Origin: Candidatus Hydrogenedentota bacterium | GTDB lineage: Bacteria > Hydrogenedentota > Hydrogenedentia > Hydrogenedentales > SLHB01 | DNA: 64,000 nt | Reading direction: 5' to 3' | Assembly (NCBI GenBank): GCA_963668025.2 | Contig: CAXXTH010000017.1 | Coordinates: forward strand, 1,472,001-1,536,000 | Part shown: positions 1-64,000 of the stretch, in pieces | Layout of the letters: each line of letters begins with the position of its first letter | Position numbering within the stretch: position 1 is the first letter of the stretch | The notes under the pieces: model-generated | What the model was told of the DNA's origin: nothing | Database searches by the model: none | What the model saw: only the letters and a program-made list of their open reading frames with translations | Made by a program: the position numbers and the translations under genes

Positions 1-270
1 CACGACACCATCGAAGAGGTGGATGCCTATCTGCGGTCCCGCGCTACGCCGGAATTGGATCAGTGGCAGGTGCAAGTTCTTGTTCAAGTGCGCAAGCGTT
101 GCGCGGTGGATATATATTCGATGCTTCCCACGGAGGATGTGGTGGCATGCAAGTTAAATCCCGTGGCGGACTTGGCGCAAGCCGTGCGGGCGCGAATCGA
201 GGAAGTGGGAAAAGGCGCGCCAGTCGCGGTGCTGCCCGATGGCCCCATCACCATCTCTTATATTGAATAG
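1..270 (+). CDS. C-terminal part of a probable LarA-family (nickel-dependent lactate racemase-like) protein, truncated by the window start
   Basis: Frame is open from base 1; the DQWQVQ...VAVLPDGP motifs resemble LarA C-termini. Confidence 0.55.
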   Translation, partial: HDTIEEVDAYLRSRATPELDQWQVQVLVQVRKRCAVDIYSMLPTEDVVACKLNPVADLAQAVRARIEEVGKGAPVAVLPDGPITISYIE

Positions 271-375
271 ACCGGGAACCCCAAACCGGGACCCAAAACC
301 CGACTGTTTACCTTCTTCCATTCTTTTGATAGAATCGCTTCAGAAAGCCCGCATGGGAATTAAAGGAGCTTGGAT

Positions 376-1059
376 ATGATGAGAAGTGTTTTGGCGTGTG
401 TATTCGCTGGGTGCCTGGTTGTTGTGTTGGCGGGTTGCCCGCCGGTGAACAGCGGAACCGCTTCGCTGCGGGTGATCCAGGCCAGCCCTGACGCCGTTTC
501 CACGGACGTGGCGGTGAACCGGGTGTGTGTATTTCAGGATTTGGCCTTTGGCTCGGTCACGTCGTATACCGATCTTCAGAGCGGATTCTACGAAGTGAAT
601 TTCCTGCCCCAAGGAAGCGATTGCTACGAGGACCCCTATCTTGCGGGGGCCTATTTTTCGACTGCCGTCGCGCTGACCGATGGCGACCAAGTCACGATGG
701 TGTCCATGGGTAAAAAAGCGGATATGTTTCCGCTTGTGCTGGGAGGCGTTTCCTCGACGCCTGCGGCGGGCAAGGCGCTGCTGCGCGTGGTTCATGCCAG
801 CCCCGACATGCCTAAAGTGGATGTCACGCAAATGAACGGCGGCATGCTTTTCAATGATGTGGCGTTTGAAGATGTGACGGACGTTGTTGAATTGGCTGCT
901 GGAACCTATACCTTGCAAGTGCGCAACGAAACGAGCGCTTCGCTGTATCTCGCGGTTCCAGATGTCTTCCTTGCCTCGGGGCGCGTCTATACCGCCTATG
1001 TGATCGGCCTCAAAAGCGGCGCGCCCGCTTTACAGGTGATGCTGGTCGAAGAGAATTGA
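376..1059 (+). CDS. DUF4397-domain lipoprotein
   Basis: Lipobox VLAGC; two copies of LRV(I/V)(Q/H)ASPD.P.VDV; AAGGAG upstream of ATG 376. Confidence 0.8.
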   Translation: MMRSVLACVFAGCLVVVLAGCPPVNSGTASLRVIQASPDAVSTDVAVNRVCVFQDLAFGSVTSYTDLQSGFYEVNFLPQGSDCYEDPYLAGAYFSTAVALTDGDQVTMVSMGKKADMFPLVLGGVSSTPAAGKALLRVVHASPDMPKVDVTQMNGGMLFNDVAFEDVTDVVELAAGTYTLQVRNETSASLYLAVPDVFLASGRVYTAYVIGLKSGAPALQVMLVEEN

Positions 1060-1073
1060 TTTCTTGATCCGTT

Positions 1074-1107
1074 AGGCAAGGGGCGCTGGCTCCTTGCCTT
1101 TTTTTTT
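1074..1107 (+). terminator. Rho-independent terminator
   Basis: AGGCAAGG...CCTTGCCT stem followed by a T run. Confidence 0.75.
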
Positions 1108-1156
1108 GAGCCATCGGCACGATGTTCGATAGGCTTATACGGCGGAGGGGGGGGGA

Positions 1157-2119
1157 GTGAGCATGACGCCACGGGAACGTTTTATCGCCGCGCTCGAACG
1201 CCGCTCTATCACCGGGCGTGCGCCTCATTTTGAATTGGTGTTTTTCCTCACGATGGAGGCCTTCGGCAAGGTGCATCCATGCCACCGGAATTACTACCAA
1301 TGGGACCAGATGTCGGAAAACGAACGCAGGCTCCAGCGCGAGGATATGGCGGACATTTACATCGCCACCGCCAAACGGTACGAGCATAGCGCTATCTTTA
1401 TCCACCCGAATCCCAACAGGGAAGACGAGGCGATGCGCCTCATTGAGGCTATCCGCGACAAAACGGGCGATACCTATTTCCTCATGATGCATGGCGACGC
1501 CACCTACTCGGTGCCCACGGGTGACGATATGATGGCGCAAGTCACGTGGTTCTACGAGCATATGGACGAAGCCAAAGAACAGGCCCAGCGAAATGTGGAC
1601 GCCATGCTCGCCGCCGCGGAGCGTTATGCGCGCCATGGCGGCCTGGACGGCTGGGCGCTTTGTTCCGATTATTGCTTCAACGATAATCCTTTTCTGAGCC
1701 CGGACATGTTCGCGGAGATCATCGCGCCGTATTTGACGCAGCTCATCGCGGGTGAACGCGAACTCGGGTTTTACGTCATCAAGCACACCGACGGCAATAT
1801 CATGCCCATCATCGAGCAACTCGTTGCGGCCAACCCCCATGCGCTCCATTCGCTTGATCCGCAAGGAGGCGTGGATATCGCCGAAGTGAAGCGGCGCTAT
1901 GGCGGCCAGGTTTGCCTAATCGGCAATGTGAATTGCGGGCAGCTCCAATCAGGTACGGAAGAAGAGGTGATCGGCTCCGCGCGCTACTGTATCCGCCACG
2001 GCATGCCCGGCGGCGGCTACATCTTTTCGACCAGCAACTGCGCCTATACGGGCTTGGCCCTCGAACGCTATGAACTCATGTGGAGAGTCTGGCATGAAGA
2101 GGCCATTTATCCCGAATAA
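1157..2119 (+). CDS. Uroporphyrinogen decarboxylase / MtaA-CmuA family protein
   Basis: MTPRER N-terminus, KHTDGNI, LIGNVNC and GGGYIFSTSN motifs. Confidence 0.8.
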   Translation: MSMTPRERFIAALERRSITGRAPHFELVFFLTMEAFGKVHPCHRNYYQWDQMSENERRLQREDMADIYIATAKRYEHSAIFIHPNPNREDEAMRLIEAIRDKTGDTYFLMMHGDATYSVPTGDDMMAQVTWFYEHMDEAKEQAQRNVDAMLAAAERYARHGGLDGWALCSDYCFNDNPFLSPDMFAEIIAPYLTQLIAGERELGFYVIKHTDGNIMPIIEQLVAANPHALHSLDPQGGVDIAEVKRRYGGQVCLIGNVNCGQLQSGTEEEVIGSARYCIRHGMPGGGYIFSTSNCAYTGLALERYELMWRVWHEEAIYPE

Positions 2120-2130
2120 GGGACGGCGCG

Positions 2131-3864
2131 CTATGCATGGCGCGGCGGACGGGTGGGCAGGTGGCGATAGGGCTCGGTCTCGGCGATAAGCTCGCCGTAA
2201 TACGCGCCATTGCGGCATCGCAGGCGCACGCGGCGGTGGCAAACCATGCAGGCGATCTCGGCATCCGGTTGAGCCGGTTCGGGAATGAGGATATAGGTGC
2301 TGCAAAACGGGCAGGCGATGCTGTGGCCGTTTTGCTCGAAGTAGTTCTGCCGGATATTGTCGATGGAGCCGCCGCGCAGGCATGCTTCCAGGGCCGCGAT
2401 GCATCCCGGGTCAAATTGCGCGCCGCTCATGTTCCGAATCCGGGCGATGGCCTCCTCCGGATCGAGGCCCTTGCGGTAAGGCCGGTTGCTCGTCATGGCG
2501 TCATATGTGTCCGCCACGGCGATGATCCGGCCTTCCATCGGGATCTCTTCCCCGGCAAGCCCGTATGGATATCCTTGCCCATCCCATCGTTCATGATGGT
2601 ATAAGGCGTATGGAATGAGGGGAACTAGGAAATCCACATCCCTCATAAGGCGCGCACCCCGTTCCGGATGAACCTGCATCATGGCGTATTCTTCCTGGTC
2701 CAAGCCATCGGGTTTGCACAGGATCGAGCCGTCGATAGCGATTTTGCCCACATCATGCAGCACACCGCCCATGCGGCATTCCGCGATCTTGGCCTCATCC
2801 CATCCCATCTCGCGGGCGATAGCCATGGCGAATTGCGCCACCCGCCAGGCATGGCCCACGGTGTAATGATCCCGCATCTCGACGGCGTTCGCGAGCACGA
2901 TCAGGGTGTCTTGATAGCTTTTTTCGACGCGGGCGAGGTATTGGGCGTTTCGTATGGCCGTGGCCGACGCCAGAGACAACGCCACCAGTAATTCGAGGTC
3001 GCTTTCCGTGAATGCCCGGGCGAGGCCGCGCGCATCCACATACAGCGCACCCAGAATCTCGCCCTGATGCTCGAACGGCGCGCACATGGCCGAGGTGATA
3101 TTTTGAACAATAATGCTCCCGCCTTTGCCAAAGCGTGCGTCCGTGGCGGCGTCGTCCGTGATGACCGCTTCGCCCCGCTCGACTACGCGCTGCACAATGG
3201 ATGAACTCACCTTCATTTCATGGTCAGTGGGTTCGGCCCGGATACACACTTTTTCGAGGCGGCCGCTTCCGGGTTCTTTCAATAGAATCGCGCCATTATG
3301 GGCGGGGACCAGCCGGAAAACCTGATCGAGCACCCGCTCGAGCAATTGCTTCAAATCCCGCTCGCTCGATATAATCTGGGCTGATTCGTACACAGCGGCC
3401 AGCCGCCGCTGGGCGTCCCTCAATTGCGCTGCCGTCACATTGTTTCGCTGGCTCGTGTCGAAGAAGGTTTTGTATACGCTCGAGGCGGCCGCCGCACGTA
3501 TGGCATGGCCTTCTTCCGTCTCGAAAACAGCGCCTGACACAGGCGGTGTGGATTCGATATGCGCCGGATGGATGAGTTCAAACCGAATACGCGTATCGCC
3601 AATGGCGATGACATCTCCATCCGCCAGGCGGCTTTCGACTACTTGCCTTCCGCCTACGAAGGTGCCGTTTCCGCTGCCGAGGTCGCGCAAAAAGGTGCCC
3701 GAGGGCGTTTGGCGGATCATGGCGTGGCGGCGCGACACCTGGATATCGTTAAGCTGCACACTATTCTCGCGGCTGCGGCCAATCGTGGCCGCACCCGCCA
3801 GCTCTACGATTTGGCCTTGCTGGCCGCCGGAGAGAATGACAAGGCGTTCTGCTCTCATACGCAT
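2131..3864 (-). CDS. FHA-GAF-HD-GYP c-di-GMP phosphodiesterase with a C-terminal zinc ribbon
   Basis: FHA (IGR..VSRRHA..DLGSGNGT); GAF (SAMCAP..GALYVD); HD-GYP (HDVGK, HHERWDGQGYP); CPFC..CMVC; likely start 3864 (ORF extends to 3963). Confidence 0.9.
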   Translation of the reverse strand: MRMRAERLVILSGGQQGQIVELAGAATIGRSRENSVQLNDIQVSRRHAMIRQTPSGTFLRDLGSGNGTFVGGRQVVESRLADGDVIAIGDTRIRFELIHPAHIESTPPVSGAVFETEEGHAIRAAAASSVYKTFFDTSQRNNVTAAQLRDAQRRLAAVYESAQIISSERDLKQLLERVLDQVFRLVPAHNGAILLKEPGSGRLEKVCIRAEPTDHEMKVSSSIVQRVVERGEAVITDDAATDARFGKGGSIIVQNITSAMCAPFEHQGEILGALYVDARGLARAFTESDLELLVALSLASATAIRNAQYLARVEKSYQDTLIVLANAVEMRDHYTVGHAWRVAQFAMAIAREMGWDEAKIAECRMGGVLHDVGKIAIDGSILCKPDGLDQEEYAMMQVHPERGARLMRDVDFLVPLIPYALYHHERWDGQGYPYGLAGEEIPMEGRIIAVADTYDAMTSNRPYRKGLDPEEAIARIRNMSGAQFDPGCIAALEACLRGGSIDNIRQNYFEQNGHSIACPFCSTYILIPEPAQPDAEIACMVCHRRVRLRCRNGAYYGELIAETEPYRHLPTRPPRHA

Positions 3865-4066
3865 CCCGCTATTGGGACGGACAATGCCGCCGGTTGAATT
3901 CGGGATTTTAAAAGGATCCGCACATTTCACCGTTCCCGATTCCCCGCAATCGTAACACACCACAAGCAGATGCGCAACAGCACGGCATTTTGGAAATGAG
4001 GAAGAGTTGTAATACCATATTTTGTGTCAACAATATCCTCCTACCCCCACAAATTGTAATTTTATC

Positions 4067-4095
4067 TTGACAGCCCACAAGCGGTAGTTTAGAAT
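4067..4095 (+). promoter_or_regulatory. Sigma70-type promoter of the ExeA/secretin/Wzc operon
   Basis: TTGACA-17 bp-TAGAAT. Confidence 0.75.
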
Positions 4096-4200
4096 AGTTC
4101 TACGATTAGCAAGAGTTTAATTAATATCGGTACTCTGATATAGAGTACGCCGCATGCATCAGCCATTTTGGGGGAGGCTTGTGCTTGAGACTCCATCTCG

Positions 4201-5400
4201 ATGGATGGCCGCTTGTTGCGGGATATTCAGGGCATTGAAGAGTGGATTGGCAGCATGAGGCGTTCCCCTTACGAGGCGGACGCAATACATGGATGGACCT
4301 ATTTTGCAAAGGAGGCCCTCGTGGGAGCCACACAGCCGATACCGTGGGAAGAGCGCCATACGCAGGCCAGCGCGAATGAATCCACCGACCTAGTGCTGCG
4401 TTATTTCGGCTTGCAGGAACAGCCTTTCGCCGCGACCGCGGATCCGGCGTACTTTTTTGCCGCGCGCCAGCATAAGGAATGCCTGTTCCGTTTATGGCAC
4501 TCCATTGATGAGCGCCATGGCATCACCGTGGTGTTGGGCAATTACGGCACGGGAAAAACCACCTTATTGCGCAAGCTCCTCACGGGTATGAGCGCCCAGC
4601 CGGAAAAATACAACACGGCGGTCATCGGCTCGCCTATTCCTTCCTGGACCAGTTTCTCGCTTCTTGAGAGCATCGTGAATAAATTCCAGTTACACCCGAA
4701 AGAGCGCTCGTTCGTGGAGTTCATGGAATCTTTAAACCGGTATCTGTTAAGCCGCCGGGACCGCATCACCACCTTAATCATTGATGACGCCCAGAACTTG
4801 AATAAACGCGGGCAGCTTGAATTGCTGCGCTTAGCCCAGAATCTCGAGACGCCCCAGCATAAGCTTCTCAATTTGGTATTTTTTGCGCAGCTCGAATGGA
4901 TGAACATCCTGCGCGCCGCCCCCAATTTCTACCAGCGGGTTAGCTTAACTTACACACTTGACGCATTGAGCCCGGCGGATGTGGCGGAGCTTATTGAGTT
5001 CCGGTTGCGCATGGCTGGCGGCGGCGACCGGGCGCCGCGTTTTGATGAAGGGGCTATTCACGCCATATATGCATATAGCGATGGCAGCCCGCGCGTAGTG
5101 GTCACGATGTGCCGGAATGCCCTGATTCTGGCCGCCCAGTTGCGTACGCGCCTCATTGGGCAAACAGTGATTTTGCACACGATACAGAAGACCACCTTGC
5201 CAGACCAGGAGAAGCAGGAACGAGTGGCTCAAGCTCTCGCGGCGCATCAACAGCCTGTGGCGGCGCCGGTCGCCTTTGAACAAGTTCCAGAACGAGGCGC
5301 GGGAGTAGCAGTTCAATCCAATCGAGCCCGGGCAAGCCGCATGCTGTTGAAAGCCGCCCGGGCAGGCATGGACCAGCATTTGCCAAAGGGAGATCAATGA
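4201..5400 (+). CDS. ExeA/GspA-family AAA+ ATPase
   Basis: YFGLQEQPF..TADP.YFF; Walker A GNYGTGKTT; Walker B IIDDAQNL; S.G.PR motif. Confidence 0.88.
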   Translation: MDGRLLRDIQGIEEWIGSMRRSPYEADAIHGWTYFAKEALVGATQPIPWEERHTQASANESTDLVLRYFGLQEQPFAATADPAYFFAARQHKECLFRLWHSIDERHGITVVLGNYGTGKTTLLRKLLTGMSAQPEKYNTAVIGSPIPSWTSFSLLESIVNKFQLHPKERSFVEFMESLNRYLLSRRDRITTLIIDDAQNLNKRGQLELLRLAQNLETPQHKLLNLVFFAQLEWMNILRAAPNFYQRVSLTYTLDALSPADVAELIEFRLRMAGGGDRAPRFDEGAIHAIYAYSDGSPRVVVTMCRNALILAAQLRTRLIGQTVILHTIQKTTLPDQEKQERVAQALAAHQQPVAAPVAFEQVPERGAGVAVQSNRARASRMLLKAARAGMDQHLPKGDQ

Positions 5401-7076
5401 CGCCGGACGAAACAGAAGATCCCGGCCTTGATGATGGCCTGCTAGAGGAACTGGACGAGATTGACGAGCATTTCGCCGCCAATATCGACGAGGATGAGCG
5501 CATCTCGAGCGGCGTGCCGAAAAGCCAGCGCTCGGGCGATATCGATTTCATCCAAATGACGGGCCTCACCAATCCGGAAACCGCCATGGAAGCGGAATTA
5601 GCGGATATTGACCCCGCAAATCCCCTCAGTTTCTACGAAAGAGGCGTCGCGGATGTGGATGTTTCGATGGCGCCTGGCGTGCTGGGAAACGCCAGTGACG
5701 CTGATGCGGAAATAATCCCCGCACCGTCGCGCCCACCCAAATCGCAGGACATGCGCGCCATGCTCTCCAAAAAACGGGAGATGCAAGAAACGTCCCAACC
5801 GAGTAAAAACGTCGCTTCTAACGAAGTGAAGCCGAATCGTTCGTTCATGCGCCCCGAGGCCGAGAAGCCTCGTCCAGAGCCTCAAGCTCCCGTTTCACCG
5901 CCGCCGGAAGCGGTTGCGCCTCCGGTTGCGAGAGAACCTGTTCCGGAGCGCCCTGCGGCAAGGCCGATGGAAACCGCTGCACAGCGGCGGGCCGAGTATC
6001 CGGCATACCGCCCAGATTATTCCGGTGACGAAGAAAGTTGGAGTCCCAGCGTTTCGGAAGAGCCGGAAAAGAAGCCGGGCTCGAGTTCCCACCACAGGCG
6101 TCGCAGTGGCGGCCGCCAATCACGTAAAATCCGCCGGATTATGATGGCGTTCGCATTGTTGTGTGTGATGCTTGCGGCGCTGTACCTGGCATTCGAGGCG
6201 CTTAAGCTTCATCTTTCATCTCCCGAAGAGCAGTTCCGCGAAGCGGCTCGCGTGGAGGCGCAAGGCGATTATATTGGCGCAGCCCAGCGGTTCAAGAGTT
6301 TTTACGACCGCTTCTCGACGCATCCGCTAAAGGCCGAAGCCTTGTTCCGCGCCGCCTTTTTGTACCAGGCTTCGCCGAAGGAGGGGGGAGCCCAGCCGCA
6401 ACGATATTATGAAGAGTCGAAGATTCTCTTCGATAAATATATACAGGAATTTCCCGCTGCTCCCAATATGCCTCGAGTACGCACGCTCATGGGCATACTC
6501 GATTATCGGCTTGGAATGTATCGGGAAGCTATAGATCAATTAAGCGATCCCAAGCTTCGGAGCGAAGATCCTGGGGCGGATTTAGCTATTTTGCGCGTGC
6601 TTGGGCGGGCATATGCCGCGATTGGGCAATATCTGGAAGCACACAGCAGTTTCTTGCAGGCGGCTTCGACGAATGGAAACTTGGCACCGGATTTGGATTA
6701 CCAAGAACTCGGCAGCATGTATATGGCCATGGCTTCGAATGCGAAATCAGGAAGCGAGGCAAATACATACAAGGAAAAAGCAATCGAATTTCTAAAACGC
6801 GCGGCCGATTGCCCAACGATCACTGCGGCGAATCAGCAAGAGATCAAGGGCAAGCTGGAGCAGATTGAAGGCAAGCCCGAAAAGCCGGATGAAGCGCCCG
6901 TTAGCGCGTCGAATGCGCCCGCCCAAGCGCCGGAGAACGCGAATCCTGCGCCTCCGCCCGTGGATACGAGCATGGAGAGCGGTAAAGCTGCGTCGGCAGT
7001 GGCTGCGGATGCCGCATCCACTGCGCCTAGCGCGCCTCCGGCTGAGGCGGCGCCCGTGAAGCCGCAAACGCCATAA
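5397..7076 (+). CDS. Single-pass membrane protein with an acidic/Pro-rich N-terminus and a periplasmic TPR domain
   Basis: Hydrophobic helix IMMAFALLCVMLAALYLAF; TPR-like repeats (F..FYDRFSTHPLKAEALF; YIQEFPAAP); ATGA overlap with the upstream gene. Confidence 0.75.
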   Translation: MTPDETEDPGLDDGLLEELDEIDEHFAANIDEDERISSGVPKSQRSGDIDFIQMTGLTNPETAMEAELADIDPANPLSFYERGVADVDVSMAPGVLGNASDADAEIIPAPSRPPKSQDMRAMLSKKREMQETSQPSKNVASNEVKPNRSFMRPEAEKPRPEPQAPVSPPPEAVAPPVAREPVPERPAARPMETAAQRRAEYPAYRPDYSGDEESWSPSVSEEPEKKPGSSSHHRRRSGGRQSRKIRRIMMAFALLCVMLAALYLAFEALKLHLSSPEEQFREAARVEAQGDYIGAAQRFKSFYDRFSTHPLKAEALFRAAFLYQASPKEGGAQPQRYYEESKILFDKYIQEFPAAPNMPRVRTLMGILDYRLGMYREAIDQLSDPKLRSEDPGADLAILRVLGRAYAAIGQYLEAHSSFLQAASTNGNLAPDLDYQELGSMYMAMASNAKSGSEANTYKEKAIEFLKRAADCPTITAANQQEIKGKLEQIEGKPEKPDEAPVSASNAPAQAPENANPAPPPVDTSMESGKAASAVAADAASTAPSAPPAEAAPVKPQTP

Positions 7077-7123
7077 CACTACGGCTGGGCTTATCCTGAA
7101 GGGATGGGCACAGGGAGAGGGAA

Positions 7124-8707
7124 ATGATGTCCCGCACGACACGACGGAGAATTTGGAAGCCTATGGGGCCGATGCAGCGTTTTGCAGCAGTGGTTGTGGG
7201 CTGCCTATTATCGCTTGGGGTATTTGCACAAGAGCAAACAGTCCGGCCTCAAGATTCAACGGCCAGGGAAAATGTCATCGCGCCGCGCGAGGAAGCGCCC
7301 GTAGCGAAAACGACACTCAATGCCGGAGATTTGGTGTTTGTGGACATCGCACGGCACCCGGAATTGTCCACCAGCACGCAGATCGATACGGGCGGAAGCA
7401 TTGTGCTGCCCCATGTGGGCCCGGTAAAAATCGGGGGCATGTCGGAGACGGAGGCGCAAGATGCCATCGCAACGTCGCTGCTGCGCATTTTGCGCCAGAA
7501 GCCGCAAGTGATGCTTTCCCGCAACGCCCCGGCGGTAACCGCCAATAATTTCCGCACTTCCGAGATGACGACCGAATTAATCCCGCTGCAGAACGCCAAT
7601 GCGGAAAATCTCGCCAATGCGCTCCAAGGCATGACCAGCGCGGGCGGCAATATCAGTTATGATCCCGATACGTATACGCTCATTATTACAGATACGCCGG
7701 AGACCGTGCGCAATATCATGAGTGTTGTCAATCGCCTTGACAATATGAAGAGCCTTGTCACGCAAGTGCGGATCGAGGCCAAGATTGCCGAAGTGAAAGT
7801 AAACGCCATGAAAGAACTGGGCGTTAAGTGGTTTGCTCAAGGCGATGAAGCCGGGGGCGGGTATTATCCCACGGGCGTGCAAGGCACCGGCTTGCAAAAT
7901 TTGCTCGGTACCGCGTCCGATGCGAACGCCAACGAGCAAGTCAATTTGGGCGGTGGCGGGACAGGCGGCGGCCGTTCATATGTCGAAGAAGGGCTGTTTG
8001 ACCGGCGCGTAGTGCTGCCGGTAAATGTAGGCCAGCCAGGCCAGTTTTTCTTTGGGCTTTTGAATTCGGATATCGATCTGGGCATATTGCTGAATGCGCT
8101 TGTGGCGAATGATGAAGCGGAAATCCTGGCGAATCCGAGTATTTTGGCGGTGAATCACACCAAGGCGCAAATCCGCAGCACCGAACGCTTTCCGTTCACC
8201 GAATATGGCGTGTCGGATGGGCGCGACACGTTCGGCACCAGTTTCCTCGATCTCGGGATCAAGCTGATGGTGACGCCCCATGTGCGCACCGATGATAAAG
8301 GCATTTATGTGAACCTCGAACTCGAACCCGAGGTGTCGTATCCTACGGGCAACGCCGAAGGCGTGCCCACCTATTCCGTGCGTAGTTCAAAAAACATCGC
8401 GAATGTGCGTGACAGTCAAACGCTTGTTATTGGGGGTATTTACCGCAACCAGCAGCGCAATGTGGACTCTGGTTTGCCTGGACTGCGCAAGGCTCCGATA
8501 ATCGGCCATCTGTTCTCTCATGTCGAAAAAGAGCAAAATCAGACGGAGTTGATGGTTTTCGTTACGCCGACGGTGCATGACAGCCCGGAGACGGTCACCT
8601 GGGATCGAATGTTGGATATACAAAGCGCAAGCAATGCGCCTAGCGCGAGCAGTGTGCTGAAACCGGTTCCCACTCGAGCCGTTTTACCCGAGACTCGCAA
8701 GGAGTAA
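7124..8707 (+). CDS. Poly_export (Wza/OPX) domain fused to a secretin (N-domain + secretin core)
   Basis: Signal peptide; LNAGDLVFVDI..HPELS..IDTGGSIVLPHVGPVKIGGMS (PES-like); Secretin_N ELIPLQNANA..LIITDT; QVRIEAKIAEV..ELGVKW; GIKLMVTPHV; TLVIGGI..LPGL..PIIGHLFS..TELMVFVTPTV. Confidence 0.85.
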   Translation: MMSRTTRRRIWKPMGPMQRFAAVVVGCLLSLGVFAQEQTVRPQDSTARENVIAPREEAPVAKTTLNAGDLVFVDIARHPELSTSTQIDTGGSIVLPHVGPVKIGGMSETEAQDAIATSLLRILRQKPQVMLSRNAPAVTANNFRTSEMTTELIPLQNANAENLANALQGMTSAGGNISYDPDTYTLIITDTPETVRNIMSVVNRLDNMKSLVTQVRIEAKIAEVKVNAMKELGVKWFAQGDEAGGGYYPTGVQGTGLQNLLGTASDANANEQVNLGGGGTGGGRSYVEEGLFDRRVVLPVNVGQPGQFFFGLLNSDIDLGILLNALVANDEAEILANPSILAVNHTKAQIRSTERFPFTEYGVSDGRDTFGTSFLDLGIKLMVTPHVRTDDKGIYVNLELEPEVSYPTGNAEGVPTYSVRSSKNIANVRDSQTLVIGGIYRNQQRNVDSGLPGLRKAPIIGHLFSHVEKEQNQTELMVFVTPTVHDSPETVTWDRMLDIQSASNAPSASSVLKPVPTRAVLPETRKE

Positions 8708-8715
8708 GTGCTTCG

Positions 8716-10986
8716 ATGGCCAATGATATGACAGGGCTGGAAAAAGCTGCCTCCCAGGGCCGCGAAAATCAATTGCGGTTTCTGGTTAATGTGGTGGCGC
8801 GCCATTGGAAGCTAATAGCCGCCTCGGTTCCCGTGGCGGTTCTGGGCTATTTCTGTTTTGTCCAAGGCTACGCGCTGTTTTTCCAGCCTCCAGCGCCTGA
8901 GGTGCAATGGCGCGCCCAGACCCAGTTGGTGGTCCAGCAAGCGGAGTGGGAAAAAGAGATCTTCCGCAGCCTGGCGGGCACGCCGCTGTTCCGGGGAACG
9001 CCCACGGCGCTGGCGGGGCGCATTAGCGCGCGCGATTTGGCCGCCGATGCGGTGCATGCCATGGTTCAGGACGATCTTCTGAATGGCGGGCTGATGGGCG
9101 GCATTTTTACAGAAGAAAGCGTCGAAGCAGCCATCCAGCCTATCTCTTCTGGGTTGGAAGTCGTGCCCGAGGATGAAACGGGCGTCATCGGCGTGCTTGG
9201 AGCCGCATCGGGCCGGGAAGAAGCCCGGCGCATTGTCGATTATGCCGGGCGCAGTTTCATCGAGCGGAATCAGCGTTTTCTTTCCAATGAAGAGCAAGAA
9301 GCGCTGGACTTCGTCCATACGCAATTAAAAGAAGTAGGCCAGCGCCTGGACCAAGCCGAGAGTGATGTCTGGCAGTTCAAAAAAGAGATGGGTTTCACGA
9401 CGGGCGAACAGTATGAAACCGATTTGTCAGCGCTCTACGATGAGCTGCGCATGAACGAAGCGTCGCGCTCGGGCCTTAATGATAAGCTGCAAGAGATTGC
9501 GAATGAATTGAAGTTAAATAATGAAAAACTCCCCGAGGCCTTGGGGCAAATCAACGATGCCGTCATTACCGGTCTTCTCAATCAACTGAACACGCAGCTT
9601 CAAGAGCAGTTCACGCTGAGCGTGACATATACCCCCGAGTTTGACGATCTGAAAAACCTGCAAGCTGATATCGAGGACACGCAACGCGCTATTCTCGAGG
9701 CGGTGCGCAAGCTGGACGGAGAAGCCGATAATGGCCAATTGGTGTGGGATCGCCGCCAGTTTCTGCATTCGCAATACCGGCAATGCCAGATAGACCTTAC
9801 TTCGCTAGAGATTCGTGCGTCTACAGTGGAAACGCGCCTCGATGATATGATGAAACAATGGCCCGTACTCAGCGAAAAGCGCAAGCAGTTCGAGAGCCTA
9901 CAGCGCGCCAGTGCGCAATTCCAGAAGCAATTTGATTTGCTTGTGGATAAGAAAACAGAACTCGAGGATGCCATCCGCCGCGGTGCGGCTCCCGTCAAGC
10001 GCGGAGAGTACGTCACTGATCTAGGGATGACCAAAGGCCGGGAGTCACAGCATGGCTGGCTGGATTATTTCATAGCCGCTGTCATCGGTTTGCTGGCTGG
10101 TTTAGCGATTTCCGTTGCTTGGGAATTGAATGATACATCGATTCGAAGTGTCGAGGATGTGACGGAATATATCGGCCTTGATGTGATCGGCATGATCCCG
10201 CGCATGCAATTTGGCCGCACCTTGCGGCGGCCACGCAATCGTGGCAATTATGTGGCCATCAAAGAGGAAAGTGAAGTTGACGCCTGTATTGTGACCCAGC
10301 ATGATCCGAAATCGCCCATTTCCGAGGCTTATAGGACGCTGCGGACCAATTTCCAGTTTGCCACCATCCAACAGAAACCGAAAACTATCCTGGTGACCAG
10401 CGCCGTGCCGGGCGAAGGCAAAACCACTACCGCCGTAAATATGGCCGTCACATTCGCGGATAGCGGATTTAAAGTTCTTCTGGTGGATACCGACTTGCGC
10501 CGCCCTCATGTGCATCATGTGCTCAAAATGCAGCGCGGGCCAGGCCTTGCCGATGTGCTCCGCCAGGGCCTTGATTATCATCCTCTCGTGCGGCAGACGC
10601 GCATCAAAAACCTCTGGTCTATATCGAGCGGCCATGTGCCGCCCAATCCATCAGAGTTGATAGGTTCGGAGCGGATGCGAAATGTTATGCAGAGCATGGC
10701 CAGCCATTTCGATTTGGTCATCTGTGATGCGCCTTCGGTGCTGGTCGTGACCGACCCCGTGCTTCTGGCCACCAATGTGGATGCGGTGGTAATCGTGGCT
10801 TCCGCCACCTACGCACGCCGTGAAACGGTCTTGCGCGCCAAACGCCTGATGGAAACGGCGAAAGCCCATATTGCGGGCGTTGTGTTGAACGGCATCGACG
10901 CCACCCGCCGCCATTATTATTACTACTATTATTATTACGATGAAAGCGCCTCTGGCCACCACCGGAAACGCTGGTTCAACAGTTAA
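8716..10986 (+). CDS. wzc: Polysaccharide co-polymerase / BY tyrosine kinase (Wzc-like)
   Basis: Two TM helices flanking a coiled coil; SEAYRTLRTN; Walker A GEGKTT; DTDLRRP; C-terminal YYYYYYYY cluster. Confidence 0.9.
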   Translation: MANDMTGLEKAASQGRENQLRFLVNVVARHWKLIAASVPVAVLGYFCFVQGYALFFQPPAPEVQWRAQTQLVVQQAEWEKEIFRSLAGTPLFRGTPTALAGRISARDLAADAVHAMVQDDLLNGGLMGGIFTEESVEAAIQPISSGLEVVPEDETGVIGVLGAASGREEARRIVDYAGRSFIERNQRFLSNEEQEALDFVHTQLKEVGQRLDQAESDVWQFKKEMGFTTGEQYETDLSALYDELRMNEASRSGLNDKLQEIANELKLNNEKLPEALGQINDAVITGLLNQLNTQLQEQFTLSVTYTPEFDDLKNLQADIEDTQRAILEAVRKLDGEADNGQLVWDRRQFLHSQYRQCQIDLTSLEIRASTVETRLDDMMKQWPVLSEKRKQFESLQRASAQFQKQFDLLVDKKTELEDAIRRGAAPVKRGEYVTDLGMTKGRESQHGWLDYFIAAVIGLLAGLAISVAWELNDTSIRSVEDVTEYIGLDVIGMIPRMQFGRTLRRPRNRGNYVAIKEESEVDACIVTQHDPKSPISEAYRTLRTNFQFATIQQKPKTILVTSAVPGEGKTTTAVNMAVTFADSGFKVLLVDTDLRRPHVHHVLKMQRGPGLADVLRQGLDYHPLVRQTRIKNLWSISSGHVPPNPSELIGSERMRNVMQSMASHFDLVICDAPSVLVVTDPVLLATNVDAVVIVASATYARRETVLRAKRLMETAKAHIAGVVLNGIDATRRHYYYYYYYYDESASGHHRKRWFNS

Positions 10987-11045
10987 GCCAAGCCGGGCGC
11001 TAGCATTTCGCTTCCCCCAAAATAGCTTTTCGGGAGCTGTCGGCG

Positions 11046-12578
11046 GTGTTTTTTAATACCAACAAAGAATACCAGATCGGCCGCGGTGAAGTCGCGGAAA
11101 GCCGGGTGGAAGCGCCGTTCTTTGTTGCGCTAATGCTGGTTTGCGGGCTGCTGCTCATCTGCGCCCATCTGTATTGGCGGAATCCAGAAGTAACGCTGGC
11201 TCTTAGTTTTACTATGACGGTATTTGCCATCACTGCGCTTCGTGTTAGTTTCGGCGTCTATGTGCTGGTGTTAGGCATGCTGCTTTCGCCGGAGATAACG
11301 GCAGGTGCAGTGGGCTCCAAAGACCACGCTCTAAACATGCGCTATAACGATGTCCTTATTCTGGCCATTTTCATGGGCGTATTCGTCCATGTGGCTTGGA
11401 AAGGGCGCATGCGTTTTTGGATTCCCAGTCCCATTAATTCAGGCATTCTCGTATATTTCGGCATATGTATTCTCTCAACCTTGCTCGCTTTACGGCGAGG
11501 CTTGCCCTATTTCGATGAGATAACCGCGTTTTTCGTTCTAGTAAAAATGGTCGAGTATTACTTGATATTTTTCCTTGTGGGCAACGCGGTATCGAGTAAA
11601 GCAACCATGCGAAGGCTGTTGATTCTCTTTTTCATGACGGCGCTCTTCGTGGCGATTTATGGAATCGGACAAGTAGGCAAAACAGACCGCGTGGGAACGC
11701 CTTTCGAGTCAGAAGGCGCCGAGCCTAATACGCTTGGAGGATATCTCATGCTTGTGATGATCCTATCGTTGTCTTTATACCGGTATGCGCCTAGCCGCTC
11801 AAAAAAGGCCTTATTCCTATTGCTTTTCGCTATTGTTTTTGCACCTTTTCTCTTCACGCTTTCACGGGCTTCCTATCTTGCTTTAGTGGCCGCCATGATA
11901 GCCATGGGCATAAAAAGCCGGTCCTATTTGGTGCTTTCGATTGTGGGTATTGGCTTGTTGATATCTCCTTTTGTAATGCCTTCCGCCGTACAAGACCGAG
12001 TCAATTATACTTTTCAAAAAGGCGCTGGTGAGGAAGTCACGGTCGCGGGAAAAGACACCGGGATACAAGTCGATAAATCCACGTATGAGCGTATTTATGT
12101 ATGGAAAAAAGTTGGATATAACCTCCGTTATTTGCCGTGGTATGGCGGCGGCGTTTCGTGGGACACGGTCATGGACAGCCAATATGCCCGTGTGCTCATT
12201 GAAACGGGCCTATTTGGATTTGCTGCCTTTCTATTCATGCAATTCCGCATTCTGCGGACAACGCACCAAACGTATAAGTGGGCGGACGACTGGGTAGGCC
12301 GAAGCCTGGGACTTGCCACATTCTCTTTCACGATTGGCCTTATTGTCCACAGTTTTGGAACCATCTCTTTCCTCATTGTACGGATCATGGAGCCCTATTG
12401 GTTCCTGGTGGCGATGGCGGTCGTGGTGCGGGATAGGGCGATTCGGGACTATGTGCGGTCTAAGATGCGCCAGCGGAGTGAGGCCCCAAAAACGGCGGCC
12501 CAGCCATCCCCCCTCCCGCAGCCGGTTTTCCAGCCGGCACCGGTGCTCAGTCTTCGCAACCCAGATTATGTGGAATAA
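11046..12578 (+). CDS. O-antigen ligase / Wzy-family polysaccharide polymerase
   Basis: Many TM segments; EPNTLGGYL, TLSRASY and DSQYARVLIETGLFG motifs. Confidence 0.8.
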   Translation: MFFNTNKEYQIGRGEVAESRVEAPFFVALMLVCGLLLICAHLYWRNPEVTLALSFTMTVFAITALRVSFGVYVLVLGMLLSPEITAGAVGSKDHALNMRYNDVLILAIFMGVFVHVAWKGRMRFWIPSPINSGILVYFGICILSTLLALRRGLPYFDEITAFFVLVKMVEYYLIFFLVGNAVSSKATMRRLLILFFMTALFVAIYGIGQVGKTDRVGTPFESEGAEPNTLGGYLMLVMILSLSLYRYAPSRSKKALFLLLFAIVFAPFLFTLSRASYLALVAAMIAMGIKSRSYLVLSIVGIGLLISPFVMPSAVQDRVNYTFQKGAGEEVTVAGKDTGIQVDKSTYERIYVWKKVGYNLRYLPWYGGGVSWDTVMDSQYARVLIETGLFGFAAFLFMQFRILRTTHQTYKWADDWVGRSLGLATFSFTIGLIVHSFGTISFLIVRIMEPYWFLVAMAVVVRDRAIRDYVRSKMRQRSEAPKTAAQPSPLPQPVFQPAPVLSLRNPDYVE

Positions 12579-12645
12579 TCATGTTGGGGATGTGTTAAGT
12601 GCCGAGGCGTTTCACCGCATACGCGTGGCGTGATCGAATGTAGAG

Positions 12646-12738
12646 TGGCGGAGAGAGAGGGGTTCGAACCCTCGGAACACCTTATGAGCGTTCACACGCT
12701 TTCCAAGCGTGCGCCTTCAACCACTCGGCCATCTCTCC
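12646..12738 (-). tRNA. tRNA-Ser (anticodon GGA)
   Basis: Reverse complement reads GGAGAGATGGCCGAGTGGTTGAAGGCGCACGCTTGGAAAGCGTG...GGTTCGAACCCCTCTCTCTCCGCCA; long variable arm; encoded CCA. Confidence 0.97.
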
Positions 12739-12833
12739 GAAGAAGCCGCATTGTAGACATACCTTGGAACCTCTGTCAAACTCACCCGAATCGTTGGGCA
12801 AGGACGAGGAAATACCGGCGATGTACATAAAAA

Positions 12834-12946
12834 AGGACAAGAAAGCGGTAGCAAGCTACCGCATCCCATATGCGCTCTAAGTTCTTTTTATGTAACTATT
12901 TGGAGTGCGGAAGCGTGCTGCCGCTTTGGGTGCCGGATTTCGTTTG
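12834..12946. repeat. REPIN-like inverted doublet, copy 1 (copy 2 at 26185-26298)
   Basis: AAAGCGGTAGCAAGCTACCGCA...TGGAGTGCGG.AGC.TGCTGCCGCTTTGG is shared by both copies. Confidence 0.75.
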
Positions 12947-13086
12947 AATACCCGTTTCGACTCTGCGCGATATAGATTCGTGCCCGGAGCATTTTTAGAA
13001 ATCACCGAAGGCAAGGAGCAAGAGGAAACGCCTGCTTGAACGTTTATAGGCCCACGAGAAATGATGGCGAAGGGAAACTCACGATT

Positions 13087-14106
13087 ATGCGGCGAGTGTT
13101 TCTTGTGTTTGCGTTGATCGGCATGATGACCGGCTGCGCCCGCTTGCTGCTGGGGGCAATCGCCGACAGGCCGCTGCATTGGGATTGCCAACTGCTCGCT
13201 CCTGGCGGGCGGATCGACGCCATCGCACACTTGGGCGATGGAGTCGTCGTGGCGGGGACGCGCAACCTCGAACCGGGGCTAATCTTTCGGAGCACGGACT
13301 ATGGGCGGACCTGGACGCGGACTGCCCAAGTCGATAGTGGTGAGTTTCTAGGAACCAATGTGACGTGCATTACTTCTGCAGGCGGCGGCGTGGCCTACAT
13401 GGTGGCGGGCGACGCGACCGTCTGGAAGTCGGTGGACTGGGGCAGCACGTGGGCGCGGCTGGCGCAGGTTTCGCAAAGCCCCCGTCTCGATGGCTTTCAG
13501 CGCAGCTACGCCATCGTCGCGTTGAAGACCGGCGCCGTTCTGATGAGTGATACCGGTGCAAACGGCGGGCACGTGTTCCGTTCCGAGGACGGGGGCGCAA
13601 GCTGGACTGACCTAGGAGCGGTGTCGGAGAAGCCCGTGTATCGCTTTCAGATAGTGGGTGACGGTGTGATTCTTAACGGTTGGGCAGGGCGCGTCTTTAA
13701 GAGCGTGGACGACGGGCGCACGTGGAGCGGCACAGGAAAGCTGGTTGATGCGCCGCTATATGCGACGGAATACTTGGGGAACAGCATTGTCTTGCAGGCG
13801 TCGCATACGGGCGAGGTGTTCCGCAGTATAGATAACGGCGTGAGCTGGGTTTCAGCGGGAACGGTCGCCGACCCTTCCGATGATTTTGTAGGCCTGGGTG
13901 GCGGAGCCGTCATCTGCTCGACCTACCTGGGGCGGCGGAGCATGTATCTCTCCCGGGACTGGGGGCGGACCTGGAGCGACATTGGCCCGGTTCCGACAGG
14001 CGTGGCCGAAGATAGCCTGGACCATGTGATCCGCGTCACCGGTTCTGGCGTCAATGCGGCGGTCGGCGGAACGTGGAATGGCTACATCGTCCGATTGGAT
14101 TGGTGA
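13087..14106 (+). CDS. BNR/Asp-box repeat beta-propeller protein, probable lipoprotein
   Basis: Repeated S.D.G.TW motifs; MTGC lipobox. Confidence 0.8.
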   Translation: MRRVFLVFALIGMMTGCARLLLGAIADRPLHWDCQLLAPGGRIDAIAHLGDGVVVAGTRNLEPGLIFRSTDYGRTWTRTAQVDSGEFLGTNVTCITSAGGGVAYMVAGDATVWKSVDWGSTWARLAQVSQSPRLDGFQRSYAIVALKTGAVLMSDTGANGGHVFRSEDGGASWTDLGAVSEKPVYRFQIVGDGVILNGWAGRVFKSVDDGRTWSGTGKLVDAPLYATEYLGNSIVLQASHTGEVFRSIDNGVSWVSAGTVADPSDDFVGLGGGAVICSTYLGRRSMYLSRDWGRTWSDIGPVPTGVAEDSLDHVIRVTGSGVNAAVGGTWNGYIVRLDW

Positions 14107-14154
14107 AGTGGTTTTCAGTTGGAGTTCCACCACTTTCCCAATTATCATTCAAGC

Positions 14155-14901
14155 CTAAACACTCATGCTCTCACCGGCGGAGTCCAACGCTGTTGATTTC
14201 GACGAAGCCGCGCCCAAAATATCGTTGATGATCACCCCAGCCGCCGTGAGTCCGATTATTCCGGGTATGAAAGACAAAGAACCATAGGACCGGCTGGCCG
14301 ATGCGGGTTCTTTTTCGGCGCATGCGGGTTCGGATGAATACACACAGCGAACACCGCGTTGAATACCGCAGGCGCGCAGGGCGAGGCGTACGCGCTTGGC
14401 CAAGGGACAGTATTGGGTGGCGGCGATATCCGCCACTTGAATGCGGGTGGGATCGAGCCGGCGGGCAGCGCCCATGCAGGATACAAAGGGGATGCCACGT
14501 GCGCAAAATAAGCGAATCAAGGCGATTTTGGCGTCGAGTGAATCGATGGCGTCCACGCCGTATCCCACGCCGGATGGTATAAGGCTGTCCGCATTTTCGG
14601 GAGTGATGCGTGCTTGAATGGGTGTGATGATTCCATCCGGATGGATGAGGGCGGCACGTTGGCGGACTATCTCGACTTTGGCTTGGCCCACGGTGTTGTC
14701 CAAGGCCACGAGCTGGCGGTTGATGTTGCTAGCTTCGACCGTATCGGCGTCGATGGCCACAATATGGCCAATTCCCGCCCGCACAAGCGCTTCGAATGCA
14801 TAGGAGCCCACGCCTCCTAATCCGCACACCACTACGGTGGCGCTTCTAAGGCGGCACATGCCGTCCTCGCCGACTAATTGACGGGTTCTTGAAAACCGCA
14901 T
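14155..14901 (-). CDS. tcdA: tRNA threonylcarbamoyladenosine dehydratase (ThiF family)
   Basis: GLGGVGS, SNINRQ, DAIDS, SCMGAA..DPT and CPLAK.VR motifs. Confidence 0.88.
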   Translation of the reverse strand: MRFSRTRQLVGEDGMCRLRSATVVVCGLGGVGSYAFEALVRAGIGHIVAIDADTVEASNINRQLVALDNTVGQAKVEIVRQRAALIHPDGIITPIQARITPENADSLIPSGVGYGVDAIDSLDAKIALIRLFCARGIPFVSCMGAARRLDPTRIQVADIAATQYCPLAKRVRLALRACGIQRGVRCVYSSEPACAEKEPASASRSYGSLSFIPGIIGLTAAGVIINDILGAASSKSTALDSAGESMSV

Positions 14902-14971
14902 AATGCTTCTCCGTTGGCCAGCCTAAAGGCTTGCGCCATGGCGTGTTAGCACCTAATTCCGGATGGCGGCG

Positions 14972-15742
14972 CTATATGTGGAATCCGAATAGCTGGGCGG
15001 CGTTGGATGAGGTGGTTTCGGCTACTTGCTCTTCGGATTCGCCTAATGCTTCCGCCGCCGCCCGGAGAGTATACACGATGTTAGCGGGGGTATTTATATC
15101 GCCTTTCGCGCCCAGGGGGAGCATGTCCGGGCTGTCGGTCTCCAGCAGGAGAAAATCCGGATAGATGCGCCGGAGCAGGCGTTCGCGTTTAGGGCTGCTG
15201 CGATAGGTGAGAGAACGCCCGAGGGAAAATCGCATGCCGTACGGGAGCAACGCATCAGCGATCTCCGCGTTTCCACTGTACGCGTGGATGAGCCCGCCGC
15301 ATGGCGGTGCGCCGATTGATTTTAGGACACCCAGCAAGACATCAAACGCCCCACGGCAATGGATGACCGGGGGCAGATTTATTTCCCGAGCGATGGCGAG
15401 TTGCGCCCGGAAAACCGCCAATTGTAATTCCATAGGCGGCGTCTCGATTTTAGCGTCCAGCCCGATCTCGCCGATGGCGCACGCGCCATGCTCGCGCGCC
15501 ACCTCAAGGCCGCGGACGGCGTCCAGATCTTCTGTCCGCACGAACCATGGATGAACCCCCCAAGCGAACGCAACCTCCGGAAACCGCTGTGCAAGAGATT
15601 CGGAACGTGGCCACTGGCTGGCGGACACGGAAGCAGTAACGAGCTTAATGATACCCGCTTTGCACGCCTCCGCGATCACGGCCTCCGCCGAATCCCATAA
15701 TTCCTCACTCTCCAAATGGCAATGGGCATCGACGATACGCAT
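14972..15742 (-). CDS. tatD: TatD-family hydrolase
   Basis: DAHCHL, GVHPW, IGEIGLD, IHCR and LLETDSP motifs. Confidence 0.9.
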   Translation of the reverse strand: MRIVDAHCHLESEELWDSAEAVIAEACKAGIIKLVTASVSASQWPRSESLAQRFPEVAFAWGVHPWFVRTEDLDAVRGLEVAREHGACAIGEIGLDAKIETPPMELQLAVFRAQLAIAREINLPPVIHCRGAFDVLLGVLKSIGAPPCGGLIHAYSGNAEIADALLPYGMRFSLGRSLTYRSSPKRERLLRRIYPDFLLLETDSPDMLPLGAKGDINTPANIVYTLRAAAEALGESEEQVAETTSSNAAQLFGFHI

Positions 15743-16086
15743 GGCTTGTTTCCTTTCTTGGGAAAACTATAGCAGAATGCAAGGACGAGAAGGATATTAG
15801 GCAGGCATTTCTTGTCGCTTCACTGCTGTGATAAACTGGATGTGCTCTCTGGTTGCAGTATTTGATCCAGATCTTAATACGCTTGTTTGCGTATGACGAA
15901 TGGAACACCGGTACTTGATATGAATTCGCGTCATTTTTACAGTAATATTTTCTGTATATGCAAATCATTCGGCATGCTGGCTTGCAAAGCCGCCCTATTC
16001 TTGAAAGGATAGCCTAGGCCGTGTAATTGATTAGCCAATAAGCAGCGCAATGCATTTAAAGAAAGAGGAATCGAAAGGAATAGCAC

Positions 16087-17520
16087 ATGAAGGTGCTTTT
16101 TGTAACGGAAGTAAATCATTTTAATTACAGCGAACCGCTCGGTGTGATGCTGCTTATTTCTATCTTGAAAAAGCTGGGCCATGAGATTCGTTTGTGCGTC
16201 GAGAATGAAAGAAAGCTGGAGCAAATCCTGGATGAGTGGAAACCTCAAGTCGTAGCCTACTCGATCACCACACGCGGCCATCGAAGTTGTTTTGATCTTA
16301 ACTTTCGCTTGAAACAAAAATTCCCGTTCTTAAGCGTATTTGGCGGGCCTCACCCGACTTTTTTCCCGGATTGTATAGAAGAGAAAGGCGTTGATGTGAT
16401 TTGCCGGGGAGAAGGCGAGGGAGCGATTGCTGAACTGGCTCAAGCCATTGATGCCGGTGAAAGCTTAAATCAAATCCCAAATCTGTGGGTAAAAGACGCT
16501 GAAGGCCAGATTCATAAGAACGAAGTCCGGCCACTTATCGAGGATCTAGACGGATTGCCCTTCCCAGACCGGGAGCTATTTTACGCCATTTATGATCGAC
16601 CCGGCTTGCAGAATATAGCCAAATTCATGGTAGGCAGGGGATGCCCATTTAATTGCACCTATTGTTATAACAATAAATACTTCAAGCTATATTCAGGAAA
16701 AGGAACCAGGTTGAGGTACCGTTCCCCAGAGAATGTAGTCGAAGAAGCAGCTATAGTTTTAGATAAATATCCATTTGAGATGGCTTATTTCGTGGATGAC
16801 TGTTTTCCCACGGACAAGGAATGGGTGGAGCGGTTTCGAGCGTTATATAAGGCGCGCATTGGAAGGCGTTTTGTGTGCTACCAGCGCGTGGAGCGCATTA
16901 CGCAGGAATGGTGCGATGCCATAAGCGACTCCGGCTGCCATGCCATTTGCATCGGTGTGGAAACGGGCAATGAAGTCATACGCAATGAGATCTTGCACCG
17001 GTATCACACCAATGAGGATATTATCGCCGCGTGCGAAGCCATGCATGCGTCTGGTATCAAGATCATGGCATCCAATATGCTCGGATTTCCAAACGAAACG
17101 TTAGAAAATTCGCTGGAAACGCTGGATTTGAACCTAAGAATCAAACCAGCACATGCGAGCGGGTGCATATTACAGCCATTTCCGAATACGGAGTTATACG
17201 AGATGGCTGTGCAGATGCACATTTATGACGGCGATGTGTCTGATGTGGGGAATTTTCACAAAAGCCCCGATACTTGGAAATTGGAGCACAAAGAGGAAAT
17301 GGTGCGCTTGCGCGCCTTATTCGCGCTGGTAGTGGTATTTCCCTTCTTGCGTCCTTTGGTTCCCATGCTGCTCCGCTTGCCGCTCGATGCGTTGTACCAG
17401 GTGATCAGCAAAGTGGTTGTTGCTTATGTCTTCAAGTTTCGCCTGTTGCCGGTTCATCTTGGCGTACGACGGTTTGTTCGCTTGATGGTGCGGTTCGCGT
17501 TATCCCGTGAACCGGGATGA
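16087..17520 (+). CDS. B12-binding radical SAM protein
   Basis: GGPHPT, GEGE, CPFNCTYC; lower GC than flanking genes. Confidence 0.9.
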   Translation: MKVLFVTEVNHFNYSEPLGVMLLISILKKLGHEIRLCVENERKLEQILDEWKPQVVAYSITTRGHRSCFDLNFRLKQKFPFLSVFGGPHPTFFPDCIEEKGVDVICRGEGEGAIAELAQAIDAGESLNQIPNLWVKDAEGQIHKNEVRPLIEDLDGLPFPDRELFYAIYDRPGLQNIAKFMVGRGCPFNCTYCYNNKYFKLYSGKGTRLRYRSPENVVEEAAIVLDKYPFEMAYFVDDCFPTDKEWVERFRALYKARIGRRFVCYQRVERITQEWCDAISDSGCHAICIGVETGNEVIRNEILHRYHTNEDIIAACEAMHASGIKIMASNMLGFPNETLENSLETLDLNLRIKPAHASGCILQPFPNTELYEMAVQMHIYDGDVSDVGNFHKSPDTWKLEHKEEMVRLRALFALVVVFPFLRPLVPMLLRLPLDALYQVISKVVVAYVFKFRLLPVHLGVRRFVRLMVRFALSREPG

Positions 17521-17529
17521 TGCGCCCGC

Positions 17530-18939
17530 ATGATGGAGGTAAAAGCCATGGAATACCGTATTGAGAAAGACACCATGGGAGAAATGCAAGTGCCCGTGGG
17601 CCGGTATTATGGATGCCAAACCGCGCGGTCCCTGGTGTTTTTCAAAATAGGCGCGGAGCGCATGCCGTGCGAGGTCATCCGGGCGCTGGGCGTACTCAAA
17701 AAAGCGGCGGCTATGGTGAATATGGACCTCGGCTTGCTTGATTCGCGATTGGGCGGCGCGATTTGCCAAGCGGCGGATGAAGTCATTTCCGGCGCGCTCG
17801 ATGATCACTTTCCCCTTTCGATCTGGCAGACCGGAAGCGGCACGCAGACCAATATGAACGCCAACGAGGTCATCGCCAACCGCGCCATCGAACTCCTTGG
17901 CGGCGTGCTCGGCAGCAAGAATCCCGTGCATCCGAATGACCATGTAAACATGTCGCAGTCGTCCAACGACACTTTCCCGACGGCTATGAGCATCGCAGCC
18001 GTCGAGCAACTCACGCATCAGCTTATACCCGCGCTCGAAAAACTGCGCGACGCTTTTGAAAGCAAGGCGGACGATTTCGAGCACATCATCAAGATTGGCC
18101 GCACGCATCTCATGGACGCCGTGCCGCTCACGCTGGGCCAGGAATTCTCGGGGTATGTGAAGATGCTGGGCAATGGCATCGAGCGCGTGGCGTCCACCTT
18201 GCCCAAATTGGCCGAACTGGCTATCGGCGGCACCGCCGTGGGCACGGGCCTCAATACGAAAAAAGGCTATGACATCAAGGTCGCCGAGCAGATTAGCAAG
18301 GTCACGGGCCTGCCGTTCAAGGCCGCGCCGAACAAATTCGAGGCGCTGGCGGCCCATGATGCGCTGGTGATGGGGTCGGGCGCGCTCAAGACCGTGGCGT
18401 GCAGCCTCATGAAAATCGCCAATGACATCCGCTGGCTCGCTTCGGGGCCACGCTGCGGCCTGGGCGAGCTTTCCCTGCCTGCGAACGAACCCGGCTCCTC
18501 CATCATGCCCGGCAAGGTGAATCCCACCCAATGCGAGGCGGTGACCATGGTGGCGGCGCAGGTGCTTGGGAACGACGCCACAATCAACATCGCAGGAGCG
18601 TCGGGCCATTTCGAGCTGAATGTCTTTAAACCCGTGATCATCTACAATTTTCTGCAATCGGTCCGGCTGCTGGCCGACGCCTCCGTTTCGTTCGCTGACC
18701 ATTGCGTCGTGGGCATCGAGGCGAACGAGGCGCGTATCCAGGCTCTGCTGAACGAATCACTGATGCTCGTTACGGCCTTGAACCGCCGCATCGGATACGA
18801 CAATGCCGCCCGCATCGCTAAAACCGCCCACGCCCATGGCACAACTCTCAAGGAAGAGGCCGTTAAACTGGGATTCATGACGGCGGAAGAATTTGATCAA
18901 GCCGTGGACCCAAGCAAGATGCTGGGGCCATCGGAATAG
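17530..18939 (+). CDS. fumC: Class II fumarate hydratase
   Basis: [21 protein letters not shown] and [11 protein letters not shown] signature. Confidence 0.97.
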
Positions 18940-18952
18940 GGAGGCCGGAAAC

Positions 18953-19098
18953 GCGTTGTGGGGAACCCTTTCTTTCTCAGAAAGGGTTCCCCACACCCCT
19001 CCCAAAGAACCTCGATTTCGCTTCGCGAATAACGCCCAGTTGAAAGTTTTTGGAAAGGGGTGCGGGGAAAACCTTTTTTCAAAAAGGTTTTCTCCGCT
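18953..19098. repeat. Double-hairpin intergenic element between convergent fumC and rlmB
   Basis: GGGGAACCCTTTCT..AGAAAGGGTTCCCC and GCGGGGAAAACCTTTTT.CAAAAAGGTTTTCTCCGC. Confidence 0.6.
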
Positions 19099-19846
19099 CT
19101 TTTTCACGTTGCGCATGGGCCGCCTGAAACAACGCCACGCCGGCCGCCACGGCGACATTGAGGCTGTCGAGGCCGCCCGCCAAAGGTATGCTCACGAAAG
19201 CGTCGCAGGCCTTGCGCACGCCGGGACGCAGGCCTTCCGTCTCGTTGCCGAGCACGAGCACGGCGCGTTGGGCCCAAGGCGTGCGAAACACATCCATATC
19301 GCCTGCCGCGTCCAGGCCGTACGCCCAGAATCCTGCTTCCTTCATTTCGCGCAAGGCTTGGGCCATGTTACCGCAGCTCACGATGGGAAGATGAAACACC
19401 GCCCCCGCGCTGGCCCGCAGCACGGTGTCGTCGATGAGTGCGCCGCCGCGCGCCGTGAGGAGGAGGCCCGACGCCCCCGCCCCGAGCGCCGTGCGCGCCA
19501 TCATGCCCACATTGCGCGGATGCTGCACTTGATCGAGCGCCAGCAACAACGCGGTCGGCGGGCAAGCGGCGAGGCAATCTTCCAATGAGGCATACGCGAT
19601 AGGGCTGATCTGCGCCACTACCCCTTGGTGTTCCTGCGTGTCCGCCAGTTCGTTCAATTTGGCTTGCGGCACAAAATCGAACGGCACGCCACCGGCCCGC
19701 GCGGCCTCCACCAGCGCCGCACAATCCCGCGGGCGCGATTCCCGTGCAAAATACACCCGGTTCACCCGCCCGCCCGCGCGCAGCGCCTCCGCGACGCTCC
19801 GCGCACCGTATATCACTTGTCCCGCCAAATAGGTTTCTCCCAACAT
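19079..19846 (-). CDS. rlmB: 23S rRNA 2'-O-ribose methyltransferase (SpoU/TrmH family)
   Basis: HQGVVA, PRNVG..RTA, LGNE..GLR and SLNVAVA motifs. Confidence 0.9.
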   Translation of the reverse strand: MLGETYLAGQVIYGARSVAEALRAGGRVNRVYFARESRPRDCAALVEAARAGGVPFDFVPQAKLNELADTQEHQGVVAQISPIAYASLEDCLAACPPTALLLALDQVQHPRNVGMMARTALGAGASGLLLTARGGALIDDTVLRASAGAVFHLPIVSCGNMAQALREMKEAGFWAYGLDAAGDMDVFRTPWAQRAVLVLGNETEGLRPGVRKACDAFVSIPLAGGLDSLNVAVAAGVALFQAAHAQREKERRKPF

Positions 19847-19891
19847 AGACCATCCATTGAAAACTCAGATGCCCACCTACTGGTAATTTTC

Positions 19892-20302
19892 TCACATAGC
19901 ATTTTTAAGCAATATGGAGCGTATGGCCGCTCGAACCTCGCGCGCCATCTTCACGGCCTCCCAAGCTTCTTTGACATCAATTGGATCCCAAGCGCCCGGA
20001 TAACGGGCTTCCACGGAATACCGGTTCAATGGCTGCACCTTTTCCACAGTTAGCGAGACTTCACCGGTGCGTATGGCTAAGTTGAACAGTACAACAAGAT
20101 CGTGAGTCTTAGGAAAGTAAATGCCATAATGTACCAGAAAGGCTTTCAGGTATTTCTCAGCGCACTGCTGGCAATGGAAGCACACAGTGTCCGTGGGGCA
20201 ATCGTCCTCGAGCGTCAATACATATTCCGCATTTCGCAGGTCATGCTCTGCTTTTTCCATCCAGCGCCACACTTCGAGTTCGAGTTCAGGCGGCCCGTTC
20301 AT
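19892..20302 (-). CDS. HEPN-domain protein
   Basis: W..KAEHDL, FHCQQCAEKYLKA, KTHDL and RYPG motifs. Confidence 0.9.
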   Translation of the reverse strand: MNGPPELELEVWRWMEKAEHDLRNAEYVLTLEDDCPTDTVCFHCQQCAEKYLKAFLVHYGIYFPKTHDLVVLFNLAIRTGEVSLTVEKVQPLNRYSVEARYPGAWDPIDVKEAWEAVKMAREVRAAIRSILLKNAM

Positions 20303-20615
20303 AAATGATCTTGCCTTCTTGTGCAGCCACGCGGACGATCGTCCCGATCACATCCTTTTGGCGTTCAAACTGGTCGGGCGTTACGACGATAACATCGATC
20401 GGAATGGTGCGGTCAGACAAGGCAAGGTCAATCTCGTTTGCCTTGCTGCGCAGAGAACCTTCAACGGGCATGACAACTAGAATGTCGAAATCGCTATCGG
20501 GCGTGGGCGTACCCTTCACATACGAACCGAATAAGATAATGCGGTCGGGATGAAATCGCGACACGATTCGCTGCGCCATCTCATCAAGGAATTGCATGCG
20601 CTCTTGTTCCGTCAT
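20286..20615 (-). CDS. Minimal nucleotidyltransferase (MNT), partner of the HEPN protein
   Basis: ILFGS..G..DSDFDILVV; overlaps the HEPN start; RBS before 20615. Confidence 0.9.
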   Translation of the reverse strand: MTEQERMQFLDEMAQRIVSRFHPDRIILFGSYVKGTPTPDSDFDILVVMPVEGSLRSKANEIDLALSDRTIPIDVIVVTPDQFERQKDVIGTIVRVAAQEGKIIYERAA

Positions 20616-20912
20616 CTCATGTTCCTTTCGATTGGACGGTTCCATGTTATTTGGACATGCCACGCGGCTAAATGTCAACCTCGAATCGCCGCATAACTGG
20701 GATGTCGGAAAGCGTGTGCATACAAATGGCTCATATATTCACGACCATTCATTCCACAGCGCCGTCATCACCCATTTCACCTATTTGGTGAGATCCCGTG
20801 GCATGGGCGTCCCGGCCATGCAACGGTCCGCCATAATCACGTGGCTTCGCGATGGCAGTCCAGTATTTGCAGCGTGTATTGAAATAGCGCACCCAAGGTG
20901 GCAGAATGATAC

Positions 20913-22700
20913 CGAAAGGTTCTGCTTCCATACACCATGTGATATGCGAATGTGGCGCGAAAAGCATGAAAGGGGATGAACCATGAACGTACAAGTTTTC
21001 TCCTTGACCGTTGCTGTTTGCCTAAGCCTTTTGATTACTCCTCCGTGCGCGGGCTCAGGGCAGGTTTCCACCACTGTCCCAGATGCCGCTGTCATCGCCT
21101 CTAATGCGTTCGCGATGGATCTGTACGCCGCCTTGCGCAAGCAGGAAGGCAACTTGTTCTTCTCGCCCGCCAACATCGCCTGCACACTGGCCATGGCGGA
21201 AGCGGGCGCACGCGGCAAAACGGCCCAAGAGATCCGGGATGTGCTCCACATGCCCGATGACTCGTTGGCCATGCACAAGGCCTTCGGCGCATTGGGCAAA
21301 AGCGCGCCGGGCGGAATCCTTCTCTACTCCGCCAACGCGATATGGTCGCCCGAGCCCATCCAACTGCTCGAACCCTTCCAAACCATCATGGAACGGGCCT
21401 ATGGCGTCAACAGCGTCATGACGCCAAATCCCGGGGATTCAAGGGAATATCATATCCAGATCAATGAGTGGATCGCGAAAGAAACGAACAACCGGATCAC
21501 AGAAGCGATCCGGTTCGAGGATTTGCCCCCGGGAGGGCTTAGCCTATCGCTGGTGAGCGCTTCCTATATGAATGGGCAATGGCGCGCCCAGTTTCCACGA
21601 CAGCGAACAGAAACCGCGCCGTTCACTACGGCCAGTGGTGAAACAGTCGAAGTTCCCACGATGCATATGGATGATTTCCTTGAATATGGGGAGAAAGAAA
21701 ACTGCCAAGTGCTGGAAATGAGCTATCAAAATAGCGTAATGGCCATGATTCTCGTGCTACCCAAAGAGCCTGATGGCCTGCCCGCTTTAGAAAAAGAACT
21801 CACCCAAATCGAAGTGAACGCCTGGCTGCCCAAAATGCAGCCCGTTATGGCCATCGTCAGTTTGCCCCGGTTTCGTTTTACGTCCGATCTGCATCTCGGC
21901 AATGTGCTGGGAAAAATGGGCATGCCCACCGCTTTCAGCGACAAAGCGGACTTTAAAAATATGATGTCTATTGATGGATTGCAGTTAAAACTGGCCAAGC
22001 ATTGCTCGTGGGTGGATGTAAACGAAGAGGGTACGGAAGCCGCCTCCGCTACCGTTATGGGGATAGGCATGCCTGGAATGGTTGATGAGTCCGTCGACTT
22101 TATCGCCGACCATCCCTTCCTATTTTTTATCCAGGACAGAAAGAGCGGTTTGATTCACTATGTAGGGCGCGTTCTGGATCCATTGCAGAAATAAATGATA
22201 ACGAAAGGTTCTGCTTCCATACACCATGTGATATGCGAATGTGGCGCGAAAAGCATGAAAGGGGATGAACCATGAACGTACAAGTTTTCTCCTTGACCGT
22301 TGCTGTTTGCCTAAGCCTTTTGATTGCTCCTCCGTGCGCGGGCTCAGGGCAGATTTCCACCACTGTCCCAGATGCCGCTGTCATCGCCTCCAATGCGTTC
22401 GCGATGGATCTGTACGCCGCCTTGCGCAAGCAGGAAGGCAACCTGTTCTTCTCGCCCGCCAACATCGCCTGCACACTGGCCATGGCGGAAGCGGGCGCAC
22501 GCGGCCAGACCGCCCAAGAGATCCGGGACGTGCTCCACATGCGCAAAGGCTCGCTGGCCATGCACAAGGCCTTCGGCGCATTGGGCAAAAGCGCGCCGGG
22601 TGGAGTCCTTCTCTATTCCGCCAACTCGATATGGGCGCCCAAGCCCATCCAGCTTCTCGAACCCTTTCAAACCATCATGGAACGGGCGTATGGCATCAGC
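20913..22700 (+). repeat. ~500-bp near-identical direct repeat covering the upstream region and 5' third of serpins 1 and 2 (about 20913-21410 vs 22202-22700)
   Basis: CGAAAGGTTCTGCTTCCATACACCATGTGATATGCGAATGTGG...ATGAACGTACAAG is repeated at an offset of 1289. Confidence 0.9.
20983..22194 (+). CDS. Secreted serpin 1
   Basis: NLFFSP; hinge EEGTEAASAT; FIADHPFLF signature; signal peptide. Confidence 0.95.
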   Translation: MNVQVFSLTVAVCLSLLITPPCAGSGQVSTTVPDAAVIASNAFAMDLYAALRKQEGNLFFSPANIACTLAMAEAGARGKTAQEIRDVLHMPDDSLAMHKAFGALGKSAPGGILLYSANAIWSPEPIQLLEPFQTIMERAYGVNSVMTPNPGDSREYHIQINEWIAKETNNRITEAIRFEDLPPGGLSLSLVSASYMNGQWRAQFPRQRTETAPFTTASGETVEVPTMHMDDFLEYGEKENCQVLEMSYQNSVMAMILVLPKEPDGLPALEKELTQIEVNAWLPKMQPVMAIVSLPRFRFTSDLHLGNVLGKMGMPTAFSDKADFKNMMSIDGLQLKLAKHCSWVDVNEEGTEAASATVMGIGMPGMVDESVDFIADHPFLFFIQDRKSGLIHYVGRVLDPLQK

Positions 22701-23480
22701 AGCATCATGATGCCTAATCCAAACGATTCGCGAGATATTTATGGCCAAATCAATGCATGGATAGCGCAACAAACGAACAACCGGATTGAATCCACGATTC
22801 TTCGTAGCGACATTCCTAGCGTTCCTCTAAATATGTTTCTCGTGAGCGCTTCTTATATGAAAGGAACATGGCACACTCCGTTTCCCCGCGAGCGCACCCA
22901 ACCAGGCGCTTTCACCATGGCCAGCGGGAATATAATCCAAGTACCCACCATGCATCTAGATTGTCGGCTTGGGTATGCTAAAAAAGACGGCTGCCAGATT
23001 CTTAGTTTGCCTTACAGTAAAAGTACATTATCTATGATAATCGTACTCCCAAATGACCCGGACGGGCTTCCCGCCTTGGAAAAAGAGATCTCGCAAAGTG
23101 ATATAAAAAAATGGATGCCCTGGCTTGATACCGCTAAAGCAAAGGTAAGCCTGCCACGGTTTTGTTTGGCGTCAAATTTTGAACTTAAAAAAACGCTGAG
23201 CGATATGGGCATGCCTCTGGCTTTTTGTGCTTCAGCGGATTTTGGAAACATTACCGCTGATTGCCCATGGTGGATCATGCTTGCAAAGCACTGCGCCTGG
23301 GTGGACGTAAACGAGGAGGGCACGGAAGCCGCCTCAGCAACTGTTTTGGGTTATGGAATGGGTCCGGTGCCGGAGGAGGTCGATTTCATCGCTGATCACC
23401 CCTTTCTGCTTCTCATCCGTGACCGTGACACGGGCCTGATCCATTATATCGGGCGCGTTCTGGATCCTACTCAGAATTAG
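22272..23480 (+). CDS. Secreted serpin 2
   Basis: Serpin motifs; RCL EEGTEAASATVLGYGMGP. Confidence 0.95.
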   Translation: MNVQVFSLTVAVCLSLLIAPPCAGSGQISTTVPDAAVIASNAFAMDLYAALRKQEGNLFFSPANIACTLAMAEAGARGQTAQEIRDVLHMRKGSLAMHKAFGALGKSAPGGVLLYSANSIWAPKPIQLLEPFQTIMERAYGISSIMMPNPNDSRDIYGQINAWIAQQTNNRIESTILRSDIPSVPLNMFLVSASYMKGTWHTPFPRERTQPGAFTMASGNIIQVPTMHLDCRLGYAKKDGCQILSLPYSKSTLSMIIVLPNDPDGLPALEKEISQSDIKKWMPWLDTAKAKVSLPRFCLASNFELKKTLSDMGMPLAFCASADFGNITADCPWWIMLAKHCAWVDVNEEGTEAASATVLGYGMGPVPEEVDFIADHPFLLLIRDRDTGLIHYIGRVLDPTQN

Positions 23481-23511
23481 GCAGTACAACGTTTTATAGG
23501 AGGAACCAACG

Positions 23512-24723
23512 ATGTGGAAAACAGGACTTGTTGTGGGAGTAGCGATGTGCTCAGTGGCGATGGCCACGACTATGGAGGATCAGATTGAAAAGGCCAAACC
23601 CGCCGCCGAGGCGTCCAATGCCTTCGCGGGTGATTTGTATGGCGCATTACGCACACAAGAGGGCAATCTTTTCTTCTCGCCCGCGAGCGTCTCGATTGGC
23701 TTGGCCATGGGCGAAGCAGGCGCGCGCGGCGACACTGAGGCGCAGATGGCCAAGACGCTCCACTTGCCGCCGAACGACCCCGCGATTCACGAAGCCTTTG
23801 GCGCGCTCGTCTGGTTACTGACGCAGCCCGGAAGCGACTGCGGACTACGAGCCGTGAATTCCATGTGGGCGCAACGGGACTATCCTTTCTGCGATTCGTA
23901 TATGCACATCGTGCGGGATATATACGGCGCCCAAGCGCATAAGGCCGACTTCATCCAGGCGGCTGACTCAGCGTGCGAAATAATTAATGCCTGGACCGCC
24001 ACGCAAACCAATTTTCGCATATGCGATCTGATCCCGCCAGGGCTTCTCGATTCGAGAACCCGAATGGTGCTCGTGAATGCGATGTATTTCAAAGCCCGAT
24101 GGACATTTAAGTTCCTGGAAAAGAACACGAAAGACGCCCCCTTCCACCTCACGTCCGAACAGACGGTGCAAGCGCCCATGATGCACCAACGAGGCATGTA
24201 CCGGTATGGCGAGAATGAGACGATGCAGTTCCTCGAAAAGACATACGTGAGCGGAAGCATGGCCATGATGATACTCTTGCCTCGGGCGGTGGACGGTTTG
24301 CCCGCCATCGAGCGGCAATTCAGCGCAAAGGCCTTGCAGGACTGGCTGTCCCAGTCGCAGGACGAGGATGCGGAGGTAGCGATTCCCCGTTTTCGCATGG
24401 AATCGTCCTTCTCCTTAAAAGACACGCTCAGCGCCTTGGGCATGCCGCTGGCCTTCAGCGGCGGGGCGGCGGATTTCACGGGTATGACCGACAAGGAGAA
24501 GGCGTTGTATCTGTCATTCGTGCTCCATAGGGCGTTTGTCGACGTGAACGAAGAAGGCACGGAAGCCACTGCGGCCACGGGTTTTGGCTATATGGGCGGA
24601 GGCGAACTCACAGAGGGTCCGCCTAAACAGTTCAACGCCGATCATCCGTTCCTGTTCGTCATCCGCGAAACCTATACGGGGACGATTCTCTTCGTAGGAA
24701 GGGTGATGAATCCGGCGCAATGA
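23512..24723 (+). CDS. Secreted serpin 3
   Basis: Serpin motifs; RCL EEGTEATAATGFGYMGGG. Confidence 0.95.
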   Translation: MWKTGLVVGVAMCSVAMATTMEDQIEKAKPAAEASNAFAGDLYGALRTQEGNLFFSPASVSIGLAMGEAGARGDTEAQMAKTLHLPPNDPAIHEAFGALVWLLTQPGSDCGLRAVNSMWAQRDYPFCDSYMHIVRDIYGAQAHKADFIQAADSACEIINAWTATQTNFRICDLIPPGLLDSRTRMVLVNAMYFKARWTFKFLEKNTKDAPFHLTSEQTVQAPMMHQRGMYRYGENETMQFLEKTYVSGSMAMMILLPRAVDGLPAIERQFSAKALQDWLSQSQDEDAEVAIPRFRMESSFSLKDTLSALGMPLAFSGGAADFTGMTDKEKALYLSFVLHRAFVDVNEEGTEATAATGFGYMGGGELTEGPPKQFNADHPFLFVIRETYTGTILFVGRVMNPAQ

Positions 24724-24936
24724 TGGCGGCGGCGCTCGCCGGGGAAGAGCACGGCGGAAAAAGCAATGTACTATTACTATGCCATTCCCGCGAAAGCGGG
24801 AATGACGGTGGGGTGAGTTATGCGCAAGTGTCAACGACGATGCCGTGGAACCGTTTCCGGATGCGGGACGTCGTTGGGCGCGTTGAGAAGCCTTTTGAGA
24901 ACCAGAACGTGTTAGTATGATGAGGAGGAGTCGGCC

Positions 24937-26163
24937 ATGCGGAATAGGTGGATTTTCATCGGAGTGGCCATTTTGTTCGCCGTGATGCCCGGTTTCTCTA
25001 CGGCGGAAGCGAATACCAGGGAACCTGCTGTCGCAGCCCCCGCCGTGGCGGCGTCCAATGCGTTCGCAGGCGACTTATATGGCGCGCTGCGTGCGCAGGA
25101 GGGCAATCTATTCCTTTCGCCCGCGAGCATCTCCATTGGCTTGGCCATGGGCGAAGCCGGCGCGCGCGGCGAAACCGAAGCGGAGATGGCAAGAACGCTC
25201 CATCTGCCGCCGAATACGCCCGCGATACACGATGCCTTTGGCGCACTCGTGCGGCTGCTGAAGCAGCGTGAACTCAACAGCGAACTGCAAACCATGAATA
25301 CGTTATGGTCGCAAAAAGGTTTTGTCTTTTTCGATACGTACATGCGCGTCGTGAAGGATCTGTATTCGGCCCAGGCATTTGAGGCCGACTTCATCGGCTC
25401 CGCAAATTCGGCACGCAGACTCATTAATAACTGGACCGCCGAGCAGACCAACGACCGCATACGCAACTTGCTCCCGGCAGGGCTCCTCGATTCCTACACC
25501 CGTATGGTGTTGGTGAATACGATCTATTTCAAAGCCAGGTGGACAACGGAGTTTACGAAAGCTAACACGGAGGACGCCCCTTTCCATCTCACGCCCGACC
25601 AAACCGTGCAAATACCGATGATGCACCAAAAAGGCACGTACCGGTATGGCGAGAACGAAACGATGCAACTCCTTGAAAAAACGTACGCGGGCGGATGCAT
25701 CGCCATGACAATTCTTTTGCCGCGCGCGGTTGACGGCTTGCCCGCCCTCGAGCGGCAATTCAGCGCGGAAGCCTTGCAAGACTGGCTGTCACAGTCGAGT
25801 GAGTCGAATGCAGAAATGGCGCTCCCCTGTTTCCGCATAGAATCGTCTTTTTCCCTGAGCGACACGCTTATTGCCTTGGGCATGCCGCTTGCCTTCAGTA
25901 CGAAGGCGGATTTCTCTGGAATATCGGACGACGAGAGGGGACTCTATTTATCAGCGGTGGTCCATAAGGCCTATATTGAAGTAGACGAAGAAGGCACGGA
26001 AGCCGCCTCAGCCACGGGCGGTGTTTACGCATGTGCTATTTCCGCACCCAAAATGGATCCACCAAAGGTGTTCAATGCCGATCATCCATTCCTATTTGTT
26101 ATTCGCGAAACCAGGACAGGGGCTATAATCTTTCTTGGAAGAGTGATGAATCCTGCGAAGTAA
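24937..26163 (+). CDS. Secreted serpin 4
   Basis: Serpin motifs; RCL EEGTEAASATGGVYACAIS. Confidence 0.95.
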   Translation: MRNRWIFIGVAILFAVMPGFSTAEANTREPAVAAPAVAASNAFAGDLYGALRAQEGNLFLSPASISIGLAMGEAGARGETEAEMARTLHLPPNTPAIHDAFGALVRLLKQRELNSELQTMNTLWSQKGFVFFDTYMRVVKDLYSAQAFEADFIGSANSARRLINNWTAEQTNDRIRNLLPAGLLDSYTRMVLVNTIYFKARWTTEFTKANTEDAPFHLTPDQTVQIPMMHQKGTYRYGENETMQLLEKTYAGGCIAMTILLPRAVDGLPALERQFSAEALQDWLSQSSESNAEMALPCFRIESSFSLSDTLIALGMPLAFSTKADFSGISDDERGLYLSAVVHKAYIEVDEEGTEAASATGGVYACAISAPKMDPPKVFNADHPFLFVIRETRTGAIIFLGRVMNPAK

Positions 26164-26184
26164 TGGCGTCGGAATGCGCGAAAG

Positions 26185-26298
26185 AGGACAAGAAAGCGGT
26201 AGCAAGCTACCGCACTCCATACATGCTCTAAGTATTTCTTATGAAAGTATTTGGAGTGCGGCAGCTTGCTGCCGCTTTGGGCGTGCGGATTTCATTTG
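26185..26298. repeat. REPIN-like inverted doublet, copy 2
   Basis: Matches 12834-12946. Confidence 0.75.
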
Positions 26299-26513
26299 GA
26301 TGCGCTCTTGCGATTCCATAGCGATATCCGACTCGCCGGGTAAAGGCACGACGAAAGAAGCAATGTACTACCATGGCGCCGTTCCCTTTCGCGGTGAAGG
26401 CGTTTGGGTGAGTATTGCGAAAATGTCAACGAAGCGAGTATGGAAGCCGTTTTCCGTGGGTGGGACGCCATTAGGCGCTCAGAGCGTTTTAATACGATTA
26501 GGAGGAGCCAAAC

Positions 26514-27737
26514 ATGCGGAATACTTGGATACTCAGTGGAATGGCGTTGTTGTTTGCCGCGATACCTGTTCGTTCAATGGCGGAGGAAATCACCATGCAG
26601 CCCACCACTACCGTAGCCCCCGCCGTGGCGGCGTCCAACGCTTTTACGGGCGATCTGTATGGCGCGCTGCGCGCACAGGAGGGCAATCTATTTCTTTCGC
26701 CCGCAAGCATCTCGATCTCCTTAGCCATGGTCGAGGCGGGGGCGCGCGGCGGTACGGAGGCGGAGATGGTTAAAACGCTTCATTTGCCGCCCAATACGCC
26801 CGCGATACATGAGTCCTTTGGCGCGCTGGTGCGGCGCTTGAAGGATGACGCCAGCGGCTGTGAACTGCGCACGGCGAACGCCTTATGGGCGCAACAGGGG
26901 TATCCATTTCTCGATTCGTACAGGCGCGTGGTGCAGGATATGTATAACGCCCAAGCATCGGAGGCCGATTTCGCACGCGCTGCCGAATCGGTGCGCAAGA
27001 TCATCAATGACTGGACCGCCGGGCAGACCAACGCCCGCATACGCGACTTGATCCCATCGGGGCTTCTGAATGCGAATACGCGCTTGGTGCTGGTGAACGC
27101 CATTTATTTCAAAGGGCTGTGGGAAAGCCCGTTCAAGCCTGATCTCTCGGAAGATGCGCCGTTCCAGCTCGAACCGGAGCAAACCGTGCAAGTGCGCATG
27201 ATGCGCCAAAAGGGCAATTTCAAATACGGCGAGACCGATACGATGCAACTCCTCGAAATGCCCTATGTGGGCGGACGCATCGCCATGGCGATTCTCTTGC
27301 CACGCGCCGTGGATGGGCTCCCGGCGCTCGAACAGCAGTTCAACTCGACCGCCCTCCAGGATTGGCTATCTCGGGCGCGCAAGGTGGAAACGGCCGTGTC
27401 GATTCCCAAGTTCCGCATGGAATCGTCCTTTTCGCTAAACGACACCCTTATCGCCTTGGGCATGCCGCTGGCTTTTAGCATGAAGGCCGATTTTTCGGGC
27501 ATGGCGGACGATGACAAGGCGCTATTTTTGTCGGCGGTGGTCCACAAGGCATTTGTCGAGGTGAACGAGGAAGGCACGGAAGCCGCCGCGGCCACGGGCG
27601 CCGCCGTAGCGGTCAAGTCATCCGTGCCCCGGCCCCCAAAAATATTCAATGCGGATCACCCTTTCCTTTTTATTATGCGCGACACCGATACGGGTGCGAT
27701 CCTTTTCTTGGGGAGGGTGATGAATCCGGCGAAATGA
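26514..27737 (+). CDS. Secreted serpin 5
   Basis: Serpin motifs; RCL EEGTEAAAATGAAVAVKSS. Confidence 0.95.
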   Translation: MRNTWILSGMALLFAAIPVRSMAEEITMQPTTTVAPAVAASNAFTGDLYGALRAQEGNLFLSPASISISLAMVEAGARGGTEAEMVKTLHLPPNTPAIHESFGALVRRLKDDASGCELRTANALWAQQGYPFLDSYRRVVQDMYNAQASEADFARAAESVRKIINDWTAGQTNARIRDLIPSGLLNANTRLVLVNAIYFKGLWESPFKPDLSEDAPFQLEPEQTVQVRMMRQKGNFKYGETDTMQLLEMPYVGGRIAMAILLPRAVDGLPALEQQFNSTALQDWLSRARKVETAVSIPKFRMESSFSLNDTLIALGMPLAFSMKADFSGMADDDKALFLSAVVHKAFVEVNEEGTEAAAATGAAVAVKSSVPRPPKIFNADHPFLFIMRDTDTGAILFLGRVMNPAK

Positions 27738-28183
27738 TGACGATGGATGCTTTTTCTGGGCAAATTTTACGGAAGATACACCACCAAGGCACAAAGACAC
27801 GAGGAGGCTCGCAAGAATTATCTGGCGTATGTAGCCATTATATATGTAAAATACGTAACTGTCTAGCCGGTTCTGCAATTTGCACAAAGAAACCCGAATC
27901 ACCGTGATTCCCGAAAACACGTGAATCCAGATAATATAGATAAAATCGAATCACAGACCCTTAATTCCCGCATTCACGAGAACGAAGTTCCTACTTTAGA
28001 GCATGATGGCTTCAAATCTTGACACCTGCTAGACAGTTACTAAAATATTTACTAATCTAAGACAGAGCAGGCAAGTAAAGGCTTAGGGCTCCTTGTGTCT
28101 TAGTGTCTTAGTGGTGAAAAACGTTTTTTTGGTTGCGGCCATGCCGCGCAAAGCATTTCGTTGTCCCTTTAATAATGATATCT

Positions 28184-29905
28184 CTACATCCGGTCTACAA
28201 TTTCGATCCCGAGCAGCCCGAGGGCGTTGCGCAAGGTTTGGCGCGTGGCGGCGCAAAGCTGGGCGCGGGAATCGCGCAATGCCGGTGTAGCGGCGTCGAG
28301 GACGGGGCATTCGTGGTAGAACGTGGTGAACGCACGGGCCGCATCCAACACGTACTGGGCAATGGGCGCGCAGGAGCGTTGCGATAAGGCCGTTTGTACT
28401 ACGGTGGGAAATTCCGACAGCTTCAAGCACAACAGCCACTCGGCGTCGGTTTCCATGGTGAAGCTCCCGGACACCGGCGGCACATCCATCCCGTACTTCC
28501 GCAGGATCGAGGCGATGCGCGCGCAGGAATACTGCACATACGGCCCCGTGTCGCCCGAGAAGGACAGGCTCGATTCCCAGTCAAACACGACGTTTTTATT
28601 CGGATTCACCCGCAGAATCGCGAATCGCACCGCCGCCACGGCCACTTTTATGGCGATGGACCTGCGCTCTTCGGGGGAAAGGTCGCGGCATTGCTCCTCG
28701 ACCTTCTCGGCAGAACGCCGCGCCGCTTCATCTAGGAAATCCGAGAGCAGCACGACCTTGCCTTGGCGGGTGGACATTTTGCCGTCTTTGAGCACGATAT
28801 AGGCGTAATACACCGCCTCGGGATACTGGTGCCCCGCCGCTTCGAGGATCATGGACTGCTGCTGGGCGTAGAGCTTGTGGTCTTCGCCGAGAATGATCAG
28901 GTTCAGGTCCGCGCATTGCTCCATCTTGTGGATGGTATACGCGAGATCGCGGTAGCCGTACATCGAGCTGCCGTTGGCCCGCATGAGGACGAAATAACGC
29001 CCTTCTTCCTGCGTATGGCCTAACGCCGAAAGGTCCACCACGAGGCGGCCTTCTTCATCCGTGAAGACCGCGTTCCGCGCCTGCAACGCGGCCACAATGG
29101 CATCCAGGCGTGGGTCGCGCACGAAATTGGATTCGCGGTCGAACACATCGTAATTAATGCCCAAGCGCGCCAGCACCAGGATTTGGCCGTTCAAGCACAG
29201 GTTGGTGACGGCATGGAATTTGGCCCGTGTCTCGGGGTCGCCTTCTTCCATCCGCGCGAGCAGGGAATAGCCCTTGGCGGCGAAAGATTCGTCATCCTCC
29301 GCACGCTGGTTGGCCTGGACATAGGCATCGAGCACTTCCTCGAAACGGATATCCGGCTCAGCGCCTTCCGCCAAAACGCCCACTTTTTCTTCAATAGCCA
29401 GCACCAGCAGGCCGATTTGGCGGCCCATGTCGTTGACGTAATAATGAACGCTGACATCGTATCCTTCGAAGCGGAGCAGCCGGACGATGCTGTCGCCGAT
29501 CATGGCGTTGCGCGCCCGGCCCACATGGGGGCTTGCATTCGGATTGATGCTCGTGTGCTCGACCAGCGCCGTCTTGCCCGCACCCGTCGCGCCGGAACCA
29601 AAATATGCGCCCATATCAAAAACGTGATCAGCCAGGCGGCGGCCAAAAAAGGCGCGGTCGATATGGAAATTCACATACGGCCCCGCCAATGCCGTTGATT
29701 TAACTTCAGGGCCAAAAGACGTCTCGTCCGCGATGCGTTTCGCCATATCAGGCGGAGCTATGCCCAGGCGTTTCGCAGGCAGGAAAGCGCGCAATGCCAT
29801 ATCGCCCATACCCGGCTTGGGAGCGGGCGAGAACACTAGGTCCGCAGGCTCCAAACTTGGAAAAGCCTTCAAAATGGCATCTGCGATAGGCGCGAACAAT
29901 TCCAA
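28184..29905 (-). CDS. argS: Arginine--tRNA ligase
   Basis: EHTSINPN..PHVGRARNA (HIGH-like), KMSTRQG, GDTGPYVQYSCAR and a DALR-type C-terminus. Confidence 0.95.
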   Translation of the reverse strand: MELFAPIADAILKAFPSLEPADLVFSPAPKPGMGDMALRAFLPAKRLGIAPPDMAKRIADETSFGPEVKSTALAGPYVNFHIDRAFFGRRLADHVFDMGAYFGSGATGAGKTALVEHTSINPNASPHVGRARNAMIGDSIVRLLRFEGYDVSVHYYVNDMGRQIGLLVLAIEEKVGVLAEGAEPDIRFEEVLDAYVQANQRAEDDESFAAKGYSLLARMEEGDPETRAKFHAVTNLCLNGQILVLARLGINYDVFDRESNFVRDPRLDAIVAALQARNAVFTDEEGRLVVDLSALGHTQEEGRYFVLMRANGSSMYGYRDLAYTIHKMEQCADLNLIILGEDHKLYAQQQSMILEAAGHQYPEAVYYAYIVLKDGKMSTRQGKVVLLSDFLDEAARRSAEKVEEQCRDLSPEERRSIAIKVAVAAVRFAILRVNPNKNVVFDWESSLSFSGDTGPYVQYSCARIASILRKYGMDVPPVSGSFTMETDAEWLLCLKLSEFPTVVQTALSQRSCAPIAQYVLDAARAFTTFYHECPVLDAATPALRDSRAQLCAATRQTLRNALGLLGIEIVDRM

Positions 29906-30329
29906 TGTACAGTCTCCTTTTCAACTATAGAACGCAGGGTGGGGCTTGCCCCACCGCTCAAAGCCATACTCCGCCTGGCGGGATAGCAATCATTGATCCA
30001 CAAATGATGCATATGGCATAACGCGGCATGGCGGCAACTAAAGATCCGGATTTTGAGACCACTAAACACACTAACTACACTAAAATCTGTAGGGTGGGGC
30101 TTGCCCCACCGATCAAGGGATACGCCTATACAGTCTCGAACATAATCATTTTATATGCAATGGTTTCTCAGGAAAATTTTCGCAAGAAAACAACATTTCG
30201 GCAAATAGTAGCATGGATGATAAAATACCGCAGAGGCAGGTTGCACCATTATAACCACTGATTTATACGGTGAATCGGACCTTGCCCTAAATAATCATAG
30301 CGAAGATCGCACCACTATCTTTCAAAAAG

Positions 30330-30517
30330 GTAACACTTTAGTCGACTGAAGTAGCATCTGATATTTGGCAGCCTTGTTTATTCCTTTTCGCCGGTATTGA
30401 TACATTATTTTGCATCTGACGACCGACGATGGCGTCGGTCCCACACTTTTTAATGTAATCAAATTGTGGGACCGGCGCCCTCGCCGGTCCTTCTTCACCA
30501 CTTGGCTAAAGTGTTAC
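30330..30517. mobile_element. 188-bp MITE with IS66-type ends, copy 1
   Basis: Starts GTAACACTTTAGTCGACTGAAG and ends GGCTAAAGTGTTAC, matching the IS66 at 52910-54437; no ORF. Confidence 0.85.
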
Positions 30518-30741
30518 TCAACATCTTGTTTTCTTGCGATGATTTTCCGTGTAAGCAAGTCAGAGTACATTAACTTGATATAGCATACGATTTTCAGGGT
30601 ATTTGGGCTGGCTCCTCCTTTGACTGGTGGGGCAAGCCCCACCCTACGTCAAGATTGTAAAAATCGATTATTCGTGATCATCCGTGCCTATTCGTGGTTC
30701 AAGATCCGGATCTTTGGCCGCGACGATGCCGTGGAAGCAAC

Positions 30742-31287
30742 TCACTGCCCCGTGGGGGCGTCCGGCGCACCGGATTCACCGTATATTTTTTCTTCCTGCT
30801 CGCGCAGGTGCTTGTCCACGTCCGTCAGATAGCGTTTCGTGATGAGCACCAAGTGGTAGCCGAATCCCGTACGGATTATACCGCTCACCTGGCCGATGGG
30901 GCCTTTCCACACATACTCCTCGAAATCGCCCTGATAGGTTCCTTTCTTGGCGGGGCCTAGATCGCCGCCCTTCGTGGCGCTATAGGGATCTTCGGAATAC
31001 TTCTCCGCCAATTCCGCGAATGTTTTCTTGAGTTCATCAGGCGACTTGATGCCGTCGAGCTGCTGTTTGAGCTCTTTTAGGCGTTCGAGGGCGCGGGCTT
31101 TTTCCGCGGGATTATTTAGGTCCGCCTTAATCAGAATATGGCTGGCCGTCACCTCCGAGCGAGACGGCTTGACTGGCCCCATGAGCCAAAGCCCGAGCAG
31201 CATCACCACAAACAGCCCCGCCACAATGAGCCACCACCGTTTGGTGCGATCCGGCGTTTCCTCGACTTTATTGGATTCAAAGGACAT
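30742..31287 (-). CDS. Parvulin-type peptidyl-prolyl isomerase, membrane anchored
   Basis: ASHILIK, FAELAEKYSEDP.SA.KGGDLG and T.FGYHLV motifs. Confidence 0.9.
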   Translation of the reverse strand: MSFESNKVEETPDRTKRWWLIVAGLFVVMLLGLWLMGPVKPSRSEVTASHILIKADLNNPAEKARALERLKELKQQLDGIKSPDELKKTFAELAEKYSEDPYSATKGGDLGPAKKGTYQGDFEEYVWKGPIGQVSGIIRTGFGYHLVLITKRYLTDVDKHLREQEEKIYGESGAPDAPTGQ

Positions 31288-32311
31288 TGTTTAACGCTCC
31301 AAAATATGCTCCATAAAACTGAAGAAGAACATACAACACCAAGCCTGCCACGGCCAAGTATAAGACATAATAAAGCACTTTCGCCATTTGCTCCGAGGCG
31401 TGCATGGCCTCGTCGGTATACCATTGGGCGCATTTGCGCAGCGCCGAGTCCAGTTTGCCGCTCACTTCGCCTACCCGCAGCATCTCGTGTGAAGTCGGCA
31501 GGAAATACCGGCTTCGTGCGAAAGCGTCCACGAGGGACGAGCCATCGCGGACCATCGGTATGGCGTTGAGCATATCTTGCTCGATATACGGATTCGCTGT
31601 TACGGCGGCGGCGCGCTCGATGCAACGCACTATCGGAACGCCGCTGCCGATTAGCAAAGCCATGCTGCGGAAGAACCGCGCCAGTGCGAAACGCCGCGCC
31701 ACTGGGGCGATGGGCCAGACAAATGTCGCCACCCAGCCCACAATCCACTTGAGCACGCCCATCCGCGAAAGGCCCATGCAACCCAGCGCCAGGAGTCCAA
31801 GGACAAATGCCGTCTTGATTTGAAACCAGGCATATCCGCCCAGATAGCGTCCAAACGAGAAGGCCGGGCCTTTTCCAAAGATCGAGCCGAACGCCTCCCG
31901 GATCAATGGCACGGAGAACGTGCCCGCGAACCAAGCCAGCACCACCAGCACGCACGGATACGTCAGTGCGCTCACCATGGCGCGCTGTATCTTGAGGCGG
32001 TCCTCAAAATAGCCGGCCAGGTCATTGAACATGACATCCAGCCGCCCGCCCATTTCGCCCGCCGCGATGGTCTCCACGAAATACACGGGGAAATACGCCG
32101 ACTCCGCGCGCACCGCGTCGGTTAGCGTCGAACCGCCTTTAATTGCTTCTTGCATGCGTTCGAGCGAATGGCTGGCCTGCGAGAAGTGCAGCTTGCCGCG
32201 CACCAAGCTCAAGGCCTGGATAATAGGGATGCCCGCATCATACGCCGTGGCCAATTGCCGGCATAGCACCACAAGCTGTTTAAGCGGTATTTGGGATGAA
32301 AACAGTCCCAT
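31277..32311 (-). CDS. PilC/GspF-family inner-membrane platform protein
   Basis: RQLAT..AGIP, AGE.GG.LD, SALTYP and GE.SGKLD motifs; likely start MGLFSSQ. Confidence 0.88.
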   Translation of the reverse strand: MGLFSSQIPLKQLVVLCRQLATAYDAGIPIIQALSLVRGKLHFSQASHSLERMQEAIKGGSTLTDAVRAESAYFPVYFVETIAAGEMGGRLDVMFNDLAGYFEDRLKIQRAMVSALTYPCVLVVLAWFAGTFSVPLIREAFGSIFGKGPAFSFGRYLGGYAWFQIKTAFVLGLLALGCMGLSRMGVLKWIVGWVATFVWPIAPVARRFALARFFRSMALLIGSGVPIVRCIERAAAVTANPYIEQDMLNAIPMVRDGSSLVDAFARSRYFLPTSHEMLRVGEVSGKLDSALRKCAQWYTDEAMHASEQMAKVLYYVLYLAVAGLVLYVLLQFYGAYFGALNNVL

Positions 32312-32485
32312 GTCCGCCACCGCCTTTCCTGGATTTGAACCTATACACTCGATGAGGCGCTCAAGTCGCAAATTCTACCAAAGATATATCAAAATGGCCA
32401 ACAAACCTAGAATTCATGTATGTGGCCGTAGCATGGGCGTCCCGCCCATGCCACAAATCGCCACATGCCATTGCTATAGCCGTTT

Positions 32486-33611
32486 CTAGAACAACCGCAA
32501 CACGGCGCACGCCAAATAGGCGGTTTCGGGCATGGCCAGCAACACCGGGTGGTCGGGAGCGGCCCCATACAGGCCAAGCATCTGCGCTTCCCGTTGGGCG
32601 GTGCGGGCCGCCCGTTTTAATGTCTCGAGAAAATCTTCGCTACTGATAAAGTGGGAACAACAGGAAGCCACAAGATAGCCGCCGGGTGCTACGGCGCGCA
32701 TGGCTGCTTCATGCAGCGCTTGGTGCAGCCCCATGGCGCGCGTGCGTTGGGTGCGGCTCTTGGCCAGCGCAGGCGGATCCACCAGCACGATATCGTATTG
32801 TTCTCCGCGCGCCAGAACGGCCGCCGCGTCGGCGCACTCGAAACGGCAGCGCGCCTCCACGCCATTCAGGGCCGCATGTTTGCTGGCGGCTTCGATGGCA
32901 GGCTGGGATGTATCCACGCCCAGCACGGATTCCGCGCCCGCCTGGGCGGCGCGGCAGCTCCACATGCCGGCGTGGCAATGGCAATCCAGCACCCGCGCAC
33001 CTGGCGCCAGCGTGTCCATTAAGCGGATGTTCACCCGCTGGTCGAGAAACAGCCCGGTCTTCTGGCCATGCTCGATGTCCACGGAAACCCGCAGGCCATC
33101 GAACAGGCACTCCACGGGGCTTGTGGCGCATCCGAAGCATTGCTCCGCGCCGCGCACCTGGAGCCGGACGCCTTCAACGCCTTCGTATTGCAGGAAGGCC
33201 TGGGCAAGCGCTTCGGCGTGGCCCGAATAAAATGCGCACGAAGACTGCACATTCACCACGGACCCATACCGGTCGGCCACTAGGCCGGGCAGTTCGTCGC
33301 TTTCTCCAAATACCCACCGGTATGTATGTTCACCGGGAAACAGCCGCTCGCGGAGTTTCAACGCTGTTTCGACGCGCCGGGCTAGGAATGGGGCGTCCAG
33401 CTCTTCCTGCCGCCGAGACAGAATGCGCACGGCGATCCCGCCTTCGGCCTGGTAGAATCCCCCGGGCCACAAACCGGCCCCGTTCCGCGAATACGTCCAC
33501 GGGCTGGCCGTCCTCAAGGTCCGGCAGCGCCTCGAATTCATTCCGGTAAGCCCATAAATGGCCGCGCAGCAGGCGGCGATCTTCTTTTGGATGGAGTGTG
33601 ATGCGTTTCAT
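32486..33611 (-). pseudogene. rlmI: RlmI-like class I SAM rRNA methyltransferase, split by a +1 frameshift at 33459-33463
   Basis: The PUA start MKRITL..GHLWAYRNE lies in one frame and FYQAEGGIAVR..ESDELPGL..GQKTGLFLDQR..DPP in another; removing one G from GGGGG joins them as VARGFY. Confidence 0.8.
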
Positions 33612-33745
33612 GCGGAGTAGTGTACACGATGGGCAGGACGAAACGGTAAGACTATGCGCTTGCCCGCAGTTGGATGGAAGGCATCGTTTGCGTTTCTGTG
33701 TGGAGCTATTTCTTTCGGCTCCTTGAATTCGGTACAATCCCGCCT

Positions 33746-35101
33746 ATGCCTATGATGGAACAACCCCAGATTTTGACGGTCAGCCAGTTGACGCGGCGCG
33801 TCAAGGATTTGCTCGAGACCGAAGTGAACCACACGTGGGTTTCGGGCGAGATCTCGAATTGGCGGGTTTCGCCCGCCGGGCATGCGTATTTCACCCTCAA
33901 GGACCAGGACAGCCAGATTGACGCCGTCATGTTTCGCGGGCGGATCATGAAGCTCCAATGCAAGCCCGAGAATGGCCTCGAAGTGGTTGTCTTCGGGCTG
34001 GTTACGGTCTACGAGAAGCGGGGCAATTACCAGATCGTGTGCGACGAGATGCAGCCGAAAGGCCTCGGGGCGCTCCAACTCGCCTTCGAGAAGCTCAAGC
34101 GCAAACTCGAAGCGGAGGGCTTGTTCAGCGAGGAGCACAAAAAGCCTTTACCGATGCTGCCCCGGCGCATCGGTATCGTGACATCGCCCACTGGAGCCGC
34201 CATCCGCGATATCTTGAATGTCTTGTCGCGGCGCTTCGCCAATCTGCATGTCATTCTCTATCCGGCGCGGGTGCAAGGCGAGGAAGCGGCTGGGGAGATC
34301 GTCGAGGGCATCCGGGCGCTCGATGCGATGGACGTCGATGTCATGATCATCGGGCGCGGCGGCGGCTCCCTCGAAGACCTATGGCCTTTTAATATGGAAA
34401 GTGTCGTGCGCGCGGTCTACGAGGCGAAAACACCCATCATCTCCGCCGTGGGCCACGAGATTGATTTCACCCTTACGGATTTTGCCGCTGATCTGCGCGC
34501 TCCGACGCCTTCGGCGGCGGCGGAATTGGTCGTGCAGGAACAAGAGGCCCTGCTTAAGCGCGTGGCCCAGACGCGCCGCGCCCTCGCCAAAGCCGTCGAG
34601 GGGCGGCTGCTTCAGGTGAAAAACCGCCTGGCCCTTGCGCAATCGAGCTACGTGTTCCGCCGCCCCGAGGAGCTGGTCCGCCAGCGCCGCCAGTGCGCGG
34701 ATGACCTGCGCATGCGCTTGGACGCCTGCATGGCCCAGCGCCTCACCCGCGCCCAAGCGCGGGTGAGCCAGTCGGCGCGGGCATTGGCGCTGTTGTCGCC
34801 CGCCGCGATGGTGCGTCGCACGCAGGAACGCCTCGCCGCCCTGGGTGAACGCCTGTTGCGTTCCGCCCGAAACGAAGTTGAACGCCAGCGCGCCCGGTTG
34901 CGGCCTGTTGAAGCCCAACTCGATGCGCTTAGCCCCCTGGCCGTGCTGTCGCGCGGCTACGCCCTTGCGCGCAAGGTTTCCGATGGAGCCATTGTGCGCC
35001 AGGCATCCCAACTTGCACCCCACGACCGGCTTTTGCTGCGATTCGGCCAAGGCAGCGCCATCGCCGCCGTCGAAACCATAGAGGAAAACGGCCATGCCTG
35101 A
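33746..35101 (+). CDS. xseA: Exodeoxyribonuclease VII large subunit
   Basis: WVSGEISN..GHAYFTLKD, RGGGSLEDL, SAVGHEID and APTPSAAAE motifs. Confidence 0.97.
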   Translation: MPMMEQPQILTVSQLTRRVKDLLETEVNHTWVSGEISNWRVSPAGHAYFTLKDQDSQIDAVMFRGRIMKLQCKPENGLEVVVFGLVTVYEKRGNYQIVCDEMQPKGLGALQLAFEKLKRKLEAEGLFSEEHKKPLPMLPRRIGIVTSPTGAAIRDILNVLSRRFANLHVILYPARVQGEEAAGEIVEGIRALDAMDVDVMIIGRGGGSLEDLWPFNMESVVRAVYEAKTPIISAVGHEIDFTLTDFAADLRAPTPSAAAELVVQEQEALLKRVAQTRRALAKAVEGRLLQVKNRLALAQSSYVFRRPEELVRQRRQCADDLRMRLDACMAQRLTRAQARVSQSARALALLSPAAMVRRTQERLAALGERLLRSARNEVERQRARLRPVEAQLDALSPLAVLSRGYALARKVSDGAIVRQASQLAPHDRLLLRFGQGSAIAAVETIEENGHA

Positions 35102-35450
35102 ACAGCCCAGTTTTGAGAAAGATTTGGAACAGCTCGAACAGATCGTGGAGGCCCTCGAAGAGGGCCAGCTCTCGCTCGATGACTCGCTCAAGAAATTCGA
35201 GGAAGGCATCCGCCTCACCAAGCGATGCGAAAAAGCCCTCGCGCAAGCGGAAAAGAAAATCGAGATCCTGACGAAGAACGAGCAAGGGGAATTAGTGGTG
35301 GAGCCTTTCGGGGAAGAAGCAATAGAAGAGACAGCCGCCGCCGAGTCGAAGCCCAAGCCCGCCGCCAAAAAGAAAGCAGCGCCTGAGCCGTTGAAAGAAG
35401 CGGAAGACGAGAAGGAAGAAGAAGATACGGAAGGGGAATTGCTGTTTTGA
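35094..35450 (+). CDS. xseB: Exodeoxyribonuclease VII small subunit with an acidic tail
   Basis: FE..L..LE.IV..LE.G.LSLD.SL..FEEG. Confidence 0.95.
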   Translation: MPEQPSFEKDLEQLEQIVEALEEGQLSLDDSLKKFEEGIRLTKRCEKALAQAEKKIEILTKNEQGELVVEPFGEEAIEETAAAESKPKPAAKKKAAPEPLKEAEDEKEEEDTEGELLF

Positions 35451-35639
35451 TTTTTTCAACACAAAGACACGAAGGCGCCAGGAGCGCTGGGCGCGGCAGT
35501 TGGTTTATGATTTGAAATCAGAAAAAATCTATTTAAATTTAAACTTATATATTTTCCTATTTAAACAAATAAGCTTCTTATACTTCTTTGTGCCTTAGTG
35601 TCTTTGTGTTGAAAAGAAAAAGCCAGGAGCGCCGCCGCA

Positions 35640-36506
35640 ATGAGCATGGTATCCCAATTTCTCGCCATTAAATCGGCCCGCACGGAGCAGGCCTTGCATG
35701 CCTATCTCGACACGTGGACGGGTGCGCCAGAACGGCTGCGGGAAGCCGCCGCGTATAGCCTGTTCGCGGGCGGGAAGCGGCTGCGTCCGGCCCTCGTGCT
35801 GGGTGCGGCGGAAATCGTCTCGGGCGATAGCGCCGTGGCTTTGCCTGCGGCGTGCGCCATCGAGATGATACACACTTATTCGCTCATCCACGACGACTTG
35901 CCCGCCATGGACAACGACGTGCTGCGGCGGGGGCGGCCCACGTCGCACATCCAGTTTGGCGAAGCCTTGGCCATTCTTGCGGGCGACGCCCTGCTCACCA
36001 TGGCGTTCGATATTTGTGCCGAGACCGGCCGGGCGGATGTGGTGGCCGAACTGGCGCGGGCGGCGGGCGCGGCGGGCATGGTGGGCGGCCAGGTGATAGA
36101 CCTGCAAAGCGAGAACCAGCAGCTTACCCTCGATGAGCTTCGCCGGCTCCATGCCTGCAAGACCGGCGCGCTGATCCGCGTATCGGTGCGCATGGGGGCC
36201 ATGCTCGCCGGGGCCAGCAGCGAAGCGCTGGCGTCCCTTACCGCTTACGGTGAGCACATCGGCCTGGCGTTCCAGATCGCGGATGACATTCTCGATGTAG
36301 TGGGCGACACGAAAACACTCGGCAAAACTGTCGGCAGCGACGCCGCCCATCATAAATCCACCTACCCGGCGCTGTTGGGCCTCGACCGTTCGCGCGAACT
36401 CGCCCGCGAAGCCGTGGATGGCGCTATCGCCAATCTCGCGGCTTTCGGAGATGACGCCAACACCTTCCGTGAACTCGCCCGTTTCATCATCGAGCGGGAG
36501 TCATGA
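35640..36506 (+). CDS. ispA: Farnesyl/geranylgeranyl diphosphate synthase
   Basis: GGKRLRP, SLIHDDLPAMDND..RRG and FQIADDILD motifs. Confidence 0.95.
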   Translation: MSMVSQFLAIKSARTEQALHAYLDTWTGAPERLREAAAYSLFAGGKRLRPALVLGAAEIVSGDSAVALPAACAIEMIHTYSLIHDDLPAMDNDVLRRGRPTSHIQFGEALAILAGDALLTMAFDICAETGRADVVAELARAAGAAGMVGGQVIDLQSENQQLTLDELRRLHACKTGALIRVSVRMGAMLAGASSEALASLTAYGEHIGLAFQIADDILDVVGDTKTLGKTVGSDAAHHKSTYPALLGLDRSRELAREAVDGAIANLAAFGDDANTFRELARFIIERES

Positions 36507-36669
36507 TGGGTGCATCATATAGCGCAAGTGGTATTTACGCGTGGATTCTCACGGCGTTCCTGTGAGAAACACGTTCAAGCGTTTCAGAATAGCTCCCTCC
36601 GTAGCATGGGCGGGACGCCCATGCTACGAGGAAAATCCGTTTGCTTCGATTCATCCAGTCTTGAACGCG

Positions 36670-37371
36670 CTAATATGTGAGCGTGAACTGATACGTTACT
36701 CGGACCTTCGCCCGGCATTGGAGTTTACCGAGTGATGGCGCGTCGCCGTCCCAGTCTTCTTCGGTGTTCCATTCCACGGACTGAATATTCACATCGCATA
36801 CGGCGATAATATGTCCCGGCATAATATCCGCAGCCGCCTTGGCGAGGCCGTAGGCATTCTCGATGGCTTTCGCCACGGTGGCGTACTCTGTGGCGGTAGC
36901 GTCGGCGGGATACAAACGCGGACCGGATAAGGCGCAAGGAATGGCTTCTGAGATAGCGCGCATCTGGTCGCATAACGTGGCAAAATGCATTTGCCCGTTT
37001 TCTTCCACCACATACCGTGCGGATTTGAACGCCACTTTGGCGGTAGTCTGTACGTTGGGAAGTGAGGCCGGCTGTATATTGCTTTCGGGCGCAATCGATG
37101 GGGGAGAATACTGCACGTGCAGAGGCGCTAATTCCTGCTCCGTCAAAGCCTCTCCTACCCGGGCGTTGAAAGTGGAGGCCATTTCGACGGCGGCATACGC
37201 CGTATCGGCGGCGGCGTTCTGCTCGAGTATGAATTCCACTGTATCCGCAGTCGTTTCCAAGGCGGCTTCACCAGTGCATTGGATGGTTTGGATGGGCTTT
37301 GCGTCTTGCGCCGTGGCTTGTACGCCAGCCAGCAAGCAGGCCGCTATGATGATGTAGGCCGGTGTTCGCAT
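36670..37371 (-). CDS. SIMPL (DUF541) domain secreted protein
   Basis: Signal peptide; I...GEA....AD N-terminus; A.ENA...AK..A; C-terminal A.V.VTY. Confidence 0.6.
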   Translation of the reverse strand: MRTPAYIIIAACLLAGVQATAQDAKPIQTIQCTGEAALETTADTVEFILEQNAAADTAYAAVEMASTFNARVGEALTEQELAPLHVQYSPPSIAPESNIQPASLPNVQTTAKVAFKSARYVVEENGQMHFATLCDQMRAISEAIPCALSGPRLYPADATATEYATVAKAIENAYGLAKAAADIMPGHIIAVCDVNIQSVEWNTEEDWDGDAPSLGKLQCRAKVRVTYQFTLTY

Positions 37372-37541
37372 GGGTATTGCACTCCTCACTGTTGTCCCAT
37401 CGGGGCCAGGGATTTCAGCGCAAATAGTACCATGGACATGGGAATGAAAGGAATACGCGCGGTGGAGGCAATACGCGCGGTGGAGGCGGAGCTCCGCCCC
37501 TCTTCATGCACACGTATCCTGTTTATCCGGTGAATAGAGCC

Positions 37542-37570
37542 TTGACAAAACAGTTCTTGTGGTATACAGT
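37542..37570 (+). promoter_or_regulatory. Sigma70-type promoter
   Basis: TTGACA-17 bp-TACAGT upstream of the radical SAM gene. Confidence 0.6.
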
Positions 37571-37691
37571 ATACGTATGAACTGATGAGGGTTGCGCAAA
37601 TCTCTTGCCTTCAAGCATACGCAAGGAGGGATAACGCAAACCAATAAGTTCATATATATGCAGTATATAAAAGAACATAAGGAGCGGCGCT

Positions 37692-39086
37692 ATGGATATT
37701 CTGCTTATCGCCCCGGCATCGGGGCATTGGCGGCTGGCGGATAAGGCCCGGTTGTTCAATGGCAAAACGTTTCGATTTTCCATGTTATCCTTACTGACGG
37801 TCGCCCGGCTTTCTCCGCCGGACGCCCATATCCGCATCGTGGACGAGCAAGTCGAGGAAGTGCCGCTGGACGCCCACGCGGATTTGGTGGGCATTACGTG
37901 CATGACCGCCACCGCACCACGAGCATATGAACTGGCGGCCCATTTCCAGCGCCGAGGCATTCCTGTGGTATTGGGCGGATTTCATCCCACCTTGAACACC
38001 GCCGAAGCGCTGGAACACGCGGACGCCGTGGTGGCAGGGCCCGCCTATGGGGCGTGGGAGCACGCCTTGGCCGATTGGGAAGCGGGCCAACTGGGCCGGG
38101 TATATCATGGAAACCCGGATGGCCCCTATCCGGTGCATTTGCCTCGCCATTTGCTGGCGTCCACTTCCGCCTATCTAACCGTCAACGCCACCTTCGCGAC
38201 CTTGGGGTGTGCGCGGGGATGCCGCTTCTGTTCCATCAGCGCCTTCCATCACGCCCAGCGCCGCCAGCGTCCCGTTGCCGATGTGGCGGAGGAGATCGCG
38301 GCGTTCCGGGAGCGGTTCTTTATATTCGTCGATGATGATTTGGCGCAGGACCGGCCATATGCCATGGCGTTGCTGAAGGAGCTCGCGCCGCTGCGGAAAC
38401 GCTGGGTCACGCAGGTATCCATGGACGCCGCGGAAGATCCGTCTCTGCTGGACGCCATGGCCGCCGCAGGGTGTATCGGCGTCTTTGTGGGGCTCGAGAC
38501 GTTCCAGGCCACGGCCTTGCAAGGGCAGGAAAAGTGCTATAACCAGCCCGAAACGTATGGAAAGGCCGTGGCTGCATTCCATCGCAGGGGGATGTATGTC
38601 GAGGCGGGGGTGGTATTCGGATTCGATGGAGAACACCCCACGGTTTTCCGCGAGACATTGTGTATGTTAAACGCCATCGGAATCGACGCCATCCAAGCAT
38701 CGATTCTAACGCCTCTGCCAGGCACGCCGCTCTTCGAGAGCAAAAAACACCGGATTGTGGACTGGGATTGGTCGCATTATGATTACCGCCATGCCGTTTT
38801 CGAGCCCGATGGACCCATATCGCGCCAAGAGTTGCAGGATGGCGCCGATTGGGTGATCCGGCAGTATTACCGCCCTGGGCGCATCATCCGGCGTTTATGT
38901 CGGTGGTTATGCATGCCGGGCGGCTGGCGTACATGCTGGTATCCGTTGGGACTCAATGCAGCTTATTGGGGCCGTGTCATCCGCTTCCGCATCATGGGCG
39001 GCGATCCCGCAGGCCATCTGGCAGCGCCGAGTCCCGTGACAGTTCAACCGGCGTTGAGCGTGTGTGACCACGGGAAATGTCCGTGA
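37692..39086 (+). CDS. B12-binding radical SAM protein
   Basis: GGFHPT, CARGCRFC and LTPLPGTPL motifs. Confidence 0.88.
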   Translation: MDILLIAPASGHWRLADKARLFNGKTFRFSMLSLLTVARLSPPDAHIRIVDEQVEEVPLDAHADLVGITCMTATAPRAYELAAHFQRRGIPVVLGGFHPTLNTAEALEHADAVVAGPAYGAWEHALADWEAGQLGRVYHGNPDGPYPVHLPRHLLASTSAYLTVNATFATLGCARGCRFCSISAFHHAQRRQRPVADVAEEIAAFRERFFIFVDDDLAQDRPYAMALLKELAPLRKRWVTQVSMDAAEDPSLLDAMAAAGCIGVFVGLETFQATALQGQEKCYNQPETYGKAVAAFHRRGMYVEAGVVFGFDGEHPTVFRETLCMLNAIGIDAIQASILTPLPGTPLFESKKHRIVDWDWSHYDYRHAVFEPDGPISRQELQDGADWVIRQYYRPGRIIRRLCRWLCMPGGWRTCWYPLGLNAAYWGRVIRFRIMGGDPAGHLAAPSPVTVQPALSVCDHGKCP

Positions 39087-39387
39087 TCCCAGGATAGGAG
39101 CGAAACCGGCATTGCTCGAAGCCGCTAAAAAAGGATTTGAGCATGGGAAAATGTGCGATATATATTCTTTTCTGTTACTCGTGGCATGGGCGTCCCGCCC
39201 ATACCATGAGAGTTGTTCTTCAATCAAATGGTTAGAACAATGACGACGCCATAGTGGCAATCATTGTTTTGATTACTCGGTATTTTCATGCACGGGCAAG
39301 AATAACATCCCCATTATCCGATGAATAGGAATTGCGCTGTTTCCATTTTGTTTGTATGCTCCTGCCATTGGTTTTAAGGAGGCGGGG

Positions 39388-40968
39388 ATGGCGCTAGAGG
39401 CACCGAACAAAAAACGTTGGGGATTGTGGGGTTGCGCCGGGCTGTTTCTGCTCTTCGCCTGGCCGGTCCATTACGTCCCCTTTAATTATCCCGCCGACGA
39501 TTCTTTTTTCTATCTTCAAGTGGCCCGGAATATCGCGGCCGGGCACGGCAGCACGTTCAACGAAATTACACGCACCAATGGGTATCACCCGTTGTGGATG
39601 CTGTGCTGCATCACGGCGACGGTGTTGAGTGGCGGGCATCGGGAATGGACGATTCACGTGGTTTTTCTGTTCCAGCAAGCTTGCGCGGCGGGCATTCTGC
39701 TGCTGGCGGCGGGGACGTTGCGCCGCATGGGCGTCCAGCGGGTTTTGCCCGCGCTGGCGGTGCTGTCGGCCTATTTTTTGTCTGGGATGTACGCCTCCGA
39801 GGCGCATATCAATGGGCTTCTGGTGGTGCTGCTGGCCTATGGGGCTGCATTTGTTTTCGTGGGCGGCGCGTCCCGCGTGCGGCTTTGGCTATTCGGGCTG
39901 GCGGGGAGCCTTGCGTTTTTGGCGCGGCTCGATAACGTTTTCTTGGTGGGAGTGGCGTTGCTGGCCGCATGGGCGGCGCAAGGGCGTAGAAACATGCGGG
40001 CATGGCTTCTAGATGGCCTTGCGCTGGCGGGGCCTTGCGCTGGGCTGGCGCTGGCGTATTTAGCGTATAACCTGTGGGCCTTTGGCCATGCCGCGCCGAT
40101 CAGCGGAGCCATCAAAAGTACATTTCCACATATGACGTGGAATCCCACCGGACTGGGCTTTCTGGGCGCTGTCACGTGTTTGGCCGCGCTGGCAAGCCTT
40201 GCGGCGGCAGGGGCTGGGCTGTGCATGGGTATCCAGCGTCGCGTGCTGGCGGCGTTGTCGCTGGGCGTGTTGTTGCATGCGGCGTACACCGTGGCCTTCA
40301 CGGACCATGCGACTAATTGGACGTGGTATTACGTACCGGGGGTGATTCAATTGGCCCTGGCGTTCTCCATATACGGGGAAGCATTGGGCGCCAGGAAAGG
40401 GCGGGCGTTTTGGGCATGCTTGGCGGCTTGTGCGGTGTTGATGCTGGCCGTGGGGCTCGAACGCACTTGGATGCGCGCCATCAGCCCCAACACTCTGGGT
40501 TTCACTAGCCTGGGCTTTTCCCTCCATGCAGAGAGGAAGCAATTGTGGAAAAATGAACTGGCGGAATGGATTCAAGCGAATTTGCCGCCGGGCAGCCGCA
40601 TGGCGGTGTACGATTCACCGGCGGTGATCGCTTACCGGACCGATGTGCAAATCCTTCCGACGGACGGCCTCATGGGCGATTACGCCTATAATGACGATAT
40701 TCTCGAATCCGGTTTTGCCGCGTATATGAAACAAAAAGGCGTCACCTATTGGATGGGGCCAGATTTGGACGATGGAGCGGCGTTTGCAGGTTTATGCTGT
40801 CGCTTCACCGGCTTGCCGAATGCCATCGAAATCGAGGTGGTGACGCCGCTTGATGGGAAAAGTGCGGGCCTGTTTCATGTGTCCCGCCAGGCCCGGCTTG
40901 CGAATCTGCGGGAGGTTCTCACGCATTCCTATCCGCCCAATTGGGGAATCTGGCGGCTGCAAGATTGA
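39388..40968 (+). CDS. Polytopic membrane protein, GT-C glycosyltransferase-like
   Basis: DDSFFYLQVARNIAAGHG..TNGYHPLW, ARLD, about 12 TM segments, soluble C-terminal domain. Confidence 0.65.
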   Translation: MALEAPNKKRWGLWGCAGLFLLFAWPVHYVPFNYPADDSFFYLQVARNIAAGHGSTFNEITRTNGYHPLWMLCCITATVLSGGHREWTIHVVFLFQQACAAGILLLAAGTLRRMGVQRVLPALAVLSAYFLSGMYASEAHINGLLVVLLAYGAAFVFVGGASRVRLWLFGLAGSLAFLARLDNVFLVGVALLAAWAAQGRRNMRAWLLDGLALAGPCAGLALAYLAYNLWAFGHAAPISGAIKSTFPHMTWNPTGLGFLGAVTCLAALASLAAAGAGLCMGIQRRVLAALSLGVLLHAAYTVAFTDHATNWTWYYVPGVIQLALAFSIYGEALGARKGRAFWACLAACAVLMLAVGLERTWMRAISPNTLGFTSLGFSLHAERKQLWKNELAEWIQANLPPGSRMAVYDSPAVIAYRTDVQILPTDGLMGDYAYNDDILESGFAAYMKQKGVTYWMGPDLDDGAAFAGLCCRFTGLPNAIEIEVVTPLDGKSAGLFHVSRQARLANLREVLTHSYPPNWGIWRLQD

Positions 40969-41064
40969 GTAGGTGCAGCATTGTCCATATTCATGTTTGT
41001 ATGTATACGTTTTTGCATGCTTTCATTGCGAGGACTGTTTTCAACTCAAAGTGAGGAAATTGAT

Positions 41065-42477
41065 ATGCCTAAGAAAGAAGTGGATCTCGTTGCCAAGATT
41101 TATACACTCAAAGTGGTTCTCGCTGAATCAGAGCCGGTTATCTGGCGGCGGCTTCAAATACCGGGCCAAGCGACATTGAGGGGTTTACATCTAGCTTTGC
41201 AGATCAGCATGGGCTGGACTGAAAGCCATATGCATGATTTCCGCATTGGAAATGAATGCTATACGTCTATTCAAAATGATGGATTCGCACAGGACCAGGA
41301 GAAAGATGAGCGCCAGTTCAGATTGTTTGATGTTCTTAAGCATAAAGGAGCTCGTTTTTATTATACCTATGATTTTGGCGATGACTGGGCTCACGAGATC
41401 GTCGTGGAAGATATAAGCGATTGGAAACCAGGCGTCCAGTATCCTCGGTGCATTGATGGCGAGCGCCAATGCCCGCCAGAGGATTGTGGCGGTATAGGCG
41501 GTTATTACAACATACTGGAGATACTGCAGAATCCTTCGGATAGCGAATATGAAATGTATAAAGAATGGTTTCCATCTGGCTTTGTGCCGGAGCACTTCGA
41601 TGTGGCGCAAGTAAACCGGGTATTCGACAGGTTCGGAGAATTGTGCTTGGCGGCGGAAAGCGAGGGCGATTTTACTGAACCGGACGAAGAATGGAAAAGC
41701 ATGGGCTACGAGGAGCCGGTATGCCGCTTGCTCACGCTGGGCTATCCAAATCAACCAATGGATTACACCATTTTTGGCATTGGGGCCGAGCACATTCCTG
41801 GCCTGATCAGAATGGTCCAAGATATGGAATTGCATCATGCGGAACAGGAGAGCCCCTTGGTTTGGGCCCCTGTTCATGCATGGCGAGTGCTTGCCCAATT
41901 GCGGGCGGTGGAAGCCATAGAGCCATTGGCGGGACTGTTGCGCCTTGTCGATGATGAAAGTGATGATTGGGCAAGCAGTGAGCTCCCGGATGTTTTTGGT
42001 GAAATAGGCCCTGAAGCAATACCTGTGTTGTCCGCTTATATGCGGGACGCATTAAACGGGCTTTTCGCCCGGTGTTCCGCTATTACGAGTATTAGCTCCA
42101 TCGCTCAAAGACACCCGGAAACCCGGGATGTGTGCGTAGCGGAGCTTACTGAAAACCTAGACCGTTTCGCTGAACACGACGCCACTTTAAATGCCATTTT
42201 GATTTTAGAATTGGTCAATCTTGATGCTGCGGAATCCGCGCCTGTCATGGAGCGCGCATTTGCCGCGGACGCGGTGGACGAGTGCATTTTAGGCGATTGG
42301 GAAGACGTGCGGATTGAGCTTGGCCTGCTACAAGAGCGAATCACTAAAAAGCCAAGAAGATACGGGTTTGCCCATTCCACTAACGCGGCCTTAACGCCTC
42401 CAGGCAAGAAACAACAGAAAGATAAGAAGAAACGGAAAAACCAGGAAAAATCCAGACGAAAAAACCGCAAAAAGTAA
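41065..42477 (+). CDS. pRiA4b ORF-3-like domain fused to a DUF1186-like helical domain with a basic tail
   Basis: IWRR..LH..MGW..H.H.F, YDFGDDW.H, CPPEDCGG; WAPVHAWR.LAQL; KKKRK..KSRRKNRKK. Confidence 0.8.
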   Translation: MPKKEVDLVAKIYTLKVVLAESEPVIWRRLQIPGQATLRGLHLALQISMGWTESHMHDFRIGNECYTSIQNDGFAQDQEKDERQFRLFDVLKHKGARFYYTYDFGDDWAHEIVVEDISDWKPGVQYPRCIDGERQCPPEDCGGIGGYYNILEILQNPSDSEYEMYKEWFPSGFVPEHFDVAQVNRVFDRFGELCLAAESEGDFTEPDEEWKSMGYEEPVCRLLTLGYPNQPMDYTIFGIGAEHIPGLIRMVQDMELHHAEQESPLVWAPVHAWRVLAQLRAVEAIEPLAGLLRLVDDESDDWASSELPDVFGEIGPEAIPVLSAYMRDALNGLFARCSAITSISSIAQRHPETRDVCVAELTENLDRFAEHDATLNAILILELVNLDAAESAPVMERAFAADAVDECILGDWEDVRIELGLLQERITKKPRRYGFAHSTNAALTPPGKKQQKDKKKRKNQEKSRRKNRKK

Positions 42478-42483
42478 TTATTC

Positions 42484-42671
42484 GTAACACGTTAGCCGAC
42501 TGAAGTAGCATCTGATATTTGGCCGCCTTGTTTATTATTTTGCGCCGGTATTGATACATCATTTTGCGTCTGACGACCGACGAGGGCGTCGGTCCCACAC
42601 TTTTTAAAGTAATCCCAGTGTGGGACCGGCGCCCTAGCCGGTCATTCTTCACCACTTAGACAAAGTGGTAC
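42484..42671. mobile_element. 188-bp MITE with IS66-type ends, copy 2 (degenerate)
   Basis: GTAACACGTTAGCCGACTGAAG...AGACAAAGTGGTAC; collinear with copy 1. Confidence 0.8.
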
Positions 42672-42846
42672 AAAAAATCTTGTAATATATTTCACGCGAA
42701 GCCGCAAAGAATATTATGCGCGCCTGTTTCAAAATCGATCGCATACTGTTCCATATTAAGATCTAGTTCCTGCCCCCAAGTAAAGCGTTCCATGCGGTTT
42801 GCTTATAACTCTTTTTATATCAGCAATTTGTGCGGATTAACTATTC

Positions 42847-42862
42847 TGGCACGGGCTATGCT
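42847..42862 (+). promoter_or_regulatory. Putative sigma54 (-24/-12) promoter of the hsp20 pair
   Basis: TGGCACGGGCTATGCT with GG-N10-GC spacing. Confidence 0.6.
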
Positions 42863-42941
42863 TTTCTCATGGCATGAGTCGATTTTATGGAAACACGGCG
42901 TGTTTGGCGCGCCAGGAAGATGAATGAAGGAGGTTGGAAAC

Positions 42942-43409
42942 ATGATGACTTCAACATGGAATCCGTTCCGGGAATTGGATGCGTTGCGGCGTGAAGTCGA
43001 GCGTGCGTTCGAGAGTTTCGGCGTGGCTGCTCCTCGAGGGCGGTTCCGCACGGCGTTCCTGCCGGGCTTGGCGGCCCGGGCCTATCCGCTGCTCAACATG
43101 AGTGAAGACGCGGAAAACATCTACGTGGACGCCCTTGCGCCGGGGCTTGAACCGGAGAAGCTCGAAGTATCGGTGGTGCGCAATACGTTGCGCATCGCGG
43201 GTGAGAAACAGGCGCTTTCAGGCGACATCAAGGCTGAAGCGTTCCACCGCAATGAGCGCAGTGCGGGCGCATTCGTGCGGACCATTGAACTGCCCACGGA
43301 TGTAGACGCCGGGAAAGTGGCGGCGGATTACAAGAATGGCCTGTTATCCATTCGCCTGCCCAAGGCTGAACAAGCGAAACCGAAACAAATCAGCGTGAAG
43401 GTGAATTAA
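42942..43409 (+). CDS. Hsp20/alpha-crystallin small heat-shock protein
   Basis: WNPFREL, YP..N..ED, ER..G.F.R.I.LP and YKNGLL.I.LPK motifs. Confidence 0.93.
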   Translation: MMTSTWNPFRELDALRREVERAFESFGVAAPRGRFRTAFLPGLAARAYPLLNMSEDAENIYVDALAPGLEPEKLEVSVVRNTLRIAGEKQALSGDIKAEAFHRNERSAGAFVRTIELPTDVDAGKVAADYKNGLLSIRLPKAEQAKPKQISVKVN

Positions 43410-43443
43410 CAGCGGCCCAAGCGGCCCTTCTTCTAGGAGGTGT

Positions 43444-43836
43444 ATGGACATGAAAGAGACAACGGTTCCCGTAAAGCAAGAGCAGCAAGTGCCCGATACC
43501 CGTGAAGAAACGCGCACAGTGCTTCCTCCCGTGGACATATTCGAGATAAATGACGTGCTTGCGGTGGTGGCGGATCTGCCTGGCGTCGAGAAAGACGGCG
43601 TCGAACTGCGGATCGAGGATGATGTGCTCACTATCAAGGGCACGCCCAAGGCGGCCGTGGCGGGTGAAGCGCTCTACAGTGAATTCGAGCTGGCCCCCTA
43701 TTTCCGGCAGTTCCAACTGGGCGAGCAAGTGGATCGCGATAAGATCCAGGCAGAGATGAAACATGGCGTCTTGACCATCCGGCTGCCAAAAGTGGAGCAA
43801 GCCAAGCCCAAACGTATCGAGGTCAAGGTCGGGTAA
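43444..43836 (+). CDS. Hsp20/alpha-crystallin small heat-shock protein
   Basis: PPVDIFE..ADLPGV, FRQFQL and GVLTIRLPK motifs. Confidence 0.93.
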   Translation: MDMKETTVPVKQEQQVPDTREETRTVLPPVDIFEINDVLAVVADLPGVEKDGVELRIEDDVLTIKGTPKAAVAGEALYSEFELAPYFRQFQLGEQVDRDKIQAEMKHGVLTIRLPKVEQAKPKRIEVKVG

Positions 43837-43856
43837 CGAGAAACCATCGGAGTGAT

Positions 43857-43890
43857 AAAAGCCCCTTCAGCAATGGAGGAGCTTTTTTTT
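43857..43890 (+). terminator. Rho-independent terminator
   Basis: AAAAGCCCCTTCA-GCAA-TGGAGGAGC followed by a T run. Confidence 0.7.
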
Positions 43891-44068
43891 ATGAATCGCC
43901 GGTTAAGCGGAGATAGGTATGCACTTCTCGTGGTATGGCCGTCCCGGCCAGGCGCATGGGCGGGACGCCCATGCTACGGGATCTCACCAAATAGATGATG
44001 GGGATTATGACGGCGCTAAGGAACTTCCTAGGAATTCAGGATATTCTTGTATATATAAAACTCAAACC

Positions 44069-45718
44069 ATGTGGAGGGGAATGCGCATGTGTCGACGGCA
44101 GTTGCTTCTGGGCGGATTCATGATGCAGGCGTTCAGTATCTGCGTTGCGCAGGCATTGCCCCCGGGGTTCGTGGAAGGGGATGTGGTGAGTCATTCCTAT
44201 GTGACCAACCATTCATGGACGTGCGAGGAAGGGATGGACATTTGCCCTTATCTAGTGGAATATGGCCACATCGCTTCGTGCCTGCGCTTATTCAACGATG
44301 TGGCGTACCGGCAATTCGCCGCGCTCAACCCAGTGGAAGACAAGTCAGGCGAAGTCGAACTGGGTATTTCGTCGGATGGACGGTTTTTCACAACAAATGG
44401 CCAGCCCGTTTTTTTACAGGGCATGAGCTATTACGGCGCACTAGGCATCGAGAATCCACAGGAACTTGAGGATGACCTCAAGGATATGGCCGCCGATGGC
44501 TTCAACTGGATTCGCGTCTGGGCGTATTGGCGTTTCCCCAATGAGGGAGGTGAGGATGTATCCGCCCTGACGCACGATGGCCAAGTGCGTGAGCCGTATA
44601 TGCATCGCCTGAAAGCGCTTCTTACGGCATGCAACAAGCGCGGGATGATTGTCGATGTCACGATTCCATTCCATGCAGAAGGTGAAGCGCCTGGTCCGCG
44701 CACGCACGCCGGGCATCTGGCGTCGGTCCGCGCCTTGGCTACAGCACTCGCGCCGTGGCGCAATGCTTATTTTGATATCGCCAATGAGCGGGATGTCCGG
44801 GACGAACGGTATGTGAGCCTCGAGGATATTGGACGCCTGATGGGTGCGATTAAAGTGATTGATTCCCGCCGCGTAGGCACGGCATCGGGATATCCTGGAT
44901 CACGCGAGGAACTGGCGGATTATCTGCGTATCGGCAAGGTGGATTTTATCGCGCCGCACCTGGGGCGAGGCGAAGGAAGCGCCGCCAAGACATATGGCGA
45001 AGTGCGCCAGTTGATTGGCTGGATGGAGGAGCTCGGTTGCCGGGTTCCTATTCACTTGCAAGAACCCTTCCGGCGGGGCTATGCGCAATACGAGCCCACG
45101 GTGGATGATTTTATCCGGGATTGCAGCGGGGCGAAACTCGCGGAAGCCGCTGGCTGGTGTCTTCATAATGGGGCCGATGGGAACACCGATGATCGCCGCC
45201 CATGGCGCAGTTTCAACATGAGTAAAGAACGGCTATATCCGCAACTAGACGGCGTGGAACGGATAGCTGCGAAGAGCATCACGGACGCCATTTCGGGTGT
45301 TGGCTTCGAACAGCGCCGTTATCAGGCAGAGTATCCCGAGCAATTGCCCCATGTGATCGGCGAGCGGGCCGATGGCGGTTGGACCGTTGAAAGTGGTGAA
45401 GGTTTTATGAATTATGGGCCTTACATCCAAACGCTTCCCGCTGGAAATCATCTGGCCCGGTGGCGCTTGAAACTGGATGGAAAGGCCGCCTCGAGTGATA
45501 GGGCTTTTACGATTGACGTGGCCAAGAATGCGGGCAAAACCGTGCTGGCTTCCCGGTCCATCCGGCCCCAGGATTTCGAATCGGCTGGCCGCTGGGTGGA
45601 GTTCGAGCTTCCTTTCACCAGTGAGCGGGGCGATGCGCTGGAATTTTGGACCTATTGGCATGGAGCGGGCGCGGGCAGCATGGACTGGATCTCCGTGGAA
45701 ATACAGCATGCGCCTTAA
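44069..45718 (+). CDS. Secreted clan GH-A-like glycoside hydrolase with a C-terminal carbohydrate-binding-like domain
   Basis: GFNWIRVW, DIANE (acid/base) and HLQEP (nucleophile); start uncertain. Confidence 0.65.
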   Translation: MWRGMRMCRRQLLLGGFMMQAFSICVAQALPPGFVEGDVVSHSYVTNHSWTCEEGMDICPYLVEYGHIASCLRLFNDVAYRQFAALNPVEDKSGEVELGISSDGRFFTTNGQPVFLQGMSYYGALGIENPQELEDDLKDMAADGFNWIRVWAYWRFPNEGGEDVSALTHDGQVREPYMHRLKALLTACNKRGMIVDVTIPFHAEGEAPGPRTHAGHLASVRALATALAPWRNAYFDIANERDVRDERYVSLEDIGRLMGAIKVIDSRRVGTASGYPGSREELADYLRIGKVDFIAPHLGRGEGSAAKTYGEVRQLIGWMEELGCRVPIHLQEPFRRGYAQYEPTVDDFIRDCSGAKLAEAAGWCLHNGADGNTDDRRPWRSFNMSKERLYPQLDGVERIAAKSITDAISGVGFEQRRYQAEYPEQLPHVIGERADGGWTVESGEGFMNYGPYIQTLPAGNHLARWRLKLDGKAASSDRAFTIDVAKNAGKTVLASRSIRPQDFESAGRWVEFELPFTSERGDALEFWTYWHGAGAGSMDWISVEIQHAP

Positions 45719-45958
45719 TAGGCATGAGTGTATACAGTTTTTTTCCCCGCGGATGATGCGGGTAAGCGCGGAGGAAAAGGGACAAGACAGATTCATTTCG
45801 CAGTTTAACTGCTTGCTCATACATTTTTGCTAAGCTTATCTGTGAATGGATTGAAGAAATGCCTTCAAAGATATCATGCAATATTGAATGAAGAATCAAG
45901 AGCGGGCGCTGTTATATAGTTTCGCTTGGTGGTAGGATTGCTAAAATGACGGTATGGC

Positions 45959-47560
45959 TTGGGATTACGCCCAGTGCTGGCGGCGAGGAGATTAATGGTG
46001 AGCAAGAAAAAGCATATTGATTGGATACGGCGTGTTCTTTGTGCAGTTTTAGCTGCTGGCTGCGTGCTGGCATTTATACCCGAAGGGACGGCATGGGCGC
46101 AGCCGGCTTCCCCGTCTGCAGGGACTGCATGCGCTGATTCCTGTAACGCGGCTTGCCCCGCGCCTTCCGCGAAGCACATCATTTTGTTTATTAGCGACGG
46201 CGTGCAGCTCGAATCTGAGATTGCCGCGAGCCGGTATTTATATGGCGCGGACCGGGCATTGTCCTATCATCGGTTCACGACGCAGACTTTTGTGTCCACA
46301 TGGGATGTGACATCGTATAACCGCTATGCATCCTGGATGAAGATGCAGCCATATGATCCAGCGAGTTTCGAGCCTTATGTCGGGTATAAGCCCGAGTTGG
46401 GAGGCTCGGCCCCATATCCCCTGCAAGATAATACGCTGGATTCCTACTTTCTCAATCCGATAGACGGCAAAACGCCCGCCACGGATTCGGCCTCATCGGC
46501 GACGGCCATGGCGACGGGACATAAGACAGACGACGGCAATATTGATTGGGTATTTGGTGATCCGTCGGATGGCGCGCTGGAGAATATCGGCGAACTCATG
46601 CGACGAGAAAAAGGCGCGGTATTCGCCACGACGAGCACGGTCCCGTTTGATCATGCCACTCCGGCTGCATTTGGCGCGCATGGCGCGGATCGGGGCTCTT
46701 ATACGGAATTAGGCGATGACATGCTGCTCAAGGTGCAGCCGGATGTGGTGATTGGCGGCGGGAATCCTCATTTCTTGCCGAAAGCGCCGGATTACCAATA
46801 CATTAAGCAAGAGACCTACGATTCCATTAAGTCCGGTGCGACCTCATATGTGATGGCGGAGCGCACGGCCGGTAAAAAGGGCGAGGATATACTGAAGGCG
46901 GCCTTCAGCAAGGCTAAGTCTAGGAAGAAAAAAGTGTTCGGCCTTTTCGGAGGCGCGGGCAGCAATTTCGAGTATCCGGTTGCAGATGGGGCGGGCGTGG
47001 TGCGGCGTGGTTCGGAGGAGAATCCGCTGCTGAAGGATGTGGCCGCGCAGACGCTTGACTACCTGCGGGCGCGTGAGCAAGGCCATGGTTTTTTTGCGCT
47101 GTTCGAGCAAGGCGATACGGATTGGGCGAACCACTCCAATGATTTCGCGCATCTGATCGGCTCGATGTGGGATTTTGACGAAGCAGTGCAAGCTGCTGTG
47201 GCGTTTGTGGACGAGCCGGGCGATGGCATCGACTGGACGAATACGCTGCTGATCGTCACGGCGGACCATGCGAACAGTTATTTGCGGTTGTTGAAGCCTC
47301 TTGGAAAAGGCGGGCTCCCGGAGCAGGTGTCCTCGGAAACGCCAGAGAACGCGACGGGAAAATTCTCGTATCCCGATGGAAGCGTGCGCTATAAAACGGG
47401 CGGGCATACGAACGAGCTGGTGACGCTCTACGCGAAAGGCGACGCGGCGGCGTTGTTCCATCGCTATGAGGGCGCGTGGTATCCTGGCACGAAGATCATC
47501 GACAACACCCAGATTTTCCAAGTCATGGCGCAGGCGGCCCAAGTAGGCCACATTCGTTAG
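45959..47560 (+). CDS. Alkaline phosphatase
   Basis: IILFISDG, TDSASSATA, HATPAAF, DWANH, TADH and HTNE motifs. Confidence 0.9.
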   Translation: MGLRPVLAARRLMVSKKKHIDWIRRVLCAVLAAGCVLAFIPEGTAWAQPASPSAGTACADSCNAACPAPSAKHIILFISDGVQLESEIAASRYLYGADRALSYHRFTTQTFVSTWDVTSYNRYASWMKMQPYDPASFEPYVGYKPELGGSAPYPLQDNTLDSYFLNPIDGKTPATDSASSATAMATGHKTDDGNIDWVFGDPSDGALENIGELMRREKGAVFATTSTVPFDHATPAAFGAHGADRGSYTELGDDMLLKVQPDVVIGGGNPHFLPKAPDYQYIKQETYDSIKSGATSYVMAERTAGKKGEDILKAAFSKAKSRKKKVFGLFGGAGSNFEYPVADGAGVVRRGSEENPLLKDVAAQTLDYLRAREQGHGFFALFEQGDTDWANHSNDFAHLIGSMWDFDEAVQAAVAFVDEPGDGIDWTNTLLIVTADHANSYLRLLKPLGKGGLPEQVSSETPENATGKFSYPDGSVRYKTGGHTNELVTLYAKGDAAALFHRYEGAWYPGTKIIDNTQIFQVMAQAAQVGHIR

Positions 47561-47575
47561 TCGCTAGGGTATCAG

Positions 47576-47618
47576 CGCCATCTCCGCAAGGACGCTTCCA
47601 CGCGGAGATGGCGTTTTT
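47576..47618 (+). terminator. Rho-independent terminator
   Basis: CGCCATCTCCGC...GCGGAGATGGCG-TTTTT. Confidence 0.7.
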
Positions 47619-47744
47619 CTAGACTGTGAATGAATACCAATAAACGCCAATAGTAAAAAGTCCTTTTATGACATTTTCGGGTAATGCGCTTGGCGTGGTT
47701 GGGAAAGGCCAAAGCTTGAGGTGTCTAGGGAGAATGTGTCTGCC

Positions 47745-48686
47745 ATGTCGTCGCAAAAGATTGTCACCGTAACGCTGAATCCGGCGATTGATCAGACCGT
47801 ATACATTCCAGGCTTCGAGGCGGGGCGCGTGAACCGCGTGGCGGGGTGCGAATTCCATGCGGGCGGCAAAGGCGTGAATGTGGCGGGGTGCTTGGCCGAT
47901 CTGGGCGTCGAGGCTGTTGCCACGGGCTTTCTCGGGCGGGACAATCCGGAGCTGTTCGATGCGTTTTTCACGCCACGGAAGATCACGGACCGGTTTATCC
48001 GCATCCCGGGCCGCACGCGCACGGGCATCAAAATCGCCGATACCCAATCCGGCCAAACGACCGACATCAATTTTCCGGGTCCAAGCCTGGCTGAGGAGGA
48101 TATGCGCGCGCTGCAAGAATTGCTCGAGGAACTGGCCGGGCCAGGCCGGTGGTTTATATTCAGCGGCAGCGTGCCGCCCGGCGCGGGGGATGGAGCTTAT
48201 GCCCGTCTCATCGATGCGGTTCACGCTAGGGGGGGATGCGCGGCCTTGGATGCCAGCGGCAAGCCATTTCGTGAGGGGCTGGCGTCGCGGCCCGAACTCG
48301 TGAAGCCGAATGTGGACGAACTCGAGGAACTCCTGGGGCAAAGCCTCGATACCGTGGATTCCGTGCGGGCGGCAGGGGAGTCGCTATTGGCGCAAGGCGT
48401 GCAACTGGCGGCCATCTCGATGGGTGGCGATGGGGCGGTCTTTCTAGACGGCGAAGAGGCCCTGCGGGCTATTCCGCCCCACGTGCCCGTATGCAGCACC
48501 GTGGGCGCGGGCGACGCCATGGTGGGCGGCATGCTCTACGCCATGCATCAAGGGCATAACCTGGCGGACATCGCCCGCTACGGCACGGCCTGCGGCGCGT
48601 ATGCCGTCACGCGAACGGGCAAAGGTATCGAGGACAAGGCCGCGCTGGAAGGCTTATTGAGGCAGGTCGCGCTGGAGCGGTTATAG
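47745..48686 (+). CDS. 1-phosphofructokinase-family (PfkB) kinase
   Basis: TVTLNPAID, GGKGVNVA, KPN..EL and STVGAGD motifs. Confidence 0.92.
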   Translation: MSSQKIVTVTLNPAIDQTVYIPGFEAGRVNRVAGCEFHAGGKGVNVAGCLADLGVEAVATGFLGRDNPELFDAFFTPRKITDRFIRIPGRTRTGIKIADTQSGQTTDINFPGPSLAEEDMRALQELLEELAGPGRWFIFSGSVPPGAGDGAYARLIDAVHARGGCAALDASGKPFREGLASRPELVKPNVDELEELLGQSLDTVDSVRAAGESLLAQGVQLAAISMGGDGAVFLDGEEALRAIPPHVPVCSTVGAGDAMVGGMLYAMHQGHNLADIARYGTACGAYAVTRTGKGIEDKAALEGLLRQVALERL

Positions 48687-48813
48687 CGGCTCAAGCGTAG
48701 CATGGGCGTCCCGCCCATGATGCGTAGGCTTTCACGCATATATCATGGGCGGGACGCCCATGCTACAGACAGATGTACTCTTGTGTGAGGTGAGCTTAGA
48801 AGCATTCAACGAA

Positions 48814-49815
48814 TCACCCCTTCTCCCCACCCGCCGACACGGGAATGACCGTCTTGATGTCTTGCGACGAGCAGAGAACGAGTTCGCCCGTGGCGGGGCC
48901 GCTGGATTGGTCCGTGAAATAATCGAGCCAGACCTCTGTTCCCCACGGCTTCGTTTCCGTCCGCACTTGCAAGCCGGGCATCGTGGTCTCGGCGCTCTTG
49001 AGCGTCACGCCCGCCACGCGGGATTTCACCACCACCCGGCGCGTCACGGCGTTGCTCGATAGCATCTTCGGCAGCGTGACCTGCCACGGCGTCGCCACCA
49101 GGTCCGCCGCGATGATCCCCGTCACCTTGAGCGGGATCTCCTTCGGATCTTCCCAGTTCGTTTTCACCAGGAGCGACCGGCTGAACGGGCCGGGCGCGAT
49201 GTTCGTGTCCAGCGCCACATGGATCTGGTATTGCCCATATGGCGTTTTCTGTATCTGCTGGACTTCCGCCGCAACGTCGGACTGGGCGGCGTCCACGGTG
49301 ATCTCGAGCGGCACGTCGCCCAGCCCTTGCACCACCTCGAAATCCACCGGCCGCGCCTCGCCCTGCGGGATAAGCCCGAGCGACAATTCATCGCCCGGCT
49401 TCACATCGAGCGCCTTAATGAGTTTCAGCTTCACGAGAAACCGCACCGACGCCTGATCCGGGTCATCCGTCTTCACCAGCACATACGCCGCGTAATCCCG
49501 TTTCAGCTTCACCTCGCGCAGGTCCACCTCGATGCGCCCTTCCCCGCCCGGCGCAACCTCCGCCGTCAACACTTCCCCCTTCACGCAACCGCACGACGTT
49601 TTCGCCACCTCGGCATGCAGCGGCGCACCGCCATCATTCCGGTACGTAAGCTCGATGGCCTCCGGCACGGCGTCCATGCCCTCCCGGATCGTGAGCTCCT
49701 GCTCCAGGCTGTCCGAAGCAAACACCGGCGTGGTCACCAATTGCCCGTAGCACCATCCACACGCCAGCAAACAAGCGCCAAGCGCCATGCTACGCAAGTA
49801 AAAAGAACGCATCAT
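48814..49815 (-). CDS. DUF1573 / Ig-like domain secreted protein
   Basis: Signal peptide; YRNDG..PL..KTSCGC..APG..G.I.V; repeated TDDP/TNWEDP beta-sandwich ends. Confidence 0.7.
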   Translation of the reverse strand: MMRSFYLRSMALGACLLACGWCYGQLVTTPVFASDSLEQELTIREGMDAVPEAIELTYRNDGGAPLHAEVAKTSCGCVKGEVLTAEVAPGGEGRIEVDLREVKLKRDYAAYVLVKTDDPDQASVRFLVKLKLIKALDVKPGDELSLGLIPQGEARPVDFEVVQGLGDVPLEITVDAAQSDVAAEVQQIQKTPYGQYQIHVALDTNIAPGPFSRSLLVKTNWEDPKEIPLKVTGIIAADLVATPWQVTLPKMLSSNAVTRRVVVKSRVAGVTLKSAETTMPGLQVRTETKPWGTEVWLDYFTDQSSGPATGELVLCSSQDIKTVIPVSAGGEKG

Positions 49816-50264
49816 TTGCCCCCACTTCCACGGAGTTGCTATACACATCACAATAAAACCGAATATGGTTAATTGGTCTCATTCGCTTTATCGGTGGTGG
49901 AAGTTTCTGAGTTTGACTCTGCTTGCTTAGCCTTTATTGCGGCCTCTTGTTCTTCGCGGAATTTCTCAATCTGTTCTTTGAATATCTCCTCTTTCTCCTT
50001 CAAATATTCCCGCGTTTCCTCTGGCATAGGGTCGTCTAGGGAAGTAGTGATACTGAATTCATCACCGGGACCGCCTTCCAAAACACGCTGCGCATGTTTT
50101 TCATGGAAGTAGCGATGGGTTTCAAAAGCGGCCAAAAACCCGGGAACACTATCAAGAACGTCCTCATCATCGGCAAGAGAAGGATTTTCCTGTAACTCCA
50201 GCGCAATTCGCTGAACTTCTTGGAGATGCTCCCATGCCACGAGATAATAGCGGCTGTCTTTTAG

Positions 50265-52281
50265 CCCATTTTCCGCAGTAAGGCCGTCTTTTTTCTGGTT
50301 TTGAGCGTCTTTTCGGCTGTAAGTCCTTTGTTGGTCTTGCGTGCTGGTAGGATTTCCGTGTAGTGGCGAAAACCCCCTTGTTACGCGGGCCAGCGCGTGA
50401 GATCATGAGTGCCAGTTGGGAGGCTCTGGCATCGTGTTTCTCAAGCCGAATCGGAAGACCTTCGATGGCGTGACCTACGAGTATTGGTCGCTCGTGGAGT
50501 CGGTGCGCACGGCGAATGGGCCGCGCCAGCGGACGGTGGCCACCATCGGGAAGCTGCCGGGCCTGGATGAGGAAGCGCGGGTGGGCTGGGAGCACATCGG
50601 GGAGATCCTCGATGGCCGGGTGCATCAGCGGGACTTGCTCGAAGTCGAGCCGGAACCGCCGGCGTGGGCGACGGTGGACACGTCTCGGGTGCGGGTGGAA
50701 CGGTTACACCGTTTCGGCGAGGTCTACTTGGGGCTGGCGTTGTGGCGGCGGCTTAAGCTGGATACGTTTTTCGACGAAGCCATGGCGCCAGGCCGCGAGG
50801 AGATCCCGTGGGGCGTAATGGCTTGTATCCTCACGTTGGCGCGGTTCTGCGCGCCGTCGTCGGAGTTGCACATCGCCGAGTCGTGGTATGGCAAGACGGC
50901 CTTGGAGGATATCCTCGACGTGGCGCCGGAGAAGGTGAATGAGGACCGTCTGTACCGGGCTCTCGACGCGCTGCTGCCCCACAAGGACGCGCTCTTCGGT
51001 CACTTCCAGAAGGTCTATGGCGAGCTGTTTGGCGCCACCTTCGACATCCTGCTCTACGACATCACGTCGACGTACTTCGAGGGGCAGGCGGGGGACAACC
51101 CTCAAGCGAAACGAGGCTACTCCCGGGACAAGCGGCCCGATTGCGTGCAGGTCTGCATTGCGCTGGTGGCCACGCCGGAGGGACTTCCCCTGGCCTACGA
51201 GGTCTTCGACGGCAACCGCAGGGACGTGACCACGGTGGAGGAGATGGTGGAGGCCATGCGCACGAAGTACGGCCACGAGCGCCGCACGTGGGTCATGGAC
51301 CGCGGCATGGTGAGCGAGGACAACCTCGAGATGCTGCGCGAGGCCAAGGCGAGCTATCTCGTGGGCACGCCCAAAAGCATGCTCAAACAGTTCGAGCGTG
51401 ACCTCTTGGAACAGGGTTGGGAGCAAGTGGAGCCCGAGGTGGAGGTGAAACTCCGCCCCTCGCCCGAGGACGAAGACGAGACCTTCGTGCTCTGTCGCTC
51501 GCGCGGCCGCATCGAAAAAGAACGGGCCATACGCGAGAAACAGCGCGTGAAGCTCGAGGCTGAACTCAACCGGCTCAAAGCGCGCATCGACGCCGGCACA
51601 CGCGCCCTGCGCGACCGCGGCGCCGCTGAACGCCACGTGGGCCGGTGCTTCCAGAAGTACTCCCGCGCCGCCCGCTTCTTCCAAGTGGCCATCCGCGAAC
51701 AAGACGACCCCAAACACAAAAGCGGCAAGCGCCTCGCCATCGCCATCACCCAAGACCCCGCCCATCGCGAATGGGCCGAACTTACCGACGGCTGCTACCT
51801 GCTGCGCACCAACCTCCAGAACCACGACCCAAAGCAACTCTGGAAAGCCTACATCGGCCTCACGCAGATCGAGGACAGCTTTCGCATCAGCAAGCACGAC
51901 CTCGGCCTCAGGCCCATCTTCCATCACAGAGAACGCCGGACCCAAGCACACATCCTCGTGTGCTTCCTTGCCCTCGTGATGTGGCGGACTCTCCAGCAAT
52001 GGATGGACGGCGCCGGCCTCGGCGCCGCGCCCCGAAAACTCCTCGAAGAGATGGCCGAAGTCCGTTCCTTGGACGTGGTCTTGCCTACCGGCCAAGGCAC
52101 AGAGTTACGCCTGCGCACCGTCAGCAAGCCCGAGCAGCGCCTCGCGCTCCTACTCCAGAAACTCGACCTTCCCCTGCCCAATAAACCAAAGTCGATCCCA
52201 AATGTAGTGGCGAAAACCCGCCGAAATCTCCAATTTTCCTAGAAAACGCCAACCTCCTTTGCCTCAACTGCGGAAAATGGG
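50265..52281 (+). mobile_element. IS1634-family insertion sequence
   Basis: IRs CCCATTTTCCGCAGT / ACTGCGGAAAATGGG; TTAG duplicated at 50261-50264 and 52282-52285. Confidence 0.92.
50434..52242 (+). CDS. IS1634-family DDE transposase
   Basis: YDITSTYFEG, GYSRDKRPD, VMDRGM and IEDSFR..K..L..RPIFH motifs. Confidence 0.93.
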   Translation: MFLKPNRKTFDGVTYEYWSLVESVRTANGPRQRTVATIGKLPGLDEEARVGWEHIGEILDGRVHQRDLLEVEPEPPAWATVDTSRVRVERLHRFGEVYLGLALWRRLKLDTFFDEAMAPGREEIPWGVMACILTLARFCAPSSELHIAESWYGKTALEDILDVAPEKVNEDRLYRALDALLPHKDALFGHFQKVYGELFGATFDILLYDITSTYFEGQAGDNPQAKRGYSRDKRPDCVQVCIALVATPEGLPLAYEVFDGNRRDVTTVEEMVEAMRTKYGHERRTWVMDRGMVSEDNLEMLREAKASYLVGTPKSMLKQFERDLLEQGWEQVEPEVEVKLRPSPEDEDETFVLCRSRGRIEKERAIREKQRVKLEAELNRLKARIDAGTRALRDRGAAERHVGRCFQKYSRAARFFQVAIREQDDPKHKSGKRLAIAITQDPAHREWAELTDGCYLLRTNLQNHDPKQLWKAYIGLTQIEDSFRISKHDLGLRPIFHHRERRTQAHILVCFLALVMWRTLQQWMDGAGLGAAPRKLLEEMAEVRSLDVVLPTGQGTELRLRTVSKPEQRLALLLQKLDLPLPNKPKSIPNVVAKTRRNLQFS

Positions 52282-52909
52282 TTAGTTGCGGCGCCATATC
52301 ATATGCACGCATGGAATAGTCCAAATGGGCCTTTATAATCCCTTGGCGATAAGGTGAATAGGTGGAAAACAACTGCTCATAAGCGGCATCGATTTCCGGC
52401 ATAGTCGGCTTGAATTCTGTTTTGAGGCTGAACACCTCCGTGAGTATGCGGGCAATTTCAACATCCGCCCAATACGCAATTTTCTCCTCTTTGTCGGCTG
52501 AAATACCTTTAACTTCTTTAATGCTTCGTAATGTGTCAATCGCCTTACGTGGCTCGTCATCTGATAAGTATGCAGCAGCCAAACTAGAAAGTAGATGAGC
52601 GTAGACTTCAGGATCACAGGCTTGATATTCTTTGCTAATCGTTTCGAGCTTCAGTATCGCTTCTCCATCCTTTGAGTGTTTTTTGGCGCTTTTAGCATCT
52701 TCATACAACTTTTTGAAATGCTCATCTTGTCCAATCAGTTTTTGTGCTGATTCATGCGTGATATTATGAAGATTGCTTAGACCAGGAGATGAATAAGCAG
52801 TAAAACAAGTCAAAATGCTTACCGCGATTAGGGGAACAAAACCCTTATTATTGAAAAAAGTGTCCATTTTTTGTTCCTTTCGTATAGGTAAATATTCTTT
52901 ATAATTTTG

Positions 52910-54437
52910 GTAACACTTTAGCCGACTGAAGTGTTTTCCGGTGGCAGGGGAGGCAATTGGCCGGTGTTGAGGTAGTGGACCAGGGCGTTGCAGACGGTGC
53001 AGACGGGGTTTTGCCCGCGTTTTTTCAAAGTAAAGAAGACGCTCATGAGCACCGCTTGTATGGCGGCTCCTTGGTCGCTGCGGTTGCAGTAACTGTTTTT
53101 GCGCAGGATAACGGCAGGACGGATGGAGCGTTCCGCCAAGTTGTTGTCGAAGGGAACATCTGATTGGCCGAGAAAAGTGAAGAGTTCATCCTGGTGTCGG
53201 CGCAGCCTTTTTATGAGGCGCTTGGCGTTGGCGTCCTCCCAGGGCGTATCGCACAAGTCCCGCAAGCGCCGGGCGAAGCGCGCGCGGCGCGAGTCGTACG
53301 CCTCCGGTTCGAGCTCGCCGCGCCGCCGCCACAGCCGGATGGCGTCGGCAATCAGGCGGCGCAGCTTTTTGGCGAAGGCGGGCCAGGCCGGGCTGGGCGA
53401 TTTGTATTTCTCCACGTGCTCGAGTTCGCGCAACAAATGCACGAGGCACTTCTGCCGGGCGGCGCACGCCACGGCGTTGTACGCGGCCCAGAAGTCGGCC
53501 ACCAGCGTTCCGGCGAATTCCCGCGTGAAGAACTGCTGGAGCGCCGGACTCCCCCGCGAATGGTCGATCAGGAAAAAGCTCAGCCCTTTGGTGGCGAAAC
53601 ACCACAGCCATCGGGTCTTGCCATTCACGCGCCAGCCGGTCTCGTCGGCGTTGAGCACCGCCGAGTCCAGCGCTTCCTGGTGAATGGCCTCGTACCAAGG
53701 CAGGAGAATCTCCGCCAGCCTGCGCCACATGTGCAGCAGCCCGCCCGGCGTGACCTGGAAAAGCAGGTGGAAATCGAAGACCTCCACGATTTGCGAAAGC
53801 GTGTTGCCCAACACATAGTGCAGCCACGCGCTGAGGACCAGCACCCGGTTGCCCAGGGTCGCGCCCGGCAAGGCCGCCGCCACAACCGGCTCGACTTTCT
53901 TCTTGCATCGCGGACACCAGTCGCGGTGAATGGTATGCTCGGTGATTTCCGGACGGATGCCTTCGGGTATGTCTTCGGTGTAGCGCGTGCGGGTCTCCGC
54001 GCGGCGGTCCAGCGGCCCGCCGCAGTCGGGACACACCTTGGTGCGGTGTGTTTCACGCCGGTCGATACGTTCGGGCGGCACGCGCCGGCTGCCGGGGTGG
54101 CCCATCTTGCGTCCCGGCTTTTTCTTGCCGCGCACAGGCGTCTGGGGTTTCCCGTAAACTGGCTGCATGCCCGAAGGGGTGGAGGGCGTTTGGTGGGAAG
54201 TGAACGCCGCCTCGGCCTGCTGCTCCGACAGCAGCTTGGATTGCGCCAACAGGGCAAACACCACGGCATCTTCGCCCAATGCGTAGATCGCTCGGGCTTG
54301 CTCCTCCGAGAGCAGCGGTCCCAATGGAATGCCACTTATTGCCGTCGCCATGGCGTCTTGGCCCAAAACCACAACATCTTGTAACTATATTATACCGAAA
54401 CGCTACTTATAGTTGCGCCAGACGGCTAAAGTGTTAC
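52910..54437 (-). mobile_element. Single-ORF IS66-family element
   Basis: IRs GTAACACTTTAGCCG / CGGCTAAAGTGTTAC; 8-bp TSD TAATTTTG at 52902-52909 and 54438-54445. Confidence 0.92.
52918..54372 (-). CDS. IS66-family transposase
   Basis: CPDCG zinc finger, ADETGWR, QKCLVHLLRE and DNNLAERSIRP motifs. Confidence 0.93.
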   Translation of the reverse strand: MVLGQDAMATAISGIPLGPLLSEEQARAIYALGEDAVVFALLAQSKLLSEQQAEAAFTSHQTPSTPSGMQPVYGKPQTPVRGKKKPGRKMGHPGSRRVPPERIDRRETHRTKVCPDCGGPLDRRAETRTRYTEDIPEGIRPEITEHTIHRDWCPRCKKKVEPVVAAALPGATLGNRVLVLSAWLHYVLGNTLSQIVEVFDFHLLFQVTPGGLLHMWRRLAEILLPWYEAIHQEALDSAVLNADETGWRVNGKTRWLWCFATKGLSFFLIDHSRGSPALQQFFTREFAGTLVADFWAAYNAVACAARQKCLVHLLRELEHVEKYKSPSPAWPAFAKKLRRLIADAIRLWRRRGELEPEAYDSRRARFARRLRDLCDTPWEDANAKRLIKRLRRHQDELFTFLGQSDVPFDNNLAERSIRPAVILRKNSYCNRSDQGAAIQAVLMSVFFTLKKRGQNPVCTVCNALVHYLNTGQLPPLPPENTSVG

Positions 54438-54450
54438 TAATTTTGTTTAA

Positions 54451-56141
54451 CCTAAAAAAGGCAGTAGGAGCTTGCTTTGGGATTTTTCCAGCCCAATTTT
54501 GTAAAGAAATAACTGTCCTGTCCCGCTCTTTACGTTGGCGCCGGCAGCAGGTTGGGGGTGGCCAGCGGCCTTCCCTCGAGTATTTTGGCGAAGATCCGGC
54601 TGAGGATCGTCCGCCATCGTTCGTTCCAGTTCAACTGCCGCGCAGTTGCTTTCACCTCCAATAAAAAGGCGTTTACGGATTTCAGAACTTGTTCCATAGC
54701 ATGTCCTTGCGCATGCACGGGGGTGATGGTGAGCGTGGTTTGGCCTCCGTGGCGGGTCTGCTGTCCCACACCATACAGCAGCAGAGGGCGGCTTGTGATC
54801 GCTTCGGCGTGGCGCTCCGGAATCGCCAAGCGCACGTACAAAGACCACCAATTGTAAATCAGGGCTATGATTCGCGCCATGATTTGGCAGCGCTTCATAT
54901 CGTGGGTGGTATACCCGCCCCACCCCCACTGGTTTTTCTGTTCATCGTAGATGTTTTCCGCATCGCCCCGGTCGCGATAATGCTGGGCCAAGGCCGATAG
55001 GGGGCCTGTCAGCGAAGTGGCCAGCACCGCGTATTCATACTGCTGCACGGCTCCCGCTTGGATCTCAATGAGCTGTAGTTGGGGGGAGGGGTCAGGCAAT
55101 AGCGGCTCCGTTTCCAGAACGATACTCCCTTTGAGCTTGCGCCGCAGAACGATTACCCGGCGTTTGCTCGTCCATCCCATAAGCTCCAGACGGTCTTCCA
55201 AACCTTCCCAGCCTTGGCCTGCTGGCGTCCAGTCCTTAGAACAAAAGGCCTGCTGGATAAGCCGTTTCACGTTGCTGGTCTGCCGCAATTTGAACAGATA
55301 GGGCACTCCGCGCGCTTCGGCTTCGCTCATGTCGCGTTCGTTGCCGAAGGCGCAGTCGCCGCGAATCATGCCCGGCCAGGCCGCGCGCGGCAAGCCATCG
55401 AGAAAATGCCACAATCCAGGCATGGTGTATTTCGCCGCCGTCTCGTTGCCCGGCCGGACTTCCACGTCCAGCACCAAGCGCGTGTTCGCCATAAAATAGG
55501 TATGCAGCACATGAGAAGGACGGCCCTGTTTCGCCGGATTGTAGCCCAGCACGGCCCCTTCTTGATGGCCGAACAGGGGCTTCACGCTTGTATCCACGTC
55601 CAAAATCCAAGGCTCATAAAGCAACGGCTCATAACAGCGGCGCAGGTGCTTCTGTAGCCAGCCCGCGCAGGCTTCCCCGTCCGCCAGTATAAATGCCCGC
55701 CGCGCCGAGGAGGCGCTCATGATCTTGCTCATACCCAGCAAGCCCGGGTTCACCGCGTCGTAACGGACCGCGTCAATGTGCGCATAGCGGGTGTGGCCCG
55801 CCAGCACTGATAAAAATAGCGTGCCCAGCACATCCCTCTTGCGCGGCGCATTATTGCTGGCGTACGCCAGCGGACAGTCCTCCACCCACGCTTCAAAAAA
55901 CTCCGCCGTCTTGAGAAAATCGATAAAGAACGCCAACTGGCCAAACGGCGTCGTTGCCGCCTCCCGGTCCCATTCCACATGCACCCGGCCCCCGTAGCTA
56001 TCTACGAAAATCGGCACCTCCAAAGACAACCATTCCTCCTCTCCCAATGGGGGAGCATCTTGCTGTTGCGATTCTGTTTCCATGTTCATTATTTTGAACT
56101 ACTTCCAGCTCGACACTCAAGATTCAACTGGCGTTTTTAGG
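54451..56141 (-). mobile_element. IS1380-like insertion sequence
   Basis: Imperfect IRs CCTAAAAAAGGCAGT / ACTGGCGTTTTTAGG; TTTAA duplicated at 54446-54450 and 56142-56146. Confidence 0.85.
54530..56089 (-). CDS. IS1380-like DDE transposase
   Basis: LDVDTS..G.QEGA..GYNP, RPGN, RGDCAFG and YRDRGDAEN..DE.K motifs. Confidence 0.85.
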   Translation of the reverse strand: MNMETESQQQDAPPLGEEEWLSLEVPIFVDSYGGRVHVEWDREAATTPFGQLAFFIDFLKTAEFFEAWVEDCPLAYASNNAPRKRDVLGTLFLSVLAGHTRYAHIDAVRYDAVNPGLLGMSKIMSASSARRAFILADGEACAGWLQKHLRRCYEPLLYEPWILDVDTSVKPLFGHQEGAVLGYNPAKQGRPSHVLHTYFMANTRLVLDVEVRPGNETAAKYTMPGLWHFLDGLPRAAWPGMIRGDCAFGNERDMSEAEARGVPYLFKLRQTSNVKRLIQQAFCSKDWTPAGQGWEGLEDRLELMGWTSKRRVIVLRRKLKGSIVLETEPLLPDPSPQLQLIEIQAGAVQQYEYAVLATSLTGPLSALAQHYRDRGDAENIYDEQKNQWGWGGYTTHDMKRCQIMARIIALIYNWWSLYVRLAIPERHAEAITSRPLLLYGVGQQTRHGGQTTLTITPVHAQGHAMEQVLKSVNAFLLEVKATARQLNWNERWRTILSRIFAKILEGRPLATPNLLPAPT

Positions 56142-56197
56142 TTTAAAGTGAGTAAATCGGTTTGCTTTATATAACTTCTTTTGTAGGCTAAGCTCGA

Positions 56198-56935
56198 CTA
56201 GAATGTATCTACTTCTAGTTTTTCACGATTCTCTGTTCGATTCTTGATATGCTCACCGTTCATTCTTTCTCTATTGATTGCTTTAATACCATCTATTTTT
56301 CCGTAAAATTCTTTTAAAGAAGGATCGTCTCTAACAATATCTAGTGCCCTTTCGGCATTTTCTGTGCCAGATAAACCCATACATAATAGTGTAACTTCTT
56401 TTGTACTTCGTACGATATCTAATTTAGTGTTTTTGTCTACTTCGTCAGAAAACGTTATCGGGTTAGTATTCCAATATTCAGGTGTAAGCATTTTCCGCAA
56501 ATAGTTTAAAGAATTTTCGTCACCTAGAAATCCTAAAGCACCAATATAGTTATTGAGTGACAGACGCACATCAGTTGAAAAAGGTAAACTAAAACACTTT
56601 TCTATGCGCGAAATACATATAGGGCCAACTCTTTTGTCTTTTGTTTTCCCTAGATAAAATGCTATTTTACATTTATTATAATCATTGTCAGTTTTTTCAT
56701 CTTGTAAAATCGCAATCAAATCGGACCGAGTTGCTTCATCGCATGAAACAGCGAATTGTTCTGCTTCTTCTTCACCGTTGGATTTTGAATTCGGAGAAAA
56801 GTCATATTCTTTGTCTAGTTGGAAAGTTTTATGGGGTATTACATTTTCTTCAGCGCTTATACTAAAATTTATAAGTAAAAAAAGAAAGGTCAAAAACAAA
56901 GTAATGCCATAGATATTCTTTATGCCTTTTTTCAT
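56198..56935 (-). CDS. Secreted HEAT-like helical protein, partner B
   Basis: Signal peptide; paralog of 58277-59011 (LDKEYDFS, EQFA, LIAIL, YLGKT, TPEYW). Confidence 0.75.
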   Translation of the reverse strand: MKKGIKNIYGITLFLTFLFLLINFSISAEENVIPHKTFQLDKEYDFSPNSKSNGEEEAEQFAVSCDEATRSDLIAILQDEKTDNDYNKCKIAFYLGKTKDKRVGPICISRIEKCFSLPFSTDVRLSLNNYIGALGFLGDENSLNYLRKMLTPEYWNTNPITFSDEVDKNTKLDIVRSTKEVTLLCMGLSGTENAERALDIVRDDPSLKEFYGKIDGIKAINRERMNGEHIKNRTENREKLEVDTF

Positions 56936-56985
56936 GACTAATACTCCGTTTGTAAAATTTACGTGCAAACACTAGCATTGCTTAT

Positions 56986-58176
56986 TCATCTGTGATTCAC
57001 TAAAGCACTGCATTGACACGGTAAAATATACTTTTGGCAGTCACCATACAATTCGTTTATCTGAGGCATCATTACATTTAGTGGATGAGCTGAAGGAACA
57101 CAGTTTTCGTTATCATCGCCAACATCTTTGAGCCCCGCTGTATGTATATATTCATGTGCAAGTACAATATTCGCTGGTTTATTAGCATCAATTAATCCCG
57201 CGCTCAAGATGATATTATCTTGTCCTATTGTAGCGAGCCCCACAATTCCGTTAGGAAAATAAACTTCTCCATCCCAGAGAATCATGTTTACTAATTTTAC
57301 GTTACTAGACACGCTGTAAAGGACACGATTTAGCTCATTAGTATCGTCAATAATGTCTAGAGTTAGCACCACATACGTTAAGCGCTCTGTATCAAAGATC
57401 AAGACATTTGTAAAAGTATTCATTGTTCCTGTTAACTTTATACCAGTGCAGCAGTGTGTATCATCATATTTCCTGCCCTGGTTTTGATTAATATTTTCGT
57501 TTTCATCATCTGCTAGATACACAGTAGTTGCATCATCGAAATTTTCTTCCCAAGTAGAAAAATTCTCCGATGATAACGAAGAATGCTTAGCTATGGTGTA
57601 ATCTTCATAAGGTGGAGCAACTACATCAAACGTATAATGATCTCCACTACTGCTTCCATCGTAGGCCGTCGTTGCTTCCATTCGATAAGCGAGTACGTAG
57701 CAAGTATCACCAGGCTCAGAAGGCGTACGTACGATACAATTCTCATTATAAGTACCATAATAACCTACAATATATGAACTGGAATCACCCCAGACCATCC
57801 ATGTAACTTTTTTATCAGTGTTCCGTGCAAACAAGCAGGAATTTGGACCCCGAGGATCTGCAGCGCAACGATCTGGTGCACAAAAACTGCAAACAGCTAA
57901 ATCTAGATCATCGCCCCCAGTTGCAGTGATAACAATATCTGAGCCTGCGCATACATTAATTGGTTCGCTAATCGAAAAAGTGGTAGGAGGAAAAAGAACA
58001 TTGGGAACACTTCGTGTAGTGCATTCTGGTAAAGCAGCGAAATCATCAGCAAACAATTTGCTACTAATCAAAGCAAGAATATAACATAATATTAGATATT
58101 TATTAAGGGGGGATAGAAAAAGCAAGCGCAGTTTAGTAAAATAACAGAAAATGCGAAAATAACTCTTGAAAGACAT
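56986..58176 (-). CDS. Secreted Cys-rich zinc metalloprotease B (metzincin-like)
   Basis: HEYIHTAGLKD with a downstream NVM Met-turn; signal peptide; AGGAG RBS. Confidence 0.75.
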   Translation of the reverse strand: MSFKSYFRIFCYFTKLRLLFLSPLNKYLILCYILALISSKLFADDFAALPECTTRSVPNVLFPPTTFSISEPINVCAGSDIVITATGGDDLDLAVCSFCAPDRCAADPRGPNSCLFARNTDKKVTWMVWGDSSSYIVGYYGTYNENCIVRTPSEPGDTCYVLAYRMEATTAYDGSSSGDHYTFDVVAPPYEDYTIAKHSSLSSENFSTWEENFDDATTVYLADDENENINQNQGRKYDDTHCCTGIKLTGTMNTFTNVLIFDTERLTYVVLTLDIIDDTNELNRVLYSVSSNVKLVNMILWDGEVYFPNGIVGLATIGQDNIILSAGLIDANKPANIVLAHEYIHTAGLKDVGDDNENCVPSAHPLNVMMPQINELYGDCQKYILPCQCSALVNHR

Positions 58177-58276
58177 GCTATGTCTCCTAGATTTATCGGT
58201 TTCTCTAGAACTGAACTCTCGTGACGACTATTCTCTTTTATTCAGCCTAAGTTTTCATCGGCATACTGGAGTAAAA

Positions 58277-59011
58277 TCATTTAAAGGCAGGAGCATACTT
58301 TCCTCTTTCATTTAGATGCTCGGAACGCATACGCATCTCATTTTCTCCTTTTGCCGAAAAAATTACATTTTTTATATCATCTAGATGCGGTTCGTTTTCC
58401 ATGCTATCAAGTTCTATTTGGGCAAGCTTCGTACCAGAATAAGAAATGCAATGAACTGAATATTTTCTCATCTGTTTAATGAATTTCAATCTCTCATTAT
58501 TATCGGTAGAATCACTTGTAGATGTAACAGATATAGATAAATTGCCCCAATATTCAGGTGTTGCCATTTTGTGAAGATAGGCAAGGGATTCTTTTGTGCT
58601 TAGAAAACCCATTCCGATCATTGCTCCCTTCATGTCTTCTTTTACTTTATGAGTGAATTGTTCCTTTTGCCATCGTTCAATGCAAGTAACTAAGGCGGGA
58701 TATACATCAGAATTACAAGTTTTACCCAAATAGTAAGCAAGTTTTGACTTGTTAAAATCATTATCGGATTCTTTATCTGCAAGAATAGCGATTAACGATT
58801 TTCTAGTATCACCATCACAATTCTGGGCAAATTGTTCCGATTCATCTTCTGACAAAGAAAGAAAATCTGAAGAAAAGTCATATTCTTTGTCAAGATATAT
58901 TTTTTGTAAGCTATGAGTCGTTTCATTTTGGTTTTCTGCATAAATAGGATGACTTTGTAGTAAACTCCAAAGAGAAATTATGGCGATGAAGTATCTGTTT
59001 GTAATATTCAT
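58277..59011 (-). CDS. Secreted HEAT-like helical protein, partner A
   Basis: Signal peptide; paralog of 56198-56935. Confidence 0.75.
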   Translation of the reverse strand: MNITNRYFIAIISLWSLLQSHPIYAENQNETTHSLQKIYLDKEYDFSSDFLSLSEDESEQFAQNCDGDTRKSLIAILADKESDNDFNKSKLAYYLGKTCNSDVYPALVTCIERWQKEQFTHKVKEDMKGAMIGMGFLSTKESLAYLHKMATPEYWGNLSISVTSTSDSTDNNERLKFIKQMRKYSVHCISYSGTKLAQIELDSMENEPHLDDIKNVIFSAKGENEMRMRSEHLNERGKYAPAFK

Positions 59012-59061
59012 TTGAAATATCCTTTCAAGGACATGATGAAACATCTATTTGTTCGTTTACT

Positions 59062-60189
59062 CTAGCGATGTAAAATTAGCGCTTCGCATTGACAAGGTAG
59101 TAAATATGTATTCTGATCGCCTAAACAAATACTTTGAAGGAAATTTCTTGCATGGGCAACAGGTATGCAGGCTTGGCCAGCTTTTCCCACATGATAGAGA
59201 CCAGCGGTATGACCATATTCGTGAGCGATTGTTTGGGCTATACCAGACGGATAATTTGCGTCAATAACCATATTATCTATACCGGTTCTAGTGCAACCAC
59301 CACAATTTGTTACAGGACCATCACAGTAATCAATTTCATCAACCAATTTTACATTTTCTCCTATACTGAAAATGGCAAATTGCTCTCCCATATCTTCGAT
59401 TATATCTAGGCCATCTATAGGAAAAAATCCCTCTGGACCAATATATACAGAAATATCTTCAAATGTGTTCATAACCGGTAACAGACCTAGTCTAATACCA
59501 GTGCAGCAGTGAATATCGTTATACTTAATGTCCTGGTTTTGATTAATATTTTCGTTTTCGTCATCTTTGAGAAAGACCTGAGTTGCATCGGAGAATTTTT
59601 CCACCCAATCATTAATATTTACGAATAATGATTCATGCGCAGTTATGGTGTAATCTTCATACGGTGGAGCAACTACATTAAACGTATCATAATCCCCATT
59701 ACTGCCTCCATCGTAGGCCGTCGTTGCTTCCATTCGATAAGCGAGTACGTGGCAAGTATCACCAGGCTCAGAAGGCGTACGTATGATACAATTTTGATTA
59801 TAACTACCATAATAACCTACAACATACGAACTGGAATCACCCCAGACCAACCAAATAACTTTTTTATCGCTGTTCAGTGCAAACAAGCAGGAATTTGGAC
59901 CCCGAGGATCTGCAGCGCAACGATCTGGTGCACAAAAGCCGCAAACAGCTAAATCCAGATCATCGCCCCCAGTTGCAGTGATAACAATATCTGAGCCTGC
60001 GCATACATTAATTGGTTCGCTAATCGAAAAAGTGGTAGGAGAAAAAAGAACATTGGGAACACTTCGTGTAGTGCATTCTGGTAAAGCAGCGAAATCATCA
60101 GCAAACAATTTGCCACTAATTGAGAAAAGTAGAACACAAAAAACGAGGTATTTTTCAAGAAAATAGGTAATTCTTTTTTGCGCACTCAT
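59062..60189 (-). CDS. Secreted Cys-rich zinc metalloprotease A (metzincin-like)
   Basis: HEYGHTAGLYH; N-terminal region near-identical to protease B. Confidence 0.75.
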   Translation of the reverse strand: MSAQKRITYFLEKYLVFCVLLFSISGKLFADDFAALPECTTRSVPNVLFSPTTFSISEPINVCAGSDIVITATGGDDLDLAVCGFCAPDRCAADPRGPNSCLFALNSDKKVIWLVWGDSSSYVVGYYGSYNQNCIIRTPSEPGDTCHVLAYRMEATTAYDGGSNGDYDTFNVVAPPYEDYTITAHESLFVNINDWVEKFSDATQVFLKDDENENINQNQDIKYNDIHCCTGIRLGLLPVMNTFEDISVYIGPEGFFPIDGLDIIEDMGEQFAIFSIGENVKLVDEIDYCDGPVTNCGGCTRTGIDNMVIDANYPSGIAQTIAHEYGHTAGLYHVGKAGQACIPVAHARNFLQSICLGDQNTYLLPCQCEALILHR

Positions 60190-60286
60190 ATTTGCGGAGG
60201 GGGGGGGGTAGATCCTGACATGACAAGCCTCCTTAATCTTGGTTTATCCTCGACACACCAAACATTAGAAGCCGTGCATTACCTTC

Positions 60287-60315
60287 TGTATAGCACACCT
60301 AGGCGCACCTGTCAA
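60287..60315 (-). promoter_or_regulatory. Sigma70-type promoter of the protease island
   Basis: TTGACA-17 bp-TATACA with a TGn extension on the minus strand. Confidence 0.55.
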
Positions 60316-60826
60316 GAAGTTTTTTTCTCCATATAGCGAAGGCATTCACGGTGGATATAGTTCGGCTATTCGCGATGGGCGTTATGGGTTTGGGGGTAAG
60401 GATTTGGGGAGAGAGGCTAGGAGGAAATAGTTGACTTGTGTGCGGCTGGTGCAGATTTTGCGGGGGTGTATGGTGAATATGGTGGAAAGGAAAGCATACA
60501 GACAGATATTTTGACAGGATTAACAGGATTGGACAAAAGCGAACACCTTACGCTCCAGCTTCTAAAAGAAAAAAAGCGACCAATTCATATTCACGCAAAG
60601 CCGCAAAGCCGCAAAGACGCAAAGATCAACGGATAATAAGCAGTAATAACAGAGCTACACTTAATAATTATATATCGCTAGGGATTTCGTGGAGTAGGAT
60701 TGTTATTTATGAAAATCCTGTTCGTCTTGTTTGTCTTGTCTAAAAGTTTTGATTCGCGCCGTGCGCCTTGCTAGGATCCGGGGATCTGCACGGCAACAGC
60801 GCCTGCAAGGCGCGGGGAGAAGGGCC

Positions 60827-61810
60827 ATGGCGAAGAAGCTGAGAATTGGATTCATTGGCGCGGGCGGCATTGCGGTGGGGCATTACCTGCGGCTGCATGA
60901 AACGAAGAAAGCGGAAGTGGCGGCCTTGACGGAGCCGAGTGAGGCGAGCCTCGAACGGTTTTGCGGGCATTGTGAGGGCGCGTCGAAACTGCCGGTGTAT
61001 GCGGATTACAAGGACATGCTGAAGCGTGAGGAGCTGGACGGGGTGATGATCGCCAGCCCGCACACGGTGCACTACGAGCAGATCAACGCCGCTCTCGCCA
61101 AGGGCCTCCATGTGTTGTCGGAAAAGCCGATGACATGCGCCATCAAGCATGCCAAGGCGCTGATCGATACGGCGCAGGCGGCGGGGAAGATTTTGATGAT
61201 CTCGTACCAGCGGCATTTTGATCCGCAGTTCCGTTATATGCGCACTCAGATCGCCAAAGGCAAAATCGGCGAGGTGCAGTTTGTCCAGGCGATTCAAGGG
61301 CAGGAATGGCTGCGGGCCACGAAGGGCACGTGGCGGCAGACGATGGCGCTGTCCGGCGGCGGCCAGTTGAATGATTCCGGCAGCCATTTGGTGGATATCG
61401 TCATGTGGGTGACGGGGATGAAGGTCAAGGAAGTTTTCGCGCAATCGGAGAACTTTGGGACGGAAGTGGATATTAACAGTACGCTGGCCATGACGTTCGA
61501 GAACGGGGCGCTGGGCAGCATGTCGGTGATTGGCAATGCGCCGCAGTATTTCGAGGACCACTCGATAGTGGGCAGCAAAGGCGCGCTCTATTTGCGCCAT
61601 GGCGCGGGGCTTATTCAGCAAAACGCCATGGGGGAAACGGTCGAGGTGAAGCTGCCGAAATATACGAAGAATCCCGACTCGAACTTCGTGGACTCGATTC
61701 TGGGTAAAGATGAGCCGCAGACACCGCCGGAGTGCGGCTTGCGCACCATCGAGGTGACGGAAGCGGCTTGGAAATCGGCGGCCTCGGGCAAGCCGGTCCG
61801 CGTGCCGTGA
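60827..61810 (+). CDS. Gfo/Idh/MocA-family oxidoreductase
   Basis: IGFIGAGGI, EKPM and GGG.L.D.GSH.VD motifs. Confidence 0.92.
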   Translation: MAKKLRIGFIGAGGIAVGHYLRLHETKKAEVAALTEPSEASLERFCGHCEGASKLPVYADYKDMLKREELDGVMIASPHTVHYEQINAALAKGLHVLSEKPMTCAIKHAKALIDTAQAAGKILMISYQRHFDPQFRYMRTQIAKGKIGEVQFVQAIQGQEWLRATKGTWRQTMALSGGGQLNDSGSHLVDIVMWVTGMKVKEVFAQSENFGTEVDINSTLAMTFENGALGSMSVIGNAPQYFEDHSIVGSKGALYLRHGAGLIQQNAMGETVEVKLPKYTKNPDSNFVDSILGKDEPQTPPECGLRTIEVTEAAWKSAASGKPVRVP

Positions 61811-62122
61811 GTTAGGTTGAAATCGAGGGCTGTGCTGGGGAAGCTTAAACGGTTTCCCCAGTGTTGTTTCATCGCGCGGCGCAGCCGCAACCAAAGATCC
61901 GGATTTATAGACCACGAAATACATGAAATACACTAAAATCTGAAGCGTAGGGTGGGGCTTGCCCCACCGTTCAAAGGATGCATCCGCCAAAATACTATGT
62001 AAAATCGTATGTTCTAACCAGTTAATACATATGGGCTTTCCAATAGAATCTTCTCAAAAAAACAACATTTTTGCGGCTAGTAGTACGGAAACGGATGGCG
62101 TGCGATTCGAGGATTCATACCC

Positions 62123-64000
62123 ATGACCGGTTGCTTGTTTTTCTTGGCCATTCAGGTGCTAGGCGCGGACCCGCCAGGCGCGGCGGATTATCTAGCGGGA
62201 CGCCAGGCGCTCGAATCGGCGCGGTATGGGGACGCCATGGACGCGTTCACGCGTTGCGCGGAAACGGGCGGCTTGCTGTCTTCCTATGCATCGGTACAGG
62301 CAGCGGTATGCCGGACTCGTGGCGGCGATATAGAGGGCGGCATATCAGCGCTGAAGGCCCTCGCGGAACAGCAGCCTGTCGGCCCTTGGACGCGCCAGGC
62401 AAAGGCGGAATTGGCCGCCGCGCTCAAAAACGCGAACCGCCATGGCGAAGCGGCCCGCTATTATGCTGAAGTGTTGCCGGAGAAAGTGCGTCCTTCTTGG
62501 ATGGATGAATACCGCTGGGCGCTCGCGGAGTGCCAAGTGGCGGAGCCCGCATCCATGGCGGCGGGATTCGTCGCCTACCGGGAGTTGCTTTCGGGGGCGC
62601 GTTACCGGAGCAAGCGCATCGAGGCGGCCTCGAAGCTGGCGCTGTCGCCCGATATCGAGGACCGGTTTATCGCCGCCGAGGCGTTTGTGGAAAATGGCGA
62701 ATACACGCTTGCGGGCCGCTTGCTCGTGTTGTTGATGGTGCTTGCGCCTGTCCCGGAAGGTGAGACTGCGGCGCGCCTCAAGTATATCCAAGGGCGCGTG
62801 CTGCTCAATACCGGAGACGCCGCGCAAGGGCGCATCGTGCTCGAATCCGTGAGCAGGGATTTTCCAGCGAGCCCATGGGCGGCGAAGGCGGAAGCATGCC
62901 GGGTGCGGAGCCTGTTTGATGACCCGGATCCGGCGGCGGCCATAGTGGCGCTGGATGCGTTTGTGAACGCCCATCCAGGCCTGGAAGAGACGGGAGGCCT
63001 GCTCTGGTGGCGGGCGCGGCGCTTGCTCGAACAAGAAAAGCCGCTGGAAGCGGCGGAACAATATGGCCGTTTGGCGGGGCTTTGCCCTAATTATTCTTTG
63101 GCGGATGAAGCGCTTCTTAAGCAAGGAGATTTGCTTCGTGCTGCGAACCGCCCAAAAGAAGCCCGTGACGCCTATGAATGGCTTGTGAAGCATTACCCGC
63201 AGAGCAAGCGTGTCCCCGAGGCCCTGTTTTGGGCGGGACGGCTGTATGAAGCGGCGGCGCAGCCGGAACAGGCCATCGAGGCCTTCACCAAGGCGGCTGG
63301 CGGGCCTCTAGGCGATTTCTATGTGCATCGCGCATTGGAGCGGCTGCATGCATTGGGCAAAGGCGAAGGCGTTGCGGGCGACAGCTTGCCCGTGGCGGGC
63401 CGTGAACCGTTTTTATGTCTTCGAGCGATGGCGGCGTCAGAGCCAGCCGCCGCAGGGGAGAATATTCCCGATTGGCGGCAGCGCTTGGTCTTTTTCGGCT
63501 ATAACGGGCTTGATGAAGCGGAATGGGAAGCGCTGGACTTAGGCCAGCAATTGGAAGCCAGTCCCAATACAGCCGCCTTGCTCGAAGCAATGGGAGAGGC
63601 GGGTGTGGGGGCTTCTGCGATGGAATATGCGAAAATTCTAGAGTGGGGCGAGAATCCGGACGGCAGTTATACGCCCGGGCGGCTGCGTGTCGAGTTTCCC
63701 CGCGCGTATTGGCCCATGGTGCGGAAGGCCGCCAAGGAAACCAATATGGACCCCTATTTGCTGTTGGGCGTGGCGCGGCAGGAAAGCCTGTTCCGCGCGG
63801 GCGCGGTGTCGTCGGTGGGCGCTACGGGAGTCATGCAATTAATGCCCGCGACGGCGGAATGGCTGGCGAAGAAGGAGCCAGCCCTGGGGCCCGAAGTGGC
63901 GGGCCATCTCGAACAGCCGGAACACTCCTTGCGCATGGGCGCGCATTATTTGAGGCGGATGCTGGACCGTGAAGATGGAAATATCGCTTATGCGGCGGGG
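62123..64000 (+). CDS. Slt70-like soluble lytic transglycosylase with TPRs (runs off the window end; absent from the ORF track)
   Basis: ATG 62123 MTGCLFFLAIQ is in frame with FPRAYW..DPYLLLGVARQESLF..AVSSVGATGVMQLMPATA. Confidence 0.88.
   Translation, partial: MTGCLFFLAIQVLGADPPGAADYLAGRQALESARYGDAMDAFTRCAETGGLLSSYASVQAAVCRTRGGDIEGGISALKALAEQQPVGPWTRQAKAELAAALKNANRHGEAARYYAEVLPEKVRPSWMDEYRWALAECQVAEPASMAAGFVAYRELLSGARYRSKRIEAASKLALSPDIEDRFIAAEAFVENGEYTLAGRLLVLLMVLAPVPEGETAARLKYIQGRVLLNTGDAAQGRIVLESVSRDFPASPWAAKAEACRVRSLFDDPDPAAAIVALDAFVNAHPGLEETGGLLWWRARRLLEQEKPLEAAEQYGRLAGLCPNYSLADEALLKQGDLLRAANRPKEARDAYEWLVKHYPQSKRVPEALFWAGRLYEAAAQPEQAIEAFTKAAGGPLGDFYVHRALERLHALGKGEGVAGDSLPVAGREPFLCLRAMAASEPAAAGENIPDWRQRLVFFGYNGLDEAEWEALDLGQQLEASPNTAALLEAMGEAGVGASAMEYAKILEWGENPDGSYTPGRLRVEFPRAYWPMVRKAAKETNMDPYLLLGVARQESLFRAGAVSSVGATGVMQLMPATAEWLAKKEPALGPEVAGHLEQPEHSLRMGAHYLRRMLDREDGNIAYAAG

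What the first reader, a model, noticed from the sequence alone, without database searches (positions are those of the whole stretch)
4067..12578. Candidate secretin-based polysaccharide export system: a Wza-domain::secretin fusion in an operon with Wzc, a Wzy-like polymerase, an ExeA ATPase and a TPR protein
Seen: five co-oriented, closely spaced genes follow a consensus promoter. The gene at 7124-8707 joins an N-terminal Poly_export (PES-like) domain to a Secretin_N domain and a full secretin core, and sits 8 bp before wzc. Known: Wzy-dependent export uses OPX/Wza, whose Poly_export ring faces Wzc. The outer membrane is crossed either by Wza's own alpha-helical barrel or, for short OPX proteins, by a separate beta-barrel partner. 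Secretins normally serve T2SS, T3SS, T4P and filamentous phage, and ExeA/GspA assists secretin assembly. Inference: here a secretin barrel replaces the Wza pore and docks on Wzc through the fused domain, giving a third type of polysaccharide translocon. I am not aware of a description of this architecture. The operon has no pilin, GspE or other T2SS genes.
Basis: partly seen in the sequence, partly recalled or inferred. Interest (0 to 1): 0.92.

Follow-up and report, generated by a model that had tools for sequence, protein, structure and literature searches.

The report
Secretin fused to polysaccharide-export docking domain
A conserved five-gene operon in Hydrogenedentota bacteria encodes an outer-membrane secretin whose usual docking end is replaced by the domain that capsule exporters use to dock on Wzc. 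This suggests an undescribed route for getting polysaccharide out of the cell.

Summary
ORF 7124-8707 (527 aa) carries Poly_export (res 61-130), Secretin_N (150-207) and a full Secretin domain (325-484), all above Pfam cut-offs. An AlphaFold model matches GspD/PilQ secretins, and its N-terminal domain matches M. xanthus WzaB and E. coli Wza D1.

The order ATPase - bitopic TPR protein - fusion - Wzc - Wzy-like is kept in 46 related loci wherever the contig allows: Wzc 45/46, TPR 41/41, Wzy 37/37, ATPase 33/33. Across 135 genomes of the phylum, 65 have both the fusion and its Wzc, one has only the fusion and one only a distant Wzc-like gene. The genome's two ordinary OPX genes lie elsewhere; one has its own Wzc.

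Wza D1 is the domain that contacts Wzc in the 2026 cryo-EM structure. I read the module as a secretin-based polysaccharide translocon docked on Wzc, confidence about 0.6. Nothing functional was tested.

Corrections: the ATPase lacks ExeA's peptidoglycan-binding domain; the "Wzy" could be a ligase; a GspE-like gene lies nearby in 14 loci but occurs independently of the module. No description was found in six literature searches.

The parts
2131..3963 (-). Divergent regulator gene: FHA - GAF - HD (HD_5/HD-GYP-type) protein, 610 aa.
   Evidence: Pfam HD_5 132.6 bits, FHA 65.9, GAF_2 48. A homologue lies upstream and divergent in 21 of 46 related loci by tblastn. A stricter script count gave 17 of 29 loci with at least 6.5 kb of upstream sequence.
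4067..4095 (+). Sigma-70-like promoter match, TTGACA-17-TAGAAT.
   Evidence: 11 of 12 positions match. This is a consensus match only. No Rfam element was found in 3900-4300.
4201..5400 (+). Soluble GspA/MshM-type AAA ATPase, 399 aa.
   Evidence: AAA_22 62.7 bits. Best NCBIfam match is TIGR03015 pepcterm_ATPase at 150 bits, below the 324.5 cut-off. No TM segment. Present upstream in 33 of 33 loci with room.
5397..7076 (+). Bitopic inner-membrane protein, 559 aa: acidic cytoplasmic N-terminus, one TM at res 248-266, periplasmic TPR-like domain.
   Evidence: Hydropathy scan. Weak TPR_12, YbgF and BamD-like hits at res 269-422. Conserved N-terminal motifs in alignment A4. Its start overlaps the ATPase stop by 4 nt. 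Present in 41 of 41 loci with room.
7124..8707 (+). Poly_export::Secretin_N::Secretin fusion protein, 527 aa, with a signal-peptide-like hydrophobic stretch at res 17-35.
7304..7513 (+). Poly_export (PES, Wza-D1-like) domain, res 61-130.
   Evidence: PF02563 at 52.9 bits. pLDDT 83-95 in the model. Foldseek 9n9a rmsd 1.2 A and 2j58 rmsd 1.6 A. Aligned to WzaB and Wza.
7571..7744 (+). Single N3-type Secretin_N domain, res 150-207. There is no N0/STN domain before it.
   Evidence: PF03958 at 53.1 bits. The ordinary secretins checked carry STN/N0 in this position.
8096..8575 (+). Secretin beta-barrel core, res 325-484.
   Evidence: PF00263 at 129.7 bits, full length. Profile hits to GspD and PilQ cryo-EM structures, E 4.6e-52 and below. 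Foldseek 5zdh E 9.9e-17.
8576..8704 (+). Family-specific C-terminal tail with the conserved motif P-E-T-V-T-W-D-R-M and a charged end. Its role is unknown.
   Evidence: Alignment A1 conservation. A short helix is predicted at res 488-495.
8716..10986 (+). Wzc-type PCP-2a tyrosine autokinase, 756 aa: TM at 33-51 and 451-469, periplasmic domain between them, C-terminal kinase and Tyr-rich tail.
   Evidence: TIGR01007 at 194 bits. Hydropathy. Tyr-rich tail in the consensus of A2. Profile hits to E. coli Wzc 7nhr/9r62 and to PslE.
11046..12578 (+). WaaL/Wzy-superfamily polytopic membrane protein, 510 aa.
   Evidence: Wzy_C at 26.7 bits, below the 31.7 cut-off. TIGR03097 E 5.6e-8. About 11 hydrophobic segments. 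AlphaFold model pLDDT 82. Top fold hit is WaaL 7tpg, E 1.4e-6, TMt 0.66.
12649..12738 (-). Convergent tRNA gene that marks the 3' boundary of the operon.
   Evidence: Rfam RF00005 at 58.9 bits. A promoter-like site for it lies at 12779-12750.

Best explanation
The operon encodes the export half of a Wzx/Wzy-type polysaccharide pathway in which a secretin is the outer-membrane channel.

Proposed mechanism. The fusion protein is exported to the periplasm and multimerises into a secretin barrel in the outer membrane. Below the barrel sit a ring of N3 domains and, below that, a ring of Wza-D1-like Poly_export domains. In ordinary secretins the N0/STN domain occupies that lowest position and docks on the T2SS/T4P inner-membrane platform. 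Here the D1-like ring docks on the periplasmic helical arm of the adjacent Wzc octamer, as Wza D1 does in E. coli. Polymer made at the inner membrane by the WaaL/Wzy-superfamily protein, from lipid-linked repeat units supplied by unlinked glycosyltransferase, PGT and Wzx genes, then passes through Wzc and the secretin to the surface.

The soluble AAA ATPase and its translationally coupled bitopic TPR partner form a GspA/GspB-like (MshM/MshN-like) unit. This unit assembles, anchors or gates the secretin. The divergent FHA-GAF-HD(HD-GYP-type) protein probably regulates the operon.

What is shown: the domain composition, the folds, the conserved gene order and the phyletic co-occurrence.

What is inferred: multimerisation, docking on Wzc, polysaccharide as the cargo, and the role of the ATPase/TPR pair.
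For: Domains and folds. Poly_export, Secretin_N and Secretin are all above cut-off. The N-terminal domain superposes on the class-3 OPX WzaB (9n9a, rmsd 1.2 A over 70 columns, 31% identity) and on Wza D1 (rmsd 1.6 A over 84 columns).

Conserved gene order in 46 loci at 42-57% identity: Wzc 45/46, TPR 41/41, Wzy-like 37/37, ATPase 33/33 where the contig has room.

Phyletic coupling over 135 genomes of the phylum: 65 have both fusion and Wzc orthologue, 1 only the fusion (G060, 88% complete, 840 contigs), 1 only a 36%-identical Wzc-like gene (G130), and 68 have neither.

The Wzc is a complete BY-kinase PCP-2a with a Tyr-rich tail and matches solved Wzc and PslE structures.

Published structure: the Wzc helical-arm forearm contacts the Wza D1 domain, D1 deletion abolishes co-localisation, and interface mutations abolish capsule production (PMC12881504, passages).

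The fusion lacks an N0/STN domain, which the ordinary secretins checked do have.

Homologues of the ATPase lie just upstream of ordinary secretins in 13 of 114 other loci, none of which has Wzc, Wzy or PES. In the one such locus examined (L097) the unit sits in a pseudopilin/PilMNO cluster. The ATPase-partner-secretin unit is therefore a secretin-side module that has here been joined to Wzc-Wzy.

The genome's other two OPX genes are elsewhere, and one has its own Wzc in an exosortase locus.

The genome has the upstream pathway parts unlinked: 3 Bac_transf, about 6 Wzx-like and 1 LMW phosphatase gene.

Precedent that secretins can be needed for export of non-protein slime: PMC12475490 (abstract).
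Against: No functional, expression or interaction data exist.

No glycosyltransferase, Wzx or PGT gene is conserved beside the module, so the cargo is not identified.

The fusion has no SLBB domain, which published work treats as part of every OPX protein.

The two loop insertions of E. coli Wza D1 seen in the alignment are absent here, so the Wzc contact cannot be copied residue for residue.

Solved secretins are 12-15-mers, while Wza and Wzc are octamers (chain counts). Docking would need a symmetry mismatch or an unusual secretin stoichiometry.

The Wzy-like protein's nearest solved fold is the ligase WaaL, and its Pfam Wzy_C score is below cut-off.

A GspE/PilB-like ATPase gene lies next to the module in 14 of 46 loci.

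The whole-protein AlphaFold model is only moderate (pLDDT 70, pTM 0.45), with res 233-316 unmodelled.
Confidence: 0.6

Rival explanations
1. The channel exports glycosylated protein or lipid-linked glycan rather than a free polysaccharide. The module is a derived relative of the XrtA/PEP-CTERM-type gene set. In this reading the Wzy-like protein is an O-glycosylation or WaaL-type ligase, and the secretin exports or displays the modified product. Wzc acts as regulator and scaffold.
For: The best, sub-threshold NCBIfam matches of four of the five proteins are to PEP-CTERM-locus families: TIGR03015 ATPase, TIGR03028/TIGR03027 export, TIGR03018/TIGR03007 kinase and chain-length, and TIGR03097 'putative O-glycosylation ligase'. 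The top fold hit of the Wzy-like protein is the ligase WaaL. Secretins normally pass proteins.
Against: All these NCBIfam scores are far below cut-off (for example 150 against 324.5). The genome's exosortase gene sits in a different locus with its own OPX and Wzc. No PEP-CTERM or other cargo gene is conserved beside the module. WaaL, Wzy and SEDS proteins share one fold, so the fold hit does not separate ligase from polymerase.
Confidence: 0.17
2. The protein is an ordinary protein- or pilus-secreting secretin of a minimal T2SS/T4P-like system. In this reading the Poly_export domain is only a structural periplasmic ring that replaced N0. Linkage to Wzc/Wzy reflects co-regulation, for example matrix proteins secreted together with EPS, rather than a shared conduit.
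For: The ATPase-partner-secretin unit is found in a T2SS-type cluster elsewhere. A GspE/PilB-like ATPase gene is convergent to Wzy in 14 of 46 loci. The genome has several other secretins and T2SS-type genes.
Against: No pilin, GspF or PilMNO gene occurs in the module in the window, and none appears among the ORF families shared by the 46 loci. The GspE-like gene is present in 125 of 135 genomes, including families with 0/23 and 0/10 modules, and in this genome it lies about 800 kb away beside an SLT-LysM gene. It therefore does not depend on the module. The fused domain is exactly the one that contacts Wzc, and Wzc adjacency is invariant.
Confidence: 0.1
3. The fusion anchors Wzc to the outer membrane, or acts as a regulated plug, while the polymer leaves through another route such as one of the two ordinary OPX proteins.
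For: The genome has two further OPX proteins with SLBB domains. The one on contig C23 has no adjacent PCP.
Against: Keeping a full secretin core in 119 of the 120 best listed homologues is hard to explain for a mere anchor. The C10 OPX has its own Wzc.
Confidence: 0.06

Closest known systems
Wza (class 1 OPX) with Wzc, E. coli group 1 capsule / colanic acid translocon
   Same: It has an N-terminal Poly_export (D1) domain of the same fold. The gene lies directly beside a full Wzc BY-kinase. D1 is the Wzc-contacting domain (PMC12881504).
   Different: It has no SLBB (D2/D3) domains and no Wza_C alpha-helical barrel. There is no conserved lipobox cysteine in alignment A1. The outer-membrane part is a secretin beta-barrel. 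Two D1 loop insertions of Wza are absent.
Class 3 OPX plus separate beta-barrel porin (M. xanthus WzaX/S/B with WzpX/S/B; Saidi et al. 2022 preprint)
   Same: The Poly_export domain is closest to WzaB (9n9a, 31% identity, rmsd 1.2 A). The principle is the same: an OPX periplasmic module is combined with a beta-barrel that crosses the outer membrane.
   Different: The barrel here is a multimeric secretin, not an 18-stranded PgaA-like monomeric porin. It is fused to the OPX module in one polypeptide. There is no SLBB domain.
GspD/PilQ secretins with GspA-GspB (ExeA-ExeB) or MshM-MshN accessory pairs
   Same: It has a full secretin core and an N3 domain. Upstream lie an AAA_22 ATPase and a bitopic partner, as in the T2SS-type locus L097.
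   Different: It has no N0/STN domain and only one Secretin_N domain. No pilins, GspE/F or PilMNO are in the operon. The ATPase has no TM segment and no PG_binding_1 domain, unlike the genome's true ExeA-type paralogue.
PilQ/GspD 'slime nozzles' of cyanobacteria and M. xanthus (Zuckerman et al. 2025, PMC12475490)
   Same: It is a secretin implicated in export of a non-protein exopolymer (abstract).
   Different: Those are ordinary T4P/T2SS secretins with no OPX domain, and no link to a PCP is described in the passages I read. Here the link to Wzc is built into the protein and the operon.
XrtA/PEP-CTERM-associated EPS export gene set (TIGR03015, 03027, 03007/03018, 03097)
   Same: The cast is the same: a GspA-like ATPase, a short OPX, a chain-length/tyrosine-kinase protein and an O-antigen-ligase-like protein. 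These families are the best NCBIfam matches for the ATPase and the Wzy-like protein and lower-ranked matches for the fusion's N-terminal domain and Wzc.
   Different: All scores are well below cut-off. The exosortase is not in this locus. A secretin takes the place of any separate barrel.

Membership tests
OPX proteins, classes 1-3 (as defined in Saidi et al. 2022 preprint) | N-terminal Poly_export (PES) domain | tested here: met
   PF02563 at 52.9 bits against a cut-off of 28. Profile and fold matches to WzaB and Wza D1.
OPX proteins, classes 1-3 | At least one SLBB domain after Poly_export | tested here: not met
   No SLBB or SLBB_2 hit at E <= 0.01. The genome's two other OPX proteins do hit SLBB and SLBB_2. 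The next domain here is Secretin_N.
OPX proteins, classes 1-3 | C-terminal Wza_C helix (class 1) or GfcC module (class 2) | tested here: not met
   Neither family was reported by hmmscan. The C-terminus is a secretin core.
OPX proteins, classes 1-3 | Genomic and functional pairing with a PCP (Wzc) | tested here: met
   Genomic pairing only: 45 of 46 loci have Wzc adjacent, and 65 genomes carry both genes. Functional pairing was not tested.
Secretin superfamily (GspD/PilQ/InvG/pIV) | Full C-terminal secretin domain preceded by an N3-type domain | tested here: met
   PF00263 covers positions 1-167 of 169 at 129.7 bits; PF03958 at 53.1 bits. Hits to 15-mer GspD structures, E 4.6e-52. Foldseek E 1e-16.
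Secretin superfamily (GspD/PilQ/InvG/pIV) | N0/STN (or AMIN) N-terminal domains that couple to the T2SS/T4P/T3SS inner-membrane platform | tested here: not met
   None detected. Most of the ordinary secretins checked have STN, N0 or AMIN domains; two of those (P0141, P0154) showed only Secretin_N and Secretin.
Secretin superfamily (GspD/PilQ/InvG/pIV) | Heat/SDS-resistant 12-15-mer in the outer membrane | not testable with these tools
T2SS / T4P gene cluster | Pilins or pseudopilins, GspE/PilB, GspF/PilC and an alignment complex in the same cluster | tested here: not met
   None in the operon. None is conserved in the 46 loci except a convergent T2SSE gene in 14, and that gene occurs independently of the module.
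GspA/ExeA | AAA_22 P-loop domain plus TM segment plus periplasmic PG_binding_1 domain | tested here: not met
   Only AAA_22 is present, with no TM segment. The paralogue at G000:C14:127259-129595 has AAA_22 plus PG_binding_1.
XrtA/PEP-CTERM-associated ATPase (TIGR03015) | Score above the curated cut-off and location in an exosortase locus | tested here: not met
   150 bits against a cut-off of 324.5. The exosortase gene is on contig C10.
PCP-2a / Wzc BY-kinase | Two TM segments around a large periplasmic domain, a C-terminal Walker-type kinase and a Tyr-rich tail | tested here: met
   TIGR01007 at 194 bits against 108. TM at 33-51 and 451-469. Invariant G-K-T and a Y-run in A2. Matches to 7nhr, 9r62 and PslE.
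Wzy O-antigen/EPS polymerase | Wzy_C family membership and polymerase (not ligase) activity | tested here: inconclusive
   Wzy_C at 26.7 bits against a cut-off of 31.7. The fold is of the WaaL/SEDS type. Activity cannot be told from sequence.

The most novel reading that the evidence does not exclude
This is a fourth architectural class of polysaccharide translocon. A gated secretin channel is plugged directly onto the Wzc octamer through a Wza-D1-like ring. A cytoplasmic AAA ATPase assembles or opens it through a bitopic TPR protein.

As a 'Rosetta stone' fusion, it also predicts that stand-alone secretins partner with SLBB-type class 3 OPX proteins in other bacteria. That would help explain two published observations. 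Only 77 of 2017 class 3 OPX genes lie near a known porin. [quoted passage not shown]
Probability: 0.35. Interest if true: 0.88.

Novelty: new variant of a known kind. Interest (0 to 1): 0.78.

Why it matters
How long sugar polymers cross the outer membrane is settled only for Wza-type alpha-helical pores and a few beta-barrel porins. Most OPX proteins lack any membrane-spanning part, and most have no known partner.

This protein physically joins the Wzc-docking domain of OPX proteins to a secretin. It is conserved with Wzc across about half of a phylum. That gives direct genomic evidence that a secretin can serve the Wzx/Wzy pathway, and it makes the idea testable with one protein and one partner.

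It also shows how a secretin can be re-targeted from a protein-secretion platform to a different inner-membrane machine by swapping its N-terminal domain. Finally, it gives a genetic handle on the recently reported need for secretins in slime secretion.

Tried and rejected
Complex prediction. Complex prediction for Wzc res 52-450 with fusion res 60-215 was not available, so nothing was folded and docking remains unmodelled.

Context of the second clade with the same architecture (P0132, P0134, P0272-P0276; one named Ca. Ancaeobacter aquaticus, phylum Ca. Auribacterota). The metagenome scan with alignment A3 returned only ordinary secretins, with matches covering res 129-520 at most. Whether those genes also sit beside a Wzc is therefore unknown.

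Expression. The look-up of sequencing runs listed 5 holders and no RNA holder.

c-di-GMP or other riboswitch upstream of the operon: no Rfam match in 3900-4300 at E <= 1.

Dependence on the neighbouring GspE-like ATPase: rejected. That gene is in 125 of 135 genomes, including families without the module.

A biosynthetic cluster beside the module: none is conserved. A Wzx-PGT pair on contig C14, 20 kb from a true ExeA paralogue, was looked at but nothing ties it to this operon.

Single origin of the fusion. On a tree of the N3 + secretin part only (58 rows: 24 fusion proteins and 34 ordinary secretins, chosen by me), the fusion proteins group together with one ordinary secretin inside the group (SH-aLRT 88, not starred). 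An AU test does not reject a single clade (p 0.614). One origin is therefore allowed but not shown.

Literature. No description of a Poly_export-secretin protein was found with these term sets: secretin + Poly_export (3 papers, none describing it); OPX + secretin + polysaccharide export + Wzc; Hydrogenedentes + secretin; secretin/polysaccharide/Wzc/GspA/ExeA; PF02563 + PF00263 (0 papers); Hydrogenedentota/exopolysaccharide/Wzc. TIGR03015 alone gave 0 papers. Subscription journals are not covered, and supplementary tables, including the OPX survey tables of the Saidi preprint, could not be seen and may list such proteins.

Full report
1. What is there

The + strand carries five closely spaced ORFs: 4201-5400, 5397-7076 (overlapping the first by 4 nt), 7124-8707, 8716-10986 (8 nt after the previous stop) and 11046-12578. 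A promoter-like match, TTGACA-17-TAGAAT (11 of 12), lies at 4067-4095. A convergent tRNA gene at 12649-12738 closes the unit.

Pfam on the central 527-aa protein gives three domains, all above cut-off:
- Poly_export, res 61-130, 52.9 bits.
- Secretin_N, res 150-207, 53.1 bits.
- A full-length Secretin domain, res 325-484, 129.7 bits.
No SLBB, Wza_C, STN or N0 domain is reported.

The neighbours are as follows.
- A soluble AAA_22 ATPase. Its best NCBIfam match is the PEP-CTERM-locus ATPase TIGR03015, at 150 bits against a cut-off of 324.5.
- A 559-aa protein with an acidic cytoplasmic N-terminus, one TM segment at res 248-266 and a weakly TPR/YbgF/BamD-like periplasmic part.
- A complete Wzc-type tyrosine autokinase co-polymerase: TIGR01007 at 194 bits, two TM segments and a Tyr-rich tail. 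Its profile matches solved Wzc and PslE structures.
- A polytopic WaaL/Wzy-superfamily protein. Wzy_C scores 26.7 bits, below cut-off, and the best fold match of a pLDDT-82 model is the ligase WaaL, followed by FtsW and RodA.
- Divergently upstream, an FHA-GAF-HD(HD_5) protein.

2. Structure of the fusion

An AlphaFold2 model built on 32 homologues has mean pLDDT 70. The Poly_export domain scores 83-95, the N3 domain 72-93 and the barrel strands 73-90. Res 233-316 are unmodelled.

Foldseek against the PDB puts GspD, PilQ and InvG secretins first (E about 1e-16 to 1e-13). For the N-terminal domain it finds the class-3 OPX WzaB of M. xanthus (9n9a, rmsd 1.2 A over 70 columns, 31% identity) and Wza (2j58, rmsd 1.6 A over 84 columns). 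A profile search of PDB sequences gives the same two sets.

The residue alignment shows that the G-D-x-V-x-V...h-P-E-L signature is kept. Two loop insertions of E. coli Wza are absent, as they are in WzaB.

3. It is a family with a fixed neighbourhood

In one search, 324 proteins passed E <= 0.001 among the 8000 candidates scored. Of the best 120 listed, 119 have the same three precomputed Pfam domains. The names that sources give them point to Candidatus Hydrogenedentota.

A profile scan of species-representative genomes returned 46 loci at 42-57% identity that cover about res 56-527. Below these there is a sharp drop to ordinary secretins at about 29% identity that match only res 140-484.

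In the 46 loci the order ATPase - TPR - fusion - Wzc - Wzy-like is kept wherever the contig allows:
- Wzc follows the fusion in 45 of 46 loci. The exception, L047, ends 20 nt after the match. The distance between the aligned segments is -9 to 141 nt. My script's stricter window scored 41 of 44 because three values were -9.
- The TPR gene precedes the fusion in 41 of 41 loci.
- The ATPase is present in 33 of 33 loci.
- The Wzy-like gene is present in 37 of 37 loci.
- The divergent HD-type regulator is present in 21 of 46 loci by tblastn (17 of 29 by the stricter script).

Clustering of all ORFs in these loci found no other widely shared family. In particular, there is no glycosyltransferase, Wzx, pilin or GspF.

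4. Phyletic pattern

Among 135 genomes of the phylum, the fusion is found in 66 (45 of 86 high-quality genomes). It is single-copy and absent from whole families (0/23 and 0/10). The orthologue of its Wzc is also found in 66 genomes.

By comparing the two lists, 65 genomes have both genes. One has only the fusion (G060, 88% complete, 840 contigs). One has only a 36%-identical Wzc-like gene (G130). The remaining 68 have neither.

5. The rest of the genome

The genome has six other secretin genes, reported as seven Secretin matches. It has two ordinary OPX genes.

One OPX (Poly_export + 2 SLBB, 422 aa) sits with a second Wzc-like gene, a sigma-54 activator, a WecG transferase, two TPR proteins, an exosortase and a Wzm/Wzt-like ABC transporter on contig C10. 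The other (three Poly_export stretches + SLBB) lies near a GT4 and a sugar dehydratase gene on C23. So no ordinary OPX is positioned to serve the Wzc of this operon.

Three Bac_transf genes, about six Wzx-like genes and one low-molecular-weight phosphatase gene exist elsewhere.

The only paralogue of the ATPase is a 778-aa protein with AAA_22 and PG_binding_1, which is a true ExeA/GspA type. The operon's ATPase lacks that periplasmic part.

6. Where the ATPase-TPR pair comes from

I held 114 loci around ordinary secretins from other phyla and from metagenomes. Thirteen of them have a homologue of the ATPase (31-38% identity) just upstream of the secretin. None has a Wzc, Wzy-like or PES match.

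In the one locus I annotated (L097), the unit is AAA_22 ATPase - small GspB-like protein (weak T2SSB hit) - secretin with STN. It sits behind pseudopilin J/K and PilM/N/O genes.

The simplest reading is that a GspA-GspB-GspD-like unit was detached from its pilus machinery. Its secretin then lost N0/STN and gained an OPX D1 domain, and the unit was joined to Wzc and a Wzy-like gene.

7. The one piece of evidence for a T2SS link

A GspE/PilB-like ATPase gene lies downstream of the Wzy-like gene in 14 of the 46 loci. In 13 it is directly after Wzy and convergent.

In this genome its 59%-identical orthologue is about 800 kb away, beside an SLT-LysM gene and a PD40 gene and without any GspF or pilin. 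It is present in 125 of 135 genomes, including the families that have no module at all (21/23 and 10/10). It is therefore a core gene of the phylum whose adjacency is local gene order. The reverse dependence, that the module needs it, cannot be excluded.

8. Mechanism

[quoted passage not shown] It also reports that deleting D1 abolishes co-localisation and that interface mutations abolish capsule production (PMC12881504, passages).

D1 is the Poly_export domain, and that is precisely what this secretin carries in place of N0/STN. I therefore take the protein to be a secretin channel docked on Wzc. The ATPase/TPR pair would act in assembly or gating, and the HD-type protein in regulation. This reading has about 0.6 confidence.

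Open problems are these:
- Stoichiometry: solved secretins are 12-15-mers, while Wza and Wzc are octamers.
- The missing SLBB domains.
- The unidentified cargo.
- The polymerase-or-ligase question.

The rivals, with my rough confidences, are: a glycoconjugate or PEP-CTERM-like system (0.17), a protein or pilus secretin that is merely co-regulated with EPS genes (0.10), and an anchor or plug role (0.06).

9. Comparison with what is known

By the published definition, OPX proteins have Poly_export followed by at least one SLBB domain. They fall into class 1 (Wza_C), class 2 (GfcC) or class 3 (neither, some paired with an 18-stranded porin) (Saidi et al. preprint, passages). The fusion fails the SLBB criterion and fits none of the three classes.

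It is a secretin by its core, but it lacks the platform-docking domains and the gene context of T2SS/T4P.

Secretins have recently been reported as necessary for slime secretion in cyanobacteria and M. xanthus (PMC12475490, abstract and passages). In the passages I read there is no described link to OPX or PCP proteins.

Six literature searches found no description of this architecture. Databases only annotate it automatically, as 'polysaccharide biosynthesis/export family protein' or as GspD/PilQ.

10. Spread beyond the phylum

Seven further cluster representatives at 30-38% identity have the same three domains. One is named for Ca. Ancaeobacter aquaticus, of Ca. Auribacterota in the PVC group. 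P0130 falls inside the Hydrogenedentota clade on the tree.

The Atlas holds one large cluster with this architecture: 57 members, with Hydrogenedentota the commonest phylum (queried through homologue P0009).

On a tree of the N3 + secretin part alone, all fusion proteins fall in one region. An AU test does not reject a single clade (p 0.614). I could not obtain the gene context of the Auribacterota clade.

11. Verdict

The function is untested. The finding is a new variant built from two known kinds of machine, and no description of it was found in the searched literature. Interest 0.78.

Noticed in passing
window 20983-27737 (+): Five tandem serpin genes of 402-408 aa each, with full-length PF00079 hits (E 1e-90 to 1e-120). 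That is an unusual number of tandem copies for a bacterium.
   Followed up: no
window 50416-60189: Three transposase genes lie at 50416-52242 (DDE_Tnp_1), 52918-54372 (IS66) and 54530-56089 (DDE). Next to them is a low-GC island (GC 0.37 at 56000-60000, against about 0.55-0.6 around it). Two of its ORFs were scanned (56986-58176 and 59062-60189) and gave no Pfam hit.
   Followed up: no
window 31277-32371 (-): A lone T2SSF (GspF/PilC-type) gene lies next to a PPIase gene (30742-31287), about 19 kb from the operon. No other T2SS gene was seen beside it.
   Followed up: partly
G000:C17:672207-673736 (L096 8207-9736, -): A solitary GspE/PilB-like ATPase, present in 125 of 135 genomes of the phylum. 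Here it lies beside an 855-aa SLT + 6x LysM lytic transglycosylase and a PD40 protein. In 14 relatives it lies convergent to the module's Wzy-like gene. Its function is unknown.
   Followed up: partly
G000:C10:1320422-1335330 (L013): A separate exosortase (EpsH) locus. It holds a sigma-54 activator, an OPX (Poly_export + 2 SLBB), a second Wzc-like PCP, a WecG transferase, two large TPR proteins and Wzm/Wzt-like ABC transporter genes.
   Followed up: partly
G000:C23:296338-297723 (L014 8338-9723): An OPX protein with three Poly_export-matching stretches plus one SLBB domain and no adjacent PCP. It lies near a GT4 and a GDP-mannose-dehydratase-family gene.
   Followed up: no
window 8576-8704 (fusion res 485-527): A family-specific tail after the secretin core, with the near-invariant motif T-W-D-R-M and a terminal E-x-R-R/K-E/D. 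It may be a binding site for the TPR protein or another partner, comparable to a secretin S-domain.
   Followed up: no
window 5397-5660 (TPR protein res 33-88): The otherwise poorly conserved cytoplasmic N-terminus of the TPR protein has two conserved short motifs, around D33-R35-G39-F51-M54-G56 and F79-E81-G83-V84-D86-V87-D88. These are candidate contact points for the ATPase.
   Followed up: no
L051; L020, L028, L029, L033, L039, L044, L055, L059: Several contigs carrying the module are titled Bathyarchaeia archaeon (L051) or Nitrospiraceae/Nitrospirales, although the module is otherwise confined to Hydrogenedentota records. These are probably binning or labelling errors in the source records.
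   Followed up: no
window 40981-42477 (+): A 498-aa protein with a full PRiA4_ORF3 (plasmid pRiA4b ORF-3-like) domain, next to a 538-aa ORF with no Pfam hit.
   Followed up: no

Follow-up and report, generated by a model that had tools for sequence, protein, structure and literature searches.

The window (the 64 kb stretch of DNA that we analysed) carries five serpin genes in tandem, S1 to S5, and we consider it fairly probable that they encode suicide inhibitors that are exported and that arose through local duplication and recombination, with the target classes and the shielding role set out below. All five are intact open reading frames on the + strand (20983-27737), each with a purine-rich stretch resembling a ribosome-binding site in front of it (Table 1), and none is broken. 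The serpin domain PF00079 is full-length in every one (profile positions 2-370 of 370, E 3e-90 to 6e-120), with scores of 304-401 bits versus a curated cut-off of 27; NCBIfam gave no model for any of S1-S5, and tblastn recovered no further serpin-like sequence from the window. An earlier, sequence-only reading of this DNA had described five full-length tandem serpins in two subfamilies, S1/S2 and S3/S4/S5, which fits the protein identities of 69% for S1/S2, 62-67% among S3/S4/S5 and 37-41% between the two groups. The scaffolds are under purifying selection with a dN/dS of about 0.2 (0.21-0.24 in the three S3/S4/S5 pairs, 0.24 in S1/S2 outside the converted part). Across about 200 nt the regions upstream of S4 and S5, rightly called homologous before, can be aligned, and the S5 region appears to have been duplicated together with its gene. 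The palindromic repeat between S4 and S5 has the look of a REP/MITE-like insertion.

Table 1. Features of the array and its flanks (window positions; the slash in a bait marks the canonical P1/P1' bond)
Feature	Position	Strand	Remarks
HEPN, left flank	19892-20302	-	Pfam HEPN
Nucleotidyltransferase, left flank	20286-20678	-	Pfam NTP_transf_2
Homogenised 5' block, S1 copy	20905-21400	+	78 nt leader with RBS and about codons 1-139
S1, divergent serpin	20983-22194	+	403 aa; PF00079 E 8e-91; bait VMGIGMP/GM
S1 hinge start (P17)	22024	+
S1 canonical P1 Pro	22072-22074	+
Homogenised 5' block, S2 copy	22194-22690	+	begins at last base of S1 stop codon
S2, divergent serpin	22272-23480	+	402 aa; PF00079 E 3e-90; bait VLGYGMG/PV
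S3, serpin	23512-24723	+	403 aa; PF00079 E 5e-112; bait GFGYMGG/GE
S3-S4 spacer	24724-24936	+	homologous to S5 upstream region (alignment); small hairpin 24784-24803 (motif scan)
S4, serpin	24937-26163	+	408 aa; PF00079 E 3e-113; bait GGVYACA/IS
Palindromic intergenic repeat, S4-S5 spacer	26185-26281	.	27-nt arms; 88% identical copy at 12834-12930
S5 upstream region	26300-26513	+	homologous to S4 upstream region (alignment)
S5, serpin	26514-27737	+	407 aa; bait GAAVAVK/SS
S5 P1 Lys codon	27615-27617	+	Lys-Ser aligned to Arg-Ser of chloropin
argS, right flank	28184-29905	-	Pfam; nearest other proteins 73% identical

Hinges, reactive loops and predicted targets

For the reactive loops, S1-S5 were compared with 298 other proteins, of which two or four lack a usable bait, leaving 296 or 294 homologues. 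A small-residue, ExGTEAAAA-like hinge (P17-P9) is present in all five; EEGTEA at P17-P12 and AT at P9-P8 match the consensus of 294 homologues, and between these the array deviates only by Ala to Ser at P10 (S1, S2, S4) and Ala to Thr at P11 (S3). The inhibitory-serpin hinge quoted by Spence et al. (PMC8233489) matches this motif. Hinge and bait letters agreed exactly with those read before, as did the P1 residues, P, G, G, A and K when 17 residues are counted from the hinge and M, M, G, C and V when 16 are counted; the register is anchored for S5 alone, through alignment to chloropin. Loop length from P17 to the DHPF motif is 27-31 in the array and 25-33 in the measurable homologues. What is unusual about the baits is their composition, rich in Gly, Tyr and Met in S1-S4: S3 has five Gly within P7-P2', where none of 296 homologues has more than three, Tyr occupies P4 in three array genes versus 1/294 homologues, and Pro is found at P1 (as in S1) in 5/294 and at P1' (as in S2) in 1/294. 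Since the Gly/Met-rich baits of S1-S3 resemble each other, the array may hold about three specificity classes rather than five.

A hydropathy heuristic finds a hydrophobic N-terminal stretch in all five proteins (Kyte-Doolittle 11-mer 2.25-3.14) and a lipobox in none, with one or two Lys/Arg among the first six residues of S3-S5 and none in S1/S2. Of the secretion proposed earlier this leaves probable export by Sec, with periplasm and medium as equally likely destinations; a basic n-region is confined to three of five. Most prokaryotic serpins carry an N-terminal transport peptide (PMC8233489). Outside the cytoplasm the proteins would serve as suicide substrates: a protease would cut the exposed loop, the hinge would zip into sheet A, and the protease would be dragged along and trapped as acyl-enzyme. 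The AlphaFold model of S3 has a serpin fold (pLDDT 90.5) with a flexible, exposed loop at 354-364.

The top solved-structure match for both S1 (E 4e-59) and S5 (E 3e-81) is chloropin of Chlorobium limicola (PDB 8GXV), which inhibits thrombin and KLK7 via a P1 Arg (PMC10090351, as far as drawn on here). In a gap-free alignment Lys-Ser of S5 falls on Arg-Ser of chloropin, both with a basic P1 and Ser next to it, and S5 is predicted to trap trypsin-like proteases; chloropin, however, is a single protein accelerated by heparin or DNA (PMC10090351), whereas the array proteins are acidic (pI 4.9-6.0) and the P7-P2' span of S1-S4 is free of basic residues. S4, with Cys-Ala-Ile, would most likely trap elastase- or subtilisin-like enzymes. 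S2 and S3, whose P4-P1 residues include Tyr, Met and Gly, would most likely trap subtilisin/chymotrypsin-like or papain-like proteases in a shortened register, and the target of S1 (Met-Pro-Gly) would be the least predictable. A bait swap can yield cross-class inhibition (in the portion of PMC7463295 drawn on), and, in the cited sections of PMC8201313, miropin of T. forsythia has a flexible cleavage register with sites outside P1-P1' and PinA of C. thermocellum inhibits subtilisins. The most likely job of the array would be to keep the proteases of the cell itself and of neighbouring microbes from attacking its envelope and exported proteins, in line with the proposal that bacterial serpins protect from own and foreign proteases (PMC8201313). 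Serpin function in free-living bacteria has been called enigmatic (PMC8233489). Nothing found here bears on predators, competitors or hosts, named earlier as protease sources; a Pfam comparison of the 46 window ORFs, nine of them matchless, recognised no protease gene.

The altered core of S1 and S2

For the core, 223 proteins were aligned (230 fetched, less a snake protein, P0122, and six of at least 470 aa). Of 113 conserved columns, 29 are altered in S1 and 28 in S2 versus 7 in S5, the most canonical member, and at most 12 in 218 homologues, which were chosen for high score, a choice that favours consensus-like sequences in this count. In the antitrypsin numbering that we take to apply after mapping by motif, S1 and S2 show a reciprocal shutter swap, Ser56 to Asn (0/218 homologues) and Asn186 to Ser (1/218), besides Phe190 to Met (0/218), Lys335 to Cys (0/218) and changed helix E/F motif residues, at positions that are 94-100% conserved in the 218 homologues. 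S1 differs additionally at position 191, and beyond residue 30 S2 contains seven Cys, where 294 homologues have 0-3; S3-S5 keep the equivalents of Ser53, Ser56, Asn186, Phe190, Lys191, Trp194 and His334. The sequence-only reading had overlooked this altered core. The AlphaFold model of S1 is a serpin fold (pLDDT 87.9, target TM 0.90 to miropin) in which residues 350-362 form an added strand; its best match is cleaved miropin. Such a loop insertion in the model says nothing on activity.

Because the core is so heavily altered, the inhibitory status of S1/S2 is uncertain, and their function is possibly altered. That both, with shutter and breach rebuilt, are no longer ordinary inhibitors but latency-prone, cofactor-regulated or non-inhibitory proteins (ligand carrier, chaperone), with S3-S5 still inhibiting, is conceivable, if on the doubtful side. 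The changes at 56, 186, 190 and 335, a branch length of 1.35-1.63, where end branches have a median of 0.33-0.34 (FastTree and IQ-TREE trees), and the Pro at, or adjoining, the canonical cut point this way. Both hinges, however, are intact, while non-inhibitory serpins have usually lost theirs, the equivalents of Ser53, Trp194 and His334 are retained, and the reciprocal shutter changes may conserve the hydrogen-bond network.

Bait divergence and origin of the array

S3-S5 vary most in the bait, with 6/27 identities versus a control mean of 11.1; equally divergent baits occur in 3858 of 47266 control homologue triplets (8.2%) at the same scaffold identity, and homologue pairs at 60-75% scaffold identity share on average 3.5-4.1 of 9 bait residues. 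The dN/dS comparison of bait and scaffold suggested earlier gave the scaffold value of about 0.2 reported above, whereas within the bait (11 codons, pN 0.53-0.71 versus pS 0.69-1.06) the ratio is lost to saturation of the synonymous sites. Among 1.84 billion representatives a profile search added a single sequence, P0403, a 148-aa fragment of an S2 relative from outside the array and the one outside relative above 54% identity, and this fragment keeps the S2 bait at 10/11 residues. From the earlier picture of an arsenal of diversified baits evolving like eukaryotic clusters, the tandem cluster, inhibitory-type hinges and differing baits stand, but selection for bait diversity finds no clear support in view of the 8.2% of equally divergent triplets, the saturated synonymous sites and the kept S2 bait. 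It is rather unlikely, all the same, that the copies are kept by dosage or birth-death drift while a loosely constrained loop diverges without selection for different targets. The low bait identity in all homologue pairs, the control triplets and the mutually similar baits of S1-S3 agree with such drift, lost constraint could explain the Gly-rich loops, and P0403 has two hinge changes, one of them at P13 (Glu in 294/294 homologues), as might a decaying copy; on the other hand, scaffold dN/dS is near 0.2 in all tested pairs, 0/5 genes are broken, and P4 Tyr in three array genes and the persistence of the S2 bait in P0403 argue for constrained, specific baits.

A single origin of S1-S5 is weakly supported: a branch sets the five genes apart from all other rows in FastTree (support 92, 152 rows) and, with N-terminal block and bait removed, in IQ-TREE (66/89, 32 rows; bootstrap 64-66%), and all five have Glu at S5 position 74, found in 1/218 homologues. 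We regard it as unlikely that horizontal transfer from another donor placed S1/S2 beside resident S3-S5 and that their N-terminal likeness is due to later conversion. The GC3 of codons 141-340 is lower in S1 (0.59) and S2 (0.47) than in S3-S5 (0.68-0.73), and argS, fumC and rlmB have 0.73-0.75; S1/S2 and S3-S5 have unrelated leaders and signal peptides, and the one-origin bootstrap is modest, which would suit a transfer. However, the HEPN, nucleotidyltransferase and radical SAM genes nearby have a similar GC3 (0.54-0.59), the five stay joined in the tree without the N-terminal block, and no donor-like relative was found, the best outside full-length identity being 43%, or 41-42% among 147 representatives. 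Two orthologue searches of a 5.8-billion set, each scoring the 8000 candidates of about 220-710 aa that ranked best by shared words, returned no relative outside this contig above 43% identity to S1 or 54% to S5.

S1 and S2 are mosaics. Their leaders share 77 of 78 bases upstream of the genes, differences at four-fold sites number 4/71 left versus 45/73 right of a break (permutation p 0.0005), and their longest exact repeat is 124 nt; this recent homogenisation of the 5' block had been overlooked by the earlier reading. None of the three S3/S4/S5 pairs shows a break (p 0.12-0.74). P0403 is mosaic as well, with an S2-like body (37:2) and an S1-like tail (6:1; Fisher p 2e-5). Under local duplication and recombination, one hub-type bacterial serpin would have expanded in a Ca. 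Hydrogenedentes lineage, tandem duplications copying gene and leader and an old split giving the S1/S2 and S3/S4/S5 branches, while recombination between neighbours would still swap segments such as the S1/S2 5' block and the P0403 tail. It is highly improbable that, as in antigenic variation, a programmed cassette system shuffles the baits or brings different genes under a single promoter: a promoter-like site (20879-20907) does have its -10 box directly in front of the near-identical block, and mosaics exist, but all five genes have their own RBS and complete ORF, neither a recombinase gene nor a recombination site was recognised next to the array, promoter matches are at chance level (7 versus 5.8 expected; the terminator scan likewise), the S3/S4/S5 pairs are unbroken, and ordinary homologous recombination explains the pattern. 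An assembly artefact is practically negligible, since the copies are only 37-69% identical, all five lie on a single 1,610,229-base contig, exact repeats other than the 124-nt one (which could in principle make an assembler swap downstream parts) reach at most 24 nt, and a mis-join could reorder genes but not create five divergent ones.

Rarity, known systems and genomic setting

Copy number in relatives, a comparison suggested by the sequence-only reading, was taken from 79 loci in the best 80 of 603 matching stretches, a sample of consensus-like serpins rather than a census: a second adjacent serpin occurs at 4/79 and three adjacent serpins at none. Contig ends cut three of these four pairs; in one pair (L078) the second match lies downstream of the first gene. 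On plasmids, 18 of 72,556 records have serpin matches, one of them in two places. Within the compared sample the five-serpin cluster is unusually large for bacteria, and the data support a lineage-specific, functional cluster that is rare among the related loci sampled. Our literature search, covering main texts and few subscription papers, found neither work on bacterial serpin arrays nor any on serpins from Hydrogenedentes.

The array resembles the prokaryotic "hub" serpins (Spence et al. 2021, PMC8233489) in its full domain, ExGTEAAAA-type hinge, probable transport peptide and environmental host, but differs in its five tandem copies and in S1/S2 being far from consensus; "duplication" and "multiple serpins" do not occur in the main text of that paper. 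More than one serpin per genome is also known for C. thermocellum (PinA/PinB) and E. siraeum (siropin 1/2), with two genes versus five here and a tandem arrangement not stated in the sections of PMC8201313 drawn on. Tandem duplication and birth-death evolution likewise mark the rodent SERPINA1/A3 clusters (excerpted from bioRxiv 10.1101/2025.01.07.631777), where different activities were measured, whereas the array is known from sequence alone and any positive selection on it is conjectural; rice paralogues each have their own P2-P1' (PMC3534287, in part), as the array baits differ. The likeness to eukaryotic clusters is one of analogy, with no shared descent of the cluster. Bolder, and tentative, is the idea of an independent eukaryote-style cluster that gains specificities by duplication and segment exchange, including a rewired yet working S1/S2 shutter with Gly/Met/Tyr baits for cysteine or subtilisin-type proteases. 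Segment exchange would here mean a homogenised leader and N-terminus, with the tail and perhaps the bait swapped. If so, nature would have provided in S1/S2 a test of the shutter's part in setting serpin metastability, and counts of serpin arrays may be too low because contigs from short reads end within them.

The reach of these data is that of a single uncultured genome with no close relatives and of a well-known protein family, with targets that are predictions. Still, five paralogues of one cell, with S5 as a built-in control, allow a side-by-side test of bacterial target diversification versus that of animals and plants, and the natural changes in S1/S2 fall on core positions that do not vary among 218 relatives and thereby touch on how serpins stay metastable.

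The array lies between a HEPN/nucleotidyltransferase pair and argS, in what is probably a Ca. Hydrogenedentes genome. None of eight flanking genes (argS, rlmB, fumC, HEPN and four others) is shared by any of the 79 loci from the best 80 stretches, in which a similar nucleotidyltransferase occurs once and a distant TatD twice. The only Rfam match within the window is a tRNA (12649-12738). The left-flank pair (19892-20678) resembles a type VII toxin-antitoxin module, with no serpin link seen, and scores 33.5 bits against the MntA model, under its cut-off of 60. The best-scoring argS relatives that bear an organism name belong to Ca. Hydrogenedentes.

Structure, rarity and setting of the serpin array

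The cluster of five serpin genes (S1-S5) is real, and it exceeds any in the 79 loci compared by a GTDB genome scan, a sample drawn from the best 80 of at least 603 matches. The sequence-only reading had claimed five full-length serpins; the five genes are intact, lie on the plus strand and all span the full Pfam serpin profile, and the earlier hinges, baits (the reactive-centre loop stretch after the hinge, P7-P2') and both P1 registers were re-read identically. No further serpin-like sequence was found in the 64-kb window. The genes form five single-member protein clusters, all on one 1,610,229-base contig; no exact repeat exceeds the 124 nt shared by S1 and S2, and all others are at most 24 nt. 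Assembly duplication is ruled out as the source of the copies, which are too divergent. Since dN lies well below dS in the tested pairs (Nei-Gojobori; scaffold values in the S3/S4/S5 pairs are 0.20/0.82, 0.23/1.07 and 0.20/0.96, and S1/S2 outside the converted part give 0.37/1.53), these estimates indicate that S1-S5 are all being kept as proteins.

Among the same best-scoring loci, four of the 79 carry an adjacent second serpin, none carries three, and among those that span 20 kb or more, 38 in all, one has two serpin genes; within this sample, the five-gene cluster is apparently lineage-specific. Three of these four pairs are truncated by a contig end within the second gene, so assembly breaks may conceal longer arrays. 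These cut pairs lie in bins of WOR-3 (L018, 2-3358), Alcaligenaceae (L035, 2-1427) and Gemmataceae (L078, 3790-5570); in the fourth, from a Terracidiphilus bin (L044, 9929-12685), scaffolds are 76% identical and baits differ. One of 18 matching plasmid records has two serpin places. PMC8201313 gives two serpins each for C. thermocellum and E. siraeum, and no bacterial serpin array was found in the open papers searched. Two or more hinge motifs occur in 11 of 147 representatives, each longer than 600 aa (within P0351-P0485), as in serpins with two domains. One protein, P0413, has seven repeated hinge-bait cassettes, which we take to resemble an animal gene whose alternative bait exons were joined in error.

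The array is bounded by a nucleotidyltransferase/HEPN pair (then rlmB-like and fumC) and by argS (Pfam). The best-scoring organism-named matches of ArgS are Ca. Hydrogenedentes and no other relative exceeds 73%, so the host is probably of a Hydrogenedentota lineage that lacks close sequenced kin. Successive intergenic gaps measure 77, 31, 213 and 350 nt, and since a terminator scan found no plus-strand terminator-like site in these four gaps, at least S1-S3 are probably co-transcribed. The AT-rich S5-argS spacer (27738-28183, 41% GC), where both flanking genes end, holds two sigma-70-like sites with 11/12 matches on opposite strands. By a hydropathy heuristic all five leaders are hydrophobic, a basic n-region is present in S3-S5 only and a lipobox in none; export is likely. 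The window also encodes a secretin, which suggests an outer membrane; proteins exported by Sec would then reach the periplasm first. After residue 30, S2 has seven cysteines and S3 four, versus 0-3 in 294 homologues; disulfides would be possible if these proteins are exported.

Positions of the serpin genes and other elements in the window
Feature	Position	Strand	Remark
S1 serpin	20983-22194	+	intact gene, whole Pfam serpin profile covered
S2 serpin	22272-23480	+	as S1
S3 serpin	23512-24723	+	as S1
S4 serpin	24937-26163	+	as S1
S5 serpin	26514-27737	+	as S1
Short REP-like repeat copies	20796-20821, 32426-32451, 36599-36624, 39180-39202, 43954-43994, 48700-48763	both orientations	
Further intergenic repeats	29936-30647, 42484-42657, 52909-52932, 61887-61979		palindromic 20-28 nt motif and 174-nt element
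Two transposase genes (IS66 family, DDE_Tnp_1 type)	52918-56089	-	
Four ORFs (256, 396, 255, 375 aa)	56198-60189	-	37% GC island beside transposases
AAA ATPase, polysaccharide-export/secretin fusion, ParA-like chain-length kinase domain, O-antigen ligase-like gene	4201-12578	+	probable exopolysaccharide export locus
tRNA gene	12649-12738		

Probable origin by duplication and recombination

Sequence comparison indicates that the cluster was shaped by duplication together with recombination between paralogues, the latter overlooked in the sequence-only reading. The two subfamilies it proposed are evident (69% identity within S1/S2, 62-67% within S3-S5, 37-41% between the groups), and the upstream regions of S4 and S5 align as homologous. 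Between S1 and S2, 77 of 78 upstream bases are identical, and the synonymous difference is 0.00 in codons 1-40 and climbs to about 0.7 beyond column 160. Four-fold sites differ at 4/71 positions before column 144 and at 45/73 after it (permutation p 0.0005, the lowest value that 2000 shuffles can give); no comparable break was found in the three S3/S4/S5 pairs (p 0.12-0.74). Because selection at the protein level cannot produce such a pattern, it argues for recent homogenisation of the 5' blocks, and the gradient suggests that this probably happened more than once. Independent support comes from P0403, a 148-aa fragment that matches the end of S2 at 84% identity and whose informative sites are S2-like in the body (37:2) and S1-like in the tail (6:1; Fisher p 2e-5). 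P0403 also has two hinge changes (P13 Lys and P9 Val); it may come from a related strain, as an orthologue, or may be one more paralogue in decay.

Local expansion from a single ancestor is favoured. Apart from P0403, the best outside identity is 43% for S1 and 54% for S5; a single branch separates S1-S5 from the other rows of a 152-row tree, with SH-like support of 92 (66/89 with 32 rows and the conserved N-terminal block and bait removed), and they have in common a Glu at a column where 1/218 homologues carries it. S1/S2 may nevertheless have come from a separate donor, as their branch is long and GC3 in their 3' parts is only 0.59 and 0.47, versus 0.68-0.73 in S3-S5.

Baits, predicted targets and the altered core of S1/S2

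An arsenal of diversified baits had been proposed, and this stands only in part. The five baits do differ, and when S3-S5 are cut into 360 windows of nine residues, those in the bait vary most (7-19% identity; scaffold 68%), although three at 287-289 also stand at 19%. However, 3858 of 47266 non-independent homologue triplets with 60-75% scaffold identity (8.2%) equal this divergence, which weakens the claim of selection on the bait. The scaffold is under purifying selection; dN/dS inside the bait is saturated. P0403 keeps 10 of 11 bait residues of S2 while 23 of 148 differ overall, a pattern more in keeping with a constrained, specific bait than with fast divergence. S1-S5 would work like a small eukaryotic serpin cluster (bioRxiv 10.1101/2025.01.07.631777), with adaptive diversification of the baits, and the targets themselves, as hypotheses. 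What is unusual about the baits is their composition: P7-P2' holds three Gly in S1 and S2 and five in S3 (three in 5/296 homologues, with three as their maximum), the baits of S2, S3 and S4 contain Tyr or Phe (9/296 homologues), and Tyr at P4, present in three array genes, is found in 1/294 homologues.

The hinges show small-residue substitutions only and agree with the inhibitory motif in PMC8233489, and loop length is normal versus homologues. In serpins the loop is cleaved and inserted, and the protease is trapped as an acyl-enzyme (PMC10090351). Structure models of S1 and S3 have the serpin fold; in S1 the loop region forms an extra strand, cleaved miropin being the nearest match, and in S3 the loop is flexible. 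S5 is quite probably an inhibitor of trypsin-like enzymes, because its Lys368-Ser369 aligns without gaps with the Arg-Ser of chloropin, the Chlorobium limicola serpin, which is an inhibitor of thrombin and KLK7 and also complexes with trypsin (PMC10090351). For S1-S4 the canonical 17-residue count is tentative, since 16-residue cases are noted (PMC3534287) and miropin is cut outside P1-P1' (PMC8201313). S4 would suit elastase- or subtilisin-like enzymes, S2 (Met-Gly, 16-residue register) and S3 (Tyr-Met-Gly-Gly) subtilisin/chymotrypsin-like or papain-like enzymes, and S1 would require an enzyme specific for proline, or else a register shift. General protease preferences underlie these four assignments.

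Two of the five, S1 and S2, may not be ordinary inhibitors. At 113 columns with at least 90% conservation across 218 homologues, S1 changes 29, S2 28, S3 16, S4 15 and S5 7, versus at most 12 in the homologues, which were chosen for high score. In what we take to be antitrypsin numbering, mapped by motif, the S1/S2 changes include Ser56 to Asn with Asn186 to Ser, Phe190 to Met and Lys335 to Cys, with Ser53, Trp194 and His334 retained. When 147 further representatives were scanned roughly by motif, two were flagged for Asn at 56 and nine for Ser at 186, with no protein flagged for both. The reciprocal Ser/Asn swap of S1/S2, the oddity of the locus most open to test, may conserve the shutter network or alter stability.

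Other elements in the window

The REP-like family comprises at least seven short intergenic copies, which occur in either orientation; one lies immediately before S1. The 174-nt element (about 30330-30503 versus 42484-42657, 91% identical) has ends that match also at 52909 and 54424, flanking the IS66 transposase, and is possibly a miniature IS derivative. The four ORFs beside the transposases have no Pfam or PADLOC match; their alternating lengths may reflect a duplicated gene pair.
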